DNA of 64,000 bases from a virus. The notes beneath the pieces are model-generated. The model did not search any database. It worked only from the letters and a program-made list of their open reading frames with translations, and was not told the origin of the DNA. The DNA lies in the IMG/VR virus record IMGVR_UViG_3300023084_000004. One strand, 5' to 3'. The position numbers were made by a program, and so were the translations under genes. How positions within the stretch are numbered: position 1 is the stretch's first letter; the number at the start of each line of letters is the position of its first letter. Shown piece after piece: positions 1 through 64,000 of this stretch.

Positions 1-1
1 T

Positions 2-325
2 TTAGAAGGTTATGCTTTTGGAGCAGTTGGAAGAGTTTTCCAGATTGCAGAAAATGCAGGACTACTCAAGTATAAATTATGGGAACAAGAAATTATAGTA
101 GATATTTTTGCTCCAACAATGATAAAAAAATATGCTACTGATAAAGGTAATGCGAATAAAGAACTTATGGTTGAAGCATTTGAACGTGAAACAAAGGTTG
201 ACATTCGCGAGAAATGTGGTATAATAAACAAACAATGGAATCCTATAAGTGATATAGTTGATTCCTATTATATTGCAAAATTTGGATTTAAAGAAATTTT
301 TAATAATTTGGAAAAAGAACTATGA
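2..325 (+). CDS. RuvC-like Holliday junction resolvase (5'-truncated)
   Basis: Frame open from window start: LEGYAFGA..IAENAG..PTMIKKYATDKGNANKE..SDIVDSYYIA, matching RuvC-type motifs (EGY, K..ATG.GNA.K, D..D). Confidence 0.7.
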   Translation, partial: LEGYAFGAVGRVFQIAENAGLLKYKLWEQEIIVDIFAPTMIKKYATDKGNANKELMVEAFERETKVDIREKCGIINKQWNPISDIVDSYYIAKFGFKEIFNNLEKEL

Positions 326-975
326 TAGTAATTTTCAATGGCCCGCCCGGATCAGGTAAGGATGAAGCTGCTTCTTTATTTAAAGAAACATTTGGATTCC
401 AAAATCTGAGTTTTAAATATCAATTGTTTAAAGAAACAATTGCACACTTCGAAGTAGATAAAGAATGGTTTATGGAAGGTTATGATAACCGAGAAGTAAA
501 AGAAAAGAAAGAATTTGCTTTGAATGAAATGTCTCGAAGAGAAGCAATGATTCACGTGTCTGAAGATATTGTAAAACCTAAAAAAGGTTTAGATTATTTT
601 GGCCGTATGGTTGCTGAAGAAATTGAAGAAGGTAAACATTACGCAATTGCAGATGGTGGATTCGTAGAAGAGCTCGAACCTCTTATCGAAAAAGTAGGAG
701 CAGATAATATAGTACTCGTACAAATCACAAGAGAAGGACATGATTATTCAACAGATTCTAGAAGATATTTCAATGGAAGATTGTATAAAGAATTTACAAT
801 TGGACATGAAACACCAATTGATAATGCTTATGTTTTAGATGAGTCATTCGATATTAAAACATATAGGATTCACAATAATGGTACACTTCGTGGTTTTCGT
901 AATACACTTTTAAATATTTTTGGTGAATTAGACTTAGATAATGAATTCGAAACTCCAGAACATACCAAAGCCTAA
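322..975 (+). CDS. deoxynucleoside monophosphate kinase (T4 gp1-like)
   Basis: N-terminal P-loop GPPGSGKD, F..L motif, REAMIHVSE, DGGF..E. Confidence 0.75.
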   Translation: MIVIFNGPPGSGKDEAASLFKETFGFQNLSFKYQLFKETIAHFEVDKEWFMEGYDNREVKEKKEFALNEMSRREAMIHVSEDIVKPKKGLDYFGRMVAEEIEEGKHYAIADGGFVEELEPLIEKVGADNIVLVQITREGHDYSTDSRRYFNGRLYKEFTIGHETPIDNAYVLDESFDIKTYRIHNNGTLRGFRNTLLNIFGELDLDNEFETPEHTKA

Positions 976-1732
976 CGTAATTAATCTTAAAGAGTGTCCT
1001 GATAGAAAACGCTATACAATTTCTGAATGGGAAAAGTATGGCGGAGAAACTCTTGAGATACATTCTTATGATCGTTATGTAGAAGGTGAATCGATTCCTT
1101 TTGCTGGTGATGAAGAATTACTTAAAAAGGCAACAAAAGGTGTAGCATCTTCTCATTTACTTACAATTAAAAAGTGGTATGAGACTACGGATGAACCGTA
1201 TGGTATTTTTTTAGAAGATGATGTTGATTATTCAACTATCGAACATTGGAATTTTACTCTATCAGAGTTTATAGAAAAATGTAATGATTATGCATGGAGT
1301 GCTTTACAACTTGGATTAGTATTTGAATATCCGTATGACATATATCGCGAATATCCTCTTATGGCTCCAAGACGTAGAAATATATGGGATCATGGATTAC
1401 AATGTTATGTCCTAAAAAGAGAATGCGCTCAAAAGATAGTACAATTTTATTTTAGTTTTGAAGAAGCATTAACTGGAAAACAGGTGATTAACTATAGTAT
1501 GCCATTAAATGCACCCGATGCGTTTGAAAATAATGTATTACATGGATTTGGAAAGGTAATTGTGTTTCCTCTGTTCAATCATAATGTTACAGACTTTAGA
1601 TCAAAGAATATATATTATTACAATCAAATGGCTGCAAGTGCTATCTACTCTTATGAGTTTTTAAAGGACTGGTGGGAAAAGAAAGGAAGTTCAAAATCCT
1701 TAGAAGAAATTTTTGAAAATGCTCAATTATAA
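941..1732 (+). CDS. glycosyltransferase, GT25-like
   Basis: VINL..CPDR, G..SSH, IFLEDDV (EDD motif). Confidence 0.65.
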   Translation: MNSKLQNIPKPNVINLKECPDRKRYTISEWEKYGGETLEIHSYDRYVEGESIPFAGDEELLKKATKGVASSHLLTIKKWYETTDEPYGIFLEDDVDYSTIEHWNFTLSEFIEKCNDYAWSALQLGLVFEYPYDIYREYPLMAPRRRNIWDHGLQCYVLKRECAQKIVQFYFSFEEALTGKQVINYSMPLNAPDAFENNVLHGFGKVIVFPLFNHNVTDFRSKNIYYYNQMAASAIYSYEFLKDWWEKKGSSKSLEEIFENAQL

Positions 1733-1965
1733 TGGAGAAAAAAATGAATATTGATGAATTAACTAAACTAAAAGTAATATGGGAATTGATTGATGATCTT
1801 AAAGATCAAATTAAATTTCAAGCAAGTGGTCATATATACACGACTATTGGTGTACTAGAAAACGAAGCAAGTAAAGTAGAAAAAAATATTAAAGCTTCTT
1901 TGTCTCATAAAGATCCACATTTTGAAGATGCTGTTCAAAGCGTTGCTCCGGAGTTAGTACAATGA
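1732..1965 (+). CDS. hypothetical protein
   Basis: 77-aa ORF coupled to both neighbours by overlapping stop/start codons. Confidence 0.6.
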   Translation: MEKKMNIDELTKLKVIWELIDDLKDQIKFQASGHIYTTIGVLENEASKVEKNIKASLSHKDPHFEDAVQSVAPELVQ

Positions 1966-2936
1966 GTGTAGTATATAAAGGTGAAATAATTAACTCTGAA
2001 ATCTCAAAGAATTCTAAAGGCGGAACTGAGATGATGCGTCAACGTTTAGTTGACAATGTTGATAAAGATCTTTTAAATCAAGTTGCTATTCATTTATCAA
2101 GACCACGTCAAGATTACGAAGATGTTCCTAATATTATGTGGTGCCATGATTTAGCAGAAGATCCTGAAAATAAAATTTTAGAGAATGGAGAATGGAATAA
2201 ATTTGATCATTTTGTTTTTGTAACTGCTTGGCAAAGAGATCAATATATTATTAGATATGGTATTCCATATAGTAAATGTTCGGTTATCCATAACGCAGTA
2301 GAAAAAGAATACAGTCCTACTGAAAAAGATATGGAAACTATTCGATTTGTTTATCATACTACACCACACCGTGGATTAGAACTTGTTGTTCCAATCTTTG
2401 ATGCTTTATGTAATGATTTCGACAACATTCATTTAGATGTATATAGTTCATTCGATATTTACGGTTGGCCACAAAGAGATGAGCCTTATTCTGGCTTATT
2501 TAAAAATATTGAAGCTCATGAAAAAATGACTTATCATGGTGCTGTTTCAAACGAAGAAGTTTTAGAAGCATTAAGTAAGTCTCATATTTTTATGTATCCT
2601 AACATTTGGAAAGAAACATCTTGTATTGCATTGATTGAAGCAATTAAATCACAGATGATCTGTATTCATCCAAATTATGGTGCATTACCAGAAACATCTT
2701 CAAATGCAACAATTATGTATGACTTTAATGAAAATAATCAAGCACATGCAAACTATTGTTATGCAGTCACAAAACAGGTGCTAAATAGTATGAAACAAGA
2801 TCCAAACTATTTTCACGGGTTTACTTTTTCAGATCGTTTTAACTTAGCTCGAAACAATATCGCTTCGTTTAAAGTTATGTGGGAAACGCTCTTAAGGAAT
2901 ATTATTCATGTCAAAGGACAAGAAGAAACCAAATAA
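1962..2936 (+). CDS. glycosyltransferase, GT4/GT-B fold
   Basis: GGTE, WCHD, YHTTPHRGLE, YPNIWKETSCIALIEA (EX7E motif), GALPE. Confidence 0.8.
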   Translation: MSVVYKGEIINSEISKNSKGGTEMMRQRLVDNVDKDLLNQVAIHLSRPRQDYEDVPNIMWCHDLAEDPENKILENGEWNKFDHFVFVTAWQRDQYIIRYGIPYSKCSVIHNAVEKEYSPTEKDMETIRFVYHTTPHRGLELVVPIFDALCNDFDNIHLDVYSSFDIYGWPQRDEPYSGLFKNIEAHEKMTYHGAVSNEEVLEALSKSHIFMYPNIWKETSCIALIEAIKSQMICIHPNYGALPETSSNATIMYDFNENNQAHANYCYAVTKQVLNSMKQDPNYFHGFTFSDRFNLARNNIASFKVMWETLLRNIIHVKGQEETK

Positions 2937-3306
2937 CGTTATAGAATTTCCTAAAATACATATTGATAATCCTCCTCTATCTCCTGAAGATGTTCAAGAT
3001 AGATTATTGAGATACAAAGAAAGTTATTCTACAGAATTAGCAGAAATACTATGGGAAAATGTACTAGGAGAAATGACACGATCCGGATGTGATTTTGATT
3101 CAGACATGGATAAGTATTTTCCAAGTATGATATTAGTATTCGAATCTATTAAATCACTTCATTCATTAACTATGGGCTTAGATCATCCTCTACAAAGGTT
3201 TGCAGAAGAAAATGTTGTCGTTATCGATAGTAATGAAATGCAAACTATGGGTGGTTTGAAAAAAGATTTGAAAAAAACAGTTGACAATGACGAAGAAATA
3301 GATTAA
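2908..3306 (+). CDS. hypothetical protein
   Basis: 132-aa ORF with N-terminal NVIEFP motif, in operon orientation. Confidence 0.6.
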   Translation: MSKDKKKPNNVIEFPKIHIDNPPLSPEDVQDRLLRYKESYSTELAEILWENVLGEMTRSGCDFDSDMDKYFPSMILVFESIKSLHSLTMGLDHPLQRFAEENVVVIDSNEMQTMGGLKKDLKKTVDNDEEID

Positions 3307-3309
3307 AAT
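3281..3309 (+). promoter_or_regulatory. sigma70-type promoter upstream of rnh
   Basis: TTGACA-N17-TAAAAT. Confidence 0.6.
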
Positions 3310-3339
3310 ATACTATTAAATTAAATTTGGACTTAAATT

Positions 3340-4197
3340 ATGATATTAGTTGACTACAATCAGATGATGCTTTCATCATTGTTTGCTCAGATTGGAAACC
3401 ATACTGACATTGATTTAGATGAAAATCTACTTCGTCATATGTTTCTAAACTCACTTCGTTTCAATAGGAAAAAATTCTATGAAGAATATGGTGAGATTGT
3501 AATATGCGCAGACAATAAAAATGTATGGAGACGTGATTATTTTCCGTATTATAAAGCAAATCGTAAAAAAAATCGAGATGAATCCGAAATGGATTGGAAC
3601 AAACTCTTTGAGTGTGTTCATAAAATACGTGATGAACTTGCTGAACACTTTCCTTATAAAGTACTTTATATAGATCGTTGTGAAGCCGATGACATTATTG
3701 CTACAATTGTTCATTCAGAAGGTCAGTTGCTTTATGGTGGTGGCGAAAAAATCTTAATCCTATCAGGAGATAAAGATTTTATGCAATTACATACATACGC
3801 AAATGTTGACCAATATAACCCAACTATGAAAAGATGGGTACGAACAGATGATCCTAATAAATATTTACAAGAACATATATTGAAAGGTGATGTAGGTGAC
3901 GGTATTCCAAATATTCTTAGTGCTGATAATTGTCTTGCTATTGGTGAACGCCAAAGGCCATTAACTAAGAAAAAGATTACTGCTTTTACTACTGAACCTT
4001 CATCTATGGACGAAGAAACAAAGTTACGTTTTAATCGTAATAAAAAGATGATTGATCTAGGTGAAATTCCACAAGAATACAAAGATAAAATTCTAGAGGA
4101 ATATCGTAAAGATAGTCCTGTAGGTAGAGAACATCTTTTTAATTTTTTCGTAAAAGCAAAATTGAAGAACTTAATTACTGATATACAGGATTTTTAA
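3340..4197 (+). CDS. rnh: T4-type RNase H (5'-3' exonuclease/flap nuclease)
   Basis: MILVD, YKANRKK, CEADDIIA, SGDKDF.QL, GDVGDGIPNI. Confidence 0.92.
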   Translation: MILVDYNQMMLSSLFAQIGNHTDIDLDENLLRHMFLNSLRFNRKKFYEEYGEIVICADNKNVWRRDYFPYYKANRKKNRDESEMDWNKLFECVHKIRDELAEHFPYKVLYIDRCEADDIIATIVHSEGQLLYGGGEKILILSGDKDFMQLHTYANVDQYNPTMKRWVRTDDPNKYLQEHILKGDVGDGIPNILSADNCLAIGERQRPLTKKKITAFTTEPSSMDEETKLRFNRNKKMIDLGEIPQEYKDKILEEYRKDSPVGREHLFNFFVKAKLKNLITDIQDF

Positions 4198-4198
4198 A

Positions 4199-4636
4199 AT
4201 GGCAATTAAATTATCAATTTCTGAGATTGTAACAAAATGCTCAGAATTTAAATCAAAAAAAGAAAAAATAGAATGGCTTCAAAAAAATGATGCAGTTCCA
4301 CTTCGTACAGTATTGAGACTCATTTATGATCAAGATATAGAGTTTTTAATACCTGACACACCACCTCCTTGGAAGAAAAATAACTATCCAGACGCTACAA
4401 CTATGCTTTATAGAGAAGCTCGTCGTCTCAAAATTTTCTTTAAGGGTGGAGGATATGACAACTTACAACAGGTAAAAAGAGAATCATTATTCATTTCTTT
4501 ACTAGAAGATATTGAAGATAATGATGCTGATCTTTTAGCAAATCATATGATTTCTCATACTCCAGTTAAAGGTGTTACTCGAAAAACTATAGAAGAAGCA
4601 TTTCCTACTTTATTCACTGACCCGTTACGGGTTTAA
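4199..4636 (+). CDS. conserved T4-like phage hypothetical protein
   Basis: LIPDTPPPW, L..EARRL..F.KGG, RE.LFI.LLE pattern recalled from T4-like phages next to rnh. Confidence 0.6.
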   Translation: MAIKLSISEIVTKCSEFKSKKEKIEWLQKNDAVPLRTVLRLIYDQDIEFLIPDTPPPWKKNNYPDATTMLYREARRLKIFFKGGGYDNLQQVKRESLFISLLEDIEDNDADLLANHMISHTPVKGVTRKTIEEAFPTLFTDPLRV

Positions 4637-4666
4637 CTTCCACTAGACAAAAGGACGATATGGTAA

Positions 4667-4840
4667 ATGTCACGCAAGAGATTTCGATCCTTCCGCGATA
4701 AGAATATGGACGAATGGAGTGAATACTCCAAAAGAGAAGACCGCAGGTCTGAGCGCAAGAAAAAGAATCGAAGAACTACACGAAAAGATCGTTTAAACGA
4801 AAAGTTTAAAAACTTTAAAGCTTGGAAAAATGATGAATAA
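4667..4840 (+). CDS. 57-aa highly basic protein (not in ORF track)
   Basis: MSRKRFRSFRDK...KAWKNDE, 23/57 K+R; fills the gap before the next promoter; AAGGA upstream. Confidence 0.65.
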   Translation: MSRKRFRSFRDKNMDEWSEYSKREDRRSERKKKNRRTTRKDRLNEKFKNFKAWKNDE

Positions 4841-4844
4841 ACTG

Positions 4845-4873
4845 TTGACATACTGAAAAAAGTGTGTTATAAT
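4845..4873 (+). promoter_or_regulatory. sigma70-type promoter with extended -10
   Basis: TTGACA-N17-TATAAT, with TG one base before the -10. Confidence 0.85.
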
Positions 4874-4896
4874 ATGTTTTTAAATGATGAAATGTT

Positions 4897-5496
4897 ATGA
4901 GTACGTGGAGAAATATGGAATTAAGTGACAAGGTTATCCTTGTAGATTGTGATGGTGTTTTACTTGATTGGGAGTATAGCTTTTACAAATTTATGATTAG
5001 TAAAGGATATACAGTTAAAGAAGCAGGACATTATAAAATCAATGAAAGCTTTGGTATTCCATACGATGAAGGTAAAAGATTAATTACTCACTTTAATGAA
5101 AGTGCTAACATTGGTTTCTTATATCCTTTTAGAGATGCCGTTAAATATGTAAGAAAGCTTCATGAAGAACATGGGTACATATTTCATTGTATTACCTCAT
5201 TATCCACTGATCCGTTTGCTAAAAAACTTAGAATTCAAAACCTTGAAAATGTGTTTGGAAAAGGCATATTTGAAGAAGTGGTCTGTCTAGGTTGCGGAGA
5301 CGATAAAGATGAGGCTTTAGAGCCTTACAGAGACACTGGATGTTTTTGGATAGAGGATAAACCAGCAAACGCAGAACTAGGCCTCAGATTAGGTCTGGTG
5401 CCCTTTTTAATTGAACATGAACACAATAAAGATTACGTAAATGATAATTTTCAGAAAGTTAAAACCTGGAAAGAAATTTACGAATTTGTTGTATAA
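4897..5496 (+). CDS. HAD-family 5'(3')-deoxyribonucleotidase-like phosphatase
   Basis: DCDGVLLDW (DxD motif I), ITSLS, K, WIEDK (motif IV). Confidence 0.8.
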   Translation: MSTWRNMELSDKVILVDCDGVLLDWEYSFYKFMISKGYTVKEAGHYKINESFGIPYDEGKRLITHFNESANIGFLYPFRDAVKYVRKLHEEHGYIFHCITSLSTDPFAKKLRIQNLENVFGKGIFEEVVCLGCGDDKDEALEPYRDTGCFWIEDKPANAELGLRLGLVPFLIEHEHNKDYVNDNFQKVKTWKEIYEFVV

Positions 5497-5499
5497 ATA
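5492..5499 (+). promoter_or_regulatory. T4-type late promoter
   Basis: TATAAATA about 30 nt upstream of the 5529 ORF. Confidence 0.65.
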
Positions 5500-5528
5500 A
5501 AGATATGATAGATTGGAATATTTAATTA

Positions 5529-5771
5529 ATGCCAACATACGAATTCAAAGACACCAATACAGGTGAAATCTTCGAGAAGATCCTCAAAATCTCGGAGCGA
5601 GAATCCTTCCTCGAAAAAAACCCTCATTTAAAACAAATTATTAGCGGACAAACTGTGATTGAGTCTGCGCGTCTTGGTCGTATGAAACCCGACCAAGGCT
5701 TTCGTGATTTGCTTTCTGATATGAAAAACAATAAAAGCTATACAGGAAATAAAATCAACGATTGGAAGTAA
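5529..5771 (+). CDS. FmdB-like small regulatory protein (Cys-less)
   Basis: MPTYEF.D..TGE.FE N-terminus. Confidence 0.6.
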   Translation: MPTYEFKDTNTGEIFEKILKISERESFLEKNPHLKQIISGQTVIESARLGRMKPDQGFRDLLSDMKNNKSYTGNKINDWK

Positions 5772-5812
5772 CTCGTATATTATGATGTTGATTTGCCATA
5801 AGGAGGTTATAT

Positions 5813-6583
5813 ATGTCGAAACAACGTCGTATTTCTCAGAAGGAGAGACGAAGATTAGAACGTGAAGTGAGATCTGGAACATTAAATTCCAAGTTTAGTA
5901 TGAGGCCTATCAAACCAATTACAATCACACAAGAAGATATGTTTGATTCATATCGTGCAGGATATAATATTGCTGCAATTGGTACAGCTGGAACAGGTAA
6001 AACTATGTGCGCTATGTACTTAGGATTAAAGGATGTTCTTGAATCAGAAAAATACGAACAACTTATTATCGTTCGTTCTGCTGTACAAACAAGAGAACAA
6101 GGGTTCATGCCAGGAACTCAAGCTCAAAAAGAAGCAGTATATTCTACACCATACGCAGACATTACATGTGATTTATTTGGTAGAGGAGATGCTTGGGAAA
6201 TCCTAAAGCAAAAAAGGCAGGTTAAATTTATGACGTCTTCCTTTGTGAGAGGATTAACATTTGACAACTCTATTATTGTAGTTGATGAATGTCAATCTAT
6301 GACGTATCATGAACTTGATAGTATCATAACAAGAGTAGGAGAATCATCAAAGATTATATTCTGTGGAGATACTAAACAAGATGACTTAGCTGGTTCGAGA
6401 AATCGAAACGATGTTTCCGGCCTAGGTGGTTTTATAGATGTTATTAATAGAATGCATAAGTCTTTTAGGACTATAACATTTACAACAGATGACATTGTAA
6501 GATCAGGTCTAGTTAAAGAATATATAATAGCAAAGGAGACAATTAACACAAAAGGTTATGTTCCACAATTTGCTGTAGCATAA
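5813..6583 (+). CDS. phoH: PhoH-family ATPase
   Basis: GTAGTGKT, R.AV..RE.GF.PG, F.RGLTF, VDECQ, TR.GE.SK..FCGD..Q.D. Confidence 0.93.
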   Translation: MSKQRRISQKERRRLEREVRSGTLNSKFSMRPIKPITITQEDMFDSYRAGYNIAAIGTAGTGKTMCAMYLGLKDVLESEKYEQLIIVRSAVQTREQGFMPGTQAQKEAVYSTPYADITCDLFGRGDAWEILKQKRQVKFMTSSFVRGLTFDNSIIVVDECQSMTYHELDSIITRVGESSKIIFCGDTKQDDLAGSRNRNDVSGLGGFIDVINRMHKSFRTITFTTDDIVRSGLVKEYIIAKETINTKGYVPQFAVA

Positions 6584-6596
6584 CATAGGGGGAGAG

Positions 6597-6625
6597 TGGC
6601 GGAGTCCATCTCCGCCATTTCTTTT
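6597..6625 (+). terminator. intrinsic terminator
   Basis: TGGCGGAG-tccat-CTCCGCCA followed by TTTCTTTT. Confidence 0.8.
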
Positions 6626-6639
6626 ATAGAGATAATATT

Positions 6640-6891
6640 ATGACACAAGAAATTCAAGATTACAAACTCAATTGGTTAAGGAAATCCTCTTATAGAGTAA
6701 AACTTCCTAAAGACCAAAATTCACAAGAGTGCTTAGCCTGGTGCACAGACACGCTCGAAGAAAAAGTATGGGATTATTCTTTAAATCCAGAAAATGAACA
6801 ATATACATTTTTCTTTAATTCACCATCATTAGCTGAAAGATTTAAATCAACATTCAAAAATGGAGATACACGAACAGTCGATTTAGCTTAA
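6640..6891 (+). CDS. hypothetical protein
   Basis: 83-aa ORF with GAGA upstream. Confidence 0.6.
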   Translation: MTQEIQDYKLNWLRKSSYRVKLPKDQNSQECLAWCTDTLEEKVWDYSLNPENEQYTFFFNSPSLAERFKSTFKNGDTRTVDLA

Positions 6892-6913
6892 ACCTTTCCA
6901 AGGAAACTATATT

Positions 6914-7603
6914 ATGTTATTTGAACACTACGATCATCAGATCGAATTACCACCACTTACAAGAAAAACTACAGAAAATGGAAGAAGATATTTTACACCA
7001 ACAGGTGAAGCGTATCCTTCTGTAACCACTGTTTTAGGAATCTTAGGTAAAGCGTCATTAATGGCGTGGCGCAAAAGAGTTGGAGAAGAAGAAGCTAATC
7101 GTATTAGTTCTCAGGCAGCACGACGCGGTACAGCGGTTCATAAACTTTGTGAAAACTATTTAGATAATAAAGAAGATTATAAAGATGGTCAACAACCTGC
7201 AAATATCTTCATGTTTAATACAATTAAACCAGTATTAGACAAAAAGATAAATAATATATGGTTCCAGGAAGCTTTTCTCTATAGTGATGAATTACAAACT
7301 GCGGGCCAGGTAGATTGTATTGCAGAATACGATGGTAAACTGTCAGTGATTGATTTTAAAACATCGAGAAAGTTAAAATCAGTCGAACATATTCAAAATT
7401 ACTTTATGCAGGTTTCTTTTTATGCAAAAGCATTTGAAGAAAGAACAGGACAAGCAATACATCAAGGTGTTGTACTTATCGGTGTTGATGATGCTGAACC
7501 TCAAGAGTTTTTTATTGATCCCGATGATTACATCGAACACTTTAAAGCTGTAAGGGAGACATATAAAACTCTATATGAAAAAGACACGGTACATAATAAT
7601 TGA
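6914..7603 (+). CDS. PD-(D/E)XK exonuclease (Cas4-like phage exonuclease)
   Basis: YPSVTTVL, RGT.VH, AGQVDC, IDFKTS, Q..FYA. Confidence 0.85.
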   Translation: MLFEHYDHQIELPPLTRKTTENGRRYFTPTGEAYPSVTTVLGILGKASLMAWRKRVGEEEANRISSQAARRGTAVHKLCENYLDNKEDYKDGQQPANIFMFNTIKPVLDKKINNIWFQEAFLYSDELQTAGQVDCIAEYDGKLSVIDFKTSRKLKSVEHIQNYFMQVSFYAKAFEERTGQAIHQGVVLIGVDDAEPQEFFIDPDDYIEHFKAVRETYKTLYEKDTVHNN

Positions 7604-7922
7604 TAAAGATATGGGTGTCTTTTTAGGTACCTATGATGGTGCCTCATTAGGACAACATGACGATAATAGAATCTATGCATGCTTTGCTGCAAACAATCCA
7701 TTTGGATTGACAACAGCATGTTCTTTTAAAAGTGATAGAGCAGCAAATTTTTATATAAGAGATATGTTTCATGAAACAAAAAGAAGCGATCTTATAACAG
7801 TACCAGTTGAATGTGATACAGAATTTCCATCTGTAATTGATATAATCAAAGCAGGACATGCAGATAAAGTGCATGATATGTCAGATACTTTATTTGAAAT
7901 GGGTAACCAAACAGTTCATTAA
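7575..7922 (+). CDS. hypothetical protein
   Basis: 115-aa ORF overlapping the exonuclease end. Confidence 0.6.
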   Translation: MKKTRYIIIDKDMGVFLGTYDGASLGQHDDNRIYACFAANNPFGLTTACSFKSDRAANFYIRDMFHETKRSDLITVPVECDTEFPSVIDIIKAGHADKVHDMSDTLFEMGNQTVH

Positions 7923-7966
7923 AAAAACAGTTGACATTTACGAAGAACTGTGATAATATAAGAAAA

Positions 7967-8497
7967 ATGACAGATAAAAAATTAATTAGTGAAGCTCTCA
8001 TGTTTGCGGTAAAAGCACATGGAGATCAAAGAAGAAAATACACAGGTGAACCTTATATCGTTCATCCAGTTGGTGTCGCGAAAATTATAGAAGATTCCGT
8101 AGAACATACAACTGAAATGATAGTAGCAGCTTTACTTCATGATGTAGTAGAAGATACTGCAGTTACTTTCTCAGATATATCAGAAAAGTTCGGTACAAAA
8201 GTAGCTGAACTTGTCCACTATCTCACAAACGTCTCAGAAAAAGAAGATGGTAATCGTGCATTTCGAAAGAAAATGGATGCAGATCATTTTGCTTTGGGAC
8301 CAGCTGAGAGTCAAACTATAAAGGTCGCAGACCTTATTCATAACAGTGAAACGATCATCCCTCATGATCAAAAATTCTTTCACAAAGCATATAAACACGA
8401 AAAACAATACCTTTTAAGTGTATTGACAAAAGCAGACCCAATTTTATTGGATAGAGCACAAACAATCCTTTCAGATGCCTGGGATCCAGCAAATTAG
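7967..8497 (+). CDS. RelA/SpoT-type HD-domain hydrolase (small alarmone hydrolase/Mesh1-like)
   Basis: AH..Q.RK.TGEPY..HP..V, ALLHDVVEDT, FG..VA.LV..LT, IK.AD..HN. ATG 7967 preferred: the track's TTG start at 7931 lies in the -35 box TTGACA. Confidence 0.85.
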   Translation: MTDKKLISEALMFAVKAHGDQRRKYTGEPYIVHPVGVAKIIEDSVEHTTEMIVAALLHDVVEDTAVTFSDISEKFGTKVAELVHYLTNVSEKEDGNRAFRKKMDADHFALGPAESQTIKVADLIHNSETIIPHDQKFFHKAYKHEKQYLLSVLTKADPILLDRAQTILSDAWDPAN

Positions 8498-8525
8498 TCA
8501 AAAAACCTTAAAATAAATTAGTAAT

Positions 8526-8569
8526 AAAATCAATAACTTAGATATGTGTGTTTCTAAGTGGTTGATTTT
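8526..8569. promoter_or_regulatory. inverted pair of IHF-consensus sites
   Basis: AAAATCAATAACTTAGA-N10-TCTAAGTGGTTGATTTT; both arms fit WATCAANNNNTTR. Confidence 0.55.
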
Positions 8570-8581
8570 AAAAGGAAAAAT

Positions 8582-8658
8582 AATTGAACTTTTTTCACAA
8601 AAAGGGTTGACATTTGCTTTGAGATGATGTACAATAGCTACATAAATTAGGAAAAGGA
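8582..8658 (+). repeat. 77-bp promoter/RBS cassette, copy 1 (identical to 11846-11922)
   Basis: Contains TTGACA(8607)-N17-TACAAT and AGGAAAAGGA. Confidence 0.9.
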
Positions 8659-8665
8659 ATAAATT

Positions 8666-9031
8666 ATGAAAACATTTACAGTAAAGCAGATCAAGTTCAA
8701 CGAAGTAGAATCTGAGTATCCTAACGAGTTTGGTTGGGACGGTGCTGTTGCTCGTTCAGAGAAGTGGAGAGCAAAGATGGACTACATGCACTTTCAGGCA
8801 GATGAAGGTGATGTGTTCAAAGTAGAGGACATTGATCTGTACAACGATACGTTCCTAGTACAAGCAGAAGATTTGGACCATGTGTTCCATCTGACTAATG
8901 TGTGGAACGATATGGATAAAGTTCACATGTATGAGCAAGGTCATTCAACAAGTGTTGGTGACCTGATTGTTGATAACGATAGTGGCGATACATTTATGGT
9001 CGCTAGCTTTGGTTTTGATAAGGTAGCTTAA
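8666..9031 (+). CDS. hypothetical early protein with YodL-like C-terminal motif
   Basis: L..VF..TN ... HSTSVGDLIV...F.V..FGF. Confidence 0.5.
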   Translation: MKTFTVKQIKFNEVESEYPNEFGWDGAVARSEKWRAKMDYMHFQADEGDVFKVEDIDLYNDTFLVQAEDLDHVFHLTNVWNDMDKVHMYEQGHSTSVGDLIVDNDSGDTFMVASFGFDKVA

Positions 9032-9032
9032 T

Positions 9033-9188
9033 ATGAAATTACAAGAATATTTTGATTTTTTAGATGCACTTCGTGAGAGTGGTTCGATTAATATGTTTGG
9101 AGCTCCTAAGGTGCTTCAAGAAGAGTTTGGTTTGAGTAAAGGAGAATCTTTTGAGATTTTCACTGCTTGGACAGAAAAATTTAAATAA
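9033..9188 (+). CDS. 51-aa hypothetical protein (not in track)
   Basis: MKLQEYFDFLDALRESGSINMFGAP...; the LRESG.NMFGA motif is recalled from phage proteins. Confidence 0.7.
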   Translation: MKLQEYFDFLDALRESGSINMFGAPKVLQEEFGLSKGESFEIFTAWTEKFK

Positions 9189-9203
9189 AAGTGAAAAAAA
9201 CTG

Positions 9204-9232
9204 TTGACATTTGCTTTTAAATGATGTATAAT
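9204..9232 (+). promoter_or_regulatory. early sigma70 promoter
   Basis: TTGACA-N17-TATAAT, sharing the cassette core TTGACATTTGCTTT..ATGATGTA. Confidence 0.88.
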
Positions 9233-9267
9233 AGTCTAGTAAATTAAATTAATGGAGAAAATTTGTT

Positions 9268-10224
9268 ATGGCACATAATATTGAAATAATCGATGGTCAA
9301 GCTCAAATGGCTTACCGTCTAAGCGCTGGAGTACCTTGGCATGGTCTTGGAGTTCCAGTAGAAGATGATATGACTCCTGCGGAGATGATGAAAGCTGCTG
9401 GTCTTGATTGGACTGTTAAGCTTGTTGATTCTTTTGTAGAGTCTAATGGAGTGAAAGTTCCTACTGGAATGCAATCACTTATTCGTGAAACTGACAACAA
9501 AATTCTCACCAATGTTGGTGGAAATTGGAATCCTTGTCAAAACGCTGAAGCTTTCGATTTCTTTTCGGATTTCGTAAAAGCAGGTGATATGGTAATGGAT
9601 ACTGCTGGTTCACTTAAAGATGGTCAAATCGTTTTTGCTGCTGCTGATGTGAAAGATGGTTTCACACTTTTTGGTGGCGACGAAGTGAAAGGTTACCTTC
9701 TTTTTTCTAATCCTCACAAATACGGACACTCTATCGATGTCAAATTCGTAATGACTCGAGTTGTTTGTAATAATACTCTCTCAATGGCATTGACTGAGCG
9801 TGGTCAACCTGCTATTAGAGTATCACACAGGAATCAATTTGACGCTGAAAAGGTTAAAGAACTTCTTGGTATTTCACACACAAGGATTGAACAGTTTAAA
9901 GGTGCTGCTGAGTTCCTTGGTTCTAAGCAATATAAAGATCAAACTTTCCAAGATTTTCTTGGTCAAGTATTTGGTACTTCATCTCAAGAAGGTAAAACTC
10001 TTAGTAGGACTGCTGAAAGAGCACTTGAAATTGTTGAAACACAACCTGGTGCAAACTTCAAACCTGGTTCTTGGTGGAATGCTTACAATGCAGTTACTTA
10101 CATGACTGACCATGAGCTTGGTAGAACTGCTGATGCTCGAGCTACTTCAGCTTGGTATGGTGTTAACGCAAAAAGAAAGCTTAAAGCTCTCGACCTTGCG
10201 GTAGAAATGGCGGAGGCTGCGTAA
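9268..10224 (+). CDS. DUF932/DUF945-family phage protein
   Basis: PWHGLG, AGLDW.V, QN.EAF.F, TAGSL..G, RVVC.NTL, H, W.A.NAVT...DH. Confidence 0.85.
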   Translation: MAHNIEIIDGQAQMAYRLSAGVPWHGLGVPVEDDMTPAEMMKAAGLDWTVKLVDSFVESNGVKVPTGMQSLIRETDNKILTNVGGNWNPCQNAEAFDFFSDFVKAGDMVMDTAGSLKDGQIVFAAADVKDGFTLFGGDEVKGYLLFSNPHKYGHSIDVKFVMTRVVCNNTLSMALTERGQPAIRVSHRNQFDAEKVKELLGISHTRIEQFKGAAEFLGSKQYKDQTFQDFLGQVFGTSSQEGKTLSRTAERALEIVETQPGANFKPGSWWNAYNAVTYMTDHELGRTADARATSAWYGVNAKRKLKALDLAVEMAEAA

Positions 10225-10240
10225 GCAGCTTCCATTTTTT
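10212..10240 (+). terminator. intrinsic terminator
   Basis: GGAGGCTGC-GTAA-GCAGCTTCC followed by a T-tract. Confidence 0.85.
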
Positions 10241-10264
10241 TAATTATTAGGAAAAGGAAAAATT

Positions 10265-10594
10265 ATGGTAAAATTAGATAAAAAAGGAAAAATTAGAACT
10301 GACGCTTATGTTGGAACATTTGACACTGGTTGTGCTGGTGATATGTTAGAAGTAGAATCAATCAGAACTTTAGTCAAAGGTTTGAATCAAGAGCTTAAAA
10401 ATTCTGGTGCTGTTTGTAAGTACGGTAGAGATTTAAGGTTCAGAGTAGATGTAAAAGGTAGAAAGCCAATTCATAAACCAAGAAAAACTCCAGCTGGAAA
10501 CTATACTGGTTGGACTTGGGGTGGTGACGTCATTGGTGGTCTTTCAAACGCTGGTGCTGTTGATGTCTACATTCACAGAAGGTACACATGGTAA
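10265..10594 (+). CDS. hypothetical protein
   Basis: 109-aa ORF with AGGAAAAGGA RBS. Confidence 0.7.
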   Translation: MVKLDKKGKIRTDAYVGTFDTGCAGDMLEVESIRTLVKGLNQELKNSGAVCKYGRDLRFRVDVKGRKPIHKPRKTPAGNYTGWTWGGDVIGGLSNAGAVDVYIHRRYTW

Positions 10595-10646
10595 GTTGGT
10601 TGTTTGGCTGGTGTGATATCAGCTTTTTAAAAGATAAAGGAATTCT

Positions 10647-10766
10647 ATGAAAATTAAAGTAGAAATCGAGCTTGACACAATAAGAGATAAAGAAGAGCTC
10701 GATGAACTGATAAGACTCATCAATAGCATCAGAAATAAAGATGATGATGATGAATATTATGATTAG
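10647..10766 (+). CDS. 39-aa acidic microprotein (not in track)
   Basis: MKIKVEIELDT...DDDDEYYD, AAGGA RBS. Confidence 0.6.
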   Translation: MKIKVEIELDTIRDKEELDELIRLINSIRNKDDDDEYYD

Positions 10767-10832
10767 TTATAAGGATATAACGAAATTGTATAAAAAAAGT
10801 CACACTTTTTGTGAAAAAAGTGAAAAAAACTG

Positions 10833-10861
10833 TTGACATTTCATTTTAGATGATGTATAAT
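10833..10861 (+). promoter_or_regulatory. early sigma70 promoter
   Basis: TTGACA-N17-TATAAT with upstream A-tracts. Confidence 0.88.
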
Positions 10862-10904
10862 AGTTCTATAAATTGGTAATATAACGCAATACGGAGAAAA
10901 TACT

Positions 10905-11186
10905 ATGAACTTAACTCAAACTGAAATCAAAAAATTTACTGACATTGTAAACAAAATGGATAGTGAAGATTCTCAACTTCTGATTCAAATTTGGAAAAAT
11001 GCTCAAAACATGAAATCTGCCAATAAAGCTGCAGAGTTTAGGAAAGGAAATAACGTTCAATTCAAGAACAAATATGGTGAAAAGATTGTTGGTGTCGTAA
11101 CTAAAGTCAACAGAAAAACTATTGCTGTTTCGACTTCAGAAGGCAATTGGAAAGTATCACCTAATCTTCTTAGTTTAGCGAGTTAA
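10905..11186 (+). CDS. hypothetical protein, possible SH3/KOW-like C-terminus
   Basis: V.F..K.G..IVG.V.KVNRKT..V....W.VSP.LL; GGAG RBS. Confidence 0.6.
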   Translation: MNLTQTEIKKFTDIVNKMDSEDSQLLIQIWKNAQNMKSANKAAEFRKGNNVQFKNKYGEKIVGVVTKVNRKTIAVSTSEGNWKVSPNLLSLAS

Positions 11187-11189
11187 GTC

Positions 11190-11483
11190 GTGATCGAAAT
11201 TCTTCAGGAAATTACTGAGTGGGATAGTCCTGTGAAAAACGGGACTTACCACATAAATAGTGCAGGACATCTTGTCCAATTCAATGACACTATATTCAAA
11301 GCTCCTCTAAAAGGATTCAGCAAAGCAAGACGAAAATTTAAAAAAATTGGTGAAAGACCAGACATGTCAATGCCTACTATGAAAACTGTTGTAGGCTCAA
11401 CTGGAAAAATTTACGTTATCAATAATGGTGAATGCAGTTGTCCTGGCTTTCAATTTAGAGGAAAATGTAAACACATTCTATAA
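11190..11483 (+). CDS. SWIM zinc-finger protein
   Basis: C-terminal CSCPGFQFRGKCKH. Confidence 0.7.
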   Translation: MIEILQEITEWDSPVKNGTYHINSAGHLVQFNDTIFKAPLKGFSKARRKFKKIGERPDMSMPTMKTVVGSTGKIYVINNGECSCPGFQFRGKCKHIL

Positions 11484-11492
11484 GGAGAAACT

Positions 11493-11660
11493 ATGGAAAA
11501 TTTAATAGCTTATTTAATTCTTGGTTTTATGTTACTATTGACATATATTGGATTTCATATGGCTTGTGAAAAAGATGCAGGAAAATACATTCCTTTGCTT
11601 TGGGAAAAAGGCGGAGCTTTAAACAAGACATATCATAAACTATTTGATAAGTGGAGATAA
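11493..11660 (+). CDS. 55-aa membrane microprotein (not in track)
   Basis: MENLIAYLILGFMLLLTYIGF..., AAGGAG RBS. Confidence 0.65.
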   Translation: MENLIAYLILGFMLLLTYIGFHMACEKDAGKYIPLLWEKGGALNKTYHKLFDKWR

Positions 11661-11663
11661 CAC

Positions 11664-11846
11664 TTGATGAAATTTGAAATTTTATCCGATCGTAAAGTAC
11701 TAATGAAATGGGGAAAAATTGCATTAGTAATTCTTCCTGTACTTTTTTGGACTGCGTGGTACTACAGTATCAAATACATTTCAAAATTTAATGAGTTTGT
11801 TCAAAACTACGGTGATGAATGGCTTGAAGATTTTATGAGAGACTAA
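11664..11846 (+). CDS. small membrane protein
   Basis: Single hydrophobic segment IALVILPVLFWTAWYY. Confidence 0.55.
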   Translation: MMKFEILSDRKVLMKWGKIALVILPVLFWTAWYYSIKYISKFNEFVQNYGDEWLEDFMRD

Positions 11847-11922
11847 ATTGAACTTTTTTCACAAAAAGGGTTGACATTTGCTTTGAGATGATGTACAATA
11901 GCTACATAAATTAGGAAAAGGA
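11846..11922 (+). repeat. 77-bp promoter/RBS cassette, copy 2
   Basis: Identical to 8582-8658. Confidence 0.9.
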
Positions 11923-11928
11923 GAAAAT

Positions 11929-12057
11929 ATGTATAAAGTGATAATAGGTGATATTGTTTATCTGTATGATAATATCAAAGATGCACGTAAAGCCTTTCAT
12001 ATTGCAGTCAGTAAGAATGGTATCAATAACGTGAAGGCGACCTATCAGAGTAAATAA
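11929..12057 (+). CDS. 42-aa hypothetical protein (not in track)
   Basis: MYKVIIGDIV..., directly behind the cassette RBS. Confidence 0.65.
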   Translation: MYKVIIGDIVYLYDNIKDARKAFHIAVSKNGINNVKATYQSK

Positions 12058-12059
12058 AA

Positions 12060-13211
12060 ATGCGTATTGATAATGAAATCAAACTTGACTATAAAGATGT
12101 TTTGATTCGTCCAAAAAGATCAACACTTGGAAGCAGAAAAGAAGTAGATCTATATCGTGAGTTTAATTATAGGAATTCTGAGCATTATGAAATGAGTATG
12201 AATGCTTTACGACCTGAAATGCCAGATTATCGTGGTATTCCTATTATGGCTTCGAACATGGATGGAGTTGGTACATTTGAAATGGCAGATGTACTTTCGA
12301 AACATGGATTGTTTACCTGTCTTGTAAAAACTTATTCTAAAGAAGATCTAATTAAATTCTTTAATTCAGGAAAAATTCTTCGTACAGAACACTGTGCATA
12401 TAGCATGGGTATTTCAATTGAAGAGCTTACTAAGTTTATTGAAGTATATCAACATGACCGAGAAGCAATTAAGTATGTATGTGTAGATGTTGCCAATGGA
12501 TATAGTAATCGTTTTAGAGACTATATCGCAACACTAAGAGAAAAAGCACCACATATTGTGATTATTGCTGGTAATGTTGTAACTGGTGAAATGACAGAAG
12601 AACTTATACTGAGTGGAGCAGATATTGTTAAAGTTGGAATTGGACCTGGTAGTGTTTGCACTACTCGTATTCAAACTGGTGTGGGTTATCCTCAACTTTC
12701 AGCGGTCATTGAATGCGCTGATGCTGCACATGGTCTTGGTGGACATATTATTGCTGATGGTGGTTGTGTATCACCTGGTGATGTAGCAAAGGCATTTGCC
12801 GCAGGAGCAGATTTTGTAATGTTGGGTGGAATGCTCGCAGGACATGATGAAGGTGGTGGTAATGTAATTACTGAATCTATTATTTCAAACGTGCAGGCGC
12901 CCGCTACGTCCGCGGGGATTGGTAAACGTATTGAGAAACAATTTGTAGAGTTTTATGGTATGAGTTCTAAATCTGCTAATGATAAACACTTTGGTGGTCT
13001 TAAAGACTACAGATCCTCAGAAGGTCGTACAGTGGTGGTACCATATAAAGGACCAGTACTTAATACAGTACAGGACATTCTAGGTGGTTTACGTAGTGCG
13101 TGTACATATGCTGGTGCAGAAAAGCTTAAAAATTTAAGTAAATGTACAACCTTTGTTCGCTGCACTCAAACGCACAATCAAGTTTATGAAAGTTCAACAA
13201 TAGGAGTATAA
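12060..13211 (+). CDS. guaC: GMP reductase
   Basis: MRI..EIKLDYKDVLIRPKRSTL.SR, ASNMDGVG, DVANGYS, KVGIGPGSVCTTR, FYGMSS, YRSSEG. Confidence 0.95.
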   Translation: MRIDNEIKLDYKDVLIRPKRSTLGSRKEVDLYREFNYRNSEHYEMSMNALRPEMPDYRGIPIMASNMDGVGTFEMADVLSKHGLFTCLVKTYSKEDLIKFFNSGKILRTEHCAYSMGISIEELTKFIEVYQHDREAIKYVCVDVANGYSNRFRDYIATLREKAPHIVIIAGNVVTGEMTEELILSGADIVKVGIGPGSVCTTRIQTGVGYPQLSAVIECADAAHGLGGHIIADGGCVSPGDVAKAFAAGADFVMLGGMLAGHDEGGGNVITESIISNVQAPATSAGIGKRIEKQFVEFYGMSSKSANDKHFGGLKDYRSSEGRTVVVPYKGPVLNTVQDILGGLRSACTYAGAEKLKNLSKCTTFVRCTQTHNQVYESSTIGV

Positions 13212-13212
13212 T

Positions 13213-13422
13213 ATGGATAGAGCTACAGTAATGGAGTTGCAATTGTCTAGAGCATTAGGCAGAGAAATTCAATGGGTGATTGATTCAGGTGGAGTTATGC
13301 CAGTTCAAATTCGTAAAAAATATGACGAATTGAAAGCATTTTATGATACTCAAATCGCTAATGAAGAGTATAAACAAACAACTTTGTTTCCTGAATACGA
13401 ACAAACTGAATTGTTTTCGTAA
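13213..13422 (+). CDS. hypothetical protein
   Basis: 69-aa ORF with AGGAG RBS. Confidence 0.6.
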   Translation: MDRATVMELQLSRALGREIQWVIDSGGVMPVQIRKKYDELKAFYDTQIANEEYKQTTLFPEYEQTELFS

Positions 13423-13522
13423 TTGTAACAAAATATATGACTTTTTTATAACGTATTATAAAAATTTCGTATATATATTATCGTATAACTTTTGTTTTGT
13501 TATACTAACTGGGATGATCTAA

Positions 13523-13693
13523 TTGAAAAGAGAAACAGCACTAAAAATAATGAACCTCTCACCAGGAGTACACCCTATTGAGAAGTTAGTTGATATGCAC
13601 CCAATGCGTCAAGTCGTATATGCTTCAATCTTACAAGTAGTTGTATTAGGATTTATGTTAGGCACGATGGCATTAGTAAATCTTTTTGTTTGA
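13523..13693 (+). CDS. membrane microprotein (start TTG 13523 or ATG 13550; not in track)
   Basis: ..MNLSPGVHPIEKLVDMHPMRQVVYASILQVVVLGFMLGTMALVNLFV. Confidence 0.6.
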   Translation: MKRETALKIMNLSPGVHPIEKLVDMHPMRQVVYASILQVVVLGFMLGTMALVNLFV

Positions 13694-13715
13694 TTATTCT
13701 ATTATAAGGAACACA

Positions 13716-13970
13716 ATGAATAACAAATTTATGATAGCAATTGCTGCTTGCTTAATTGCAGCACCAGCATATGCTGACTGGAGAATGGAACGATTCGATT
13801 TGAATGGTGACAAACTAATCAGCATAGAAGAACTTAAAGCATCCGAGTGCACCGTTAAAAAAGGTCTTTGGAAGCATGCAGATAAAAACAAAGATGGATT
13901 TTTAAATGTGAAAGAAGCAAGAAATGCTTCTGAGTATATTTTTAGAGCCAACTGTCCTAAAAAGGTATAA
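13716..13970 (+). CDS. secreted two-EF-hand protein
   Basis: Signal peptide ..AAPAYA; loops DLNGDKLISIEE and DKNKDGFLNVKE; AAGGA RBS before ATG 13716. Confidence 0.75.
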   Translation: MNNKFMIAIAACLIAAPAYADWRMERFDLNGDKLISIEELKASECTVKKGLWKHADKNKDGFLNVKEARNASEYIFRANCPKKV

Positions 13971-14062
13971 TGAACGATATAGAAAGATTAAAAGAGAAAT
14001 TAGAAGTTGTACTTTTATGTGCAATATTTCTTGTTACATTATATGGAGTAAACCCAGTATAA
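13970..14062 (+). CDS. 30-aa membrane microprotein (not in track)
   Basis: MNDIERLKEKLEVVLLCAIFLVTLYGVNPV; TAATG coupling at both ends. Confidence 0.6.
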   Translation: MNDIERLKEKLEVVLLCAIFLVTLYGVNPV

Positions 14063-14121
14063 TGAATACATTTTTCAAATATTGGATTCTACCTTGGTGT
14101 GGACTAATTCGTAAAAACTAA
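14062..14121 (+). CDS. 19-aa microprotein
   Basis: MNTFFKYWILPWCGLIRKN; TAATG coupling at both ends. Confidence 0.5.
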   Translation: MNTFFKYWILPWCGLIRKN

Positions 14122-14249
14122 TGGAATATTTAATAATACCTCTGGCTTTGCTTGTAACCTATGGCTTTTTAAAATTTGCACCTATGCACGACATAAAGTA
14201 CGCGCTTTATGCAGAAAAAGTTCGTAAACTCAACAAACACAATCAATAA
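14121..14249 (+). CDS. 42-aa membrane microprotein (not in track)
   Basis: MEYLIIPLALLVTYGFLKFAPMHD...; TAATG coupling. Confidence 0.6.
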   Translation: MEYLIIPLALLVTYGFLKFAPMHDIKYALYAEKVRKLNKHNQ

Positions 14250-14260
14250 GGAACACTGTT

Positions 14261-14371
14261 ATGAGAGCAATCATCAAAGGATTGCGATTGAACGGCGAGA
14301 TTTGTGTTGAATGCTTGTTAGTAACCACTTTCTTAGGAATGATGGTCTACAGCGTTAGTACGATAGTCTAG
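14261..14371 (+). CDS. 36-aa membrane microprotein with CxxC (not in track)
   Basis: MRAIIKGLRLNGEICVECLLVTTFLGMMVYSVSTIV; AAGGA RBS. Confidence 0.6.
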   Translation: MRAIIKGLRLNGEICVECLLVTTFLGMMVYSVSTIV

Positions 14372-14396
14372 ACTTCAAAACTGCAATCCAAACAGC

Positions 14397-14418
14397 AAGG
14401 GACTCGAAAGGGTCCCTT
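14397..14418. terminator. terminator hairpin between convergent operons
   Basis: AAGGGAC-TC-GAAA-GG-GTCCCTT. Confidence 0.75.
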
Positions 14419-14968
14419 ATCTTTTATTACAATGTTTTTTTGCTTTTTCGAGTACTCTAAGATTACTGTGAACAACAACAGAAGTTAACATAAGTGTAGG
14501 CATCAAGATTTCATTTGTGATTGTTTGTCTTTTTTGAATCTCTGGTAATATAGATCCAAATATTGCTGTTTTAAGAAGTACCATTTCATGTATCTCTGGC
14601 ACTCTTGGTAATAAAGGATTCAATTCATATACACAATCGTAAGCGAGGGCTTTTTTGGTAGACCAGATATCTGCAGCTTGAACGAGAAAAAAGATCGTCC
14701 AGGTGGCTAAGCTGGCAGGTTCCTCCTCTGTTATTTTAAATTCAGGAAAAATTAATGTTGATTGAATGTGAGATGGATGTGGTAAATTAACAATTGAGCC
14801 ATTAGGCATTATTCTTGCTTGACCTATAATAACTCTTTGAACATATTCGTCATTGTATGGTGCAGTATAACCTGCTTCAAACATTACTCTTTGTATATCA
14901 GTGTACCCTGCATATACTGGAAAACTTAAAAAAAGTAATCCGATAAGTAATTTATTTAGTAGTCGCAA
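14417..14968 (-). CDS. exported/membrane hypothetical protein (DUF5658-like C-terminus)
   Basis: Signal peptide; AADIWST..A....YELNPLL. Confidence 0.5.
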   Translation of the reverse strand: MRLLNKLLIGLLFLSFPVYAGYTDIQRVMFEAGYTAPYNDEYVQRVIIGQARIMPNGSIVNLPHPSHIQSTLIFPEFKITEEEPASLATWTIFFLVQAADIWSTKKALAYDCVYELNPLLPRVPEIHEMVLLKTAIFGSILPEIQKRQTITNEILMPTLMLTSVVVHSNLRVLEKAKKHCNKR

Positions 14969-16991
14969 TGAAAATCCCGTCCCAATCTTTGGGTAGATCT
15001 TGCGTTTTCATATATTCACAACGCTCTATCCACATGGTATAATATCCAGCCATCTGACCTTCAAAACATTCCATTAAATCATTACATATTTTTATGGCTT
15101 TATCAAAGTTTTGTTTTCTATAATTCATATGCATAGCTTCATGCATCTCAGCCGGTTTAATATATTTATCCTTATTTAAATCTAAAACTGTGTATATCTC
15201 AATGCCTACTGATTTGCCCTTTACAGCAAGATCATCTACTTTCAAAAAGAAAAAGTCATTTCGACATCTTTCAACAGTTGCGCCACCTACTAAAAGCAAA
15301 CAACCATATTCTTTACATTTAGATTCTATTCGTGCTGCTGTTGATACTGCATCTCCAAGAACATCATAACTATGTCGCTCTGTAGAACCCATTTCACCAA
15401 GATATCCGAGACCAGTATTAATACCGGCACCCATACCAATTGGTGGTCTTCCTTCAGCAATAATCTTTTTATTAAATTCTTCTACAGATTTAAGCATGTT
15501 CAATCCAGTTTGAACAGCAGTTTTAGGGTGGTCAGGATCTTCTATAGGTGCGTTGTGGATGTGCATCGACGCATCGCCTATATATTTAATAATCATTCCA
15601 TCAGCGTTAAGGACAGGCTCAGTGATTGAATCCATATATCCATTCATTAATTTCGTTAATCCTTGTACGTCATCTCCAAAGCTTTCACCTAAAGGTGTAA
15701 ATCCTCTTAAATCAGAAAAACAAATACTAATTTCTTTTTTCATTCCCTCTTTAACGAGAGAAGGATTCTCTTGGAGTAAACGAACGACTGTAGGAGAAGC
15801 ATACCCAGCAAATTGTTTTGCTAGTTGACGTTTCTCTAAAAACGTGATAAAATACTTGTTAAAACTTGATTGAGCAAATACTACTAAGGAAGCAAATGAA
15901 CTCATTGTGGCGTCAACGAATAGCAGCGAATCAGTCCATAAATAATATGATATTAATGAAGAGGAAGCGAGCAGAAATAAACTCGTTGTCAATCCAAGAA
16001 TTGTGGGCAAAATATAGACCGCTCCAAGGATACCTAGACTCAGTAAGACCAGAAGAAGCAGCTCGACTATTGGCTGCCAGTCGGGAATCTGTATTTCAAC
16101 TCCTGAAAGGACGGTCTGAACCAGGTGTGCTTGAACTTCGTGAGGATACTTTGCACCCGTTGGGGTTGCGACTGGATTAGCATATCCTTCTGCTGTAATA
16201 CCAAATATTAATACCTTTCCATCTGGTAAAGGATCAAGTATACTTACTTGTTCAAATTCGTTCCAGAAAGCAATTGGTATTTCGGCAAAACTATTTGTTG
16301 TGATAGGATCTTGACGACCCATACGAATCCACTCAACTCCGAGTGGACCTACTTTCATTTGATAACTGGGTTCTCCTGTGAACACTCGTAATGTATCGAG
16401 TGCGAGAGATGGATAGGGATTCCCGGCTGCTCTGACCACGAGTGGTGCTCTACGCACAACTCCTGTTGGTTCATCAGGAACAGCAACGGTGGCACCAACA
16501 CCAAAAGCGTAATCAGCAAGAGGTTGAATAGGGTACAATAATCCTGGAAATTCATAAAGCCAATTTTCATTTTGTTCTCCAAAGGTAGCAACACCAACAA
16601 AGGTGCCAACTCCATCTGATGTTTGTTGAGTAGGAGCAGAAGATAATACAACAGCTTTTTGTGCCATTGCTTCTGCAAGTTGATTATCTCCTCCGAACCT
16701 ATCAGATTCGGAATAGATCATATTTAAGACATAAAGAGAATTAGGAGAATTGTTATTAAGGTACTTAGCAACAATATCCCGAGGCCACGGATATTGGCCT
16801 TCAGCTGCGATAGCTCTTTCGTCAATGTTGACGAGGACAATATCGGTTGATTGTATTTTTTCTTGTTCTGATTGAAGATAGTCATAATATGCATATTCTA
16901 TACTTTGAATAAAGTTTGGATTAGAAATTGATAAGGTTGCAAATCCAGCAATTGTTATTAATACTGTCCACCACTTTGTTAACCATTTCAT
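14952..16991 (-). CDS. CHASE2-domain class III adenylate/guanylate cyclase
   Basis: N-terminal TM, V.IDE..IA..GQYPWPR (CHASE2), 3 TMs, FSDLRGFT, IKYIGDA, GINTG...GEMGS, YDVLGDAVSTAARIE, L.VKGK. Confidence 0.93.
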   Translation of the reverse strand: MKWLTKWWTVLITIAGFATLSISNPNFIQSIEYAYYDYLQSEQEKIQSTDIVLVNIDERAIAAEGQYPWPRDIVAKYLNNNSPNSLYVLNMIYSESDRFGGDNQLAEAMAQKAVVLSSAPTQQTSDGVGTFVGVATFGEQNENWLYEFPGLLYPIQPLADYAFGVGATVAVPDEPTGVVRRAPLVVRAAGNPYPSLALDTLRVFTGEPSYQMKVGPLGVEWIRMGRQDPITTNSFAEIPIAFWNEFEQVSILDPLPDGKVLIFGITAEGYANPVATPTGAKYPHEVQAHLVQTVLSGVEIQIPDWQPIVELLLLVLLSLGILGAVYILPTILGLTTSLFLLASSSLISYYLWTDSLLFVDATMSSFASLVVFAQSSFNKYFITFLEKRQLAKQFAGYASPTVVRLLQENPSLVKEGMKKEISICFSDLRGFTPLGESFGDDVQGLTKLMNGYMDSITEPVLNADGMIIKYIGDASMHIHNAPIEDPDHPKTAVQTGLNMLKSVEEFNKKIIAEGRPPIGMGAGINTGLGYLGEMGSTERHSYDVLGDAVSTAARIESKCKEYGCLLLVGGATVERCRNDFFFLKVDDLAVKGKSVGIEIYTVLDLNKDKYIKPAEMHEAMHMNYRKQNFDKAIKICNDLMECFEGQMAGYYTMWIERCEYMKTQDLPKDWDGIFIATTK

Positions 16992-17731
16992 TATTGGCCC
17001 TGCGTTACTGATACACTACAACCACCTACAGTATAACAGGTTTGATTGAGTGAATATGATTTATTTAAAGTCGAATCTTGTAAAAGTGTTATATCAGTTC
17101 CGTATGTTCCGTCAAGTCTTATCCATGCATAATGACTTCCACTATTTTTTTGAACAACATCAACAATATTACCATCATTGTAAATATCTAAATCTAATGT
17201 ATGTCCACCACCTTCTCTTTGAATAGTAGATATATCATTATAATCTCCTTCAATATGTAAACCATACCAATGACCTGAAGAAGTACTGTTTGTTCGTTGA
17301 GTCATTTCTATATTGTTGTAATCACCAGTGACATTGATATGAGCAAAGGTATCACCATATTCATCATTGTCTATAGAAAAACTTCCGTCTCCATTAATGA
17401 TATATCCTTGAGCAAGTTTTAGATCGTTTCCTATTCCCCAAACTCTACGAATCTCTATGATGTTTTTATCAGTAGAACTACCATAGTTCTTATTTTGTGC
17501 AATAGAGATAGTATTGTCTGCACCATCTATTCCTTCTGTTGATGACCATTGTTTAATGATATTGCTATAACCTATTTGTGTTATATTTAGATCAAAATTG
17601 TCACCAGTCTGTTCTATTGTGATTTCATTATCTGCATAGGCTTTACCGGCTGCCAAAAGAAAATACATTCCTAATAGGCACCAACTAAATCCTAATAACC
17701 ATTTATCTAATTTTCTATCAAATTCGTCCAT
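16991..17731 (-). CDS. curlin-like repeat protein (CsgA/B-like)
   Basis: Signal peptide; repeated N.I.I.Q.G units (DNEITIEQTG, LNITQIG, YNNIEMTQ, YNDISTIQ). Confidence 0.65.
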   Translation of the reverse strand: MDEFDRKLDKWLLGFSWCLLGMYFLLAAGKAYADNEITIEQTGDNFDLNITQIGYSNIIKQWSSTEGIDGADNTISIAQNKNYGSSTDKNIIEIRRVWGIGNDLKLAQGYIINGDGSFSIDNDEYGDTFAHINVTGDYNNIEMTQRTNSTSSGHWYGLHIEGDYNDISTIQREGGGHTLDLDIYNDGNIVDVVQKNSGSHYAWIRLDGTYGTDITLLQDSTLNKSYSLNQTCYTVGGCSVSVTQGQ

Positions 17732-17739
17732 AAACTTAT

Positions 17740-18891
17740 TTATCCACCCTGTCTTATAATTACTGTTGAGTTATTACCGCCATTTAGATCAATGATCCCA
17801 CTATATCCTTCTACTTCTGTATTTACTTTTACTGAAGCATCTACGGCAAATGCTAATTGAATCTTTCCATTTGCCAAACGATAAAAAATTATTTTACCGT
17901 TATCTTCATAAATGTTATATTGAGAATCTGAATTTAAACCAAATCCTGCACCTTTTAATTCTGCGCCCATCGCATTATTTGATACTGCACTATCATCTAA
18001 TGAAGCTGTTGTTTTTACGAGATCATCAATTACATTTAATAAATCAACAAGAAAATCTACATCTAAAAAATCAATATCAAGTTCTGAAAATTCTAATTCG
18101 TCTTCCGCTAATGCATCATATTCTAATTCGTTAAATTCTAAAAAGTCAACATCAAGCAATCCTTGATCATCATTATTTTCATCGTTATATTCTTCTTCTA
18201 ATGCTCTTTTTACTTCAGGAGGTGGAGACACAATGAACATATTATCAATAACATTTGCTGTTATATTTGAAATATTAATCTGTCTTGTTGGCGGATCATC
18301 TAATGTAGAAACCATTGTTGCTGCGTAAGCTTCTTCTAAAGTAATCGTACCTCCTAAATTAGATACTTCAATTGTTCCTGATGGATTACCATATTGATCT
18401 GGTAAAAGTATGACCAGTGATCTTCCAAGCTCATCTATGGTGGTTGTGAAATCTGTTCCGCGTACCGCAATACTTGCAGTAGGTGTTTGTATGTCTATAT
18501 TACTTTTATTTACCATACCCAAACGACCTGATGCAAATCGTGCAGTGCCTAATGCCATACGCATTGCCATTTTGGATTTACTTGGATCAGGATCGTAGTA
18601 TACACTATCAATGTATACTTTGGTATTTTCGGTAAGACTGAGTTCTGCTTTATCTAAGAATTCGATAAGCATTCGGCCATTCTCAGTTTCGGCCGTATCA
18701 TTAATGACAATGTCAGGTACTTGTTGGTCTGACACCTCAAGAGTTGCACCTGCTTCTCTTGTAATAGAACCAGTTCCTGTGTGTTCAACAATATTGCCAA
18801 TTGGGTCTGCTGCAGACAAACCCAATGGCAACAAAGTGAAAACACTAAGTATCGTTAGACGAATCTTTTTGATTAATCTGGATAGTAGCAT
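17740..18891 (-). CDS. FecR-domain exported protein
   Basis: Signal peptide; T.NGR..I.F.D...L.L.ENT.V.ID, G..RF.SG, I.TPTA.I.VRGT.F; acidic D/E-L-F repeats in the C-terminal half; start could be 18903. Confidence 0.82.
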   Translation of the reverse strand: MLLSRLIKKIRLTILSVFTLLPLGLSAADPIGNIVEHTGTGSITREAGATLEVSDQQVPDIVINDTAETENGRMLIEFLDKAELSLTENTKVYIDSVYYDPDPSKSKMAMRMALGTARFASGRLGMVNKSNIDIQTPTASIAVRGTDFTTTIDELGRSLVILLPDQYGNPSGTIEVSNLGGTITLEEAYAATMVSTLDDPPTRQINISNITANVIDNMFIVSPPPEVKRALEEEYNDENNDDQGLLDVDFLEFNELEYDALAEDELEFSELDIDFLDVDFLVDLLNVIDDLVKTTASLDDSAVSNNAMGAELKGAGFGLNSDSQYNIYEDNGKIIFYRLANGKIQLAFAVDASVKVNTEVEGYSGIIDLNGGNNSTVIIRQGG

Positions 18892-19576
18892 TGTCAGAAT
18901 CAATGTCTAAAGTTATAATCCCATTACAGGTTGATACACCTGTAGGACATGTTCCACTTAATTGATTGATATCTATATCGGCACTATCTCCAACGTGAGT
19001 CATATTGATTTCGTGCTCAGCACCATCTTTTTGCATTGTGTTAATGTTATTTGAATCTCCAGTAATATCGAAGTTCCAAATCGCATCATCAACATCAATG
19101 TCAATATCAAATACGTTAGTTGAACCGAGAACAGATAAATCAAAATCCAATCTCTCGGCACTTGCGTTATAACCTAGATCGAAATCCATAGTGTTGCTAT
19201 CACCAGTTATATCAGACAAAATGTTTGCTGAATCTGATGAACCAACATAACCAATGTTCCAATCCCAACTATTACTATCTCCAGTCCAAGTAAGATCTAT
19301 TGTTGAACTGTCTAATGTAATAGGACCAAAAAGCAAATTGCTATTACCAATTTGATTAATGTCAATATTCAAAGTTGCACCAATAATAGACATTGCTGAA
19401 ACTGATCCTGAAGAAGCGTTATCTCCTCCAACTTTGTTTCCATATCCATATTGGTCAATATATAAAGTCAATGTATCACCTTGTTGGTCAATATTGATTT
19501 CGTTATCGTCCGTTGCTTGCGCAAATGCGAAAGTAGAAACAAAAACTAAACTTAGGCCTAATAGTTTTTTAATCAT
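18845..19576 (-). CDS. curlin-like repeat protein (CsgA/B-like)
   Basis: Signal peptide; DNEINIDQQG, LYIDQYG.GN, ININQIGNSN, repeated I.GDSN...D beta-solenoid units. Confidence 0.65.
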   Translation of the reverse strand: MIKKLLGLSLVFVSTFAFAQATDDNEINIDQQGDTLTLYIDQYGYGNKVGGDNASSGSVSAMSIIGATLNIDINQIGNSNLLFGPITLDSSTIDLTWTGDSNSWDWNIGYVGSSDSANILSDITGDSNTMDFDLGYNASAERLDFDLSVLGSTNVFDIDIDVDDAIWNFDITGDSNNINTMQKDGAEHEINMTHVGDSADIDINQLSGTCPTGVSTCNGIITLDIDSDNATIQINQKDSSNDT

Positions 19577-20487
19577 TCTTCTTCCCCGTTATTTTGTTTG
19601 TTTATTTTCCAGAAACCACGACGATCTCCTTGATAAACCATTTCCAATACGGCAGCTTCAATTGCTGTTCGTACTGCATACGTCACACTTTCATTATTTC
19701 CTACACCGTCTTCATATTCAATCAACTGCGTTCCCTGCTCGATGAATCTAAAAACATCGCCTCCGGCACCATAACTTAAAATTGTTTTTTTCGTTTGTAC
19801 ATTAAGTAATACTTCACCAGTTAAAACTGATACTGCTCTTAATGAAATAGTAACTTGATCTTGTCTATATTGACGAGTAATACCTAATCCTAGCGTCCTT
19901 GCTCCGATACCGCCCGTTCTTAAGTTACTATCATATCCAATAATACCGCCTTCAATTATCATTCCTGCGAATAAAAGTGGTCCAAGATTTGGAGCATCTT
20001 CTCCAGTTATCTTTGCGGCTTCTTCTCGACCACTACGAATAATTTGTCTTTCTCTAACAAGAGCATCAATCCCTTGTCTTTCAGCAACTCTAAACCATTT
20101 ACCATCTCCTGCAGTTTTGAGTGCATCAATTAATAATTCTGTTCCACCTTGTGTTACCGCAGTGGAGAAACTTTGTCCTGTGACTGAATCTTTACGTTGT
20201 CCTGTTTTATCTAAAAAGTTATATACAGCAACCACCGGCATTTGTTCGGCTGGCGGTAAATTTAATAATTCTATATAAGATGGTAATCTTACAACTTCAG
20301 GATTATCTGCGCATATTAATTGTTGTGCATAAAACTTTCTTACGCCTGTATAAACGTCTCTTCCAAATCCTTCTGAATATTTACCTTTACCATATTCACA
20401 TTGACCAGGATTTTCATTCCATTGCGGAATAGATGCACAACCTGTAATAAGAAGTAATAGACTAACCGCCGTCAGGATTCGAGTCAT
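19573..20487 (-). CDS. csgG: curli secretion channel lipoprotein CsgG
   Basis: Lipobox ITGC after ATG 20487; VAVY.F.DKTGQRK, FSTAVTQG, WF.V.ER, RERQIIR, GGIIGYD, LR.VSV.TGEVL. Confidence 0.92.
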   Translation of the reverse strand: MTRILTAVSLLLLITGCASIPQWNENPGQCEYGKGKYSEGFGRDVYTGVRKFYAQQLICADNPEVVRLPSYIELLNLPPAEQMPVVAVYNFLDKTGQRKDSVTGQSFSTAVTQGGTELLIDALKTAGDGKWFRVAERQGIDALVRERQIIRSGREEAAKITGEDAPNLGPLLFAGMIIEGGIIGYDSNLRTGGIGARTLGLGITRQYRQDQVTISLRAVSVLTGEVLLNVQTKKTILSYGAGGDVFRFIEQGTQLIEYEDGVGNNESVTYAVRTAIEAAVLEMVYQGDRRGFWKINKQNNGEEE

Positions 20488-20992
20488 CAGTTCCTCCGCC
20501 GAAGTTACCACTACCAATAGGTATTTCAATCACGGTCGTTGTCCCATCTTCCCCGACAATCGTCATCTTAATATATTCAGTACCATCTGTGTTTGTAATT
20601 ACTTCATATGTTACTGTTGATCCTTCCAATACAAAGGATCCATACCTTACAGGATTATCATTAGAGAACATATTGTCTACTAACTGTTTTGCTAATTGAG
20701 CATAAATCCTGCTTTCAAGATTTCTTATAAACTTTGCTAAAATTGTATTATCTGCTTCTCGTTCTGCTGCCTTTCTTGCAGCTTCCATTGCATCTTCGAT
20801 TTGTTTCTTTCTACTAAATTCTTGGTTCTCAATAGTTAAATAATGAGCACCAGTTCCAATTCCGCTGAATGATGGATTTTTAAATTTTTGTACTATAGGT
20901 TCACCATATACTTTTCCTGTTGCAAGTAAAAGATATGTAATAAGTATTACCCAACCAATAGCAAGTAAACCTCTATCATCAGTTTTTTTCAT
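20462..20992 (-). CDS. csgF: curli assembly protein CsgF-like
   Basis: Signal peptide then F.NPSF.G...G.H.L.IENQE, F..NLESRIY.QL..QL; directly upstream of csgG. Confidence 0.8.
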   Translation of the reverse strand: MKKTDDRGLLAIGWVILITYLLLATGKVYGEPIVQKFKNPSFSGIGTGAHYLTIENQEFSRKKQIEDAMEAARKAAEREADNTILAKFIRNLESRIYAQLAKQLVDNMFSNDNPVRYGSFVLEGSTVTYEVITNTDGTEYIKMTIVGEDGTTTVIEIPIGSGNFGGGTDDSNPDGG

Positions 20993-21254
20993 TATTTTTA
21001 GAATCCTCTTTTAATCTTTCAATTTCTCTATATTTTAATACGACATCTACTTTTTGTTGTAAACGAATGAGGTCTTGATCTAACATTCTCATGCGATCAA
21101 TTACTTTGATAAGTTGCATGTGCATTTTATCTATTGTAGGAATAATATTTTCGTTTATAAAATTCCACACAAAATACACAAAATATCCTAAACCAATTAC
21201 CATCACTGTAGGAAAGCCATATTCAGATACGGCAGTAACTATATCAAATTCCAT
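20979..21254 (-). CDS. small membrane protein, TM plus coiled coil (holin-like)
   Basis: V.EYGFP....GLGYFVYFVW, then heptad-like C-terminus. Confidence 0.55.
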   Translation of the reverse strand: MEFDIVTAVSEYGFPTVMVIGLGYFVYFVWNFINENIIPTIDKMHMQLIKVIDRMRMLDQDLIRLQQKVDVVLKYREIERLKEDSKNNEKN

Positions 21255-21456
21255 CGAACAAATCCAATTGTTTTGGATTATATGGTTTCCTATTAGTCCT
21301 TATCAAAGCGGCGGCACCGTTGTAATGTTCCATCGCAACAAATTTATCACCAGCTTTCCAATTCAATTTTTCTAGTGTTAATTCACCGTCAGATTCGTCA
21401 AATATTAGTAAATCTCCACCGGGTATTACCGTGAAATGATAACCACAATATAGCAT
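21244..21456 (-). CDS. hypothetical protein
   Basis: 70-aa ORF overlapping both neighbours. Confidence 0.55.
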   Translation of the reverse strand: MLYCGYHFTVIPGGDLLIFDESDGELTLEKLNWKAGDKFVAMEHYNGAAALIRTNRKPYNPKQLDLFDGI

Positions 21457-21752
21457 TAATCTCTCCTTACGTCGAGTTTTCCGTCTTCTATAAAATTTTC
21501 CGCTCGAGCAATTCGCTCAATATCAGGATTTAATCCAAGTGCGCTAGAAACGAGTAAATCTATTTTAACCATCTCATTTGACATAGTTCTCGCTCTGTTT
21601 TCTAGGCTTTCACAGAACATATTCAACGTATTAATGCTATCAACTATTCCTTCAAAAATTTGTTTAATAATAATAAAGAGGAATGCTCCCATTACTAATG
21701 CACCTGCTATAGGTAAGCCTAAATCAGCTATTAGCTGGAGTATAGATTCCAT
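21456..21752 (-). CDS. small membrane protein, TM plus coiled coil (resembles 20979-21254)
   Basis: I.DLGLPI..ALVMGAFLFIII, then coiled coil; AAGGA RBS. Confidence 0.55.
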   Translation of the reverse strand: MESILQLIADLGLPIAGALVMGAFLFIIIKQIFEGIVDSINTLNMFCESLENRARTMSNEMVKIDLLVSSALGLNPDIERIARAENFIEDGKLDVRRD

Positions 21753-21801
21753 ATTATCCTTTTATTTTTTTTATAATGATACAATAAAAACTGTATCGTA
21801 C

Positions 21802-21809
21802 TATTTATA
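21802..21809 (-). promoter_or_regulatory. T4-type late promoter heading the curli/cyclase operon
   Basis: TATAAATA on minus strand 50 nt upstream of ATG 21752. Confidence 0.75.
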
Positions 21810-21969
21810 ATATAACTGTACACAATAAAGCAATTTAATATATGCCACCAGAGCCTCTCAGATCACTCAGATTACACGGAAATCTTATACCATTTAGATA
21901 TACTTACTTTTTTCAGGGGCTTTCTGGTGTAAATTTTGTGAAAAAAAGTGAAAAAAAGTGAAAAAAAGG

Positions 21970-22019
21970 GTTGACATTTGCTTTGAGATGATGTATAATG
22001 GTAACATAAATTAGGAAAA
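21970..22019 (+). repeat. 50-bp promoter cassette (identical to 22419-22468)
   Basis: TTGACA(21971)-N17-TATAAT; preceded by (GTGAAAAAAA)x3. Confidence 0.9.
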
Positions 22020-22030
22020 GGAGTTAAATT

Positions 22031-22384
22031 ATGGCTGATTATTCTTACTGGGGTGGAACAGGAAAGTTTCAAGACCTCGCCGATAAAATGCAAAACATGG
22101 TTCCAGTATCTGGTCCTTGTTACAACATACCTGATGATGATACTTCAGGAATCAATAAGCCTCTTGACACATTTCGTCAAGTTGTCAACGCATACTACGA
22201 CATCTTCAACAATGGTGGATGTAATAACGATACTCGTAAAGTTTCAAAATTCTTCCCAGGTGTAATGCAACATCTTCGTGGACGTAATTTCAATAATCCT
22301 GATTGGGATACTATCTCTTCTAAAGCTGATGCTCTTATGGATAAGCATGTCCAACGAGCTGCTAAGTCTATGGATTTACTTTAA
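22031..22384 (+). CDS. hypothetical early protein
   Basis: YW...GK.Q..., YYD.FNNGG.N; cassette RBS. Confidence 0.7.
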   Translation: MADYSYWGGTGKFQDLADKMQNMVPVSGPCYNIPDDDTSGINKPLDTFRQVVNAYYDIFNNGGCNNDTRKVSKFFPGVMQHLRGRNFNNPDWDTISSKADALMDKHVQRAAKSMDLL

Positions 22385-22418
22385 AAGTGAAAAAAGTGCA
22401 ACTTTTTTGCAAAAAACA

Positions 22419-22468
22419 GTTGACATTTGCTTTGAGATGATGTATAATGGTAACATAAATTAGGAAAA
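22419..22468 (+). repeat. 50-bp promoter cassette copy
   Basis: TTGACA(22420)-N17-TATAAT. Confidence 0.9.
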
Positions 22469-22481
22469 AGGAAAAAAGAAT

Positions 22482-22739
22482 ATGTTTAGAATCCCTCATT
22501 TTTATCAAGAAGACAACCTGGACTTCAACGTTGCAGCTGACTGCATCACAAGGTTTGGTGGTGGTGACTTGTTGACTGGCATGAAGAAAATGGACCAACT
22601 TTGGTCAGATTATGTAAACTTACCAGGTGAAGAGCAAGACGATGATGAGTTCTTCGGTGGTTGGTGTTATGAAGTCAATGCTTATAATGTAGTTTACGAA
22701 GGTATGGCGAAGTTGTTTGCCCCCAAAGAAGCCGCATAA
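22482..22739 (+). CDS. hypothetical early protein
   Basis: 85-aa ORF behind cassette RBS. Confidence 0.7.
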   Translation: MFRIPHFYQEDNLDFNVAADCITRFGGGDLLTGMKKMDQLWSDYVNLPGEEQDDDEFFGGWCYEVNAYNVVYEGMAKLFAPKEAA

Positions 22740-22755
22740 AAAAAGTAAAAAAAGG

Positions 22756-22784
22756 TTGACATTTACTCGAGACTGTAGTATAAT
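22756..22784 (+). promoter_or_regulatory. early sigma70 promoter
   Basis: TTGACA-N17-TATAAT. Confidence 0.85.
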
Positions 22785-22814
22785 GTTAACCTCAATGGAG
22801 AAAGGTGATATATT

Positions 22815-23309
22815 ATGAAAATCGTTATTCAAACTCAATACTGCGAAAACTACGCTTGGAATGAGGACGGTACTTTAGGTACTGGTCCTGATGCTTATTG
22901 GAAGTTCAAGGGTGGTTCTGGGTATGTGGTTGATTGTAACCTAGAACAGGCGCAATCAAAAGATTTCTGGCAAATGCTAGAAGATCATGTGTGTTATGCT
23001 AACGATGCTTCAAAGGAGTATATCCTTTCTATGGAGTTGTTCGATGAATGTGATTTCAAAATGGAAGACCACTTCCAGGAGTGGGAAACTCCAATCATGA
23101 TAACTCCAACTTCTTTTGGTCTCATTGCCAGTAAGAAATACATTAATGATGAATTTGGTTATATGAGGCCTGAGATTAAGTCCAAGTTTGAATCTTGGTC
23201 TATGCTTCCAGGACAAGAGAGAAAGGGTTACTCTTGTTCTTTCACTATGGAAGATGGATTGATTCTATCTTCTGATGAACTATCAACCTATCTTAATAAA
23301 GCCGCTTAA
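22815..23309 (+). CDS. conserved phage hypothetical protein
   Basis: MKIVI.TQY.ENY....YWKFKGG motif recalled from T4-like phages. Confidence 0.65.
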   Translation: MKIVIQTQYCENYAWNEDGTLGTGPDAYWKFKGGSGYVVDCNLEQAQSKDFWQMLEDHVCYANDASKEYILSMELFDECDFKMEDHFQEWETPIMITPTSFGLIASKKYINDEFGYMRPEIKSKFESWSMLPGQERKGYSCSFTMEDGLILSSDELSTYLNKAA

Positions 23310-23323
23310 AGAGGAAACATATA

Positions 23324-23542
23324 ATGATCCATACATATTCGCCTAAAATCGATGCTGATGAAATTGTATCTCGAAAGTCTATCGAAGAAGCGATTGCTTG
23401 GAGGCAAAATAAACTTGAAACTCTAAATGAATTTTTACCGTATGCTGATGGACAAGCATACTATCAAGATAAAGAAAAAATCCGTGGGCTTACTTTAGAG
23501 CTTGCGGAATTAAAGGAACACTTAGCTAATCTCGAAGAATGA
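23324..23542 (+). CDS. hypothetical coiled-coil protein
   Basis: 72-aa ORF with GAGG RBS. Confidence 0.6.
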   Translation: MIHTYSPKIDADEIVSRKSIEEAIAWRQNKLETLNEFLPYADGQAYYQDKEKIRGLTLELAELKEHLANLEE

Positions 23543-24105
23543 ATATTTTTGTACTAGACGAAAATCCTATTACAGCAGCACAAATGTGCTGTGATAGACA
23601 TGTGCCTAAAATGATTATCGAGTCTGCACAAATGTTGTCAACTGTCCATCGTCTCCTTGATGGTACACCTGAAAGACGACCTTCTAAGTCTGGTAAAACA
23701 ATGCAACAATATTATTCATTTGGTGATGAACGTGATGATATGTACTATTTAGCAGTACATAAATTTCACCCATGCACAACGTGGACAAAAGAAAGTAAAA
23801 CAAACTATGAATGGCACTACGAACATTTTCGTGGATTAGCTAACGAATTTGAATATAGACGTGGAAAACCACACGCAACCTGGTTAAAGCTTGGTATGTT
23901 ATTATCTAAACCGCCAAAGAATATACCAGACATAGGATTAACTGAATTCGCTCAGGCGATGAACCATTTCCCAGAATGTAAAGTAAAAGGAAATGCTGTA
24001 AAAGCTTATAGAAATTATTATCATGCATCTAAACCATTCGCAAAATGGGAATGGGGTAGACCTGCACCAGATTGGTGGGAAGGATACCAAGGTACGAGTA
24101 TATAA
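23539..24105 (+). CDS. pyrimidine-dimer DNA glycosylase family protein
   Basis: MNIFVLD.NP..AA...CD.HV.KM..ESAQMLST, H..HP...W, AYRNYY. Confidence 0.75.
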   Translation: MNIFVLDENPITAAQMCCDRHVPKMIIESAQMLSTVHRLLDGTPERRPSKSGKTMQQYYSFGDERDDMYYLAVHKFHPCTTWTKESKTNYEWHYEHFRGLANEFEYRRGKPHATWLKLGMLLSKPPKNIPDIGLTEFAQAMNHFPECKVKGNAVKAYRNYYHASKPFAKWEWGRPAPDWWEGYQGTSI

Positions 24106-24144
24106 TTTTTATAATTAATACTATAACCAATAAGGAGAAAACAC

Positions 24145-24393
24145 ATGTCAAATTCGAAAGAGCTTGTAGAACAGCTTTTAGATGACGTTAACAGAGGATT
24201 AATCGGTAAAGATCATCTTCTAAGAGTATGCTTAGAGACATTAGACAAACTAGATTCTAATGTTCTCTTTGAAATGGCCATTGAATATGGTTTTATTGAA
24301 GATGCAAATGACGATGATGAAGAGTTCGTTGATTATGAACTTGATGCTCCTCAAAAAATTATCGAAAAAGTCTTACGAAGGCATGGAGAATAA
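24145..24393 (+). CDS. hypothetical protein
   Basis: AAGGAG RBS, 82 aa. Confidence 0.65.
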   Translation: MSNSKELVEQLLDDVNRGLIGKDHLLRVCLETLDKLDSNVLFEMAIEYGFIEDANDDDEEFVDYELDAPQKIIEKVLRRHGE

Positions 24394-24394
24394 C

Positions 24395-24592
24395 ATGGAT
24401 TATTGGATGTTTTGGATTACTGCATCCATCTTTACTATATTAGGTTATTATTTTGGAAAAAACGAACCAGTACCATTAGAACATTCTAAAAAAATAACCG
24501 AAAATGTAATAGATACCTTAATAAAAGATGGTTATCTCAAAACTCGAGGTTCTGGTGAAAACACAGAGATTCTTAAATATGATGAATTATAG
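24395..24592 (+). CDS. small membrane protein
   Basis: MDYWMFWITASIFTILGYYFG; GGAG RBS favours ATG 24395 over the track start. Confidence 0.65.
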   Translation: MDYWMFWITASIFTILGYYFGKNEPVPLEHSKKITENVIDTLIKDGYLKTRGSGENTEILKYDEL

Positions 24593-24725
24593 AGCATTTA
24601 AAGTTACAGCACTTGATAATTCAAAACTTGTTGCTGAATATATCTTTGACTCATTAAAAGCAGCATTAAGCTTCCATCATGGAATGGTAGCAAAAGGGTA
24701 TGTTGTAAATATCGAAAGATTGTAA
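24579..24725 (+). CDS. 48-aa hypothetical protein
   Basis: MMNYRAFKV...; ATG overlaps the previous gene end. Confidence 0.5.
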   Translation: MMNYRAFKVTALDNSKLVAEYIFDSLKAALSFHHGMVAKGYVVNIERL

Positions 24726-24799
24726 TAAATAATATTACGAGCTAATCAGACTAGTATCTAGCCTTGAAACCCCGTATATAATTAAAGGAGAGATACTAT

Positions 24800-25501
24800 A
24801 TGTCATTTTTTGGTCCACAGATACGCTACCAATCAAACTTTAAATCAGATTATTCTGCAGATAAAAAAGCCATAGATCATCTGATTATACCACACCCTGA
24901 GATTAGAGAAGATAAAGATTTTATTAAATTGAGTAAAGTCTTAGCATCACTTATTGAAAGTGGAATTACTAAAATGGGTGAAGGATATTGTATTAGCGTA
25001 TCAGATATTATTTTTAATTATCTGAATCAGATTGGAATTAAATGCCATCTTGAAGAAGTAAAGCTTAGTATATTTGACCAAGAATCTCAAAAAGCTGAAA
25101 TGATTGGTCATAATACAGTATGGACTAAAAACTCTCATCAAGCTGTTTCAACACATATTGTAGTTATTACAGATACAGATATTCCAATGCTTATTGATTT
25201 ATCTATTGCTCATAAACTTCCAAATAATAGACAAGGAATTGTTGCTAAAGCAGAAAACTTAGGAAGTAAACTAATGGCGAGCTTCGAATATGGTAAACAT
25301 GGGTTTATGTATCAAGAAAAAATAGATGGAATTGGTGTTCCTCAATTGCACCAAATTAGTATTTTAGATCGCATTGGAACAGACAGACGAATTTTTAGTG
25401 CTATGAAAAGATTGGAAATAATGAATATTATTGGAATCTTTTTAAGCACTTTTGCCTTAATTAACGTTATAGGCAAAATATGGTTGGATTGGTGGAATTA
25501 A
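24800..25501 (+). CDS. hypothetical protein, possible Cys-His-Asp (transglutaminase-like) fold with C-terminal TM
   Basis: GYC..VS..I...L..IGI, THIVV, LIDLS; AAGGAG RBS. Confidence 0.45.
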   Translation: MSFFGPQIRYQSNFKSDYSADKKAIDHLIIPHPEIREDKDFIKLSKVLASLIESGITKMGEGYCISVSDIIFNYLNQIGIKCHLEEVKLSIFDQESQKAEMIGHNTVWTKNSHQAVSTHIVVITDTDIPMLIDLSIAHKLPNNRQGIVAKAENLGSKLMASFEYGKHGFMYQEKIDGIGVPQLHQISILDRIGTDRRIFSAMKRLEIMNIIGIFLSTFALINVIGKIWLDWWN

Positions 25502-25545
25502 ACTAATCCTTTTTACACACAGACATTACACACAGGAGAAATATT

Positions 25546-25758
25546 ATGTCTAATAAAACAGGCTTTGAAATCAGAGCAAATCTATTGTCCCAAGCAGAGG
25601 GACTTCTTATGTCCAACATTGATAGAGAGTATCAAACTATCTTTGAATGGAATCAAAACCACCCTGAAAACAAGAAAGATTTACCGTTACGTCAGGTAAG
25701 TCCAGCTGATGTAATTCAGGTTGCAAAACAACTTAATGAATTTGTTAACGAAAAATAA
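25546..25758 (+). CDS. conserved small phage protein
   Basis: GFEIR..LL.QA...DVI..A..LNEFV motif; AGGAG RBS. Confidence 0.65.
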   Translation: MSNKTGFEIRANLLSQAEGLLMSNIDREYQTIFEWNQNHPENKKDLPLRQVSPADVIQVAKQLNEFVNEK

Positions 25759-25781
25759 TTAAACTTTTTTCACAAAAATGG

Positions 25782-25810
25782 TTGACATTTGCGTGAAACT
25801 GTGTTATAAT
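25782..25810 (+). promoter_or_regulatory. early sigma70 promoter
   Basis: TTGACA-N17-TATAAT with the cassette upstream motif ACTTTTTTCACAAAAA. Confidence 0.85.
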
Positions 25811-25831
25811 ATATTTTTATTATGGAGAAAG

Positions 25832-25954
25832 ATGTATTATTTCATCGTTGAACAAATCTCAGATAGCATAATGAAAATCATTCCTGAGAGTGATTCTCAC
25901 TTATTGCAATCTGGTGGATTGAGATTAATCGAAAGAGTTTTCATTCCACTATAA
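25832..25954 (+). CDS. 40-aa hypothetical protein (not in track)
   Basis: MYYFIVEQIS..., GGAG RBS. Confidence 0.55.
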   Translation: MYYFIVEQISDSIMKIIPESDSHLLQSGGLRLIERVFIPL

Positions 25955-25966
25955 GTTATAATAATA

Positions 25967-26202
25967 GGGGCTTCTAGCTCGGGGTAGCGGCAGGACTATG
26001 ATTAACAATTCTACACTAATTAACGAATTACGTTAACAAAATCCACCGCCCCAATTTTTAGGTAATTTGAAACACTAAGTTAGTCACTTAGGCTTTTAGA
26101 AAAGCGCAAAGAACAAATGACGATTGTGACTGCGGAGTTCAATACTTAGGCGGATCTTTACATACCTTTGATTGGTGTATATGGAAGGTCCGCCGTTTTT
26201 TT
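25967..26202 (+). ncRNA. candidate structured non-coding RNA(s) upstream of tRNA
   Basis: No ORF longer than about 30 codons; three hand-folded multi-stem elements (see findings). Confidence 0.4.
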
Positions 26203-26208
26203 ATGTAT

Positions 26209-26283
26209 GGCCCGTTCGTCTAGTGGTTAGGACACATGGTTTTCATCCATGCAACAGGAGTTCGATTCTCCTACGGGCTGCCA
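26209..26283 (+). tRNA. trnE: tRNA-Glu (anticodon TTC)
   Basis: GGCCCGT/ACGGGCT acceptor stem, D-loop TAGTGGTTAG, CATGG-TT TTC AT-CCATG, AGGAG-TTCGATT-CTCCT, encoded CCA. Confidence 0.96.
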
Positions 26284-26296
26284 ACTGAATAATATT

Positions 26297-26527
26297 ATGA
26301 ATATAAGCGAAAGAACCAAAAGAATACACAGAGAAACAGGAACACAAGTTGGGACTGGATTGTTAGTCAATTATCCACTTAACTTATCTTTGTTGTATAT
26401 TTTTATTGAAAAGGTTGGTATTAATGATCCTTTATTATTAGGAACAATGGTTACTTGCGTGATGACTATTGTTGCTTACACAAGAATCTTTCTGATTCGA
26501 TCATACTTTGATAAACACCCCAAATAA
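26297..26527 (+). CDS. small two-TM membrane protein
   Basis: MNISERTK...; the track start at 26249 lies inside the tRNA. Confidence 0.6.
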   Translation: MNISERTKRIHRETGTQVGTGLLVNYPLNLSLLYIFIEKVGINDPLLLGTMVTCVMTIVAYTRIFLIRSYFDKHPK

Positions 26528-26556
26528 AAAAAGGGACCCTGAAAGGATCCCTTTAA
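26526..26556. terminator. bidirectional terminator
   Basis: A-tract, AAAGGGA-C-CC-TGAAA-GG-A-TCCCTTT, between convergent genes. Confidence 0.75.
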
Positions 26557-26608
26557 AGATTGGTAGGTGAACCCTACTCTTCTTATTGATGAAAAGTTTT
26601 TTCTAAGC

Positions 26609-27931
26609 TTAGAATAAGTTAGAAACAATAACTTTTCTGTAGTACTGGTTAAGGTCTGCAGTAAGAGCACCAAGACCTTGAGCTGTACCATGAGCAAATG
26701 GATTAGCAACCATGCCATAACGAGTTTTGAACCCGATTTTTGGCTGGAAGCTATTCTCACCAACTGCTCTAACCATTTGTAATGGAACGTATGGGCAATA
26801 GAATAAACCTGCGTCAAAAGCAGATGAACCTTTGTACCCAACTACTAAGTAGTTTGCGCCTGCGAATGGATCAACATACACTCTGAAACGTCCGTTAAGA
26901 ACACCAGCAAAAGTATTACCAGTATCATCAACTTCTAAAGAGTTGCTGTTAAGAGCAGGAGCGTAATCCAATACACCAGCCATTTGCAATGCAGAAGCTA
27001 CGTCTGAAGAACAAATAACGATGTTACCTTTCCCTCTACGTGTTCCTTTTGCAATAGCGTTAGCTTCTTGTTCAATCTGGAACATAAGTCCTTTGAACTT
27101 CTCAACTGACCATCTGCCGTTAGCATCAACGTCTAAGTCGAAAGTACCTGGAACTGCTGTTCCTGTTGCACCTGGAAACGCTGTGCTATAGATTGTTCTA
27201 ACAACTTCTCTGTTGATTTCTGTTAAGATTTCAGACTGAAGAATGTTAGCAAGTTCTGTTTCAGCGTCTAAGCCATGAACTGCTCTTAAGTCTTGAGCAA
27301 GTTCAGTTGTGTATTCAGCTTTCAAAGCACGTGTTTTCGCTGATACTGTAACTTTCTCAATTGAGAATGCCATTTCAGCAAAGTTTGTACCTTGACCATC
27401 ACCTAGAGCTTCTGCAGCTGCAGTAGTCATACCAGTACCAGTTGTAATTAACTGAGTATTAGCATTTGGTAATGTGTTAGCGTGAGCTCCTGTACCTGAG
27501 AAGTCTGTATCAGCTTCGTTGTACATAGCTTCAGCGCCACCTTGTGAACCATACTTAGCTCTCATCGCGAAGATAAGACCTGTAGGACCAGTCATAGGCT
27601 GAACACCACAGATATCGTAAGCGATAAGGTTAGGAATAGCTCTTCTTACTAATGAGATCAAAATAGGGTCGTAACCAGCTGTTGGACCAGCTGCTGCATT
27701 TCCTGGAGATACACTTGCAGAGAAACCACCTGTACCAGCGTCGTTAGCTGGTGCTTCAGAAAGAAGACTTGTCATGTTTGCAGACAAGTCACCTGTTTCA
27801 GCAAGTGCTCTTTCAGTGTTTTCAAGAATAGTCGCAGTTACGGCTTTTCTATGTTGATCGTTAATTGGTGAAAAAGATTCGTGATCCAAAATTGGAGTCC
27901 ACTTTTCCACTAAGGCTTGATAATTAGACAT
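26609..27931 (-). CDS. gp23: major capsid protein
   Basis: P.LISLVRR..PNLIAYDICGVQPM.GPTGLIFAMR, RALKAEY..ELAQDL.A.HGLDAE, YCPYVPLQM, FQPKIGFKTRYG. Confidence 0.98.
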   Translation of the reverse strand: MSNYQALVEKWTPILDHESFSPINDQHRKAVTATILENTERALAETGDLSANMTSLLSEAPANDAGTGGFSASVSPGNAAAGPTAGYDPILISLVRRAIPNLIAYDICGVQPMTGPTGLIFAMRAKYGSQGGAEAMYNEADTDFSGTGAHANTLPNANTQLITTGTGMTTAAAEALGDGQGTNFAEMAFSIEKVTVSAKTRALKAEYTTELAQDLRAVHGLDAETELANILQSEILTEINREVVRTIYSTAFPGATGTAVPGTFDLDVDANGRWSVEKFKGLMFQIEQEANAIAKGTRRGKGNIVICSSDVASALQMAGVLDYAPALNSNSLEVDDTGNTFAGVLNGRFRVYVDPFAGANYLVVGYKGSSAFDAGLFYCPYVPLQMVRAVGENSFQPKIGFKTRYGMVANPFAHGTAQGLGALTADLNQYYRKVIVSNLF

Positions 27932-27981
27932 TTTTGTCTCCTTTATTTAATTAACGTTTATTATTAAAAAAAACCAATTTA

Positions 27982-28983
27982 TTAATTATTCTTTTTTCTG
28001 TCGAGTGCTTCAACAAGAGCATTAATAGAAGCGTAATCAGAAGCTGGTTTTTTAACTTCCTGTTCTTCTAGAATAATTTCGTCTTCTTCGACTTCTTCTA
28101 CTTTAGGTGCGGCAACTTTGCCTTCGCTAAAGAAAGATTCTTTGATTACTTGAAGATTATCTGCATAAGCTTCTAAATCTTCAACATCGAGTTTTTCAGA
28201 AAGTACTTTAAATCTTTCTTTTTGATTTTCAGAAAGACCTTCAGTCATTTCTTCGAAAACTCTTTCAGCTTTAATAGAAGAAATTGCTCTTTGAAGCTCA
28301 ATGTTCTCGTTAACGAGTTCATTTGATTTCTCTTCTAAGTCTGAAACTTGTGTTTCCAAGTCAGCTACTACGTCGAATGTTTCGTCGTCAATAGTAACAT
28401 TGTGTTCTGCGAAAAGAGTTTTAAGACCATTCATTAAAGACTCTGCCATTTCTACTTTAATGCCAGCTTCTACAGCGATCTTGTTCTCTTCCATCCACTC
28501 GCCAACTACGTAATCAAGATACTTGTCTACATTTTCAACAACATCTTTCATACGAGTTTCAATTGACTCGCTTAATTCTACTTCAAGCTTTTCTTCAAGC
28601 TCTGAACGAATAGCTTCTACTTGGGTTTTGACCTGTTCGTTTACTGCTGCTTCAAAAACAACTTCGATTTTGTTTTTGAATTCTTCAGAAAGTTCTTCTC
28701 CATCGATGATAGAAGCAATAGATTCTGCTACAACAACTTCTTCTACAGTTTCAGTTTCTTCTTCAACTGCATCTTCAGCGATTGCTACTTCTTCTGTTTC
28801 TACTTCTTCAGCTGTAGGAACTTTTTCTCCGGCCTTTTCTTGACCAGGAGTTTTTACGTCATGCTCTTTAGGCTTGTCGTCTTTTTTAGGCTTTCTGTTA
28901 CCTTCACCACCCTCAGGGGCTTGAGGTGTAGGGACAGTTGAAATACCGTCGTCAGCAACGAATGTATTTTTGTCGTCTGCCAT
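27982..28983 (-). CDS. gp22: prohead core scaffold protein
   Basis: Acidic coiled coil, LSEEFK.K...VFEAAV, VD.YL.YVV.EW..EN..A.E.GI. Confidence 0.92.
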   Translation of the reverse strand: MADDKNTFVADDGISTVPTPQAPEGGEGNRKPKKDDKPKEHDVKTPGQEKAGEKVPTAEEVETEEVAIAEDAVEEETETVEEVVVAESIASIIDGEELSEEFKNKIEVVFEAAVNEQVKTQVEAIRSELEEKLEVELSESIETRMKDVVENVDKYLDYVVGEWMEENKIAVEAGIKVEMAESLMNGLKTLFAEHNVTIDDETFDVVADLETQVSDLEEKSNELVNENIELQRAISSIKAERVFEEMTEGLSENQKERFKVLSEKLDVEDLEAYADNLQVIKESFFSEGKVAAPKVEEVEEDEIILEEQEVKKPASDYASINALVEALDRKKNN

Positions 28984-29048
28984 AATGTTTTCTCCTTTAA
29001 TATGTTTTAGTACAAAATTAATCTGACTGCAAATTATTTATTAAAAAG

Positions 29049-29732
29049 TTATTTTCTCAAAGAACGAACGAATGTTGTAAACATTCTTGCTGCCGTTTCT
29101 TCATCAATTTTTCTTACCACTCGATTGATTTTTTTCTCAACTTCTTCTACAATCTCTTCGATTACCTGCTCAACTTCTTGAGCTCTCCAAGATGCAGAAG
29201 CAATGTCGTAGTAATACTCTCTATTCTCCATAATGCCGTTCACAAAAGCATTAGGAGCTGAAGGATCAGTTACAATATCAACTGTTGCTAAATGGAAATC
29301 CTTTTGAACTTCCATAACACCGTCCTTCAATTGCTTTACCGAGCCTAAACCTCTTGTTGAAACGCCGATTTTAACTCCTTCGTCAAGCAATGATTTAACA
29401 ATTTCACCCATAGGAGTTGTTAAAATTTTTGCTTTACCGTAAAAGTCATTACCTTCACGTTTCATACTAGTGATCAAGTGAGAAACACGATCTCCGTTGA
29501 TTGTTGGACCGTCAGGATGTCCTAATTCACCAAGAGATCTTTTTTGTTCAATGAAATCCTTTTGATAACGATTCATTTCACCTTCTAAAGTATCACTTGG
29601 GTAAATTCTTCCATTGCGGTTTTTGATATTACCTTGCATGAAGATACCTTCGATAAAATAATTCTTTTTACCGTCTTCTTTTGCTTCGGTAATAACTTCG
29701 CAAGTTTCGTTTACTTCAGTTATTAGTTTCAT
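29049..29732 (-). CDS. gp21: prohead protease
   Basis: MKLITE, IEGIFMQ...NRNGR.YP, GELGHP, GVS.RG.GS, DIV.DPSAP.AFV. Confidence 0.97.
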   Translation of the reverse strand: MKLITEVNETCEVITEAKEDGKKNYFIEGIFMQGNIKNRNGRIYPSDTLEGEMNRYQKDFIEQKRSLGELGHPDGPTINGDRVSHLITSMKREGNDFYGKAKILTTPMGEIVKSLLDEGVKIGVSTRGLGSVKQLKDGVMEVQKDFHLATVDIVTDPSAPNAFVNGIMENREYYYDIASASWRAQEVEQVIEEIVEEVEKKINRVVRKIDEETAARMFTTFVRSLRK

Positions 29733-29762
29733 GTTTCTTACCCTATCTATAAATCTTTTAAA

Positions 29763-29770
29763 TATTTATA
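29763..29770 (-). promoter_or_regulatory. T4-type late promoter
   Basis: TATAAATA upstream of gp21. Confidence 0.75.
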
Positions 29771-29773
29771 ACT

Positions 29774-30013
29774 TTAAGGAATACCATTAGCATTCCTATT
29801 ATCATAGAAATTTTTTGATAGTTCTCCCCGCTCTGCGGTTTCTCCTACCTTTCTAACCTTTACATAGGTGTATTGAGCATTTCCACCTGTAGGAGTATAT
29901 GTTCTTACTCCTAAAGCTGTAGTGCCATTAGCATCTGAATAAGTATCTGATGCTGTAGCGGCATTGTCGTATTCCCAAATTCCGTTAGAACCGAGAACAG
30001 AAACCCATGCCAT
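29774..30013 (-). CDS. small hypothetical virion-region protein
   Basis: 79-aa ORF, TAATG-coupled to the upstream gene. Confidence 0.6.
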   Translation of the reverse strand: MAWVSVLGSNGIWEYDNAATASDTYSDANGTTALGVRTYTPTGGNAQYTYVKVRKVGETAERGELSKNFYDNRNANGIP

Positions 30014-31143
30014 TATACACCTGCTGTTTTAGCAAAATCTAAAATTTCTTTAAACCCTTTTTCATCTCTCATGAAAATAGTTTGCATTTCTTCTTTGTTC
30101 TTTCTGTCTTTTAAACCTTTGAATAAATCATTTAAGAGCTTAGAATCTTGTGGAGTAACTCTTACTCTCTTTTTATTATTTAATTGCATAAACCCAGGCT
30201 TTACTACCACTGGTTTAAAAGCTGCTTCTTCAACGTTTTCTACTTCTTCTTTAAACTTTTGCTTATATTGAGATTTGAGTTGACTCATTAGAACATTTGC
30301 TTCGTCTTCATCTTTAACCATTCTAAAGATAATATCGCCACCATCATAATCAAAGAAACGCTCTACATCACGCTTTGATTTCATATTTTCTTTTTCGGCA
30401 GCTTTTCTTACTGCTGCACTAACAGCAGCTCTATCATAAGCTTCGGCTACTTTTCCTTTGCCGCCACAATGTGGACAATCTTCATCACATCCACAACCTT
30501 CTTTAGTAATTTCATTTCCGCAACATTCACATTTTTCTTCATGAAGAAGGCTTGCAATTTCTTCGTCAACAGACTCGTATGTTTCTTCCATATCATCGTC
30601 ATCGACATCAATATCTTTTTCAGCTTCTGCTGCTTTCTTTGAACCTACTGCATAAGCATGTAATGATTTAACATTACCGAATACTTGTGCTAATTTATTT
30701 TGCCACCATTCTTCTGGATCTAAATCGTCTGTTGCTAAAAATTCCATAAGATCTTCTGCTGCATAACAGATATAATGAAGTTGCTTCATCATCATTGGAA
30801 TTTCTTCTTGGGGACTTTCAAGAAGATCTTCTTCTGAAGTGATTTTGTTCATTAAATCTTTAAAAGAAACTTGAGTATTTTCTTTTCTTAATGCACCACC
30901 GCCAATATCTCTTGGCATTTTAAATGGCTTGTCTTGTTTTTCTAAATGAGGATCGTAATTAGTATCGCCTTCTTGATCGGCTGGTCTTGGTTTACGCTCT
31001 ACACCTTCGATCTCACCTGTAAATTGACTATCAGGAGCGACTGGGTGTTTAATCAATTCGATCTTATGTAGATCTTTAAATTTCTTCTCGTCGCCACTTT
31101 TCGGCTGGGCGATTTCTGAGAGAATATCTTTAAAGTTTTTCAT
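30013..31143 (-). CDS. prohead core-like acidic protein with Cys-rich insert (gp67/gp68 position)
   Basis: Position between gp20 and gp21; E-rich; CECC..GCGC..CPHC segment. Confidence 0.5.
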   Translation of the reverse strand: MKNFKDILSEIAQPKSGDEKKFKDLHKIELIKHPVAPDSQFTGEIEGVERKPRPADQEGDTNYDPHLEKQDKPFKMPRDIGGGALRKENTQVSFKDLMNKITSEEDLLESPQEEIPMMMKQLHYICYAAEDLMEFLATDDLDPEEWWQNKLAQVFGNVKSLHAYAVGSKKAAEAEKDIDVDDDDMEETYESVDEEIASLLHEEKCECCGNEITKEGCGCDEDCPHCGGKGKVAEAYDRAAVSAAVRKAAEKENMKSKRDVERFFDYDGGDIIFRMVKDEDEANVLMSQLKSQYKQKFKEEVENVEEAAFKPVVVKPGFMQLNNKKRVRVTPQDSKLLNDLFKGLKDRKNKEEMQTIFMRDEKGFKEILDFAKTAGV

Positions 31144-31176
31144 TGTTAAGTCCCTATTTTATTTGATATTATTTTT

Positions 31177-31184
31177 TATTTATA
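31177..31184 (-). promoter_or_regulatory. T4-type late promoter
   Basis: TATAAATA upstream of ATG 31143. Confidence 0.7.
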
Positions 31185-32720
31185 TTAAAATGGATTACCT
31201 GAGTCCATGTCTTCGTCGCCTTCATCAGGTGCCGCCGCTTTTTCTGCTTCCATCTGATCCGTCATTTCATTAAATTCTTCTTCTGACATTTGAAGAACAT
31301 TTCTTATTACCCATTCTCTTGAATAATATTTTCCAATTTGTTCTTCAACATCTCTAAGAGTATTTAATCTTTCTCTTAAAATTTCAGCATTTTTCAATTC
31401 GTCATAATAACTATCTCTAGCAAAATCATAACGAATATCATTTCTAATTTCATCGAACTCTTCAGGTGTTAAAATACCTTTAAGTACCAATTGTTTTTCT
31501 AGCATAATAGTAAATATCCAAGAAAAACGTGATCTGATACGTTTAATAAACTTTCCAAACTTTAACTCGTCTCTGGTAATTTCAGATGTTCTACCAAAGT
31601 TCGCCATTGTTTCAGGCTCTAAACGCGTTAAAGGTACTTTCAACGCTTTATATAATTTACGTTGAAAATACGTCATGTTTTCGTCGTTGCTTAAACCTTG
31701 AGCACTACCACCTGCTAATGTATCAACCTCTGTGGTACGCTCACCGCCTCGACGTGGGAACCAAAAGTCCTCAGTCATTGTCAACATTTTACGAGAATCT
31801 GTAATCTCACCTGTTGACGAATTATATTGAAGTTTATTCTTATGGCGAGTCATCATATCTCTAAGATATTGTTCCGCCTTATTCTTAGGTAAATTACCTA
31901 CATCAATATAAAAAATTCTTCTTTCAGGAGCTCTAGTCAATGTATAAATGACTGTTGCGTCCTCCAGCATTCTTAACTGATTCAATGGCTTAATTGCTGG
32001 ATGTAAATGAGATAATACTAAACTATTATTCTCATTCATCAATCCTGAAGTAACTCTAGCAATAGAGTCCTTCGCAATCTTAAAACCAACAGTTGAACCG
32101 CTGACACTAGTTGCTCCAAATCCGTTTTCTGAATACATATAGTATTCATTTTTTACTTTCTTGACTGGAGCACCTGAATGCTTGTCTTTAACTTTCTTAT
32201 CCATTTCTCGGATAAGTTTGAGCTTACGAGGATCACAATAACGTAATTCTTGTATGCCACCTTTTAAGTTCTCTGGATCGATGACGATATGATAGTTCAA
32301 TCTACCATCGATATAGAACTTATAAAACATATCATAACCTTGGTTAGAAATATCTAATAAGGTTAAGATATTATGAAATTCATCAACAATTTTATCTTTA
32401 ACTTTGTCTGGTAAATCTGTTTCTCCCAGACTAATGTCAACTACACTTTCATCTAATTCAATTGAAATGGCTTCGTTAACAATATCATCAACAGCTTGTG
32501 CAATTTCTGGTTGCAATGCCATCTGTCTGTACTTAGTGATAAGTTCAGATTCCGACTTAGCGGAACCTTCCATATCAAGTAAAGTACTATAAAAACCACC
32601 GAGCGAATTACCACTAACGGTAATCGCCCCATCATCGTTTTGAGGTTCGACAAACGAAAGAGCTCTTTCATCTACTTTTTCGTCTTCTGGCCTCTTTATT
32701 TCAAAGCCAAATATTTTCAT
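31185..32720 (-). CDS. gp20: portal vertex protein
   Basis: S.LH.AIKP.NQLRM.ED..VIY...RAPERRIFYIDVGNLPK.KAEQYL, EDFW.PRR.G...TE..TL.GG. Confidence 0.98.
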   Translation of the reverse strand: MKIFGFEIKRPEDEKVDERALSFVEPQNDDGAITVSGNSLGGFYSTLLDMEGSAKSESELITKYRQMALQPEIAQAVDDIVNEAISIELDESVVDISLGETDLPDKVKDKIVDEFHNILTLLDISNQGYDMFYKFYIDGRLNYHIVIDPENLKGGIQELRYCDPRKLKLIREMDKKVKDKHSGAPVKKVKNEYYMYSENGFGATSVSGSTVGFKIAKDSIARVTSGLMNENNSLVLSHLHPAIKPLNQLRMLEDATVIYTLTRAPERRIFYIDVGNLPKNKAEQYLRDMMTRHKNKLQYNSSTGEITDSRKMLTMTEDFWFPRRGGERTTEVDTLAGGSAQGLSNDENMTYFQRKLYKALKVPLTRLEPETMANFGRTSEITRDELKFGKFIKRIRSRFSWIFTIMLEKQLVLKGILTPEEFDEIRNDIRYDFARDSYYDELKNAEILRERLNTLRDVEEQIGKYYSREWVIRNVLQMSEEEFNEMTDQMEAEKAAAPDEGDEDMDSGNPF

Positions 32721-32736
32721 TCTATATACCTATAAA

Positions 32737-33270
32737 TTATGTAGTTGGAATTCCAGTTGTTCCTTCAACTCTCCAGAAGTCGTATTGGAACGTAACTGTA
32801 AATTCTTCAATTGTATCTGTTGTACCCCAATCCATTTGGATTTGATCAATAGTCACTGGGTACAATCCTTCAAACACATAAGATCTAATTGCGTCTCCGT
32901 CTTTACTATATTGTGTAATTAAACCATTTGATTTATAATCAGCTGGAAGTGATCTTAAATTGCCATCATGTGTATTAATAGCGTTTGACCAAGCTTCCAT
33001 AGCGTTTCTAACGAGGAAATCTTCATCGTTAATAACTGTTACTGTCCAATCTTCAAACGTCCTGTCTCCGGCATACTTAACCTGACGGCCAAAATATGGT
33101 GCTGTAAAAGAACCCAATGAAGAGCCGGGGATACCCGCGGCTCTTACCATGAAAGGAACTTTAAAGTCGGCTTCAGGAGCAACAGGGTTTAAGATTTGAA
33201 CCTGGAAAAGAGTTGGACGAGCGCCACCACCAACAAGTTGGGATTTGAACTCGTTAATATTAAATGCCAT
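32737..33270 (-). CDS. gp19: tail tube protein
   Basis: GGARP.LF.V, GR.VK.AGDRTF.DWTVTV.NDEDF, IEEFTVTF.YD.W. Confidence 0.96.
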   Translation of the reverse strand: MAFNINEFKSQLVGGGARPTLFQVQILNPVAPEADFKVPFMVRAAGIPGSSLGSFTAPYFGRQVKYAGDRTFEDWTVTVINDEDFLVRNAMEAWSNAINTHDGNLRSLPADYKSNGLITQYSKDGDAIRSYVFEGLYPVTIDQIQMDWGTTDTIEEFTVTFQYDFWRVEGTTGIPTT

Positions 33271-33301
33271 GTTCGTGTTCTCCTATTTTCTTAATTATTT
33301 A

Positions 33302-35224
33302 TTAACCAATTGAGCCAACAATTTCTTCAAATTCAACACCACTTCTTGTTGCAACAAATGTTAATTCAATAACATTTATGCTTCTAGCAGGCTTGATAAA
33401 GATATTTGCTCTAAATTTACCAGCATCCACGATTTCAGGAGTGTTTACTGTTGTATCAGATACTACTCTAAAGTCGATAATACCACGTCTACCTTGAATT
33501 TCTCTCAAGAATGGTTCAACAATATTTTTGAACTGAGTTTGTGAGAATTCATCGTTGAGTTCGAATAAGAAAGATTGAGCTGCGTTAGCAATTGCTTTTT
33601 CAACCGCAATAAAGAGTCTTCTTACATTGATTCTGTCAAATGCACTTGGTAAACCAAGACCTGTCTTATCACCAAATAGTACAATTCCTTGTCCTACTTG
33701 ACTCATTACAGGGTTAACATCTGAAGAGTATAATTGATCTCTTTGTGTTTTATTAGGATTAAAAGCAAGTTTTACAACATTCTTAATTACACCTTTACGG
33801 AAACCAGCTGGTGATTCAAAAGGTTCAACTCTTGAAGCAAGACCTGCTGTATCTCCATTTAATGGAACATAACGGTATGTATCGTTGTACTTATCGTATC
33901 TGTATTTGTATCCACTATCCATAAACCAGTATGAAGAGTTTTGTAATTTGTTACGATATGCAATGACGTTGTTAAGTTTTGCATTTGTTTTATTTTCGTC
34001 TACTACATCAGCTTTAGAAGGTGAAATAAATGCTACTGCATCTTTTCTGTAATCTGCGATATTAGAAATGATGTAGTTAGCAAGCGTTCCGGCTTGGTCA
34101 CCCTTACCTTGAAGTACGAATGAAACATCGATTTCATTTGCAGATTTGAAAAGATCATATCCTGCAGCAAGAGGTCCTAATGCAACACTTGATTCTGATG
34201 TACCATCAGTACCATTTTCAAGTGTTTCATATGAACTGTTTGAACCAACTGCTTCAAAATGTGTAGTATTTGCAACTTCAACCCATGAAGAGCCATTGCG
34301 TATTACGTCTACGTAGTAATTTGTTGTTCCGTCTGATAGTTTTGCTGTGGATGTTGTTGAAACGTCTGTATAAAGTTCCAATGCAGTTCCAGCTTGACCA
34401 GAGATTGTACCATCGTTATCAATTACAGCAATGTGATAGTTTCCACTTTGCGGTGCTCTACCAAACCAACTTGAATATTTCCACTTTCTATTAATAGAAA
34501 GTTTATTAAGATCAGTTTCTGCTAATCTCCAAGATGAACCAAACCCAATTGCGTAATCATACGCAGTTAATGTTTGTGTATTTGCAGTTTCATCGCCGGC
34601 TGAATCTCTCATTGTTTCACTAAATGAACTTACTTCGAGCTCTTGGTAACCTACTGAATCGTTTCCAATTACTAGAATATCACCAACTTCAACGGTTCCA
34701 GGAGCAATTCTATTTGCTGGAGCTACTTCAAAGTCAACTGTTGTGTCGTTGAATTCTAATGTTTGCTGAATTTGTGTGTTACCTGTTAATTGAGAAGATG
34801 TAATGTCACCGACATCAAGAAGGTCATTTGAGAAGCTTGATTCCTTAACATAAGCAACATCGATTGAGTTACCTAGTGCACCAGGATATAAGGCGTCAAA
34901 AGCACCAAAAGTGTGCAATTGTGTATTTGCACTTGATGTATCAGATGCAGATGCCTTTACAGCACCATTATCTACTCTAGCCACGTAAAGAGCATTTGCA
35001 TAAGAAAGGTAGTCTGCTGCTACAAAAAATGTTTCGTAATTGTCATCGCTGGGTTTGCCGAAGCGATTTACTAATCCATTTTCTGAAGAAATAAGAACTG
35101 CCTCGCCTACAGGACCCCATCTAAAAACACCCGCAATTGCAGCAGGTGGTGTTGCGATGGCTGGTACCGCTGCTGATGCGTCCACTTCGCGAACTATTAC
35201 GGAAGGACTTACGGAAAAAGCCAT
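33302..35224 (-). CDS. gp18: tail sheath protein
   Basis: SP.V.VRE.D, AG.F.WGP, GDKT....SAFDRINVRRLF, FELNDEF, IFIKPARSIN.I.L.FVATR. Confidence 0.98.
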   Translation of the reverse strand: MAFSVSPSVIVREVDASAAVPAIATPPAAIAGVFRWGPVGEAVLISSENGLVNRFGKPSDDNYETFFVAADYLSYANALYVARVDNGAVKASASDTSSANTQLHTFGAFDALYPGALGNSIDVAYVKESSFSNDLLDVGDITSSQLTGNTQIQQTLEFNDTTVDFEVAPANRIAPGTVEVGDILVIGNDSVGYQELEVSSFSETMRDSAGDETANTQTLTAYDYAIGFGSSWRLAETDLNKLSINRKWKYSSWFGRAPQSGNYHIAVIDNDGTISGQAGTALELYTDVSTTSTAKLSDGTTNYYVDVIRNGSSWVEVANTTHFEAVGSNSSYETLENGTDGTSESSVALGPLAAGYDLFKSANEIDVSFVLQGKGDQAGTLANYIISNIADYRKDAVAFISPSKADVVDENKTNAKLNNVIAYRNKLQNSSYWFMDSGYKYRYDKYNDTYRYVPLNGDTAGLASRVEPFESPAGFRKGVIKNVVKLAFNPNKTQRDQLYSSDVNPVMSQVGQGIVLFGDKTGLGLPSAFDRINVRRLFIAVEKAIANAAQSFLFELNDEFSQTQFKNIVEPFLREIQGRRGIIDFRVVSDTTVNTPEIVDAGKFRANIFIKPARSINVIELTFVATRSGVEFEEIVGSIG

Positions 35225-35285
35225 ATTATTCTCCTTTAATATTATCTATTTAAAAAACCTAGTCTAATTTTAGTTATCACTGATT

Positions 35286-35293
35286 TATTTATA
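35286..35293 (-). promoter_or_regulatory. T4-type late promoter
   Basis: TATAAATA upstream of gp18. Confidence 0.75.
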
Positions 35294-35305
35294 AAATGAA
35301 TGAAT

Positions 35306-36913
35306 TTAAATTTCCCATTCATCTTGAATTGCCTCGAATCCGTCTCGATCTACCATTGGACTGCCATCATCTATAAAGCCGAACGGTAATAATTCTTCTT
35401 CAATTTGTTCTTCAGTTTTCTGACGAAGCTTTAACAATGTATTTATGTCTGTAAGGTCTTTAAAAAAAGTTTGATCTGATAACCATGAAAAAATGACTAG
35501 GTTCATAACCAAATCATCATGAGAGCCAGATTCTGCTTCATATGAAGAGCCTTTTTTACTAAATCGTGATAACTCTTGTATTGTATTATAGTCTTGTACT
35601 ATAAGTTGATTCTGTTCAATCAACATTTTTAATATTGTACAACCAATAGATTTAACACTTTTAGTTGTACGTATTCCATTATCTACTCTTTTTCCAAATC
35701 CTGCCGAAATTCTTTTCCCAGATCTTCCTGCATTTTCGGTATAAAGAAGATTCTCATAACCATAGTCCATCAAGAGAACGTCTGATACTTGTTCACCAAT
35801 ATCATTAATTTCAATCAGAACAGCACTCTCATTGTACATTAATCCTATTCTATATATAATAGAAGCAAAATCTACTGGTGCAACCATATTATCTCTATAA
35901 ACACAAACTTGTTTATAAGGCATTTGTGTTACATCAATTACACAAAAGGTACTATAATCTAGACCTTTTCCTCTCGAAACATCAACAGTCATTACATAAG
36001 AATGGCCTTCTTGTGCGTTTTCATATTGAGATAACCCACTTTGTTCTGCTATAGGCCTTGAATATGCTAATTCTTTAAGTTTTGAACCATCAATAAGAGT
36101 ACCAGAACTTCCTAAGAATTGACAACAATATTCTTGTCTAAACTTTTCTTCATCATAATCTAATGCTTCAAGAGTTTCTTGCTTCCATTTATCATCTCTA
36201 CCTGGAACATCATTCCACATTACTTCAACATATTGATAACCATTTGTTCCTTCGCGCGCACCTTTGCAAGTTTTCCAAAAATGATTTAAACCATTTGGTG
36301 TTGAAGTCATTAATAACTTTGTGCTTTCACCTGCTGATATTGTTGGATATACTGAAGCAAAGAATTCATCAAATCCTTCAATAAATGCAACCTCATCAAG
36401 ATATAGGAACGAAATAGATTTACCACGAATTGCCGATGATGTTGTTGTACCTGCATATATTTTACAGCCATTTTCTAATGTGATATTACCTTTATTCCAT
36501 TCTTCAATACCTTGTTGCATCCATTTAGGTAAAGCTTCATAAGCAAGTTGTACTCTACTTAATACTTCTCTTGCTGCATCTCCTTTATTAGCAAGGATAG
36601 CAACTGTTTTAAACTCGTTAAAAAGTATATAATGAAGAATAACTGCAACAGCTGTAGTTGTCTTACCGCTTTGTCTAGCAGTTAATACAGCAACGCGTCT
36701 ATTATGAGTAATTTTTTCTGTAATTTCTTTTTGATAATCATACATTTCAAAAGGAACAAATCCTTTATCAACATGTACGATTTTAATATAATTTTCTGCG
36801 AAATATATTGGGTCTTCTGCACATTTCATATACTCTTTAATTTGCTCAGGAGTATATTCTATTTGCTCATTGGACCTTTTAAGGTAGGTATTACCTAAGT
36901 ATCCAACTGGCAT
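35306..36913 (-). CDS. gp17: terminase large subunit
   Basis: RQSGKTT, ILANK, YLDEVAF, STPNG.NHF, F.QEY.C.F.GS, DVSRG.G.DYS, HDDLVM. Confidence 0.98.
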   Translation of the reverse strand: MPVGYLGNTYLKRSNEQIEYTPEQIKEYMKCAEDPIYFAENYIKIVHVDKGFVPFEMYDYQKEITEKITHNRRVAVLTARQSGKTTTAVAVILHYILFNEFKTVAILANKGDAAREVLSRVQLAYEALPKWMQQGIEEWNKGNITLENGCKIYAGTTTSSAIRGKSISFLYLDEVAFIEGFDEFFASVYPTISAGESTKLLMTSTPNGLNHFWKTCKGAREGTNGYQYVEVMWNDVPGRDDKWKQETLEALDYDEEKFRQEYCCQFLGSSGTLIDGSKLKELAYSRPIAEQSGLSQYENAQEGHSYVMTVDVSRGKGLDYSTFCVIDVTQMPYKQVCVYRDNMVAPVDFASIIYRIGLMYNESAVLIEINDIGEQVSDVLLMDYGYENLLYTENAGRSGKRISAGFGKRVDNGIRTTKSVKSIGCTILKMLIEQNQLIVQDYNTIQELSRFSKKGSSYEAESGSHDDLVMNLVIFSWLSDQTFFKDLTDINTLLKLRQKTEEQIEEELLPFGFIDDGSPMVDRDGFEAIQDEWEI

Positions 36914-37380
36914 TATTCGTTTCCGTCTTTAATCATTTTCAATAAATCTGCAGTTGAGACAATAAGGTTATTATTAGTAACGTTTTGTGTTGTTGTTTGT
37001 TCTTCTTTTGCGTATCTTTTCTTTGTTGACATTTCAACATAATCTTTGTTTGCATCTAAGAGTGTTTTCATAAGAGTAGATACAACTTCAAAAGCTCTTG
37101 GTGATTCAGATTGTTTTGCAATTTCAACCATTTCTTTTACAGCATCATCACCTAAATTAATTATATTTTCAATATTTGCTTTTGCTAATTCAATATCTTT
37201 TAAATTTTCTTCAGCATTTTTATCATCAGATTGTATTGCAGGTAAAGTCTCTTGTCTTATAACTGGTAAGTCAGGTTGTTCTTCTTCAAGAGTTGCTTCA
37301 AATTCAGCCCTTAAATCTTCTTTAGCTTCATCAATAGGTCTCATATTAAGAGTCTCTGCAATTTTATTTTCTTTAGCCAT
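36913..37380 (-). CDS. gp16: terminase small subunit
   Basis: PRAFEVV..L.K, NNN.IVST.DL.K; abuts gp17. Confidence 0.9.
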   Translation of the reverse strand: MAKENKIAETLNMRPIDEAKEDLRAEFEATLEEEQPDLPVIRQETLPAIQSDDKNAEENLKDIELAKANIENIINLGDDAVKEMVEIAKQSESPRAFEVVSTLMKTLLDANKDYVEMSTKKRYAKEEQTTTQNVTNNNLIVSTADLLKMIKDGNE

Positions 37381-37786
37381 TTTTTTCTATTACTCTTTTT
37401 CTTAAGCCACTACTACTAAATCTATGATCTCTTTTATTAAAATACAAATCGATATCTCGTTTACGACAAATATCTTTTCCTGTGAAATCTTTATCACGAT
37501 ATTCTTCTCCTAATATACGAACATGAATTGTATATAGTTCTAAAATATCTTCAAGATCTCTTTCAGTAGCATAAGGTATAATTTCATCAACATAACTTAC
37601 TGCTTTTAATTGCGTATATCTTTCTACAACTGTTTGAATGGGTGAATTTTTTTCTGGCCTATCAACACTTGGATCGATTTGTAATGCGCATATTAAATAA
37701 TCACATTCTGTTTTAGCATCTCTTAACATCTGTACATGACCTGCGTGTAATAGATCAAATGTACTTGCGGTTAACCCTACTTTCAT
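37373..37786 (-). CDS. glycerol-3-phosphate cytidylyltransferase-like (TagD-type)
   Basis: FDLLHAGH, R..QL.A..YVDEI.PY.TE, G.EY, SSS.LR. Confidence 0.88.
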   Translation of the reverse strand: MKVGLTASTFDLLHAGHVQMLRDAKTECDYLICALQIDPSVDRPEKNSPIQTVVERYTQLKAVSYVDEIIPYATERDLEDILELYTIHVRILGEEYRDKDFTGKDICRKRDIDLYFNKRDHRFSSSGLRKRVIEKNG

Positions 37787-37815
37787 AATATATCTCCATA
37801 ATTAAATAACCTAAT

Positions 37816-37844
37816 ATTATAACATACTTTTTACAGAATGTCAA
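37816..37844 (-). promoter_or_regulatory. sigma70 promoter inside the late block
   Basis: Minus strand TTGACA-N17-TATAAT with TG extension. Confidence 0.85.
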
Positions 37845-38659
37845 CTAGAAGGTGCTGTATTTGCGATTTGATCGGCATAATCCCAATCGTCATCAAAATC
37901 AATTAAACTAAAATCAACAGATAAATCAGGATCTGTTGTCGGTTCATTATTAGCAGTCATACCTGGCTGCAATGTGTAAAATTCTTCTGGTGTTGTATTT
38001 GAAGTAATATCAGTATGATAACGAGTATCGATAAATTTAATAATACCTTTTTCTTTTTCTGGTCCAAAGAACCAGCCTTTCATAGTAAAGGTTAAAGTAT
38101 ATAATATACTACGTCTTTCATCAAAAGAACCTTCGTAGATGTCCTCCATAGATACACCATTTAACACTAATGGAATATCTATAGGATCTAACCCATCAAT
38201 AATTCTAGCTGTTCTAGTGTAATCTGGATTAAAGAATGGAATAATCTGTTCTAATAATTTAACTGCATCTTCTTGATATTTTGTCATAATATAAAGAGAA
38301 AATTCCATGTTGTATGGAACACCTGCATAATGAAATTTACGACCACTTACGTCATTAGATACAGTATTTTTTCTTATTTTTGTAATCGGTGAAATTTTAC
38401 GGTCAGCATCATAACTCATACTATTCATTTCAAAAGACATGCGAGGTAATTGAATTGCTGCTTTTGCTTTAAAATCTGGATTTTGTTCTAGTCTTGCAAG
38501 AATCTTTTGAAATGGTGCATAAGAAATAGGCACAATCATTTCTTGTTGAGTAATGTTACCATTATCAACTCTTAAAACTTTTAACTGATTAAAATATGTA
38601 CCAAATAATGCTACATATTTTCTTAGTGTTGCGTTATAAAAATAATTTGCAATTGCCAT
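37841..38659 (-). CDS. gp15: tail sheath stabiliser/terminator
   Basis: YFY...RKYV..FG..FN, VP.SYAP..K, LPRMSFE, VPYN..F.L, EQI.PFF.P. Confidence 0.95.
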   Translation of the reverse strand: MAIANYFYNATLRKYVALFGTYFNQLKVLRVDNGNITQQEMIVPISYAPFQKILARLEQNPDFKAKAAIQLPRMSFEMNSMSYDADRKISPITKIRKNTVSNDVSGRKFHYAGVPYNMEFSLYIMTKYQEDAVKLLEQIIPFFNPDYTRTARIIDGLDPIDIPLVLNGVSMEDIYEGSFDERRSILYTLTFTMKGWFFGPEKEKGIIKFIDTRYHTDITSNTTPEEFYTLQPGMTANNEPTTDPDLSVDFSLIDFDDDWDYADQIANTAPSS

Positions 38660-39348
38660 TATGTGTCGCTAATATTAATGTTTTCAGTAAATGGATCACT
38701 TTCTGAAAAATCAAGAATATTATCTCCTTCTGTTTCGAATGTATAGTTTCTCGCTAATGCATCACTACCATCAGCTTCTGTATTTGCAAGTGCTTGAAGT
38801 GTTGTTGTTTGAGTGGTATCAATTGAATCAAAGTAATTATCAATATTCTCATAGCCGGTAGCAAACCTTTGACCCGTATATTCTATTAATTCACAACGAA
38901 CATCATATACTTGTAATGCACCACTTTGATAGAATACACTTTCATGTTCTGTAAATTTAATTTCAAACATCTTCTCATTTAATGGGAAGTAAATTAAATC
39001 ACCTTCACGAGGTCTTATAAGAGTTTCTACTTCACGAGTAACGTAGCGTTCGAATGTTCTGTTTGCTATTGAAAATGTAACTTGGTCTCTGATTTGTAGA
39101 CCAAATTTAGATAGGAAATCGCCTTCACCTTCAAATCCATCAACGGTTTTAACATAAGCTTCAAATTGAAATACGGTATCGTATAAAGGAAGATCATCTT
39201 CATTAAATACTTTATCAATTGCACCATGTGAACGGCTGACGTATATAACGTCAACACCATACATTTTAATGCTTTCAATTACAAGATCATCAATAAGTTG
39301 TTGCTCATTGAAGTTATCGTAATTTCTGAAGAATACATTTGTTGCCAT
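38659..39348 (-). CDS. gp14: neck protein
   Basis: EQ.LI.DL..ESI..YG.DV.Y, GF.GEGD.LSKFG, P.EGDLIYFP, FEIKF.E. Confidence 0.95.
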   Translation of the reverse strand: MATNVFFRNYDNFNEQQLIDDLVIESIKMYGVDVIYVSRSHGAIDKVFNEDDLPLYDTVFQFEAYVKTVDGFEGEGDFLSKFGLQIRDQVTFSIANRTFERYVTREVETLIRPREGDLIYFPLNEKMFEIKFTEHESVFYQSGALQVYDVRCELIEYTGQRFATGYENIDNYFDSIDTTQTTTLQALANTEADGSDALARNYTFETEGDNILDFSESDPFTENINISDT

Positions 39349-39355
39349 TTAAACA

Positions 39356-40099
39356 TTACCCAATAAAGTTATAGGTGAGAGGCTGATAAGCTCGTATCGC
39401 TTCTTCTTCCATATTTCTTCTTTCTTCGCGTGCTTCTGATAGAATTTGTTCTCCATTAAATGATACACCGCCAACTAATTGCATGTTGGTAAATTTAGTT
39501 AAGTTAAGTCCCCATTGCTCTCTTACTAAAACAGTTGCATAGTTTTGCAACCATCTGTCTCCCCAAACATCTGAGTAAGTAGATGGGTCAATAACATCAT
39601 ATGCTTCAATGATAATATATTCACCAGGAGTTAAAAACTCTTTTTCAACATCTATATAAAGACGATTAACATGTTTATTATATCTTATCATTGGTTTTCC
39701 TACAAGAATTTCTTGTAAGAATTGAAGATGGCTCATTGCCATATAATAGTTTTGAACATTATAGCCTGTAATATCTTGAATGTTATTTAATACAAACTGA
39801 TATTGAACATTAAAAATGCCTGAGCCTGTAGAAAGGTTTGTTGTAAGAGGAAAAATACCAGAAATACCTAACAATCCATCGGGCAAAGAAATGTATCCGT
39901 TATTCTTATCGTCTTCAGTAATTTGGTGTTTTAAATAAACGAGTTGACTTCCATTATAATGATAATCTCTCCAAAAAGAAACAGCTTCGTCTATACGATC
40001 TTCAACCTGTTCATCTGACACGTTTACTTCAATAACGGGCGCACCGATTTTTCGGAGGATATAATCCTTGAAAAGTTCTCTTGAATTCGGTATTGACAT
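39356..40099 (-). CDS. gp13: neck protein
   Basis: P.SR..K.Y.LR..GAPV..VNV...Q..DR.DEA, WL..YAT....QWG.NL.KF, GGV..NG. Confidence 0.95.
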   Translation of the reverse strand: MSIPNSRELFKDYILRKIGAPVIEVNVSDEQVEDRIDEAVSFWRDYHYNGSQLVYLKHQITEDDKNNGYISLPDGLLGISGIFPLTTNLSTGSGIFNVQYQFVLNNIQDITGYNVQNYYMAMSHLQFLQEILVGKPMIRYNKHVNRLYIDVEKEFLTPGEYIIIEAYDVIDPSTYSDVWGDRWLQNYATVLVREQWGLNLTKFTNMQLVGGVSFNGEQILSEAREERRNMEEEAIRAYQPLTYNFIG

Positions 40100-40147
40100 G
40101 TTATTCTATTTCCATTAATTTATTAATATTTATTTTAATTATCTGCT

Positions 40148-40816
40148 TTATGGTGAATCAGCCTCAGAGTCTAAGTCTACTCTAATTTGCCATAATTTTG
40201 TATCATCATATCCAGATACACGACCCCAAAATTCAACAACCCATGTAATATTATTTCCAGACATAGCACCGGAACCTGCAGCAGCTTGGTTTGCAAACTC
40301 AACAGTAATGTTATCTCCTGTATTATTTGTTGCTAACCAAGTATCATTCACATAACTATTCTCAAATGTTACAGAAGAACTGTTACTTCCGTATTGCTGT
40401 AGTGTAGACTGAGAATATTTCATCTTAATATGAGTTGGTGTATAAGCGCTTTGAAGAATTTGCCAAACATCATCTGCACTATCAAATGCGCTAGTTGTTA
40501 AATTTGTATAAGAACCACCTACTGCATATTTTCTTGAGTAGCTACTAGTTACATCACCATTTGTTGTAAGAGCTGATCTACGTGCCTGTATTTCCATTCC
40601 ACTTGCAAGTCTCATAAATTTAAGTTCGATTCCGCATGCTGATAAAGATGATGCTCCAGACGAAAAAGAAAAAGCAGCACTATCAAGTCCAAGCCCATCA
40701 TCAGAATTTTGGACATATTCAATTGCTGATCCAGTTGGAATAGGATTACCTGAAGTTCCGCCTGTTCCACCAGTTACTGTTAATCCTGAAGCTGTGTTAT
40801 AAGTATGTGTTGCCAT
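40148..40816 (-). CDS. hypothetical S/T/G-rich virion protein
   Basis: MATHTYNT start at 40816, TAATG-coupled. Confidence 0.6.
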   Translation of the reverse strand: MATHTYNTASGLTVTGGTGGTSGNPIPTGSAIEYVQNSDDGLGLDSAAFSFSSGASSLSACGIELKFMRLASGMEIQARRSALTTNGDVTSSYSRKYAVGGSYTNLTTSAFDSADDVWQILQSAYTPTHIKMKYSQSTLQQYGSNSSSVTFENSYVNDTWLATNNTGDNITVEFANQAAAGSGAMSGNNITWVVEFWGRVSGYDDTKLWQIRVDLDSEADSP

Positions 40817-41649
40817 TATGCTGTTCCTTCCCATTCACATTGATAATAACCAGTGGCAAGTATATTTGAACCACCAGAATCAGAAGCAATTTCTACTTTC
40901 ATTGTTCCAGACTCGTTTCCGTATGAACTGATATCTCTCGCGTCTCTATATCTAAATGTTCTCGTTGTTGTTAGTGCTATCCAAGCATTTAATGTAGCAC
41001 TATCACCAGTGCTTAAATTGTTACCAGCAAAATTACTGACTCGAATATAATATGTGGTACTAGGTGTTGTGTTAACCCACGTTGATGTAGAATATAAGTA
41101 TGTTCCAGCACCACTTACATTATAAATGTTTTCATATTTGTAAATATTGCCGTTAGAATCAAAAGTCCAACCCATAACAAGATCGTCAAGTCCACCACTC
41201 TGGTCAAAGAAACTTATAGGTGTACCTGTGGTACCTTCTAATGAAACTGTTTCTGATGGAGGGCCACCACTTGTTGCCGTAAACCCAACAGCGTTTGCTC
41301 TTATTTCAGATGCAGAAACACAAGTTGCATAAACTTGCCAATGCTGATAATTACCCCATGTAGGTTCTGTATTGCTTACCCAATTCCAAGAAGCAGGAAA
41401 AGTTGGTGTATAATAATTTGTAGATGTATCTAATAAGAGAGTTGCTGTTCTGCCGGCGGCCATACCAGATTCTGTAAATGTGGTTGCTGCAGCTAAAGTA
41501 CACGACATCATAGGTGTAGTAAAATTGACATTATCAGTTATTGCTATAGGAGATGAACGAAGATTCGTAAAATAACCAGTAGCATCGGTAATGTTTTTTA
41601 ATTTTCTATTATCATCTACTACAATTGTTGAACTAATTTTAATTGCCAT
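40816..41649 (-). CDS. virion protein, MAIK-family paralog
   Basis: Shared N-terminal domain (TLLLD..PTFP..W....PTW....W). Confidence 0.6.
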   Translation of the reverse strand: MAIKISSTIVVDDNRKLKNITDATGYFTNLRSSPIAITDNVNFTTPMMSCTLAAATTFTESGMAAGRTATLLLDTSTNYYTPTFPASWNWVSNTEPTWGNYQHWQVYATCVSASEIRANAVGFTATSGGPPSETVSLEGTTGTPISFFDQSGGLDDLVMGWTFDSNGNIYKYENIYNVSGAGTYLYSTSTWVNTTPSTTYYIRVSNFAGNNLSTGDSATLNAWIALTTTRTFRYRDARDISSYGNESGTMKVEIASDSGGSNILATGYYQCEWEGTA

Positions 41650-41822
41650 TATGATTCACCCAACGTTATTAGACCTTTTACTTTGAGAATTTGTCTTTTT
41701 ATTTGTTCTTTTTGCTCTTGTGGATCGTCATGTTCTGGTATAGTATACCATACTTCCACTTCATTATTACTTGAATCTTTTTGACAAATACATATTTGTA
41801 TATTTTTTCCTGTTTTTGCCAT
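41649..41822 (-). CDS. 57-aa hypothetical protein (not in track)
   Basis: MAKTGKNIQICIC...LGES; TAATG-coupled to the next gene. Confidence 0.6.
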   Translation of the reverse strand: MAKTGKNIQICICQKDSSNNEVEVWYTIPEHDDPQEQKEQIKRQILKVKGLITLGES

Positions 41823-41823
41823 C

Positions 41824-42222
41824 TTATGCTCCCCAACTCGTTGCTACAGCTCTTATTACACTTGAATCCCAACAAGTAAAAACAATTTGCCAATATCTTG
41901 CTCCAGTAAATGATGGTGTTGTATCATTTGCCCATTTAACATCTGTATCAAAAGTTGGTGCATATCCATTTGCACTAATATCTAAAATGAGTGTGTGCAT
42001 TTTTCCAGCCGCTCGGTTTGTCATATTTGCATTTGCGAATGTTGTTGCTGCAGTTAATGTACACTTATTAAAAGTTCTATCAAAATTTATAGTACCTACT
42101 CCACCGCCTGGAGTTGTAAACGACAAAGGCTGAAAATCTCCATAATTTCCTTCCATACCAGTAATATTAAGAAACTCTTGAAAGTTGTTTATTATTTCTG
42201 TTCCGCCTATTTTAATTGACAT
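41824..42222 (-). CDS. virion protein, MAIK-family paralog (shared domain only)
   Basis: MSIKIGG.., TLILD..PTF..VKW...PSF....YW. Confidence 0.6.
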   Translation of the reverse strand: MSIKIGGTEIINNFQEFLNITGMEGNYGDFQPLSFTTPGGGVGTINFDRTFNKCTLTAATTFANANMTNRAAGKMHTLILDISANGYAPTFDTDVKWANDTTPSFTGARYWQIVFTCWDSSVIRAVATSWGA

Positions 42223-42232
42223 ATTTTATTCC

Positions 42233-43177
42233 TTAAAGTGCTGGAGTACCTTCAGACGCTGTTAATGTCATTGCATTTCCTGGTGTTTCACCTGTTGAAT
42301 AGAAAGTACCTTCATTAGAAACAAGTTTTACACGAAAATCTGGATTTGCTGAACCGAAATCAGCTGTTGTAATTGTTGTTACAGGGTTACTAGTATTTGG
42401 ATCACCTTCGGCCATCCAAGAAAATTGTCTTGCACCTGGAGAAGCTGGTACATTGTAATATGTTCCTGAATTATAACCGTCTGAAGCTGGAGTTGGCCCA
42501 AAACTGTAATTAGATGCATTACAGTCACCTTGGCAAGATTGACCTGAAACATTATATTGAACCTGAATACCAGTACTAGCATCAATACCAGTCATTCCAG
42601 TATAGTTTATATAGTCTGTATAAACTGTTGCTTGAGCTGCGCTTGTTCCACTTGCATAGTTAACTATTATTCTGCTATTTGCATCATCACGAGCGAATTC
42701 TACAAATAACCAAGCTTGTGGAAATCCAACACTTGAATTAATACTTCTACTCATTTGCAAACTAGTTAATGAAAAACCACTATCCATTGATGAAGATTGT
42801 GTACCAGCCGCATCATAAGGAAGTGCTGTTGCTCTAACAGTAGAAGCATCCCAACAAGTTAAAGTAACTGTCCAAAATCTATTTGAGGACCATGTAATTG
42901 CTGTTGGAAATTTAACTTCTGAAGGCCAAGTAGGCGCGTATGGTGTTGTACTTGTGTCAAGCAATAAAGTAACTTGCTTTCCAGTGTTTCTATTTGATGT
43001 AGTAAACGTAACATTGCTGGTCATTGCCAGCGTAACGAATGGTTTTGTGAAATCTATATCTGTGGTAATTGCATTTACAAGAGGATGAAAATTAGTAAAT
43101 AATCCTTCAAATTCTGCAACGTTTTCTAATGCAAAACTGTTATTGATAACAGTTTGTGAACCTACTTTAATCGCCAT
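42233..43177 (-). CDS. virion protein, MAIK-family paralog
   Basis: MAIKVGS.., TLLLD..PTW..VKF....W....FW; late promoter upstream. Confidence 0.6.
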   Translation of the reverse strand: MAIKVGSQTVINNSFALENVAEFEGLFTNFHPLVNAITTDIDFTKPFVTLAMTSNVTFTTSNRNTGKQVTLLLDTSTTPYAPTWPSEVKFPTAITWSSNRFWTVTLTCWDASTVRATALPYDAAGTQSSSMDSGFSLTSLQMSRSINSSVGFPQAWLFVEFARDDANSRIIVNYASGTSAAQATVYTDYINYTGMTGIDASTGIQVQYNVSGQSCQGDCNASNYSFGPTPASDGYNSGTYYNVPASPGARQFSWMAEGDPNTSNPVTTITTADFGSANPDFRVKLVSNEGTFYSTGETPGNAMTLTASEGTPAL

Positions 43178-43220
43178 CTTCGTCTCCTGACTATTAGCGT
43201 GTTAATTTAATTTATAGTTC

Positions 43221-43228
43221 TATTTATA
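43221..43228 (-). promoter_or_regulatory. T4-type late promoter
   Basis: TATAAATA. Confidence 0.75.
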
Positions 43229-43229
43229 A

Positions 43230-43982
43230 CTAGTCTCGTCTTTCGATGTCATCTTCAGTAAGAATATTTCCTAACCAAACTTCAATAACTTTAGCATCAA
43301 CATTACTAATATTAGTTGCTTTATGCCAAGTATTAACAGGAATATCTATACTCTCACCAGTATTATATGTTTTTGTTAATCTATCACCATTTGGATATTC
43401 TAAATCCATCTTAATTTTACCACTGACTACGTGCCAATGTTCAGATCTATGAGAGTGTTTTTGATCACTTAAAGATCTTCCTTTAGTAAAGGAAAGTTCT
43501 TTTACTTGCCAAGTTGTATTATTATTTAATACTTTATATGTTCCCCATTTTCGTTTTGTGACTGGGTGTTTCCATTCCTCTAAAATCCAACTTGAACTAT
43601 TTGATTTTTCTGAACCGCCTACACCAAACTCAAACTCAACATCATCAAAAATCATTTCTGGAATATTTTCTTTTGTTCTATCTCCACCATTTACAAAAAC
43701 AATTGTGTCATTTGGAAATTTTTCTTTTACTTTTCTTATACAATCAATTGCTGTATCATCTGAATCGTCGAAATCCATTACATTATCAACACTTGCTAAT
43801 CCATTTACAATTGATGCTCGCTCATACCAAGGCATAAAGTTTTTACCCTTTTTTCTTATGAGCCATTCATCAGAATTAATACCTACAATAAGTCTTGTTC
43901 CATAGGTTGCTGCATCTTTTAAATATTTAATATGTCCAGAATGAATTGGATCAAATCCACCTGTTGCTATTACTGTAATCAT
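43230..43982 (-). CDS. cytidylyltransferase (RfaE-like) fused to a mannose-6-P-isomerase-type cupin
   Basis: GGFDPIHSGH, F.NGGDR, R.WG.Y.VL, LS.QKH.HRSEHW.VV.G, I.IP...WH. Confidence 0.88.
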   Translation of the reverse strand: MITVIATGGFDPIHSGHIKYLKDAATYGTRLIVGINSDEWLIRKKGKNFMPWYERASIVNGLASVDNVMDFDDSDDTAIDCIRKVKEKFPNDTIVFVNGGDRTKENIPEMIFDDVEFEFGVGGSEKSNSSSWILEEWKHPVTKRKWGTYKVLNNNTTWQVKELSFTKGRSLSDQKHSHRSEHWHVVSGKIKMDLEYPNGDRLTKTYNTGESIDIPVNTWHKATNISNVDAKVIEVWLGNILTEDDIERRD

Positions 43983-45211
43983 ATTTGTAACTCATTTTTT
44001 TCTGTTAAAGGTTCCATAAAATAATCAAATATAAAATTAACATGATTAGATGTCGCTAATAATTTAGATGGAATATCAACTAAATCTGGATGTGCATACC
44101 AGTCTTCATAAGAATGTTCTGGAGTAAATCCAACATCGCTAACAACTAATTTATATCCATGTTGCATTAATATTTGTCTTGCTTCATCGCGTATTTCTGT
44201 TCCTAATCGATAACAATCATGTTCAAATGTTATAATACCAAATTTGTGAGTATTGAATGGAAGCTTCTTTAAAATGTCTAAAGATGCTTCATCACAATCT
44301 ATTTGTAAATAATCAAATGTTGGTTCTACACAATGTTTTTCAAATAAATCTTCCCAGTTTGTTTCTGTTGCATCTAAACATATAACCGTATTATTTCTTT
44401 CTTCTTTAAATTGATAACATAATGCTGGAGAATTATCAACAGAAATACCTTTCCAACCAAATTTAGTTTCAAGTAAAGCTGTATTATTATGAATAAATGG
44501 CTGACCAGATCCTATTTCTAAGTAAGTTCCATTTCTTTTACCATTCAACATAGTTAAGACAAACATATCTTGAAAATGTTTAGAATAATTTTTTATTATA
44601 CTTTGTAAGCCTGGAAACGTATGCTTAAGTCGATGTTCGTCGTGTTTTTTATAAGGAATAGTATCAGGATATCCAATTTGCTTAAGCATTTGCTCAGCTC
44701 TATTTTTAAGTTCACCCTCTAATATAACTTTATGTTTTAAATCAAATAATTTGTGTTTACCAGATTGTTGACCAGCAATATACCAAGTAGCCATTGAATT
44801 AAGAAAGGCTAAAACTTTTCTTCCTGGATAACCAACATGAATTTCAGGTAATACTCTTTCGGCCATTAATCCTAGATTTGCATGAGTTAGACATTGTTTC
44901 CACATTCCTCTTTCGCAATAATGATTTGATAAAAAGAAATGTGCTTCTGGTCTATCTGGCATTAAAGCCGCAGCATCGTGATAAGCACCTTCAACAGTAA
45001 AGTTTCTTCCACCTTGTCTTTCATATGACTTACCAAGTAATATCATACATTTATATTGAAGTTGTTTATCATTAGTTAAGTCTGCAGTTTTAAGATATAA
45101 AGAAACTGCCATAGCTCCTTGTTCTAATCCATCATATTCTTGTGCTAAACGAAAAAGCTTTTCTGGATTTTTAGGATCGAGTACGTGTTCATTCAATAAT
45201 TCTTGCAACAT
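43979..45211 (-). CDS. TPR-like plus FkbM-family methyltransferase fusion
   Basis: N-terminal helical repeats (RPEA.F.L); QD.FVL..L...NG.YLEIG, G.GI.VD, DYLQIDC, I.TFEHD. Confidence 0.8.
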   Translation of the reverse strand: MLQELLNEHVLDPKNPEKLFRLAQEYDGLEQGAMAVSLYLKTADLTNDKQLQYKCMILLGKSYERQGGRNFTVEGAYHDAAALMPDRPEAHFFLSNHYCERGMWKQCLTHANLGLMAERVLPEIHVGYPGRKVLAFLNSMATWYIAGQQSGKHKLFDLKHKVILEGELKNRAEQMLKQIGYPDTIPYKKHDEHRLKHTFPGLQSIIKNYSKHFQDMFVLTMLNGKRNGTYLEIGSGQPFIHNNTALLETKFGWKGISVDNSPALCYQFKEERNNTVICLDATETNWEDLFEKHCVEPTFDYLQIDCDEASLDILKKLPFNTHKFGIITFEHDCYRLGTEIRDEARQILMQHGYKLVVSDVGFTPEHSYEDWYAHPDLVDIPSKLLATSNHVNFIFDYFMEPLTEKNELQI

Positions 45212-45214
45212 AAT

Positions 45215-46261
45215 TTATCCTCTACTCACAAATTCAAAGAAAAGATCTTCTGGCATTCTCAATATAAAAGTTCCATTATCTTGATATCCAAAAACGATAA
45301 GAACTTGGCCGTTTACAAATTGCATACCAGTAGCAAATTCAATATTATATTCATATCCTGTTACTGGATCAATCTGAGTGCCCAAGAAATGAAAATCATT
45401 AGTCCACTTAATAAGATTCCAATCTTTGTCCCAGACGATTATACGATGATTATAGTGGCCATCTTTTCTATGAAATATATCTTTAGATAAATCAACTTCA
45501 TGTGTAAAGCACATATGTCGGCCATCACCAATAGGAAGTACTTGAGTTCCTCCTCTTAAATCTCTAAAGAAAATATCTGGGCGAAATTGAGATTCGTCTA
45601 AATGAACTGTGGTTGTTGTTCGTGTATTAATATCATATTTTACAACTTCTGTAGGATTACACCATTTTACAAAATGCCAAGGCATATCGACAATTGGCAT
45701 CCAATTCTTTTCACAATATGTTCCATCATCTCCTGGTGCAGGAATTGGATTTCGAGATACTTCTTGCCATACACCATCAATAAATTCTATTTCACACATT
45801 TCCATTCGACCTTTACCTTTGTCGTCATAACAATCACGACGAACACCACAAAGAAAAAGTCTATCTTCCCAAGCAAACAATCTACCATCTTCAAGACCAA
45901 TAAAGTTCCAGGTTGGTTCACCTGTATCTAAATTCATCTTAATTCGATTTGCTGATCCTGGAACGATATTTAAATGCGCATCTAATTCACACATAATATT
46001 ATGTGTTGTTAAAGATACGTCGTTTTCCGGATGGATATATTGAAGTGGTCCCCAAGTATGGGGAAACTTTTTACCTTCTGAATGATAAAGAGTATAATTA
46101 ACATGTCGAACATTAAGCAATAATTTTCCTTTATGGAAAAATATTGATGGATTCATGATCCCTGTTTCGCCAGTTAACTCTTTTGGCAATATGACAGGAT
46201 GAATACTCCCGCCTCTTTTCAACGCCCAATGGACTAGGCCATAATGCCGTAAATCGTGCAT
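45215..46261 (-). CDS. beta-propeller glycosidase/phosphorylase-like protein (GH130/GH43-like)
   Basis: NPSI, G.EDGRLF, EKNWMP, LRGGT, EFATG..., .G..D. Confidence 0.65.
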   Translation of the reverse strand: MHDLRHYGLVHWALKRGGSIHPVILPKELTGETGIMNPSIFFHKGKLLLNVRHVNYTLYHSEGKKFPHTWGPLQYIHPENDVSLTTHNIMCELDAHLNIVPGSANRIKMNLDTGEPTWNFIGLEDGRLFAWEDRLFLCGVRRDCYDDKGKGRMEMCEIEFIDGVWQEVSRNPIPAPGDDGTYCEKNWMPIVDMPWHFVKWCNPTEVVKYDINTRTTTTVHLDESQFRPDIFFRDLRGGTQVLPIGDGRHMCFTHEVDLSKDIFHRKDGHYNHRIIVWDKDWNLIKWTNDFHFLGTQIDPVTGYEYNIEFATGMQFVNGQVLIVFGYQDNGTFILRMPEDLFFEFVSRG

Positions 46262-46299
46262 AATATCTCCATGATATAAATCATACTATTCTACGTGTT

Positions 46300-46328
46300 A
46301 TTATAACACGTGTTTAACTAAATGTCAA
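46300..46328 (-). promoter_or_regulatory. sigma70 promoter with a palindrome over the -10
   Basis: Minus strand TTGACA-N17-TATAAT; ACGTGTTAT-T-ATAACACGT at 46293-46311. Confidence 0.85.
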
Positions 46329-46346
46329 TATTATTTATTGATTATT

Positions 46347-46679
46347 TTAAAGCCAAGGAACGCTTCGATCGGTTGCGATGTCTTGATTTAATTTTTTCTC
46401 TAAAGAACTGTCATAATCAGCAATAAGCTCTGCACCAAGTTTTGATTCAAGCCATTCTACAACTTTAGCTTCAGTAAGACTTTCAAACGCTATAAAGTCT
46501 GCTAATGATACAGATTCTGAAGATAGAAGGCATTGACCAGTAATAGATACTTTGTTTCCTGCACCATTATCTGCATGCCTTCTCCAATTAATAGTTAATA
46601 CTGCATCCGTTAAAGATTCACCACTGGAATTAACAGTGTTTTGTGTTTTAAGACTAAGAATTTCCCAAGTATAAGTCAT
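46347..46679 (-). CDS. small tail-fibre-associated protein
   Basis: TYTW.I..L, FI.FE.LTE..V..W; paralog of the next ORF. Confidence 0.55.
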   Translation of the reverse strand: MTYTWEILSLKTQNTVNSSGESLTDAVLTINWRRHADNGAGNKVSITGQCLLSSESVSLADFIAFESLTEAKVVEWLESKLGAELIADYDSSLEKKLNQDIATDRSVPWL

Positions 46680-46692
46680 TTCTTATTCCTTA

Positions 46693-47133
46693 TTATTCTG
46701 AGTCTATAATGTCAGTATTACCGCCTGATGTTGCTTCAGCTTCCACTTCAGTTTCAAGATTATCATTAGGAACTGGTGTTACTTCTTCAGGGGCCCAAGG
46801 CATTTGTGCATCTTCGATAGTAACTTTACCAATCTCATGTCTAATGCGCTCTTCGATATGATCCATATAGCCGCCGTCACCTTCAACAACGTTTCTGATC
46901 CAACCAAGAACAGTTTCTTCTGTTAAATCCTCGAAAGCAACAAATGTACCTGCTGGAACATTTTCTGCTGAAAAAGGAGTTGCACCAGAGAACACAGAAG
47001 TATTACCGTTTTCATCGGTACCTTCGCATTCCCAGTATGTCTGAACGACCGCGCCATTTAATGTAGCGCCTTCACTGTTAACTTGGTCTTGCTTTCGAAG
47101 ACCTTTAACTTTCCAAGTATATGTAAGTGCCAT
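46693..47133 (-). CDS. small tail-fibre-associated protein
   Basis: TYTW.V..L, F..FEDLTEE.VL.W, ..PW. Confidence 0.55.
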   Translation of the reverse strand: MALTYTWKVKGLRKQDQVNSEGATLNGAVVQTYWECEGTDENGNTSVFSGATPFSAENVPAGTFVAFEDLTEETVLGWIRNVVEGDGGYMDHIEERIRHEIGKVTIEDAQMPWAPEEVTPVPNDNLETEVEAEATSGGNTDIIDSE

Positions 47134-47168
47134 TTTTTTATTTCTCCGTAATAATTTTAATTACTTGT

Positions 47169-47176
47169 TATTTATA
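47169..47176 (-). promoter_or_regulatory. T4-type late promoter
   Basis: TATAAATA upstream of ATG 47133. Confidence 0.75.
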
Positions 47177-47177
47177 A

Positions 47178-47585
47178 TTAATCGTTAACCGCATCAGACC
47201 AAGTAGGTAGAGTCATTAGGTGATCATAACCTTGTTCTATAATACTTTTTTCTGATGCTAGGTCAATTGTAAAATTCATATCCTCTACTTGCATAATATT
47301 AATTTCTCCTTGAAAGTCTCCTCCAGGAACATCAGTAGGATATTGTGCGTATGCTGCAATTGCTTGTTTACCAGCTTCTCGAGCTGCTCTACTAGCATAT
47401 ACTACAACCGATACTCTTCCGTAATAACCAGCTTTCCACGCATGATCTGGTGAATTGTCTGGTCTTACACCACCTGGATCTTGGTCATCAACAACACGTT
47501 TTTTCGTTTCAACATTATGAATAACGTGATATGCTTCAGGACATTCTAATCCAGAGTTTAGTTCATATGATTTAATGAGTGCCAT
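47178..47585 (-). CDS. small tail-fibre-associated protein
   Basis: AYH.I...., V.VY.S..AR..G, Y..L.TLP; directly downstream of the giant fibre. Confidence 0.5.
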   Translation of the reverse strand: MALIKSYELNSGLECPEAYHVIHNVETKKRVVDDQDPGGVRPDNSPDHAWKAGYYGRVSVVVYASRAAREAGKQAIAAYAQYPTDVPGGDFQGEINIMQVEDMNFTIDLASEKSIIEQGYDHLMTLPTWSDAVND

Positions 47586-47588
47586 AAT

Positions 47589-50500
47589 CTATTTGTCTCC
47601 TCGTAAAAATTTTACTTCTTCTCTCAATTCATCTAATTCTGATTTTAAGTCTTTAACTGCTTGTATTAAGAATGGTGTAATCTTGTCATAGTTAACTGTG
47701 AGGAAGTCTTTAAGCTCCTCACCATCAACCATAATTTTGTCTTTGCCGCCGTTACCAGCTTTATTTATAACTACAGAATTAGGTATTACATCTTGTGTTT
47801 CTTGAGCAATAACAGCGACTTCTTCCATTCCACCTTCAATAACACCAGCTGTTACTTGTTCGGCTTCTTTCTTCCAATTAAATCGACTTGGTTTCAGTTT
47901 CATGATCGTATCAAGACCTTCACCTCTTGGAAGTTCTTGAATATTTTCTTTCAATCTTCTATCTGACCAATAAGCAACAACGTTACCTGGTGTATATACT
48001 GAACCGTTTAGATATAATCTCCAACCAAACGATGTACTATAGAAACCATGCTCTGTATAGTTCATCATCAAGCAGATGTTGTTATCAAACTGCATACCAC
48101 CCCAACCGTTACGAGAACCTTGAACTCTCCAAGAACCGTAAGATGCGTTGTTAGGATAGAAGTGAGCGCCGTTAATACCAGAGTAAATACCGTGATAGCC
48201 AGTTAAGTTGTTCCAACGATACTGGTAAGAGTAGTTCGAACCACCGTTGAACTGCCATACCAAGCTTGCCATGTTATAATCAGTATAGAAACGCATACCT
48301 TCATATGATGGGTTAGCACCAAATTTCAAACCAGTATGGAATGCGATACGTAAGTCAGGATATGGATAGCTCCAACCACCGCCTTCACGATATACACGAT
48401 AAGCAGTTGATTGGTTGTTAGCGAACGCTACACCATATTCGTGGTTAGTTGAAACATCATAGTTATTACGTAGATAGAATGTTCCAAGACCCCAGAAACG
48501 AGACCAGGTATTCATATTAGCATAATAACTACTATCATGGTCATAGAATACAGAACCATAAACTCTATTATAGAAGTATGCGATAGCGTTTCCACCTTCA
48601 CGACCAATATATGCTACGTTCTGTGAATTACCAGAACCATTGTCGTGAATACGTACATAAGAGTTTCCGTTATTATTATTTGAGTCAAGTCTTAGGTTAA
48701 TGTCATTAAACGAGTTAAGTGACATTGAATCTGTAAACGAACCATTAATATCCGTCGAGGAAAGTCCATGATAGTAGTAATAATCATAGTTAGCATTCCA
48801 GTCGAATGATATGTAAGCCATCTTATGGAATTCAGATGACCATGTTCCATATCCTTGCAAGCGACCTTTATTAGTATCACTACCACCATAAGCCGTATTT
48901 GTTCTTGTTACATTAAATCTTGAATTACCATTTGGGTCAGCATAATATGCAGTGTTATTACGATCGTAGAAGATATATGCGCGAGCATCATTCATGTATG
49001 TAACACGGTATAGCTCCATGTGGCTATTTCCGTAGAATATACGAACCTGCCAGTTACCAGAACTATTAAGAAGACCGAAACCGTTTCCGTCCCAATATCC
49101 TGCATAACCTCTTAAATCTGATTCGTAGTTTCTATATGCTACTAGACCACCATAACTATAGCCTCCACCTGCATACTTGTAGTATCCATTATTGGAGTAG
49201 AAATGCATTCCGGTAGCTTGGTTATATAATCCATTACCAGAGTTTCTGTTGCGGAACCAACCATAAGTGTAATGTTCATTAGCATCAGTCGCATTTAATC
49301 TTGAGGTACCATTTGGATCGCAATAATAACCAGTATTATCAGAATCGTAGTAAATGGATGCGTAGAATGAACCAGAATATTCATTAACACCATGCATCGC
49401 GACTTTCTTCCAGCTACTAAAGCCGGACCAAGTATTACGGAACCACAATCCTGAGATAGGACCACCAGCCAGCTGCCAACCGTATCTTGCTGAACCATTA
49501 GTGTAGTGATAGGCTTGAACACCGACCCAGTGTGATGTACCTGAAGGCTGGTTAGGTGGATTACTCCATGAATCAAAGAAGCCTGAACCCCAGTCGGCAA
49601 CCGTGTTCATATTTACCCGGCTCCAACCGACTGAACCAGTCCAGTAGTTTGTATCTCCTGTTATACGAGGTCTAGCTGCATAGTATTCTTTACTTGATCT
49701 TGTTTGACCAGAAAGACCCATGAATGCCATTGTTAGGTTATTAACACCACGGAATCTTGTACTGTTATCTGAAGCACCATTGAAATAATAACCAGTGTCA
49801 TTGGTATCATAGAAGATAGGCGCTCTCATAGAACCTTGAGCTTGCAGATAACCATAATTATATTGGTGATAACTACCATTCCAATAATACATCCAAGTTC
49901 TAGAGTTATCATGAATACCGATATTATCTCCACCAGTACTCATTAATACCCAACGTGAACCTAATCCATAACCTCTCCAACCGTTTCTACCGCTACCGTA
50001 TGTAGCTACGTTACCGTATGAGTTTCCTTCAGATTCAGGAGCCCATAAACCATGTCCATAAGATTGGAAATAAAGACCGGTGTTACCTTGTGGTCTAAAC
50101 CAATCATTAGCATAAACTGTTCTTAATTGTGTAGAACCATTCGGGTCAACATAATAGCCAGTATTATTCCTATCATAGATAATCGGTGTATCAAGACGAC
50201 TAGCAATTAATACTTGACCGTTACCGCGAATAATTTGATTCCAAGAACCTCCGAATCCACCATCACGGAAGATGAAGTCCTCTCCACCTGATGTAGCAAA
50301 TTCAAAGTGAGAATCATTAGTTTCAGTTGCACGAATATATCCACGTAAGGAACCTGAACTTGTGTAGAAGTAAATAGGCGCGCCACCTTGCATTCTAAGA
50401 TCTGCATTTAGATACAATCTAGAGAATTGTGAATTGCCATTAGGATCTGCGTAATAGCCAGCATCGTTAGCATCATAGTAAATTGTTGCATACATTGCGC

Positions 50501-53500
50501 CGGAACCAATATTTTGGTTATACACGGCTGTGGTCTTCATAGTAATGCCTACGCCTTTACTATAACTTGGCAATGTTGAGTTTGAAATACTTGTAACTAA
50601 GTTTCTATCATCGCCATTTGCATTTCTTACGTGAACAGTGAAGGAGTTCCAATAAGATACTCTTGGCCACCAGAAACATAATACTCCACCATTTTCAAAT
50701 GCATATAGTGTTCCAAATCCTGCTTTACCAAAATGTTGACCAGAATAGTTGATAATAGTATTATTGTACAAATAACCTTGTGCAATAAAACTAAATGGTG
50801 GATCACCAGAATAAGATTTACCTGTTGCTTCAAGTACGAATGAAGCACCGTTAGTTGCTGTCGCAGGAATACTTGTTCTTACAATTGTACCATTTGCAAA
50901 ATCAGAACCTGAGTGTGCGAATGTTCTTGTGTACCAACCTCTTTGTCTTACATCATAGAGTTCTGATAGATTGCTTGGCTCAACATAGTATCCAGTAGAA
51001 TTTCTATCTCTAAATATGTCAGCTCTTACGTCGTTTTCAGCATATACGTGTCTATCATTTTGTAGCCACATAATAGCAACATTATCACCAGATGACCAAC
51101 CTCTACCAATACCGTAGTGTGGGTTATTTGATGGTGGATTTGCTCTATATCCAAAACTCAACATCGTTGCATTTGTACCAGGAATACCAATTACCCAATG
51201 TTTTAGGTTACCTGAAGATGCGTTAGCCGAATCATAGGCTGTAAATCTTAATGTAGGACCGTGATTACTGTTATTAATCTCAGATGACATAAGGTTCAAC
51301 TGAGGATATTGTCCTTTAATTGTTAAATCAGGTCTACGTGTTTCTTGAAGTACGCCATTATATAAATTAGACTCATCACCAATATGTAATCTGTATATAA
51401 GTCGTTGTTCATAGAATCTTGTTGTTCCAGCTGGATTAGCGTAGTAGTTTGTATCATTATAGTCGTAATAAATTGGTGAACGCATCTGATTAGGAGCATA
51501 ACCATAACCAGCACGAGTACCTAATTGCTCAACATTAGCAGCATAAAGTTGTACATAGTGATCGTTGGTGTTGCTACCTGAATTTGTAGAACGAATTAAG
51601 TTGTATGCACCATTAGAGCCACCGCGTATTTGAATACCACGATAAGTATTCCAAAGTATTCCATCAAATCCTGAGTTAGCTGCACCTCTAGCATTTGGTC
51701 CACCATAGTAGTCATTCCACAATACGTGGTTAGTATCAGTGCCGGCATTAAACCAAATACCATTGTGTGTATAATTACGCGCAAGTCTTAAACCGTAATT
51801 TCTTAATTCTAAATTATGTAGAATAGAATTTGAAGCCGGGTTTACATAATAGTTTGTATCATTTCTATCATAGAAAATAGATGCACGAACATCGTTTAAG
51901 ATTGAAATACCATTTGGATTTAAATAGTAATTAGCATCATTTAAATCATAATAAATTGGAGCACGCATATGTCTTGTTGCTCTGAATACTTCAGTTGCTA
52001 CTTCAGCATTATATTCTACTTGATCTCCCCAGAATACAAATGTTGCACCTGTACCATCTGGGTTAGCATCAGATACTCTAATTTCAGCATCAAAGCTTGA
52101 GTTAATAAAACCAATTCTATTACCAGCAAGAGTCAGTGTATTCATGTGTGACTGAGATGCTGGATTTACATAGTAATTAGTATCGTTACTATCGTAGAAG
52201 ATTGGAGCACGGAAACTTGTTGGTGAGTACACATAGTTAAAATATGTGATTAAGTTATCACGCGTGTCGTAAGCACCGTATGTTCTCTTGAATCTATGAC
52301 GAATAGATTCATTACCATCGTAATCGTCTTCAGATTGAAGGATGAGAGCGCCAGTGTTTGTTCCACTTGGTGATTCGCCGTAGATCTTCCAAGCATCGTC
52401 ATTACCCATTGTCTGACCAATATAATAGTCAGGTTGTGTTGCAACACTAGCGTATGCGGTACCGACTGGGTTTTGTGGTAATGTTAGTCTTGCAAAATTA
52501 GATGTTCCTGCAGGATCAGCATAAAAGTTCGTATCATCTGTATCTACAAATCTTCTTGCAAACATTTCGTCTGCAGTAATATCACCTGAGAATACTGTAT
52601 CACCATCTTCATCAACATAGAATCTATCGCCTTTACCATTAAAGTGAATAATAAATGCAGATTTACCATTGACATTATCGTGGACTAACCAAGGATAGTT
52701 AGCATCAGCACCACTGTTTCTGAAACCAATTAAGTATCTGTTATTATGATAGACTCCTAATGGATATGAAGTAGAACCTGTTAGAGCACCTTGGTTTCCT
52801 AATTCTAAAGTATTAAATCTTGAACGAGAAGCAAAGTCTCCAAAATATCCTGTATTATCTAAATCATAATAAATTGGTGAGCGTACATCTTGTCTCGAAT
52901 CAATTGAACCAAAGTGATGTCTTGTATTCGTAACAGTAGCACCAGTAACATTTCCAAGAGTTGCTCTTACTTGTTGACCAGTTAAGATTTCAATAGAGTT
53001 TGCTGGTGTTGTTAATTGTTTGCCTGAACCATCTTCTAATGTGATACCACTTACTGCAACCCAATGCCATCTTACATATGAATCCCAAGTGATGCTGTCC
53101 ATTTGCATCCAAATTCGGTTGTTATTATCAACACGAACTTTTGGTGTACCATTATTGAGTGGGCCAGTTGTATGATGGTCAATAGAAATTGAACTACTAT
53201 TCCATGAACTGATTACAATTCTACCAATAACATTACCACTATAGTTTACATCGTCTTTAGCGTAATATTCTAAGAAACCTTTTGCACCACCATTATTTGT
53301 AACACCAACTGGAATCCAGTAATATTGTGTATTAGGTGTTTGTGATGTGCTATAACTATATGTACTTTGTTGATACCAATAAGATTCAACTGGGTTATTT
53401 TGTAAATAACCACCTTGTTCGAACGTACCATTAACAATTAAGTTTTGAATATTTGAAGTATTGTTAGGATCTACATAGAATGCTGTATTATTTAAGTCAT

Positions 53501-56500
53501 AGAATATTGGAGTACGTAATTGGTTATTTGCTCTAAAGTATCCGTTGTCTGTTCTTGCTTGTTCACCACCATTATACATTAATCTCATGTATGAGTTGCG
53601 ATCTGCGTACCAGATCCATTCATTATCTACATCATTGTAAACACCTACACGATTTGCGCCATCATGCATGAATACAAAACGGTCATCAATACTGAATCCT
53701 GAGTATCCATTTCTTGCGCCACCGCTTACTGCAAATGAACCATAATCTCCTGTAGGCTCTCTTAATACAACAGCGTTACCATCAAGTTTGATAGTATCCA
53801 TTCTAGATTCTGAATTTGGATCTACAAAATAATTAGTATTATTTGAATCATAGAAAATTGGTGCGCGGAATGAGCCTGAAGCAACAACAAAGCTACCAGA
53901 CCTTGGACCTTTCATTGCCCATTGACCGGTTGCGCTACCATCATGGCCCCACATACCCCATTCGCCGTTATTGATTTGAGTTAAACCTGTCCAAGTATTA
54001 CCATCAGAACCAACAATACTTGTAGCACCACCACGATATCCAAGTGACATACCATAAGCAGACATTGAACCTGTTGAACTGTTATGTTCTGTGAAGAATA
54101 TTCTTGATGAACCTTCACCTGAAGTATCTGCATTACCTTCGATAGATAACCATCTACCTTTTTGAGCTTCTGCGTTTGATGCTGTTCCATTTCCAGGTAA
54201 ACCAAATGATAGATTTCCACCAAAGAAACCTGCATTACTTCCGGCATTACCTGTTGCGTTTGGATCTAAATAATATCTATTGTCGTCTTGATCATAGTAG
54301 ATAGAAGCATACATTCCACCGCCGCCACCAGTAATCTGAATTGGTCTGTTAAATTGGAATGTATTTGTTCCAGTTGATGTAGATAGAATCTCGAATCTTA
54401 AAGAATGATCTGTGGTATCAGTTTCGTCTTGCCAATATTGAATGTAACCTATACCATCTGTAATATACTGGCGAATACGTTCTGATGAGCTACGGCCAAC
54501 ATTTAATTCACCAGTGGTTGCACCACTGTAAACATTTAAGTATTTAAGTACAGAAGTTCCATCACCATCAATAAAGAAAGTATTATCATCAGAGTCATAA
54601 TAACGAGGTGCATAAACATTTCCTTGGAAATCAGCGGAATCATTGTCAATGTTTAATCTTTGAACTCCATTTGTCCAAACTCTGAATGTATCATTAGCTT
54701 CAAAACCAAAATAAGTGTTTGTATCTCCACGATGACGAATATAGTCATCAATGTCGATAGTATTCATTTGTGAATCACCAGCTGGGTCTACATAATAATT
54801 TGTATTATCAACGTCATAATAAGTTGAAGCGTAGAAATCGCCGTTAGATGAAAAATCTTTATTGTTTCGAATCTTAACTGTAGTGGTGTTGTCCATGTAG
54901 AAACCACCACCTGAACCAAATCCTAGTTCATCACCTTTTAAGAATGTAGCAGTTCCATTTCCAACAACAAAAGCATCGTCTAAACTAGCTAATTGAACAG
55001 ATCCACCAACATGTAATTTATTGTCTGTTGTTGCGCCTATAAGAGGTGTATTATCATTTGCTGTATATGTAGGACCAGTAGAGTTATTGACCATAACATT
55101 AGCGCTATCGTCAACAATTAATGCTTCAGTATAACCTGATGTCCAGAATCCCCAGTTAGTACTTGCTTTTAGAACTTGATAAAGATTACCAGAAGCATCA
55201 CCTCTAAATTGTCCGCCAGCAGTTCCGTCTGCATTAAACTGAAGATACACATTAGATGCATTTGTTGGATTATTTCCAATATCAATTCTATTTAAATTGA
55301 GTAATGCAGCTCCACCATTAGATCCACTAATTTGAATATTTGAATTTGTACCTGCAGCATTTGGCTGAATCGTGATACCACCATCACCTGTGTTATCATC
55401 TGTTCTATCTGCATCAGATACATTACCAATTAAAATTTTACCAGCAGCAGTTAATGATGTTGTCGTACTTGAACCATCAAAATAATAATCATTATTATCT
55501 GAATCATAATAGATTCCAGCATACATTGTAGGAGCTGTAATAGAAAGAGTACTTGTGATTGCAGAAGTATTAGCTGTAAATCTTATGGTTCCGCCGGTTG
55601 AAATTACAAATTCATCATTATTCGGAAATCCGATGTATGTATCAGTATCACCATTGTGAGCAATATAATCATCAAGACCAATATCATTCATTACCGAAGT
55701 GCCGGCAAAATTACCATAATAAGCTGTATTATTTGAATCGTAGAAAATAGGTGAACGCATCTGATCATTTGCTAATACATAAGTATTATTAACAAGTAAT
55801 CTTTGAGAACCACCAGTTACTACTCTAAAACTATCTGCTGCATTAAACTGTAAATAAGTATCTGCATCACCGTCGTGAATAATTTCACCAACTAATGAAA
55901 TATCATTTAATCTTGAGCTGCTAGCTGGATCGACATAATAAGTAGCATTACCACTGTCGTAATATCTACCTGCATATAAGTTCGGGAAGAAACCGTCGAC
56001 TGCACCAGTAATAAATGTTCCGTTAATTTCTAAACGCTGAGTACCATCAGTAAAGAATTGAATATTATCGTTTGCGTTAAATCCGAAATAAGTATTTGTA
56101 TCACCATTATGGAAGATGTAATCATCGATTCCTATGGTGTTCATTACTGAAGTACCAGCTGGATCTACTTCATATGTTGGGTCATCGGCATCTTGGAATT
56201 TTGAAACTTGTAATGTTCTATACGTTCTTAAAATTGTGTTATTAGCAAATAATGCTTCAGTACCACCAGTGTAGATAACAGCTTCATCGGCATTAGGGAA
56301 TCCGATATAGGTATTTAAATCTGAACGATGCCTAATAAAGTTATCAATATCAATACCAGACATCTGAGAAGTAGCATGGAAATCACCATAATAATCGCGA
56401 TTATTTCGATCATAATATCTCGGTGCTTCCATTTCACTAAGAGCAGTAACAGTATTTGCAGTAATATCAGTAGCAACTATATTACCAATATATACGCCAC

Positions 56501-57902
56501 TATTATTTGCAGTTAATCTTGTTGCTCCACCGGTGTTAAGCTTTATTGTATCATCAGTAAAATTAACTTTTGTATCTGTATCATTATTATGGAAAAGATC
56601 ATCATCAATTCCTATATTATTCATTACAGAAGTATCAGCAGGATTTACATAATAGTTATTATTATCTGCATCTAAAAATCTTTGTCCAATTACGTCTGTA
56701 CCTGCAGTAACTGTTGTTCCTGCAGCGACTGTTGTTCCTGCACTTACTGAACCCGCTGTTGCTGAAATATTACCAGTTGTCGCGGTAATATTTTCATCTG
56801 CTACAAGATGTCTATCTGTTCTTAAATCTCTTCCGATATATACGTCTCTATTTTGGTCTACTTTTAACGACCAACTAGAATTTGAATCTAAGAATCCAGC
56901 ATCGCCATTATTAGAATAGATAACACCATCTGCGCCTGTTCCTGCAAGAGTAATTTGTGCAGGACCTGCATTATCTCCAACAGTAAGATTACCTTCAATT
57001 GTTATATTACCTGCAGCAATATCATCAACATCTGATCTTAAGAATTGGTATCCTTCTAAACCATCAACCGTATCTGCATCAAATCCATTATTAGCACCTT
57101 CATCGGCTGTTGTAATAATACGACCTAAGTCGGTTCCAGCTGAGTTGAGTTTAAACCAATCATTTGTTTCATCCCAAAGAACTCCAGAATTTGCTGAAGA
57201 TCCACGGTTAACTTCCCAACCTGCATCTTGTGTAGGTGCACCAGAATGATTTGCATTAAGAGTAAGAATATTGTCCGATAAAAGAATTGTTTCGGTATCT
57301 ACATAAGTTGTATTACCTGAAACTGTAAGATCACCATCAATTGTTAAATTTTGTTGAATGGTATAACTACCAGCCATAATGTCATCGACATCAGCACGAA
57401 CAAATTGAGAAGCTTCTAAACCATCAACTGTGTCTGCATCAAAACCATTACCAGGACCCTCATCGGCCGTGGTAATAATTCTGTTTCCATCAATATCTGT
57501 TGTTGATAAACCAGTAAAGTGATTTCCTGTTGAATCAATATTTAAACGGTCACTACCATTATATTGAATAACAACACCTGGTGTACTATCATAGAAGATA
57601 ATACCATTATTTTGTTGAGTGTTAACGATTGAATAATCGCCGGTGCCAATATTTTTAACTTGAAGAGCATCAGAATCACCACGGAATGTGGCTACGATTG
57701 TAGAAGAACCAGCACCTAAGAAATTATGAACATCGAGAGTGGCAGACGACGCGGTATTACTAGATATACTAGTTTCACCTGATAAATTTGTTGTTCCTGT
57801 AACTTGAAGTTGATCAACACCATTATCGGTAGTACTACCAATAACAGCATTTTCAGGAGTCAAGAGTCCATTCTTGACTATAAATTTTTTGTCATTTGCC
57901 AT
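47589..57902 (-). CDS. giant tail fibre/adhesin (about 3437 aa) with C-terminal peptidase S74 chaperone
   Basis: MANDKKF.VKNG start after GGAG; about 24 YYD..N..YY.DP repeats; SDRRLKENI...L.P..F.W..IAQE...V.Y.K..P.LI.A.K.L. Confidence 0.88.
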   Translation of the reverse strand: MANDKKFIVKNGLLTPENAVIGSTTDNGVDQLQVTGTTNLSGETSISSNTASSATLDVHNFLGAGSSTIVATFRGDSDALQVKNIGTGDYSIVNTQQNNGIIFYDSTPGVVIQYNGSDRLNIDSTGNHFTGLSTTDIDGNRIITTADEGPGNGFDADTVDGLEASQFVRADVDDIMAGSYTIQQNLTIDGDLTVSGNTTYVDTETILLSDNILTLNANHSGAPTQDAGWEVNRGSSANSGVLWDETNDWFKLNSAGTDLGRIITTADEGANNGFDADTVDGLEGYQFLRSDVDDIAAGNITIEGNLTVGDNAGPAQITLAGTGADGVIYSNNGDAGFLDSNSSWSLKVDQNRDVYIGRDLRTDRHLVADENITATTGNISATAGSVSAGTTVAAGTTVTAGTDVIGQRFLDADNNNYYVNPADTSVMNNIGIDDDLFHNNDTDTKVNFTDDTIKLNTGGATRLTANNSGVYIGNIVATDITANTVTALSEMEAPRYYDRNNRDYYGDFHATSQMSGIDIDNFIRHRSDLNTYIGFPNADEAVIYTGGTEALFANNTILRTYRTLQVSKFQDADDPTYEVDPAGTSVMNTIGIDDYIFHNGDTNTYFGFNANDNIQFFTDGTQRLEINGTFITGAVDGFFPNLYAGRYYDSGNATYYVDPASSSRLNDISLVGEIIHDGDADTYLQFNAADSFRVVTGGSQRLLVNNTYVLANDQMRSPIFYDSNNTAYYGNFAGTSVMNDIGLDDYIAHNGDTDTYIGFPNNDEFVISTGGTIRFTANTSAITSTLSITAPTMYAGIYYDSDNNDYYFDGSSTTTSLTAAGKILIGNVSDADRTDDNTGDGGITIQPNAAGTNSNIQISGSNGGAALLNLNRIDIGNNPTNASNVYLQFNADGTAGGQFRGDASGNLYQVLKASTNWGFWTSGYTEALIVDDSANVMVNNSTGPTYTANDNTPLIGATTDNKLHVGGSVQLASLDDAFVVGNGTATFLKGDELGFGSGGGFYMDNTTTVKIRNNKDFSSNGDFYASTYYDVDNTNYYVDPAGDSQMNTIDIDDYIRHRGDTNTYFGFEANDTFRVWTNGVQRLNIDNDSADFQGNVYAPRYYDSDDNTFFIDGDGTSVLKYLNVYSGATTGELNVGRSSSERIRQYITDGIGYIQYWQDETDTTDHSLRFEILSTSTGTNTFQFNRPIQITGGGGGMYASIYYDQDDNRYYLDPNATGNAGSNAGFFGGNLSFGLPGNGTASNAEAQKGRWLSIEGNADTSGEGSSRIFFTEHNSSTGSMSAYGMSLGYRGGATSIVGSDGNTWTGLTQINNGEWGMWGHDGSATGQWAMKGPRSGSFVVASGSFRAPIFYDSNNTNYFVDPNSESRMDTIKLDGNAVVLREPTGDYGSFAVSGGARNGYSGFSIDDRFVFMHDGANRVGVYNDVDNEWIWYADRNSYMRLMYNGGEQARTDNGYFRANNQLRTPIFYDLNNTAFYVDPNNTSNIQNLIVNGTFEQGGYLQNNPVESYWYQQSTYSYSTSQTPNTQYYWIPVGVTNNGGAKGFLEYYAKDDVNYSGNVIGRIVISSWNSSSISIDHHTTGPLNNGTPKVRVDNNNRIWMQMDSITWDSYVRWHWVAVSGITLEDGSGKQLTTPANSIEILTGQQVRATLGNVTGATVTNTRHHFGSIDSRQDVRSPIYYDLDNTGYFGDFASRSRFNTLELGNQGALTGSTSYPLGVYHNNRYLIGFRNSGADANYPWLVHDNVNGKSAFIIHFNGKGDRFYVDEDGDTVFSGDITADEMFARRFVDTDDTNFYADPAGTSNFARLTLPQNPVGTAYASVATQPDYYIGQTMGNDDAWKIYGESPSGTNTGALILQSEDDYDGNESIRHRFKRTYGAYDTRDNLITYFNYVYSPTSFRAPIFYDSNDTNYYVNPASQSHMNTLTLAGNRIGFINSSFDAEIRVSDANPDGTGATFVFWGDQVEYNAEVATEVFRATRHMRAPIYYDLNDANYYLNPNGISILNDVRASIFYDRNDTNYYVNPASNSILHNLELRNYGLRLARNYTHNGIWFNAGTDTNHVLWNDYYGGPNARGAANSGFDGILWNTYRGIQIRGGSNGAYNLIRSTNSGSNTNDHYVQLYAANVEQLGTRAGYGYAPNQMRSPIYYDYNDTNYYANPAGTTRFYEQRLIYRLHIGDESNLYNGVLQETRRPDLTIKGQYPQLNLMSSEINNSNHGPTLRFTAYDSANASSGNLKHWVIGIPGTNATMLSFGYRANPPSNNPHYGIGRGWSSGDNVAIMWLQNDRHVYAENDVRADIFRDRNSTGYYVEPSNLSELYDVRQRGWYTRTFAHSGSDFANGTIVRTSIPATATNGASFVLEATGKSYSGDPPFSFIAQGYLYNNTIINYSGQHFGKAGFGTLYAFENGGVLCFWWPRVSYWNSFTVHVRNANGDDRNLVTSISNSTLPSYSKGVGITMKTTAVYNQNIGSGAMYATIYYDANDAGYYADPNGNSQFSRLYLNADLRMQGGAPIYFYTSSGSLRGYIRATETNDSHFEFATSGGEDFIFRDGGFGGSWNQIIRGNGQVLIASRLDTPIIYDRNNTGYYVDPNGSTQLRTVYANDWFRPQGNTGLYFQSYGHGLWAPESEGNSYGNVATYGSGRNGWRGYGLGSRWVLMSTGGDNIGIHDNSRTWMYYWNGSYHQYNYGYLQAQGSMRAPIFYDTNDTGYYFNGASDNSTRFRGVNNLTMAFMGLSGQTRSSKEYYAARPRITGDTNYWTGSVGWSRVNMNTVADWGSGFFDSWSNPPNQPSGTSHWVGVQAYHYTNGSARYGWQLAGGPISGLWFRNTWSGFSSWKKVAMHGVNEYSGSFYASIYYDSDNTGYYCDPNGTSRLNATDANEHYTYGWFRNRNSGNGLYNQATGMHFYSNNGYYKYAGGGYSYGGLVAYRNYESDLRGYAGYWDGNGFGLLNSSGNWQVRIFYGNSHMELYRVTYMNDARAYIFYDRNNTAYYADPNGNSRFNVTRTNTAYGGSDTNKGRLQGYGTWSSEFHKMAYISFDWNANYDYYYYHGLSSTDINGSFTDSMSLNSFNDINLRLDSNNNNGNSYVRIHDNGSGNSQNVAYIGREGGNAIAYFYNRVYGSVFYDHDSSYYANMNTWSRFWGLGTFYLRNNYDVSTNHEYGVAFANNQSTAYRVYREGGGWSYPYPDLRIAFHTGLKFGANPSYEGMRFYTDYNMASLVWQFNGGSNYSYQYRWNNLTGYHGIYSGINGAHFYPNNASYGSWRVQGSRNGWGGMQFDNNICLMMNYTEHGFYSTSFGWRLYLNGSVYTPGNVVAYWSDRRLKENIQELPRGEGLDTIMKLKPSRFNWKKEAEQVTAGVIEGGMEEVAVIAQETQDVIPNSVVINKAGNGGKDKIMVDGEELKDFLTVNYDKITPFLIQAVKDLKSELDELREEVKFLRGDK

Positions 57903-57955
57903 TCGGTTCACTCTCCCCAGATAGGCGATTTAAATTGTAATTACTTTTCTATTTA

Positions 57956-60658
57956 TTAAATATCTATTAATGTTATTTGCATCTTGTAATATTTAAGACT
58001 ACTATTTGCTGGTGTAATCTTAAAATCTATGTTTCCACTATTATATGCAACATCAAATGTTGCTAAAACAGAGCCAGTTGTTATTTCACCAAACTCAGTT
58101 GCATAAGCTGTTGCACCATCATGTGTTATAAGCAGCTTACTAATATGTCTAGAATTTCCTAATTGTGCTACAACAATTATTTCAGCACCACCATATAGTG
58201 TTGCGTCAAAACTGTAAGCAGTAAATTGAGATGTTCCTATCGATAATTTTTCTTCTGAATCAAATGTAGCAGCTTCTAAAGAAATTGTATTTGCAACTGT
58301 AAGTGCACCGGACATTGTATCACCAGTAACATTTACATATAGTGCATCTGCCTGTGCTTGAGTTAGGAAGCTTAATGTTTTAGTTGTATGTGATAAGACG
58401 TGGCCAAAAGTATCGAAATTTAAACTTTCAATAACATCATTACCAGTTACTGCAACATTTGCTACACTACTTGTATCTGCGTGACTAATTGTTACGTTTG
58501 CAGACAAAGGTCCACCATCAGTAAGACCAGCACCAGCTATAATCTGTGTTGTTTTATCTGTTTTAAGATCAAGTAAACCGTCGGTTTCTGTTTCTGTATA
58601 ATATCTTGTGTCTAAATCTATTGAACCTACAGTTTGAACATGGCCATAAGTATCAAAACTAATATCTTGTAATACATTACCGTTTGAATTATCAACATCA
58701 GCAACTGATGATGTATCAGCGTGTTGAATAATAATTGATGTATTTGAAAAATCGTTAAGATTAAAACTTCCGCTACCAGTTAGTCCTGTATTTCCAATAA
58801 TAGTAACAAGACCATTACCAACACCACCGGCCGCAGTATTCGCTGCTTGAGATAGAATATCAGATGCATGTAAACCATCTAATAAATCGGCATCTAATCC
58901 TGATCCTGTTCCATCTAACGAAAGAACAGCATTAAAGATTTCAGTATTTGACTGATCAGCTGTAGCACCTGCTTCAATTCCATCAAGCTTTGTACCATCA
59001 GCTGCAATATCTCTTCCATCAACTAAACCTGCAACTGTAATGTTATTAGCACTTATATCATTAAATGAATCTATAACTGTGTTAAATGTCGAACCATCAC
59101 CAGTTTGAATTGCAAATGTATTATTTGCTGAATACCAGTTTGTTGCGTCAACACCGGCAACTGCAGTGTTACTTGCACTTGTGATACGACCATCTTCATC
59201 AATTGTAATAACTGGAATTTGAGAAGCAGTTCCGTATGTACCAGCAATTACTCCTGTATTTGCCAGTTCTGTTGCAATTTGAATTGTTCCATTAGATGAT
59301 GAAGCAGTACCTGTAACTTTACCAGATAATTCAACTGCTGTTGTAGTTTTAACATGGAAATTAGAACCATCACCTGTTGTAAGTAATATCGTATTGTTTG
59401 CTACTGTATAGACAAAATCATCGACACCTGCAACTGAAGTATTACTTGCTGCAGTTAATCGTCCATCTTCATCAACAGTAAAAATAGGAATTTGTGTTGA
59501 ACTACCATAAGTTCCTGGAGTAACGGTTGTGTTTGCTAATTCAGTAACAAGAGTCATTACACCCGTGTTAGATGATGCAGTTCCTGTTACTTTGCCAGTA
59601 AGTGTAAGATCTAATCCATCTTCTAATAAATCAAGTTTAGCACCATCGGCAGCAATATCACGTCCATCTACTAATCCAGAAACTATAATATTATTTGCTG
59701 TAATATCATTTGTAGTAATATCTGCAAAGGTATCAATAACTGTGTTGAATACTGAACCATCGCCAGTTTCAATTGAATACGTATTATTTGCTGAATACCA
59801 TTGAGTCGCATTTACTCCAGCAACTGCAGTATTCGAAAGAGCTGTAATTCTTCCATCAACATCTACAGTAACAATAGGAATTTGAGAAGCATTACCATAA
59901 GTTCCTGGAGTTACTCCAGTATCGGTAAGTTCTAAATTGATGTTAATTGTACCATCAGTAACATCTGTAAGTGTTGTGTTTCCACTTCCTTCTACGTCAC
60001 CAGTAATAACAACATCAATCTTAGGATCTGGTTTATTTGTTGTATTTGTCCAATCTAAATAATATGTACCTTCTTGACCATCTAATGTATCAGCATCTAA
60101 ACCACTACCTGATCCTTCATCACCTGTGGTTAATATTCTACCTGTTACACCACCTGAAGCAATTTCCCAATAATCACTTGCTTCATTCCATTGAAGTACT
60201 ACATTATTTGAACTTCCTCTTTCAACTTCAAGACCAGCATCTTGAGTTGGAGCACCTGTATGATTTGCATTAAGAGTAATAATGTTATCAGATAACTGAA
60301 TCGTTTCTGTATTAACGTAAGTAGTATTACCTGATACTGTAAGATCACCTGTAATTGTTAAATTAGCAGCAAACGTATCATCAACGTCTGATCTTAAATA
60401 TTGAGTGGAATCTAATCCATCGAGGAGGTCTGCATCTAAACCTGAATTTGCGCCGTCAACTGTTTTGATTAAAGCAAGAAGATCGTTCGGGTCAGCACTA
60501 AACTCTACGATGCTTTCAGTATTTGAAACTGAATCGTATTGTTTAATGAAGATTTTACCGTCTTGTGTATTGATCGCAAGTTCGCCCAACTCCAATTGGG
60601 CAATAGTAGGCACGCGACCGGCAACGGCACTTCTTTTAAGCTTAATCAATGTTGACAT
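57956..60658 (-). CDS. tail fibre/baseplate-associated structural protein
   Basis: IKLKRS..GRVP...L..GELAINT.DGK.F, GLDAD.LDG repeats, three GTYG...IP..TVD.DGR.T repeats. Confidence 0.75.
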   Translation of the reverse strand: MSTLIKLKRSAVAGRVPTIAQLELGELAINTQDGKIFIKQYDSVSNTESIVEFSADPNDLLALIKTVDGANSGLDADLLDGLDSTQYLRSDVDDTFAANLTITGDLTVSGNTTYVNTETIQLSDNIITLNANHTGAPTQDAGLEVERGSSNNVVLQWNEASDYWEIASGGVTGRILTTGDEGSGSGLDADTLDGQEGTYYLDWTNTTNKPDPKIDVVITGDVEGSGNTTLTDVTDGTININLELTDTGVTPGTYGNASQIPIVTVDVDGRITALSNTAVAGVNATQWYSANNTYSIETGDGSVFNTVIDTFADITTNDITANNIIVSGLVDGRDIAADGAKLDLLEDGLDLTLTGKVTGTASSNTGVMTLVTELANTTVTPGTYGSSTQIPIFTVDEDGRLTAASNTSVAGVDDFVYTVANNTILLTTGDGSNFHVKTTTAVELSGKVTGTASSSNGTIQIATELANTGVIAGTYGTASQIPVITIDEDGRITSASNTAVAGVDATNWYSANNTFAIQTGDGSTFNTVIDSFNDISANNITVAGLVDGRDIAADGTKLDGIEAGATADQSNTEIFNAVLSLDGTGSGLDADLLDGLHASDILSQAANTAAGGVGNGLVTIIGNTGLTGSGSFNLNDFSNTSIIIQHADTSSVADVDNSNGNVLQDISFDTYGHVQTVGSIDLDTRYYTETETDGLLDLKTDKTTQIIAGAGLTDGGPLSANVTISHADTSSVANVAVTGNDVIESLNFDTFGHVLSHTTKTLSFLTQAQADALYVNVTGDTMSGALTVANTISLEAATFDSEEKLSIGTSQFTAYSFDATLYGGAEIIVVAQLGNSRHISKLLITHDGATAYATEFGEITTGSVLATFDVAYNSGNIDFKITPANSSLKYYKMQITLIDI

Positions 60659-60692
60659 ATATATGTCCCTTTTTCACGCCTATATAGGCAGG

Positions 60693-63600
60693 TTAAAAAG
60701 TTCCTCCGTCAAGAGTAGTTACGGTGACATCTCCACCTGTAACTGTAAAGTTATTTATGTTAAAGGATGCAATACCAATATTGGTGTTATTTGCTAATTC
60801 GCCAGCAATCAATATTTGATTGTTACTAGCAGTAATATCTATTCCTTCACCTTCTTGGAAGAATAGAGTTTCTCCTAACTGAATAACATCTGTATTTCCA
60901 GTAGGTGCAGATATAGAAATACCGCCTAATGTTAGACTTGTAATTTCTGTATCTACATAATATTTTGTTGCTGCGTCCTGAGCATTTGTAGGATCAACAA
61001 GATTTGTAATTTGTGAATTATTAACATTAACTTCAGATCCATTAGTGTCTATATTTAAAACACTTGGTGTATAGATCTGATTACTTGTAATTCTTAAATC
61101 GTTTCCAACTTCTATGTAATTGCCAACTTCTACAAAATTATCTACATCAATTTCATATAATCTACTTCCTGAACCACTAGGATTTAAATTATATACAATA
61201 TTATTTCTATCTTGAAAAACGTTAGCTCTAAGGTTTCCTGCGACATGGAAATTTCCTTGTGAAATATCAAAATATGCACCTAAAGTAGAGGCTGCATCAA
61301 GGAAACCAATATTTACACCTTGAGAATATAAGTAGTTCCAAGTATTGGAACCAGCTTGCATTGATAGTAAACCAAAACTTTGATCGTAACCAAGTTCTAA
61401 TCTATTAATTCTAGACGTGCCATCAAAATCACCATAAAAAGTATTAGCATCTGCATCTAAAAATCTTGGGGCCGCAATATCACCTGTTGCAGTATCACCA
61501 GCAACTTCTAAATATCTTTGATCTAATGTTGTATATAAATTAGTATAATCAAGCGATGTTGCAATTTCAACGTTTGAGTTATGAACAACAGTATTTGAAC
61601 CAAGTATATCACCAGTTAAATTAATTACGAAATCATTTGTTCTGAAATCAATCTTATCGTTTGCATCATCACCTACTACACTAATACCTAACTCAGTATT
61701 ATTCCTCATCATTTCACCGACAAGGTCGTGTACAGTTTCTGTAAAGTCAGGAATCGCGTTCGCTTGTAATTCTACTGGTATTTCTGTCGCGAATGTAATA
61801 CGACCTTGAGCATCAACTCGAATACGAGGAGTAAATCCATCAGTACCGTATAGGTCTGCGGTTACGCCAGTATCTTCAAGACCGATTTCAAATTCGTTAT
61901 TGGCTAGATCTGTATTTGCACCTAATTCTAAACCTGTACCAATATAAATTCTAGGTGAATCGAGTAAGTCAATTACTCCTGTATTAGCACCATCTGTAAT
62001 GTCTAAGTTCGAACTGAAATTGTCATTAATAAATCTTAAATTAACTGCATCAGAAGGGTTGACAGGATCACCAACACCTGTTATAATATTATTACTAACA
62101 TTAATATTACCGCTTGGATCAAACGTTAAATCAGTATTTGCTGCAGTGGCGATAACACCATTATTAGAAACATAGAATCTTTGTACACCGGCGGTAAAGA
62201 ATTGTAATTCGTCATTATCAGCATTTGGTGAAGTTTCAGCAATAATTTTTGTATCTTGGTCAACGTCAATAACTGAGCCTGCAAGCCCAGCCCAAATATT
62301 TCCGTCATATCCTTCAAACCTAGCATCAGTCGTATTATAACGTAGCATACCAGTCGTAGGTGTAGGTCTATCACTTGTTGAACCTACAGGAATATTTAAT
62401 GCGCCAGTTTCATCTATTGTTATAACACCGCTATCACTCTTAAGTGTAGGTGTAAATACTCTATTCCAATTTTTATTAATAGAACCTAAACTATATGTAA
62501 GTGTTGCGTCTGGAATTAAGTCAGAAGTAAAATCGGCAACAACGTTAATTGTATCTACATTGGCATCACCAATTCGAATATTTCCGCCGAGAGTAAGATT
62601 ACCATGAATGTCTGCATTACCTTCAACCGTAAAAGTATTGGCAGAAAAACGTAATCTATTATCGTCTACTAATTGTCCATTTGCACCAACAAATACAACG
62701 CGATTTTGAGTAAGGCCGGTGAGATTAAGTGTATCAACTTCTAAACTACTGTTAATATCAACAGCACCAGTTGCCCAATCTATAGTAAATTTATCTAGAC
62801 CATCACCAAATTTAAAATCGCCGTCGGTATCTAATCTTAATCTTTCAGTGTTTGCTGTAAAGAATTTTAATTGGTCATTATCACTACCTGGTGTATTTTC
62901 TGCAATAATTTTCGTGTCTTGATCGACATCAATAACACCACCAAGACCTTTCCAAGCAGTTCCATCATATCCTTCAAATTGTTGATCCGAAATATTGAAT
63001 CGAATCATACCACGTTCTGCAGTTGGTCTTTCTGCTGTGGTACCGTCTGGAATTACAATAGCACCAGTAGAATCAAAATTGACTAGACCTTTAAATGTTG
63101 CATCACCAGAATTATAGTCAATAACTAACTTATTAAGATTCGAACCAAAATATAAATCACCATCTGATTGAAGTTGCATTACAACAGTATTTGCAGTATA
63201 GAATTTTAATTGGTCGTTATCTGATCCTGGACTATTTTCAGCAATAATCTTAGTATCTTGATCGACATCAACTACACCACCTAAACCTGTCCATGCTATT
63301 CCATTATATGCTTCAAATCTTGAATCTGATGTATTATAACGAATCATTCCTTGATCTGGTGTTGGTCTTTCTAAAGTTGTACCAACTGGAATAATAAATC
63401 CACCAGAACTATTGACATCTACGACATTTGATGATATAATAAGACTATCGTCTTTTCCATTAATCTGTTCGAAGGTTTGAGTATAATCTATATCAAATCG
63501 AGTGTTATCAGTAAGAGTTAAACCTCTACCATCTAAACCCTTTCCTTGGAATTGTTTGTAGATAATATCGTCAGTATTTAATGCAAATGTTTCTGCATCT

Positions 63601-64000
63601 CCAACTGTTGCAACCCACCCAGTTTGGCCGTTAAGAGTACCATCTGTTACAAATACAAAAGATCCAGGTATTTCGGACAGAGTAAGTCCATACTCTGAGG
63701 TTTCATCAGTATACCGATCTCTCTGGAAAATCCAATCATCAGCTAAGGCGCCAACTTGAATCAACTCATAACGGCCATTCTGTTTAGGGTCAGTCTGGTC
63801 TTTGACTAACAATCCATCACCAAGTTCCCAGTCAGTTACACCATCTATATCGATAACGGCTGCTGGTGATAAATTAATTGTGTCGGAGAAAGAAGAATTA
63901 CCACTAGTATAGGTTCCACCTAAATCTACGGTTGTTGCTGCAAGAACAACATTTCTTGCTAACATATCTAATTGCGCATTATCTACGTATCTTTTGTTAG
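60693..64000 (-). CDS. large tail/baseplate structural protein (N-terminus outside window)
   Basis: IP.GTT..RP...G..R.N....FEGY repeats, three DVDQDTKI.AE repeats, DP....DAA.K.YVD. Confidence 0.75.
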   Translation of the reverse strand, partial: NKRYVDNAQLDMLARNVVLAATTVDLGGTYTSGNSSFSDTINLSPAAVIDIDGVTDWELGDGLLVKDQTDPKQNGRYELIQVGALADDWIFQRDRYTDETSEYGLTLSEIPGSFVFVTDGTLNGQTGWVATVGDAETFALNTDDIIYKQFQGKGLDGRGLTLTDNTRFDIDYTQTFEQINGKDDSLIISSNVVDVNSSGGFIIPVGTTLERPTPDQGMIRYNTSDSRFEAYNGIAWTGLGGVVDVDQDTKIIAENSPGSDNDQLKFYTANTVVMQLQSDGDLYFGSNLNKLVIDYNSGDATFKGLVNFDSTGAIVIPDGTTAERPTAERGMIRFNISDQQFEGYDGTAWKGLGGVIDVDQDTKIIAENTPGSDNDQLKFFTANTERLRLDTDGDFKFGDGLDKFTIDWATGAVDINSSLEVDTLNLTGLTQNRVVFVGANGQLVDDNRLRFSANTFTVEGNADIHGNLTLGGNIRIGDANVDTINVVADFTSDLIPDATLTYSLGSINKNWNRVFTPTLKSDSGVITIDETGALNIPVGSTSDRPTPTTGMLRYNTTDARFEGYDGNIWAGLAGSVIDVDQDTKIIAETSPNADNDELQFFTAGVQRFYVSNNGVIATAANTDLTFDPSGNINVSNNIITGVGDPVNPSDAVNLRFINDNFSSNLDITDGANTGVIDLLDSPRIYIGTGLELGANTDLANNEFEIGLEDTGVTADLYGTDGFTPRIRVDAQGRITFATEIPVELQANAIPDFTETVHDLVGEMMRNNTELGISVVGDDANDKIDFRTNDFVINLTGDILGSNTVVHNSNVEIATSLDYTNLYTTLDQRYLEVAGDTATGDIAAPRFLDADANTFYGDFDGTSRINRLELGYDQSFGLLSMQAGSNTWNYLYSQGVNIGFLDAASTLGAYFDISQGNFHVAGNLRANVFQDRNNIVYNLNPSGSGSRLYEIDVDNFVEVGNYIEVGNDLRITSNQIYTPSVLNIDTNGSEVNVNNSQITNLVDPTNAQDAATKYYVDTEITSLTLGGISISAPTGNTDVIQLGETLFFQEGEGIDITASNNQILIAGELANNTNIGIASFNINNFTVTGGDVTVTTLDGGTF

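Follow-up and report, generated by a model that had tools for sequence, protein, structure and literature searches.

At 14417-21752 of the window (the whole 64,000-nucleotide stretch of viral DNA that was analysed) lie ten open reading frames, all on the minus strand and read from 21752 down to 14417, at the positions where an earlier note on this DNA had placed them. Together they make up another instance of the pelagiphage curli (type VIII secretion) module plus FecR and adenylate-cyclase genes, and there is hardly any doubt about what the parts are. In order of reading, the features are:

21802-21809, minus strand: T4-type late promoter motif TATAAATA, 49 nt upstream of the first (g1) ATG
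21456-21752, minus strand: g1, 98 aa, single-pass transmembrane (TM) protein with a helical tail, phrog_18771
21244-21456, minus strand: g2, 70 aa, soluble ORF confined to the closest relatives
20979-21254, minus strand: g3, 91 aa, paralogue of g1, phrog_18771
20462-20992, minus strand: csgF, 176 aa, with signal peptide; Pfam CsgF, E 6e-13
19573-20487, minus strand: csgG, 304-aa lipoprotein; Pfam CsgG, E 1e-53
18845-19576, minus strand: g6, 243 aa, conserved acidic curlin-like beta-solenoid with signal peptide
17740-18891, minus strand: g7, 383 aa, exported; FecR/PupR-like domain, acidic disordered linker and small C-terminal beta domain
16991-17731, minus strand: g8, 246 aa, divergent second curlin-like protein with signal peptide
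14952-16991, minus strand: g9, 679 aa; TM, periplasmic CHASE2, 3 TM, class III nucleotide cyclase and C-terminal helical tail
14417-14968, minus strand: g10, 183 aa, exported/membrane protein with a conserved C-terminal Cys-pair domain and a weak DUF5658 match
14397-14418, unstranded: GC-rich hairpin between convergent units, overlapping the g10 stop codon

By these coordinates each neighbouring pair of genes overlaps by 1-59 nt, the sole exception being g7 and g8, which are separated by an 8-nt gap. The earlier note had described an operon of ten overlapping or abutting genes behind one late promoter, with no csgC, csgD or csgE; the layout and gene content hold, the Pfam families match, and no CsgC, CsgD or CsgE Pfam match is seen among the cassette products. 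The most likely start of csgG is the ATG at 20487 rather than the TTG at 20529, back to which the frame stays open, and it yields the lipobox MTRILTAVSLLLLITG|C (ITG|C); that of g7 is most likely the ATG at 18891. Sec-type signal peptides are found on six products, namely CsgF, the lipoprotein CsgG, g6, g7, g8 and g10. The promoter, too, is where the note had it, and of 50 distinct related loci 41 have TATAAATA ahead of the g1 homologue and 5 more have NATAAATA. The motif is not enriched in the AT-rich window (8 copies found, 10 expected); its placement there is non-random, with seven of the eight copies lying no more than 61 nt upstream of a same-strand ORF start, and five of those seven in the minus-strand structural-gene region, where one of the five immediately precedes the tail sheath gene. 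At the far end, the hairpin closes the unit against convergent plus-strand genes and is likely a bidirectional terminator.

A cassette of this kind in a T4-like marine phage is already known, and the present one is a further example rather than a discovery. The same cassette is annotated in GenBank in HTVC008M and Melnitz, and Wittmers et al. 2022 (PMC9599517) reported the pelagiphage order "HK"-CsgF-CsgG-CsgA/B-FecR-CsgA/B-adenylate cyclase as ocean-wide, expressed and not present in bacterial curli operons, with the genes for curlin fibres, FecR and adenylate cyclase belonging to the T8SS cluster in myo-pelagiphages and podo-pelagiphages alike. These descriptions precede the earlier note's implied novelty, that the locus "adds" candidate amyloid substrates and a signalling chain, which is thus not borne out. 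What can be added to the published cassette is the conservation of the late motif, the co-occurrence of the genes over 59 viral loci, the bacterial pairing of FecR with CHASE2 cyclases, the Ser-variant cyclase subtype, and a correction to the published "histidine kinases", which are 91-98-aa TM proteins without a kinase domain. The protein so named by Wittmers et al. (PMC9599517) is g1, in which no Pfam family, kinase domain or conserved His was found; its paralogue g3 falls in viral-only ESM Atlas clusters without a Pfam family.

Among the 59 distinct viral loci, counting the testable ones for each gene, co-occurrence was 55/55 for g1, g3 and csgF alike, 54/54 for g6, 48/48 for g7, 43/45 for g8, 29/29 for g9 and 21/28 for g10. 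Homologues of g2, which was assigned to no family, occur in just 4 of the 59. Many relatives carry unrelated auxiliary genes between g8 and the cyclase, so the two halves of the cassette are not always one tight unit. Near-identical DNA occurs in salt-marsh samples, and six salt-marsh metatranscriptome runs contain near-identical sequence; one RNA-library contig covers g7-g6-csgG, though such contigs could be DNA carry-over.

Both g6 and g8 are beta-solenoid proteins with curlin repeats, and they are homologous, hhalign relating their families at 99.3 % (E 8e-21). The Pfam Curlin_rpt match of g6 (E 1e-3) lies slightly below the curated cut-off, and 26 of the 27 members of its family match; g8 itself does not, while 14 of 25 members of its family do. 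Both match true curlins beside bacterial csgE-F-G, the values for g6 against a bona fide curlin adjoining bacterial csgEFG being 2e-6 by tblastn and 2.8e-5 by hhalign. The AF2 model of g6 (pLDDT 82) is an all-beta solenoid with a VIA Z of 15.8 to beta-helix proteins, a fold match to generic beta-helices and not to CsgA; the g6 profile found no CsgA or CsgB among PDB sequences. It is conceivable, if unlikely, that g6 and g8 are exported as monomeric or coat-forming, non-amyloid beta-helix proteins at the surface or in the periplasm and not as curli-type fibres, with the coat serving receptor masking, superinfection exclusion or adhesion. Both are indeed strongly acidic, with a pI of about 4.1-4.3, each carries a conserved pair of Cys, which is unusual for CsgA, and the top fold matches are globular beta-helix proteins, adhesins and an antifreeze protein; set against this are the spread of Curlin_rpt matches over both families, the likeness to the true curlins of a canonical operon and the strict linkage to csgF and csgG. 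The fast divergence of g8 (median identity to relatives only 38 %) resembles that of surface-exposed proteins under selection, and neither flow cytometry nor TEM revealed clumping in cultures infected with Melnitz (PMC9004378); both would suit this reading.

The N-terminal motif NPxFxG of CsgF (N39-P40-x-F42-x-G44) is invariant, a bacterial CsgF included, and CsgG matches the E. coli CsgG structures at E 6e-50, retaining only the Phe of the Tyr-Asn-Phe constriction triad and carrying an extra Cys-containing N-terminal segment of ~35 aa. Buchholz et al. 2022 proposed a new role for CsgG-CsgF, that of a gated secretin- or pinholin-like channel which opens to help time host lysis; the remaining genes of the cassette would then be accessory or regulatory. 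We consider this rather unlikely. The late promoter position would suit a late-acting envelope function, CsgE, the periplasmic gate, is absent, and the extra segment and altered constriction of CsgG, the holin-like layout of the small TM proteins g1 and g3 and the lack of clumping in Melnitz cultures (PMC9004378) all agree with it; it leaves unexplained, however, the two conserved exported curlin-repeat proteins, found with csgG in 54/54 (g6) and 43/45 (g8) loci, and the conserved CsgF motif for fibre nucleation and pore capping. Moreover, a pinholin works by depolarising the inner membrane, which CsgG, lying in the outer membrane, cannot do.

Of the remaining proteins, g7 matches Pfam FecR at E 2e-10, and its domain layout, taken from an AF2 model, places a domain close to the periplasmic C-terminal domain of PupR (Z 15.9, rmsd 2.4 A over 134 aa; Foldseek E 1.5e-4). 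CHASE2 (E 2e-30) and Guanylate_cyc (E 3e-16) are both found in g9, which is a CHASE2 receptor fused to a class III cyclase with ATP-type specificity residues. The catalytic residues D427, D473, K469, D543 and R554 are present, and S550 replaces the transition-state Asn, a Ser at that position being typical of this cyclase subtype; in mammalian cyclase, this change lowers activity. The earlier note's idea of a periplasm-to-cytoplasm signalling module fits the TM-CHASE2-3TM-cyclase layout of g9 and the signal peptide on g7. A comparison of 20 bacterial CHASE2 loci (17 of them CHASE2-cyclase fusions) with 20 bacterial csgG loci found the curli and sensor genes separate: a FecR-domain gene, mostly adjacent, accompanies 10 of the 20 CHASE2 loci and none of the csgG loci (Fisher p 4e-4), no FecR, CHASE2 or cyclase lies within ~9 kb of csgG in the latter, and csgG is at 0/20 of the former. 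Similar sets include a Bryobacterales operon (CHASE2-HK / sigma54 regulator / FecR), the CHASE2-AC/FecR/TPR/phosphodiesterase (PDE) clusters of Campylobacterota (PMC9239204), the S. meliloti CHASE2 adenylate cyclase CyaD1 (cyaD1) beside the FecR-domain SMc02177 (PMC5498481), and the Burkholderia BiofilmReg operon with LysM-FecR and a CHASE2 histidine kinase (PMC5192318). Since FecR and a CHASE2 cyclase recur as a bacterial pair, a reading as periplasmic sensor suits them better than one as iron regulator. The latter belongs to an option discussed by Wittmers et al. 2022 (PMC9599517), in which an ungated CsgG admits cofactors or siderophores and FecR is an iron-dependent regulator; this appears very unlikely. 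The lack of CsgE and the origin of the FecR name in ferric-citrate signalling agree with it, but g7 has a cleavable-looking signal peptide and neither a cytoplasmic anti-sigma domain nor a membrane anchor, no FecI-type sigma factor or FecA-type receptor is among the ten products, the bacterial FecR-domain genes adjoining CHASE2 sensors point to a sensor-partner role, and an import pore has no need of curlin subunits.

The record is a 137-kb virus contig, the phage is a T4-like myophage, and the phage context claimed for the cassette is confirmed by T4-like genes on both of its flanks. A bacterial cassette misjoined to phage sequence in assembly is refuted, even though some relatives lie on contigs binned into bacterial MAGs, by the phage genes on both sides within the window, by the presence of the cassette in two cultured phage genomes and 314 IMG/VR contigs, by the T4-type major capsid gene of the checkable MAG contigs (one sharing a contig with the cassette), and by thirteen DNA runs containing 80-95 % of the stretch's words.

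The reading that we prefer, with a probability of about 0.55, joins a late CsgG-CsgF pore and curlin-like export with a parallel FecR/CHASE2-cyclase cAMP sensor. Late in infection the phage would put a CsgG-CsgF channel into the host outer membrane and use it to export its own curlin-like subunits, which would then assemble at the surface of the cell, with g6, the conserved one, perhaps serving as nucleator or anchor and g8, the variable one, as bulk or exposed subunit. Alongside this, g7, which is exported, and the cyclase g9 would form a two-protein periplasmic sensor setting cytoplasmic cAMP, perhaps in response to curlin load, the state of the envelope or a cue from outside. With the curli set and the FecR/CHASE2-cyclase pair combined in one phage block, the cassette is a fusion of two bacterial modules that bacteria themselves keep apart, an alphaproteobacterial-style csgFG+curlin set without csgC/D/E and a FecR+CHASE2-cyclase sensor pair. 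The fibre and cAMP functions are what we infer from these parts, and several points count against the whole: the absence of CsgE, the Melnitz cultures without clumping, the Ser-variant cyclase, the altered CsgG constriction, the weak (g6) or absent (g8) Curlin_rpt match, the auxiliary genes splitting the halves, and the failure to find a cAMP-binding protein on the 137-kb record. The hypothesis of late pore, fibres and cAMP reporting partly coincides with the ideas of "sibling capture" and superinfection protection already in print.

Compared with known systems, the bacterial FecR+CHASE2 modules (S. meliloti, Campylobacterota, Burkholderia) likewise encode an exported FecR-domain protein beside a TM-CHASE2-TM sensor whose output is cytoplasmic and in many cases a class III cyclase; the phage cassette differs in that no Crp-like receptor, phosphodiesterase or separate TPR partner was recognised in it, and in its linkage to csgG, to which the bacterial pair is unlinked. 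The FecR/PupR anti-sigma regulators of cell-surface signalling share the periplasmic domain fold of g7, which, unlike them, lacks the cytoplasmic anti-sigma domain and TM anchor and possesses instead a signal peptide, a disordered acidic linker and, at the C-terminus, a separate beta domain. With bacterial curli (E. coli csgBAC/csgDEFG, and the alphaproteobacterial-style csgFG+curlin) the cassette has in common the lipoprotein channel CsgG, the N-terminal pore-binding motif of CsgF and curlin-repeat subunits exported via Sec, whereas CsgE, CsgC and CsgD are absent, two constriction residues differ, and the subunits are highly acidic with a Cys pair. Closest are the T8SS modules of HTVC008M, Melnitz and uncultivated pelagiphages (Zaragoza-Solas 2020, PMC7029224; Buchholz 2022, PMC9004378; Wittmers 2022, PMC9599517), all without csgC/D/E, all in T4-like phages, and alike in gene set and order: two small TM paralogues, csgF, csgG, curlin, FecR, curlin, cyclase. 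Compared with the cultured phages, the proteins are only 24-50 % identical, while the CsgG of the nearest IMG/VR contig is 87 % identical to the present one. The cassette here is placed divergently beside an early-type promoter region, in contrast to its position downstream of gp32/thyX in HTVC008M and Melnitz, and, unlike the modules of those cultured phages, it has the 70-aa g2 as an additional gene and a cyclase of the Ser-variant subtype.

The ten-gene cassette, which the earlier note had read as a late-expressed curli operon joined to a transmembrane cyclase, is real and its gene content had been correctly read, with ten ORFs and the Pfam families listed below.

Features of the cassette and its borders
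21971-21999, plus strand: perfect sigma-70 consensus (TTGACA, 17 nt, TATAAT), facing away from the cassette, towards the genes from 22031
21802-21809: TATAAATA, a T4-type late motif at the -10 position, 49 nt 5' of the g1 ATG
21752 to 14417, minus strand: ten ORFs from ORF calling, g1 first and g10 last
csgF product: Pfam CsgF, E 6e-13, 49.5 bits against a cut-off of 25.8
csgG product: Pfam CsgG, E 1e-53, 182 bits against a cut-off of 20.8
g7 product: Pfam FecR, E 2e-10, 41 bits against a cut-off of 24
g9 product, 679 aa: Pfam CHASE2, E 2e-30, 106 bits against 26.3, residues 19-319
the same g9 product: class III cyclase domain, Pfam E 3e-16
g10 product: weak match to Pfam DUF5658
14397-14418: GC-rich hairpin, overlapping the g10 stop codon and facing convergent plus-strand genes

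An 8-nt gap separates g7 from g8, and every other junction overlaps; the FecR gene, g7, most likely starts at ATG 18891. Membership of the CsgG family is clear from a match of E 6e-50 to E. coli CsgG, and when csgG is read from the ATG at 20487 rather than from an upstream TTG its product has the lipobox of an outer-membrane lipoprotein (LLLITG|C). The N-terminal pore-binding motif of CsgF, NPxFxG, is invariant and is shared with a bacterial CsgF. Sec-type signal peptides are present in the translations of CsgF, g6, g7, g8 and g10, the last of which is either exported or in the membrane and has a conserved domain with a Cys pair. In PHROGs, CsgF, CsgG, FecR and the cyclase each fall into a phage family. 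The absence of csgC, csgD and csgE is also borne out: none of the ten products has a Pfam or NCBIfam match to CsgC, CsgD or CsgE, all three of which belong to the E. coli type of system. The same three are missing from alphaproteobacterial-style operons (PMC9599517).

The possibility that the stretch is a host-chromosome chimera, named in the earlier note as what would overturn its reading, fails on the flanks. T4-like genes lie to the left (dNMP kinase, exonucleases, PhoH, glycosyltransferases) and to the right (major head protein, scaffold, portal, sheath, large terminase), the stretch comes from an IMG/VR virus record of 137 kb that is 64 % complete, and 13 salt-marsh DNA runs contain 80-95 % of the words of the stretch. 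The full cassette is also found on contigs filed in bacterial MAGs (genome_contigs, loci L084-L094), whose names run through Sphingobacteriales, Planctomycetaceae, Saprospirales, Pelagibacter, Nisaea, Flavobacteriaceae and Luteolibacter. A T4-type capsid gene was present in two of the five MAGs checked, in one of them on the cassette's own contig, so these contigs give no bacterial origin; they look like phage contigs binned with bacteria. The structural region of the window also holds a single ORF of 3440 aa (47589-57911, minus strand), which encloses one TATAAATA copy; after it come one ORF of 900 aa and another of at least 1090 aa.

A CsgG relative is encoded on 314 IMG/VR contigs. Partner genes were counted over 59 distinct loci, each scored only where the contig extends far enough, and were found in 55/55 testable loci for each of g1, g3 and csgF, in 54/54 for g6, 48/48 for g7, 43/45 for g8, 29/29 for the cyclase and 21/28 for g10. 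Gene order is constant in the relatives, and g2, a 70-aa ORF, is confined to the closest of them. The FecR family by itself comprises more than 5800 clusters at 90 % identity. Relatives show a hot spot of insertion in the gap that separates g8 from the cyclase, where many of them carry unrelated inserts (L003:13495-14430, L012:13847-14788, L017:13910-16284, L067:13619-14597) and also small ORFs of 85-103 aa. Sequence motifs suggest that these inserts are uroporphyrinogen decarboxylase (hemE-like, about 311-315 aa), glycosyltransferase, metallophosphoesterase and IscU-like genes. With inserts lying before a cyclase that is found in every testable locus, the cyclase half is spatially separable yet always kept.

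The number of TATAAATA copies in the window, 8 against 10 expected by chance, is meaningless by itself, and it is their position that is informative. Seven of the eight lie 29-61 nt upstream of a same-strand ORF start, and five of these seven are in the minus-strand structural-gene region, one immediately 5' of the sheath gene. Upstream of the g1 homologues, in 50 distinct regions, TATAAATA occurs in 41 and NATAAATA in 5 more, so that the first gene is preceded by a conserved motif as in a T4-type late unit, which suggests that the cassette is expressed late. In more than 20 relatives (L006, L007, L011, L015, L019, L020, L033 and some 15 more) TATAAATA ends exactly 5 nt before the first-gene ATG, leaving no space for a ribosome-binding site; the late mRNAs of these phages would be leaderless if TATAAATA is the -10 element. 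The window and its closest relatives have instead a 36-49-nt leader with a Shine-Dalgarno sequence. Together with the outward-facing sigma-70 consensus, TATAAATA makes the 280-nt intergenic region one of divergent early-type and late-type promoters. Scans inside the cassette gave chance levels both of sigma-70 promoter-like sites (43 vs. 36 expected) and of terminator-like sites (6 vs. 3.6 expected).

Six salt-marsh metatranscriptome runs contain 38-65 % of the words of the stretch, and in four of them contigs extend over 26-29 of 30 bins, the uncovered bins being no evidence; one 2.5-kb RNA-library contig runs over g7, g6 and part of csgG. These contigs agree with transcription, with DNA carry-over possible and a single transcript beyond their reach. 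In three of the four RNA-library runs the highest contig depth within the cassette falls at 18739-19839 (g6 and the 3' part of csgG), but contig depth is unfit for ranking genes or showing ends, and so g6 as the most abundant message is only a hint.

The small paralogous proteins g1 and g3 (98 and 91 aa) each have one TM segment and a helical tail, and share a single PHROGs family of unknown function, phrog_18771. Neither matches a Pfam or NCBIfam family or has a kinase domain (HisKA/HATPase). There is no His at all in g1, and one Gly is the single residue invariant over both families. The matches of g3 in the ESM Atlas are viral clusters only, none of them with a family. The published label of histidine kinase for these proteins is unsupported, there being no kinase domain and no conserved phospho-accepting His.

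Of the two curlin-like proteins, g6 scores 19.5 bits to Pfam Curlin_rpt, under the cut-off of 20.7, and g8 itself has no match, but at E<=0.01 the repeat is found in 26 of 27 members of the g6 family and 14 of 25 of the g8 family. The two families are homologous to each other (hhalign 99.3 %, E 8e-21), both proteins match (tblastn 2e-6 and 7e-5) genuine multi-repeat curlins that a bacterial genome encodes next to csgE-csgF-csgG, an operon checked by Pfam, and hhalign to the true curlin of a bacterial csgE-csgF-csgG operon gives 74 %, E 2.8e-5. g6 and g8 are probable curlin homologues, a reading with good support. The model of g6 is an all-beta solenoid (pLDDT 82) with matches to beta-helix proteins up to Z 15.8. 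Its profile finds nothing among PDB sequences at E<=1, and hence no CsgA/B; Foldseek against the PDB gives no match at E<=1e-3 and CsgA lies outside the VIA top 50; the fold of g6 may even so be CsgA-like. g6 and g8 are candidate subunits of extracellular amyloid fibres. Mean column identity is 69 % in the well-conserved g6 and 41 % in g8, which is fast-evolving, with indels of whole repeats; both are highly acidic and retain a C-terminal Cys pair.

The FecR-domain protein g7 is modelled in three parts: a FecR-type beta domain (32-205), which follows directly on a signal-peptide-like N-terminal helix, then a linker that is acidic and disordered, and at the C-terminus a second, small beta domain. 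In structure the FecR-type domain matches the cell-surface-signalling domain that PupR has in the periplasm (Foldseek E 1.5e-4; VIA Z 15.9, rmsd 2.4 A over 134 aa). g7 has neither a cytoplasmic anti-sigma domain nor a membrane anchor and is therefore not a FecR-type regulator; no ECF sigma factor or TonB-dependent transducer is found among the cassette products. For the C-terminal domain (304-380) there is no confident structural match. The idea that g7 plugs the pore, taken from a match to the adhesin retention domain 5ix9, was dropped because VIA places 5ix9 on residues 28-125, at only Z 6.8, and not on the C-terminal domain. In the alignment of g7 homologues (A3; window 17740-17800) the C-terminus is a conserved N-G-G-x3-I-x-I-x-Q motif, similar to the final strand of the two curlin-like proteins (...ATIQINQ... 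at the end of g6, ...SVSVTQGQ at that of g8); it may be a shared signal for export or docking.

The g9 protein has the layout of a CHASE2 receptor: an N-terminal TM segment leads into CHASE2 in the periplasm, and a block of three TM segments (304-374) connects this with the catalytic domain in the cytoplasm; its hydrophobic segments lie at about 5-25, 304-344 and 355-374. A complex prediction of its periplasmic residues 24-305 with the g7 FecR domain (28-215) scored 0.00, which is uninformative either way. CHASE2 occurs in 246 of 401 sampled Pseudomonadota genomes, and we compared 20 CHASE2-centred loci from different genomes, 17 of them CHASE2-cyclase fusions, with 20 csgG-centred loci. A FecR-domain ORF lies within 7 kb in 10/20 of the former (9 directly adjacent) and in 0/20 of the latter (Fisher p 4e-4). 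None of the 20 CHASE2 loci contains CsgG, CsgF, curlins, g1/g3 or g10, and none of the 20 csgG loci contains FecR, CHASE2 or a cyclase. The phage cassette thus joins two modules that are separate in every sampled bacterial locus. Such pairings have been described in Campylobacterota, where the CHASE2-AC has a FecR-domain protein as partner together with a TPR protein and a phosphodiesterase (PMC9239204), in S. meliloti (clr, cyaD1, smc02177; PMC5498481) and in the BiofilmReg operon of Burkholderia (PMC5192318); in a Bryobacterales operon a CHASE2 histidine kinase and a sigma54 regulator accompany the FecR protein. On a testable reading, FecR and CHASE2-cyclase make up a sensor pair that recurs in bacteria, and not an iron regulator.

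Aligned with the structures of CyaB and bacteriophytochrome-AC, g9 retains the metal-binding Asp pair, D427 (FSDLRGFT) and D473 (IGDASM), and alignment with solved class III cyclases also finds a Lys/Asp pair, K469 and D543, which from what is established for class III enzymes is the pair that specifies adenine. In the transition-state pair Arg is kept (R554) and Asn is replaced by S550 (AVSTAARIES), which makes g9 a putative active cyclase; its product would likely be cAMP. The 48 phage homologues fall into two subtypes only about 40 % identical to each other, 15 being window-like, with the K/D pair and Ser, and 33 having K/Ser with the Asn kept. The Ser subtype (window 14952-16991 and homologues among L003-L082) reads FSDLRGFT / YD.LGDAVSTAARIES, with Asn changed to Ser; the Asn subtype reads FMDI.GFT / YSVIGDAVNL.ARLE, with Ser in place of the specificity Asp. 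No cNMP-binding domain, as in a cAMP receptor, was found on the 137-kb record (64 % complete).

The best mechanistic reading is that late in infection a CsgG-CsgF channel would be made and the phage curlin-like subunits exported through it, while alongside it a FecR/CHASE2 periplasmic sensor would make cAMP. It is conceivable, though we think it unlikely, that g7 and the CHASE2 cyclase act as a feedback sensor of the phage's own secretion, g7 reading the load of curlin subunits or the assembly of pore or fibre and so setting cAMP; the phage would then tie late envelope remodelling to the physiology of the host or to when release takes place. Among the loci sampled here, such a link between type VIII secretion and a second messenger is without bacterial precedent. 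SAR11 and OM43 rank with the most numerous marine cells, and their phages would be supplying a secretion system, and perhaps surface fibres, absent from the hosts themselves. If it is functional, aggregation, superinfection and carbon export could change, a case already in print.

A distant DNA search matched only Methylophilales phage Melnitz and Pelagibacter phage HTVC008M, in both of which the GenBank order is small hypothetical proteins, CsgF, CsgG, a curlin-associated protein, a FecR-domain or hypothetical protein, a curlin-repeat or hypothetical protein and an adenylate/guanylate cyclase. The "curli operon" is a subject of Zaragoza-Solas et al. (2020), who put forward the idea of "sibling capture" (PMC7029224); Buchholz et al. 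(2022), who saw no clumping, suggested a pore that times lysis (PMC9004378). Wittmers et al. (2022) described the complete cluster from both podo- and myo-pelagiphages, as one or two "histidine kinases", CsgF, CsgG, CsgA/B, FecR, a second CsgA/B and an adenylate cyclase; they pointed out the lack of CsgC/D/E, and that bacterial T8SS operons do not contain FecR, HK or AC, inferred an alphaproteobacterial origin, and found cluster genes at all 65 GOV2 stations and transcripts in Pacific metatranscriptomes (PMC9599517). What the earlier note thought the locus adds, candidate amyloid substrates and a signalling chain, had therefore been published. The remaining gain is a sharper reading of the non-curli genes: the sensor pair, the non-kinases, the conserved late promoter and the two cyclase subtypes. 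The cassette itself is an already described system and its novelty is low, the window having, in a pelagiphage-like genome, the same order as the pelagiphage T8SS module of Wittmers et al.: small TM protein(s), CsgF, CsgG, curlin, FecR, curlin and cyclase.

Follow-up and report, generated by a model that had tools for sequence, protein, structure and literature searches.

A predicted CHASE2 receptor-type adenylate cyclase with an altered active-site signature in the curli operon of a marine T4-like phage

A phage module that combines curli, FecR and cyclase genes was published for pelagiphages in 2022, and viral Curli proteins and their affiliated FecR were reported from all 65 GOV2.0 stations (PMC9599517). 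The papers on this type VIII secretion (T8SS) module never discuss the catalytic residues of the cyclase. The alphaproteobacterial lineage nearest to the phage enzymes is that of the Sinorhizobium meliloti-type receptor cyclases (PMC9599517). CyaD1, CyaD2 and CyaK of S. meliloti share with the phage enzyme the layout of a CHASE2 domain joined to a class III cyclase, the cyaD1 locus holds a FecR-domain gene, smc02177 (PMC5498481), and CyaD1 without CHASE2 synthesises cAMP constitutively (PMC5498481). These cyclases are bacterial, have no linkage to curli genes and are about 28-31% identical to the phage enzyme.

Here, one such cyclase gene is analysed in a 64-kb window, the whole stretch of DNA under study, of a 137-kb IMG/VR virus record that is 64% complete (CheckV). 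The window carries genes of the T4 type for gp23, portal, sheath, terminase and RNase H, and its source is a marine T4-like phage; a sequence-only reading was thus right to treat the gene as a phage gene. The gene is already known, being the same gene in the same slot as in the module of Wittmers et al. 2022 (PMC9599517; HTVC008M AGE60353, Melnitz QZI94833).

A receptor-type cyclase gene at the end of a curli operon

The cyclase gene is an open reading frame of 679 codons on the minus strand, without internal stops (Table 1), and its AlphaFold2 model has a mean pLDDT of 90.8. Pfam matches cover a CHASE2 domain (PF05226, aa 19-319, E 2.4e-30, 106 bits vs a cut-off of 26.3) and a Guanylate_cyc domain (PF00211, aa 417-600, E 3e-16, 60 bits vs a cut-off of 21.9). 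The protein has the layout of the CHASE2 family, i.e. one N-terminal membrane helix, CHASE2 and then three helices; the model places helices at 7-23, 306-327, 330-355 and 362-394, with hydropathy peaks at 311-329 and 355-373. The Lys and Arg residues at the start of the protein and behind its final membrane helix fit an N-in orientation, with the cyclase domain in the cytoplasm. CHASE2 is modelled as a beta-rich fold with helices on either side; in the VIA-align search of the whole model against solved structures, the matches were taken up by the cyclase domain. The catalytic domain superimposes on Pseudomonas aeruginosa CyaB (3r5g) over 190 residues (Z 26.5, rmsd 1.7 A; VIA-align) and reaches a Foldseek TM of 0.90. 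The protein ends in a helical tail of 76 aa, modelled by AlphaFold2 as helices 607-625, 629-639 and 648-662, to which no Pfam family matched; its terminal DWDGIFIATTK motif is common to bacterial relatives and missing from HTVC008M-type cyclases.

Table 1. Features of the cyclase gene and its operon (positions in the window)
Feature	Position	Strand	Basis
GC-rich terminator-like hairpin, operon end, between convergent genes	14397..14418		sequence
Downstream membrane protein, 183 aa; TTG start overlaps cyclase gene end	14417..14968	-	weak DUF5658 match
CHASE2 / class III cyclase gene (679 aa, P0001)	14952..16991	-	ORF and translation, Pfam, AlphaFold2 model
C-terminal three-helix extension and tail, aa 604-679, last residues DWDGIFIATTK	14955..15182	-	model
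Class III cyclase catalytic domain, aa 417-600	15192..15743	-	Pfam and structure alignment
Ser550 codon TCA, transition-state Asn position	15342..15344	-	alignment, translation
Asp543 codon, base-specifying position; outside the clade all relatives have Ser or Thr	15363..15365	-	alignment
His477-Ile478-His479 codons, strand beta-3; canonical relatives Ala-Phe-Trp	15555..15563	-	alignment
Three membrane helices and helical linker into cyclase domain, aa 306-394	15810..16076	-	model helices, hydropathy
CHASE2 periplasmic sensor domain, aa 19-319, between TM1 (aa 7-23) and TM2	16035..16937	-	Pfam and model
Second curlin-like secreted repeat protein, 246 aa; stop codon overlaps cyclase ATG	16991..17731	-	translation with signal peptide
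FecR-domain periplasmic protein with signal peptide	17740..18891	-	Pfam FecR E 2e-10; signal-peptide-like N-terminus
Curlin-repeat protein	18845..19576	-	Pfam Curlin_rpt E 1e-3, just under cut-off; weak NCBIfam CsgA/CsgB matches
CsgG outer-membrane channel	19573..20529	-	Pfam E 1.1e-53
CsgF	20462..20992	-	Pfam E 6e-13
Three small leader ORFs (98, 70, 91 aa); two with one membrane helix and coiled coil	20979..21752	-	translation
TATAAATA, T4-type late-promoter motif, about 50 nt before first operon ORF	21802..21809	-	motif scan

The published order of csgF, csgG, curlin repeat, FecR, second curlin and cyclase is present here, co-linear on phage DNA, and the order from csgF to the cyclase is identical in phages Melnitz and HTVC008M. 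Homologues of the second curlin gene hold the same slot in both phages and in most viral loci, and among viral loci with enough flanking sequence the cyclase is linked to FecR in 48 of 48 and to CsgG in 47 of 48. Among the 80 best loci of bacterial relatives, a FecR-like gene lies within 10 kb in 30, and CsgG or CsgF was found near none. A megablast of the operon against phage records gave no match, relatives being visible at the protein level only. Upstream of csgF, the three leader ORFs matched no Pfam or NCBIfam family, and the two with a membrane helix and coiled coil stand where the published module has its small 'histidine kinase' gene(s). At the other end, homologues of the 183-aa membrane protein directly follow the cyclase in 12 of 80 viral loci. 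The N-terminal beta domain in the model of the FecR protein resembles the periplasmic domain of the anti-sigma regulator PupR (6ovk). When the periplasmic part of CHASE2 (aa 24-305) was paired with mature FecR protein, the complex prediction gave 'no answer' (score 0.20, mark 0.32), which is neutral on binding. Late-promoter motifs are not above chance in the window as a whole (8 found vs 10 expected); seven of the eight are on the minus strand, and the six of these other than the operon motif stand just upstream of minus-strand ORF starts in the structural-gene region.

Seven coupled substitutions in a phage lineage

Residues were placed by aligning the protein with two cyclases of known structure, CyaB (3r5g) and Cya2 (2w01). 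D427 (FSD) and D473 (IGD) align with the metal-binding Asp residues of both and are invariant in the wider family and in the phage clade. K469 (IKY) and D543 (YDV) form a base-specifying pair of the adenine type, Lys/Asp being the classical adenine-specifying pair (the class IIIa rule of the established literature). The phosphate Arg is R539, replaced by Lys in 4 of 56 clade members, the transition-state Arg is R554, and K591 and K593 are also present. The transition-state Asn of class III nucleotidyl cyclases is replaced by Ser550 (GDAVSTAAR vs GREVNLASR in CyaB), as it is in all 56 clade members, and GD[AS]VSTAAR is read in 120 of 120 close homologues (at least 77% identity), so Ser550 is not a sequencing accident. 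The sequence-only reading is thus borne out in describing a full-length receptor-type class III cyclase with both metal Asp residues, the adenine-specifying Lys and Asp, the catalytic Arg and Ser in place of Asn. It had also called the motif non-canonical on account of that Ser; this stands, but Asp543, which it took as canonical, is a derived state, relatives having Ser or Thr, and the swaps number seven in all.

The seven swaps are S435G, D468I, A477H, F478I/V, W479H, S/T543D and N550S, at positions otherwise 83-100% conserved in about 140 relatives, and no mixed or intermediate signature occurs among about 300 sequences. The swapped state has one origin (SH-aLRT 99), nested within the phage-module cyclases and with the Thr/Asn phage cyclases as sister group. 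It is absent from the 80 best bacterial loci, all of which have the canonical pocket of Ser or Thr with Asn. Judged by the tree, the swap-bearing branch is phage-only and its pocket appears to have been rebuilt in one step; because the swaps trace to a single event, their coupling counts as one observation and not as many. With Asp543 the protein lacks the class IIIb signature, Ser or Thr at the second base-specifying position, but its nesting among Ser/Thr-bearing CHASE2 cyclases indicates that it descends from that subclass.

The 56 distinct clade sequences diverge to 50% identity in the cyclase domain, and D427, K469, D473, D543, S550, R554, K591, K593, G435, H477 and H479 are invariant in all of them. 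Within the clade, conservation is highest in the cyclase domain (73% vs 37% for CHASE2). AGY codons specify Ser550 in 31 members and TCN codons in 22; the residue is retained across this switch of codon family, so Ser itself is under selection at this position. I478, which is Phe in canonical relatives, sits beside the adenine-binding Lys. For 435, 468, 477 and 479, structural roles were read from a hairpin register derived from model secondary structure and fold topology, by which D468I, A477H and W479H would form a repacked patch on the opposite side of the hairpin made by beta2 and beta3, and S435G would lie on helix alpha-1.

Predicted function of the altered enzyme

The phage protein is probably an active, envelope-sensing, inner-membrane receptor-type adenylate cyclase of the phage curli operon, with re-tuned catalysis or regulation. 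Its periplasmic CHASE2 domain, held by one N-terminal and three following membrane helices, would control the cytoplasmic class III domain, which is most likely a dimer that makes cAMP from ATP. Late transcription is probable for the gene, the last of the large genes in the curli (type VIII secretion) operon, along with that of the secreted FecR-type protein. The cyclase and FecR pair would probably inform the cytoplasm of conditions in the envelope or periplasm of the infected cell, since FecR proteins accompany such cyclases in Alphaproteobacteria too. The swapped pocket is predicted to give an active enzyme with turnover or regulation unlike that of its Asn-bearing relatives; the strong constraint on the catalytic residues makes altered catalysis or regulation, already forecast from the sequence, a fair prediction. 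The sequence-only reading also suggested that the enzyme could reprogram CRP regulons. In a search for phage-encoded cAMP receptors or phosphodiesterases, cNMP_binding, GAF_2 and Metallophos domains were not found in the 64%-complete record, and Melnitz, HTVC008M and three related records likewise showed no cNMP_binding domain.

In mammalian type II C2, kcat is reportedly one to two orders of magnitude lower when Ser replaces the Asn (N1025S). According to Yan et al. 1997, as cited in PMC4215837, mammalian cyclase cannot do without this transition-state Asn, but an active cyclase without it has a precedent in Mycobacterium avium Ma1120, which has Ala at this position and is inactivated by an Ala-to-Asn mutation (PMC4215837).

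A more far-reaching proposal, put forward tentatively and with considerable doubt, is that Gly435, Ile468, His477, His479, Asp543 and Ser550 define a phage-only class III subclass whose chemistry or control differs in kind and is used for envelope signalling by abundant ocean phages in SAR11- or OM43-like cells. Such a subclass may, for example, make another product, bind a metal through His or switch with pH via helix alpha-1, or have lost the bicarbonate response typical of class IIIb.

Three other explanations of the swaps are each improbable. The best placed is a changed product or chemistry, in which the wider Ile478, Asp543/Ser550 and the two new His residues would yield a cyclic nucleotide other than 3',5'-cAMP, use a different metal or introduce a His-dependent step. 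That seven normally fixed positions shift together and then stay fixed would fit this, as would the two new invariant His residues (477 and 479), which are unusual in the cyclase family, and the structural neighbours include class III folds producing cUMP or cCMP (7r65, Z 20.6; 8jsf, Z 19.2; VIA-align). It is nevertheless unlikely, given that Lys469/Asp543 is the adenine-type pair and that the model of the Pycsar cyclase PycC scores no better than the generic Pfam model; in addition, H477 and H479 are probably outside the pocket, as the modelled hairpin register puts them on the face opposite the substrate Lys.

Slightly less likely still is a compensated repacking without functional consequence, in which a phage ancestor fixed one change that was neutral or slightly deleterious, the others compensate for it and the enzyme behaves like its Asn-bearing relatives. 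The single origin would fit this, and cyclases of the Asp/Ser, Thr/Asn and Ser/Asn types all sit in the same module context, so no change of gene partners accompanied the pocket switch. However, seven positions that are so strongly conserved elsewhere have changed on one branch, and no reversion has occurred in a clade of such divergence.

A pseudo-cyclase that binds ATP, or serves the curli module as a membrane scaffold or sensor, without cyclising is the least likely of the three: the transition-state Asn is lost and ATP-binding inactive class III homologues are known (6yii is a structural neighbour, Z 16.1), but metal Asp and Arg residues usually drift once catalysis is lost, whereas here the metal, base-specifying and transition-state Arg residues are invariant across 56 diverged sequences (R539 alone being Lys in four), the catalytic domain is the part most conserved, and Asn is dispensable in a natural enzyme, Ma1120 (PMC4215837).

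Comparison with known systems

The re-tuned, active cyclase favoured here has its best structural match in the class IIIb enzyme CyaB, at 30% identity, with the metal Asp, Lys and Arg residues aligned; CyaB has Thr and Asn where the phage protein has Asp543 and Ser550, and Val-Phe-Phe in place of His-Ile-His. M. avium Ma1120 (Z 17.5, VIA-align) is a soluble actinobacterial enzyme of an unrelated lineage and has Ala, not Ser, at the Asn position. PycC, a pyrimidine cyclase, has the class III fold in common with the phage cyclase, which differs in its purine-type Lys/Asp pair and CHASE2 receptor layout; PycC is encoded in a defence locus with an effector, whereas the phage gene lies among curli and FecR genes with no effector gene. 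Assignment to the PycC family was considered and rejected, as the PADLOC PycC models match at E 2e-15 but no more strongly than the generic Pfam model, which reflects the shared cyclase fold only. Nothing supports the earlier suggestion that the enzyme interferes with cyclic-nucleotide defence signalling.

Within the phage module, the cyclase of Methylophilales phage Melnitz is 50% identical and has the same seven-residue signature, whereas that of Pelagibacter phage HTVC008M is of the canonical Ser/Asn type, 32% identical and without the C-terminal extension. Close homologues of the phage cyclase number in the thousands in the homologue search, and the curli/FecR/cyclase module and its carrier phages occur widely across the surface ocean. 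Should the cyclase be active, phages of some of the most abundant and regulator-poor bacteria would import their own envelope-to-cytoplasm second-messenger pathway, and the rebuilt pocket would be a naturally occurring and strictly conserved substitute for the Asn/Arg transition-state pair. Enzymes of the Asp/Ser, Thr/Asn and Ser/Asn types form a comparison set in one gene context, with Melnitz on OM43 as a culturable system. Relative to the published module, what the alignments and tree add is the set of seven coupled swaps, their single origin in a phage lineage and the strict conservation of the swapped state, including Ser550 across its codon switch.

Seven coupled substitutions in the catalytic domain

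The sequence-only reading of the 679-aa cyclase had named a full set of catalytic residues, and alignment to solved cyclases bears out every one: D427 and D473 for the metals, K469 and D543 for adenine, R539 and R554. The Ser it placed at the transition-state Asn position is likewise borne out as Ser550 (codon TCA, 15342-15344), and the same Ser is present in 120/120 close homologues.

An alignment of 153 sequences was assembled from 150 representatives of 50%-identity clusters and the proteins of the window, Methylophilales phage Melnitz and Pelagibacter phage HTVC008M. The second base-specifying and transition-state positions are Ser/Thr and Asn in approximately 140 of these and Asp and Ser in 11, while neither an Asp/Asn nor a Ser/Ser pairing occurs among the 153. 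Column-by-column comparison of both groups defined a seven-position switch, S435G, D468I, A477H, F478I/V, W479H, S/T543D and N550S, at positions that are 83-100% conserved outside the Asp/Ser group. A scan for the combined signature took in the 150 cluster representatives, 80 loci each from viruses and bacteria, 5 from metagenomes and the two phage reference records. It recovered two states only, canonical (S/A/T, D, AFW-like, S/T and N) and derived (G, I/L, H-x-H, D and S), with no intermediate signatures in any of these sets. Among the Asp/Ser proteins, P0151 (715 aa, G/L/HIH/DS) diverges most; it is encoded on a 3.9-kb metagenome contig, too short to call phage or bacterial, where a short FecR gene lies 3' of the cyclase instead of 5'.

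In the AlphaFold2 model, strands 466-471 and 474-479 are joined by a Gly472-Asp473 turn. The modelled hairpin register would pair 469/476, 468/477, 467/478 and 466/479, so that residue 478 (Phe to Ile) would share a face with the adenine-binding Lys469, and 468, 477 and 479 would form a patch on the opposite face. In the beta-alpha-beta-beta-alpha-beta fold that opposite face packs against helices, including alpha-1, the helix that moves upon activation in CyaC and mammalian cyclases. Position 435 probably lies on alpha-1, with the N-terminus of this helix (F431, T432) holding the triphosphate. Together, the hairpin faces and alpha-1 packing suggest two linked changes, one in the pocket (478, 543, 550) and a repacking under alpha-1 (435, 468, 477, 479).

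Origin and conservation of the Asp/Ser state

In a phylogeny covering the linker plus the catalytic part, computed after the two trait columns had been taken out, every Asp/Ser sequence falls on one branch (SH-aLRT 99) with a Thr/Asn group as its sister. On viral contigs, the Thr/Asn sister, the HTVC008M-type Ser/Asn and the Asp/Ser groups are all embedded in one and the same type of curli/FecR module; because of this shared setting and the single branch, the switch is placed inside the phage module lineage. FecR was found in 48/48 and CsgG in 47/48 viral loci with enough upstream flank. In two IMG/VR loci (L105, L138) the curli and FecR genes are 4.6-10 kb downstream of the cyclase rather than upstream, i.e. 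the module is rearranged. The phage contig L003 branches deeply in the Asp/Ser clade; two genes past its cyclase, the ORF at 10348-10749 has a weak precomputed Pfam match to Tad3 (PF25185).

The Asp/Ser state was found in 0/80 best bacterial genome matches (mostly Alphaproteobacteria, 28-31% identity), scanned with a pattern that admitted the H-I-H form. The best 'bacterial' match, CAZHAN010000173.1 (35% identity over aa 2-601, HTVC008M-like length), is a contig of just 2.2 kb assigned to a 'Rhizobiaceae' MAG, and may be phage DNA that was binned there.

Across 56 distinct clade members, no other portion of the cyclase is as well conserved as the catalytic domain, and at identities down to 50% in this domain all catalytic residues plus G435, H477, H479, D543 and S550 show no variation. 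The codon for Ser550 belongs to the AGY family in 31 loci and to TCN in 22; interconversion needs two nucleotide changes, so recent common descent is not enough to account for the Ser, which selection has maintained. On the sequences compared, the seven-position remodelling with its two new invariant His residues is confined here to DNA of viral or metagenomic source; it arose once and is strictly conserved.

Operon layout and protein architecture

The window, from a 137-kb IMG/VR virus record, is a portion of a T4-like marine myophage (GC 31-40%) carrying gp23 capsid, portal, sheath, large terminase, RNase H and PhoH genes. The cyclase lies in a curli operon.

Features of the curli operon, in order of transcription
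Feature	Position	Strand
TATAAATA late-type motif, head of operon	21802-21809	-
Three small ORFs	20979-21752, after the late-type motif and before csgF	-
csgF, csgG and curlin-repeat gene, in that order	after the small ORFs	-
Secreted FecR-domain protein gene	after the curlin-repeat gene	-
Second curlin-like protein gene, stop codon overlapping the cyclase ATG	between the FecR gene and cyclase	-
Cyclase, closing gene of the curli operon	14952-16991	-
Small membrane protein (183 aa; TTG start overlaps cyclase gene end)	14417-14968	-
Terminator-like hairpin	operon end, past the small membrane protein	

Further TATAAATA motifs at 29763, 31177, 35286, 43221, 47169 and 47762 (-) lie in the structural-gene region, shortly 5' of minus-strand ORF starts, a placement resembling T4 late promoters, with the total motif count in the window not above chance. 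A 3440-aa ORF (47589-57911, -) is found among the structural genes, and an IMPDH/GMP-reductase family gene (12060-13211, +) is near the operon. Two of the small ORFs at the operon head (98 and 91 aa) are look-alikes that combine a single membrane helix with a coiled coil and lie on either side of a 70-aa ORF; they occupy the place given to 'histidine kinase' genes by Wittmers et al. (PMC9599517), and Pfam and NCBIfam returned no family for the small ORFs. The 183-aa membrane protein has a weak DUF5658 match; in several viral loci of the HTVC008M type, but in few Asp/Ser loci, its homologues directly follow the cyclase.

Pfam assigns aa 19-319 of the protein to CHASE2 (E 2.4e-30) and aa 417-600 to the class III cyclase family (E 3e-16). 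The AlphaFold2 model, with 49 homologues as input, is confident (mean pLDDT 90.8) and orders the protein as an N-terminal membrane helix, beta-rich CHASE2, three membrane helices, the last continuing as a linker helix, the cyclase domain and a three-helix C-terminal extension. The way charged residues are distributed is consistent with an N-in topology, in which CHASE2 would be periplasmic and the cyclase domain cytoplasmic. Compared with P. aeruginosa CyaB, the catalytic domain gives Z 26.5, rmsd 1.7 Å over 190 residues and Foldseek TM 0.90. The C-terminal extension (14955-15182, -) matches no Pfam family and ends in a DWDG(V/I)(F/Y)xATxK tail, which is kept from alphaproteobacterial to phage cyclases but lost in the ~610-aa HTVC008M-type enzymes.

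The FecR gene product begins with a signal peptide, followed by two beta domains that are separated by an acidic linker modelled with low confidence. The N-terminal beta domain resembles the signalling domain that PupR, a regulator of the FecR family, has in the periplasm (6ovk).

Proposed role and relation to known systems

A FecR-like gene lies within 10 kb of the homologous cyclase in 30/80 bacterial loci, an undercount as it comes from single-sequence tblastn, and no CsgG or CsgF was found near the cyclase in the same 80. The S. meliloti cyaD1 locus contains a FecR-domain gene, smc02177, and CyaD1 minus CHASE2 produces cAMP constitutively (PMC5498481). In the best-supported picture, a CHASE2-cyclase/FecR sensor pair would have been acquired by phage from an alphaproteobacterium and joined to curli secretion genes; the combined set would probably be expressed late, and the FecR/cyclase pair would translate a cue from the periplasm or envelope into cAMP, the putative product, in the cytoplasm. 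No cNMP-binding, GAF_2 or Metallophos domains were found in this virus record, nor a cNMP-binding domain in Melnitz, HTVC008M and three related records.

Melnitz and HTVC008M share the gene order of the window, with cyclases 50% and 32% identical to the window cyclase, respectively. Papers of 2020 and 2022 described curli genes in these phages but did not mention the cyclase; Wittmers et al. 2022 then reported FecR and adenylate cyclase as regular members of the viral T8SS region, placing the viral cyclases closest to alphaproteobacterial ones; catalytic residues are not discussed there (PMC9599517). The sequence-only interpretation of a phage receptor cyclase with altered catalysis or regulation is supported in part. 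The gene and module are already known; the seven-position remodelling is without description in the literature consulted. For mammalian cyclase the Asn has been described as essential (reference 33 of PMC4215837), which speaks against activity in its absence. A precedent for such activity is M. avium Ma1120, in which the residue is Ala and introducing Asn makes the enzyme lose activity (PMC4215837).
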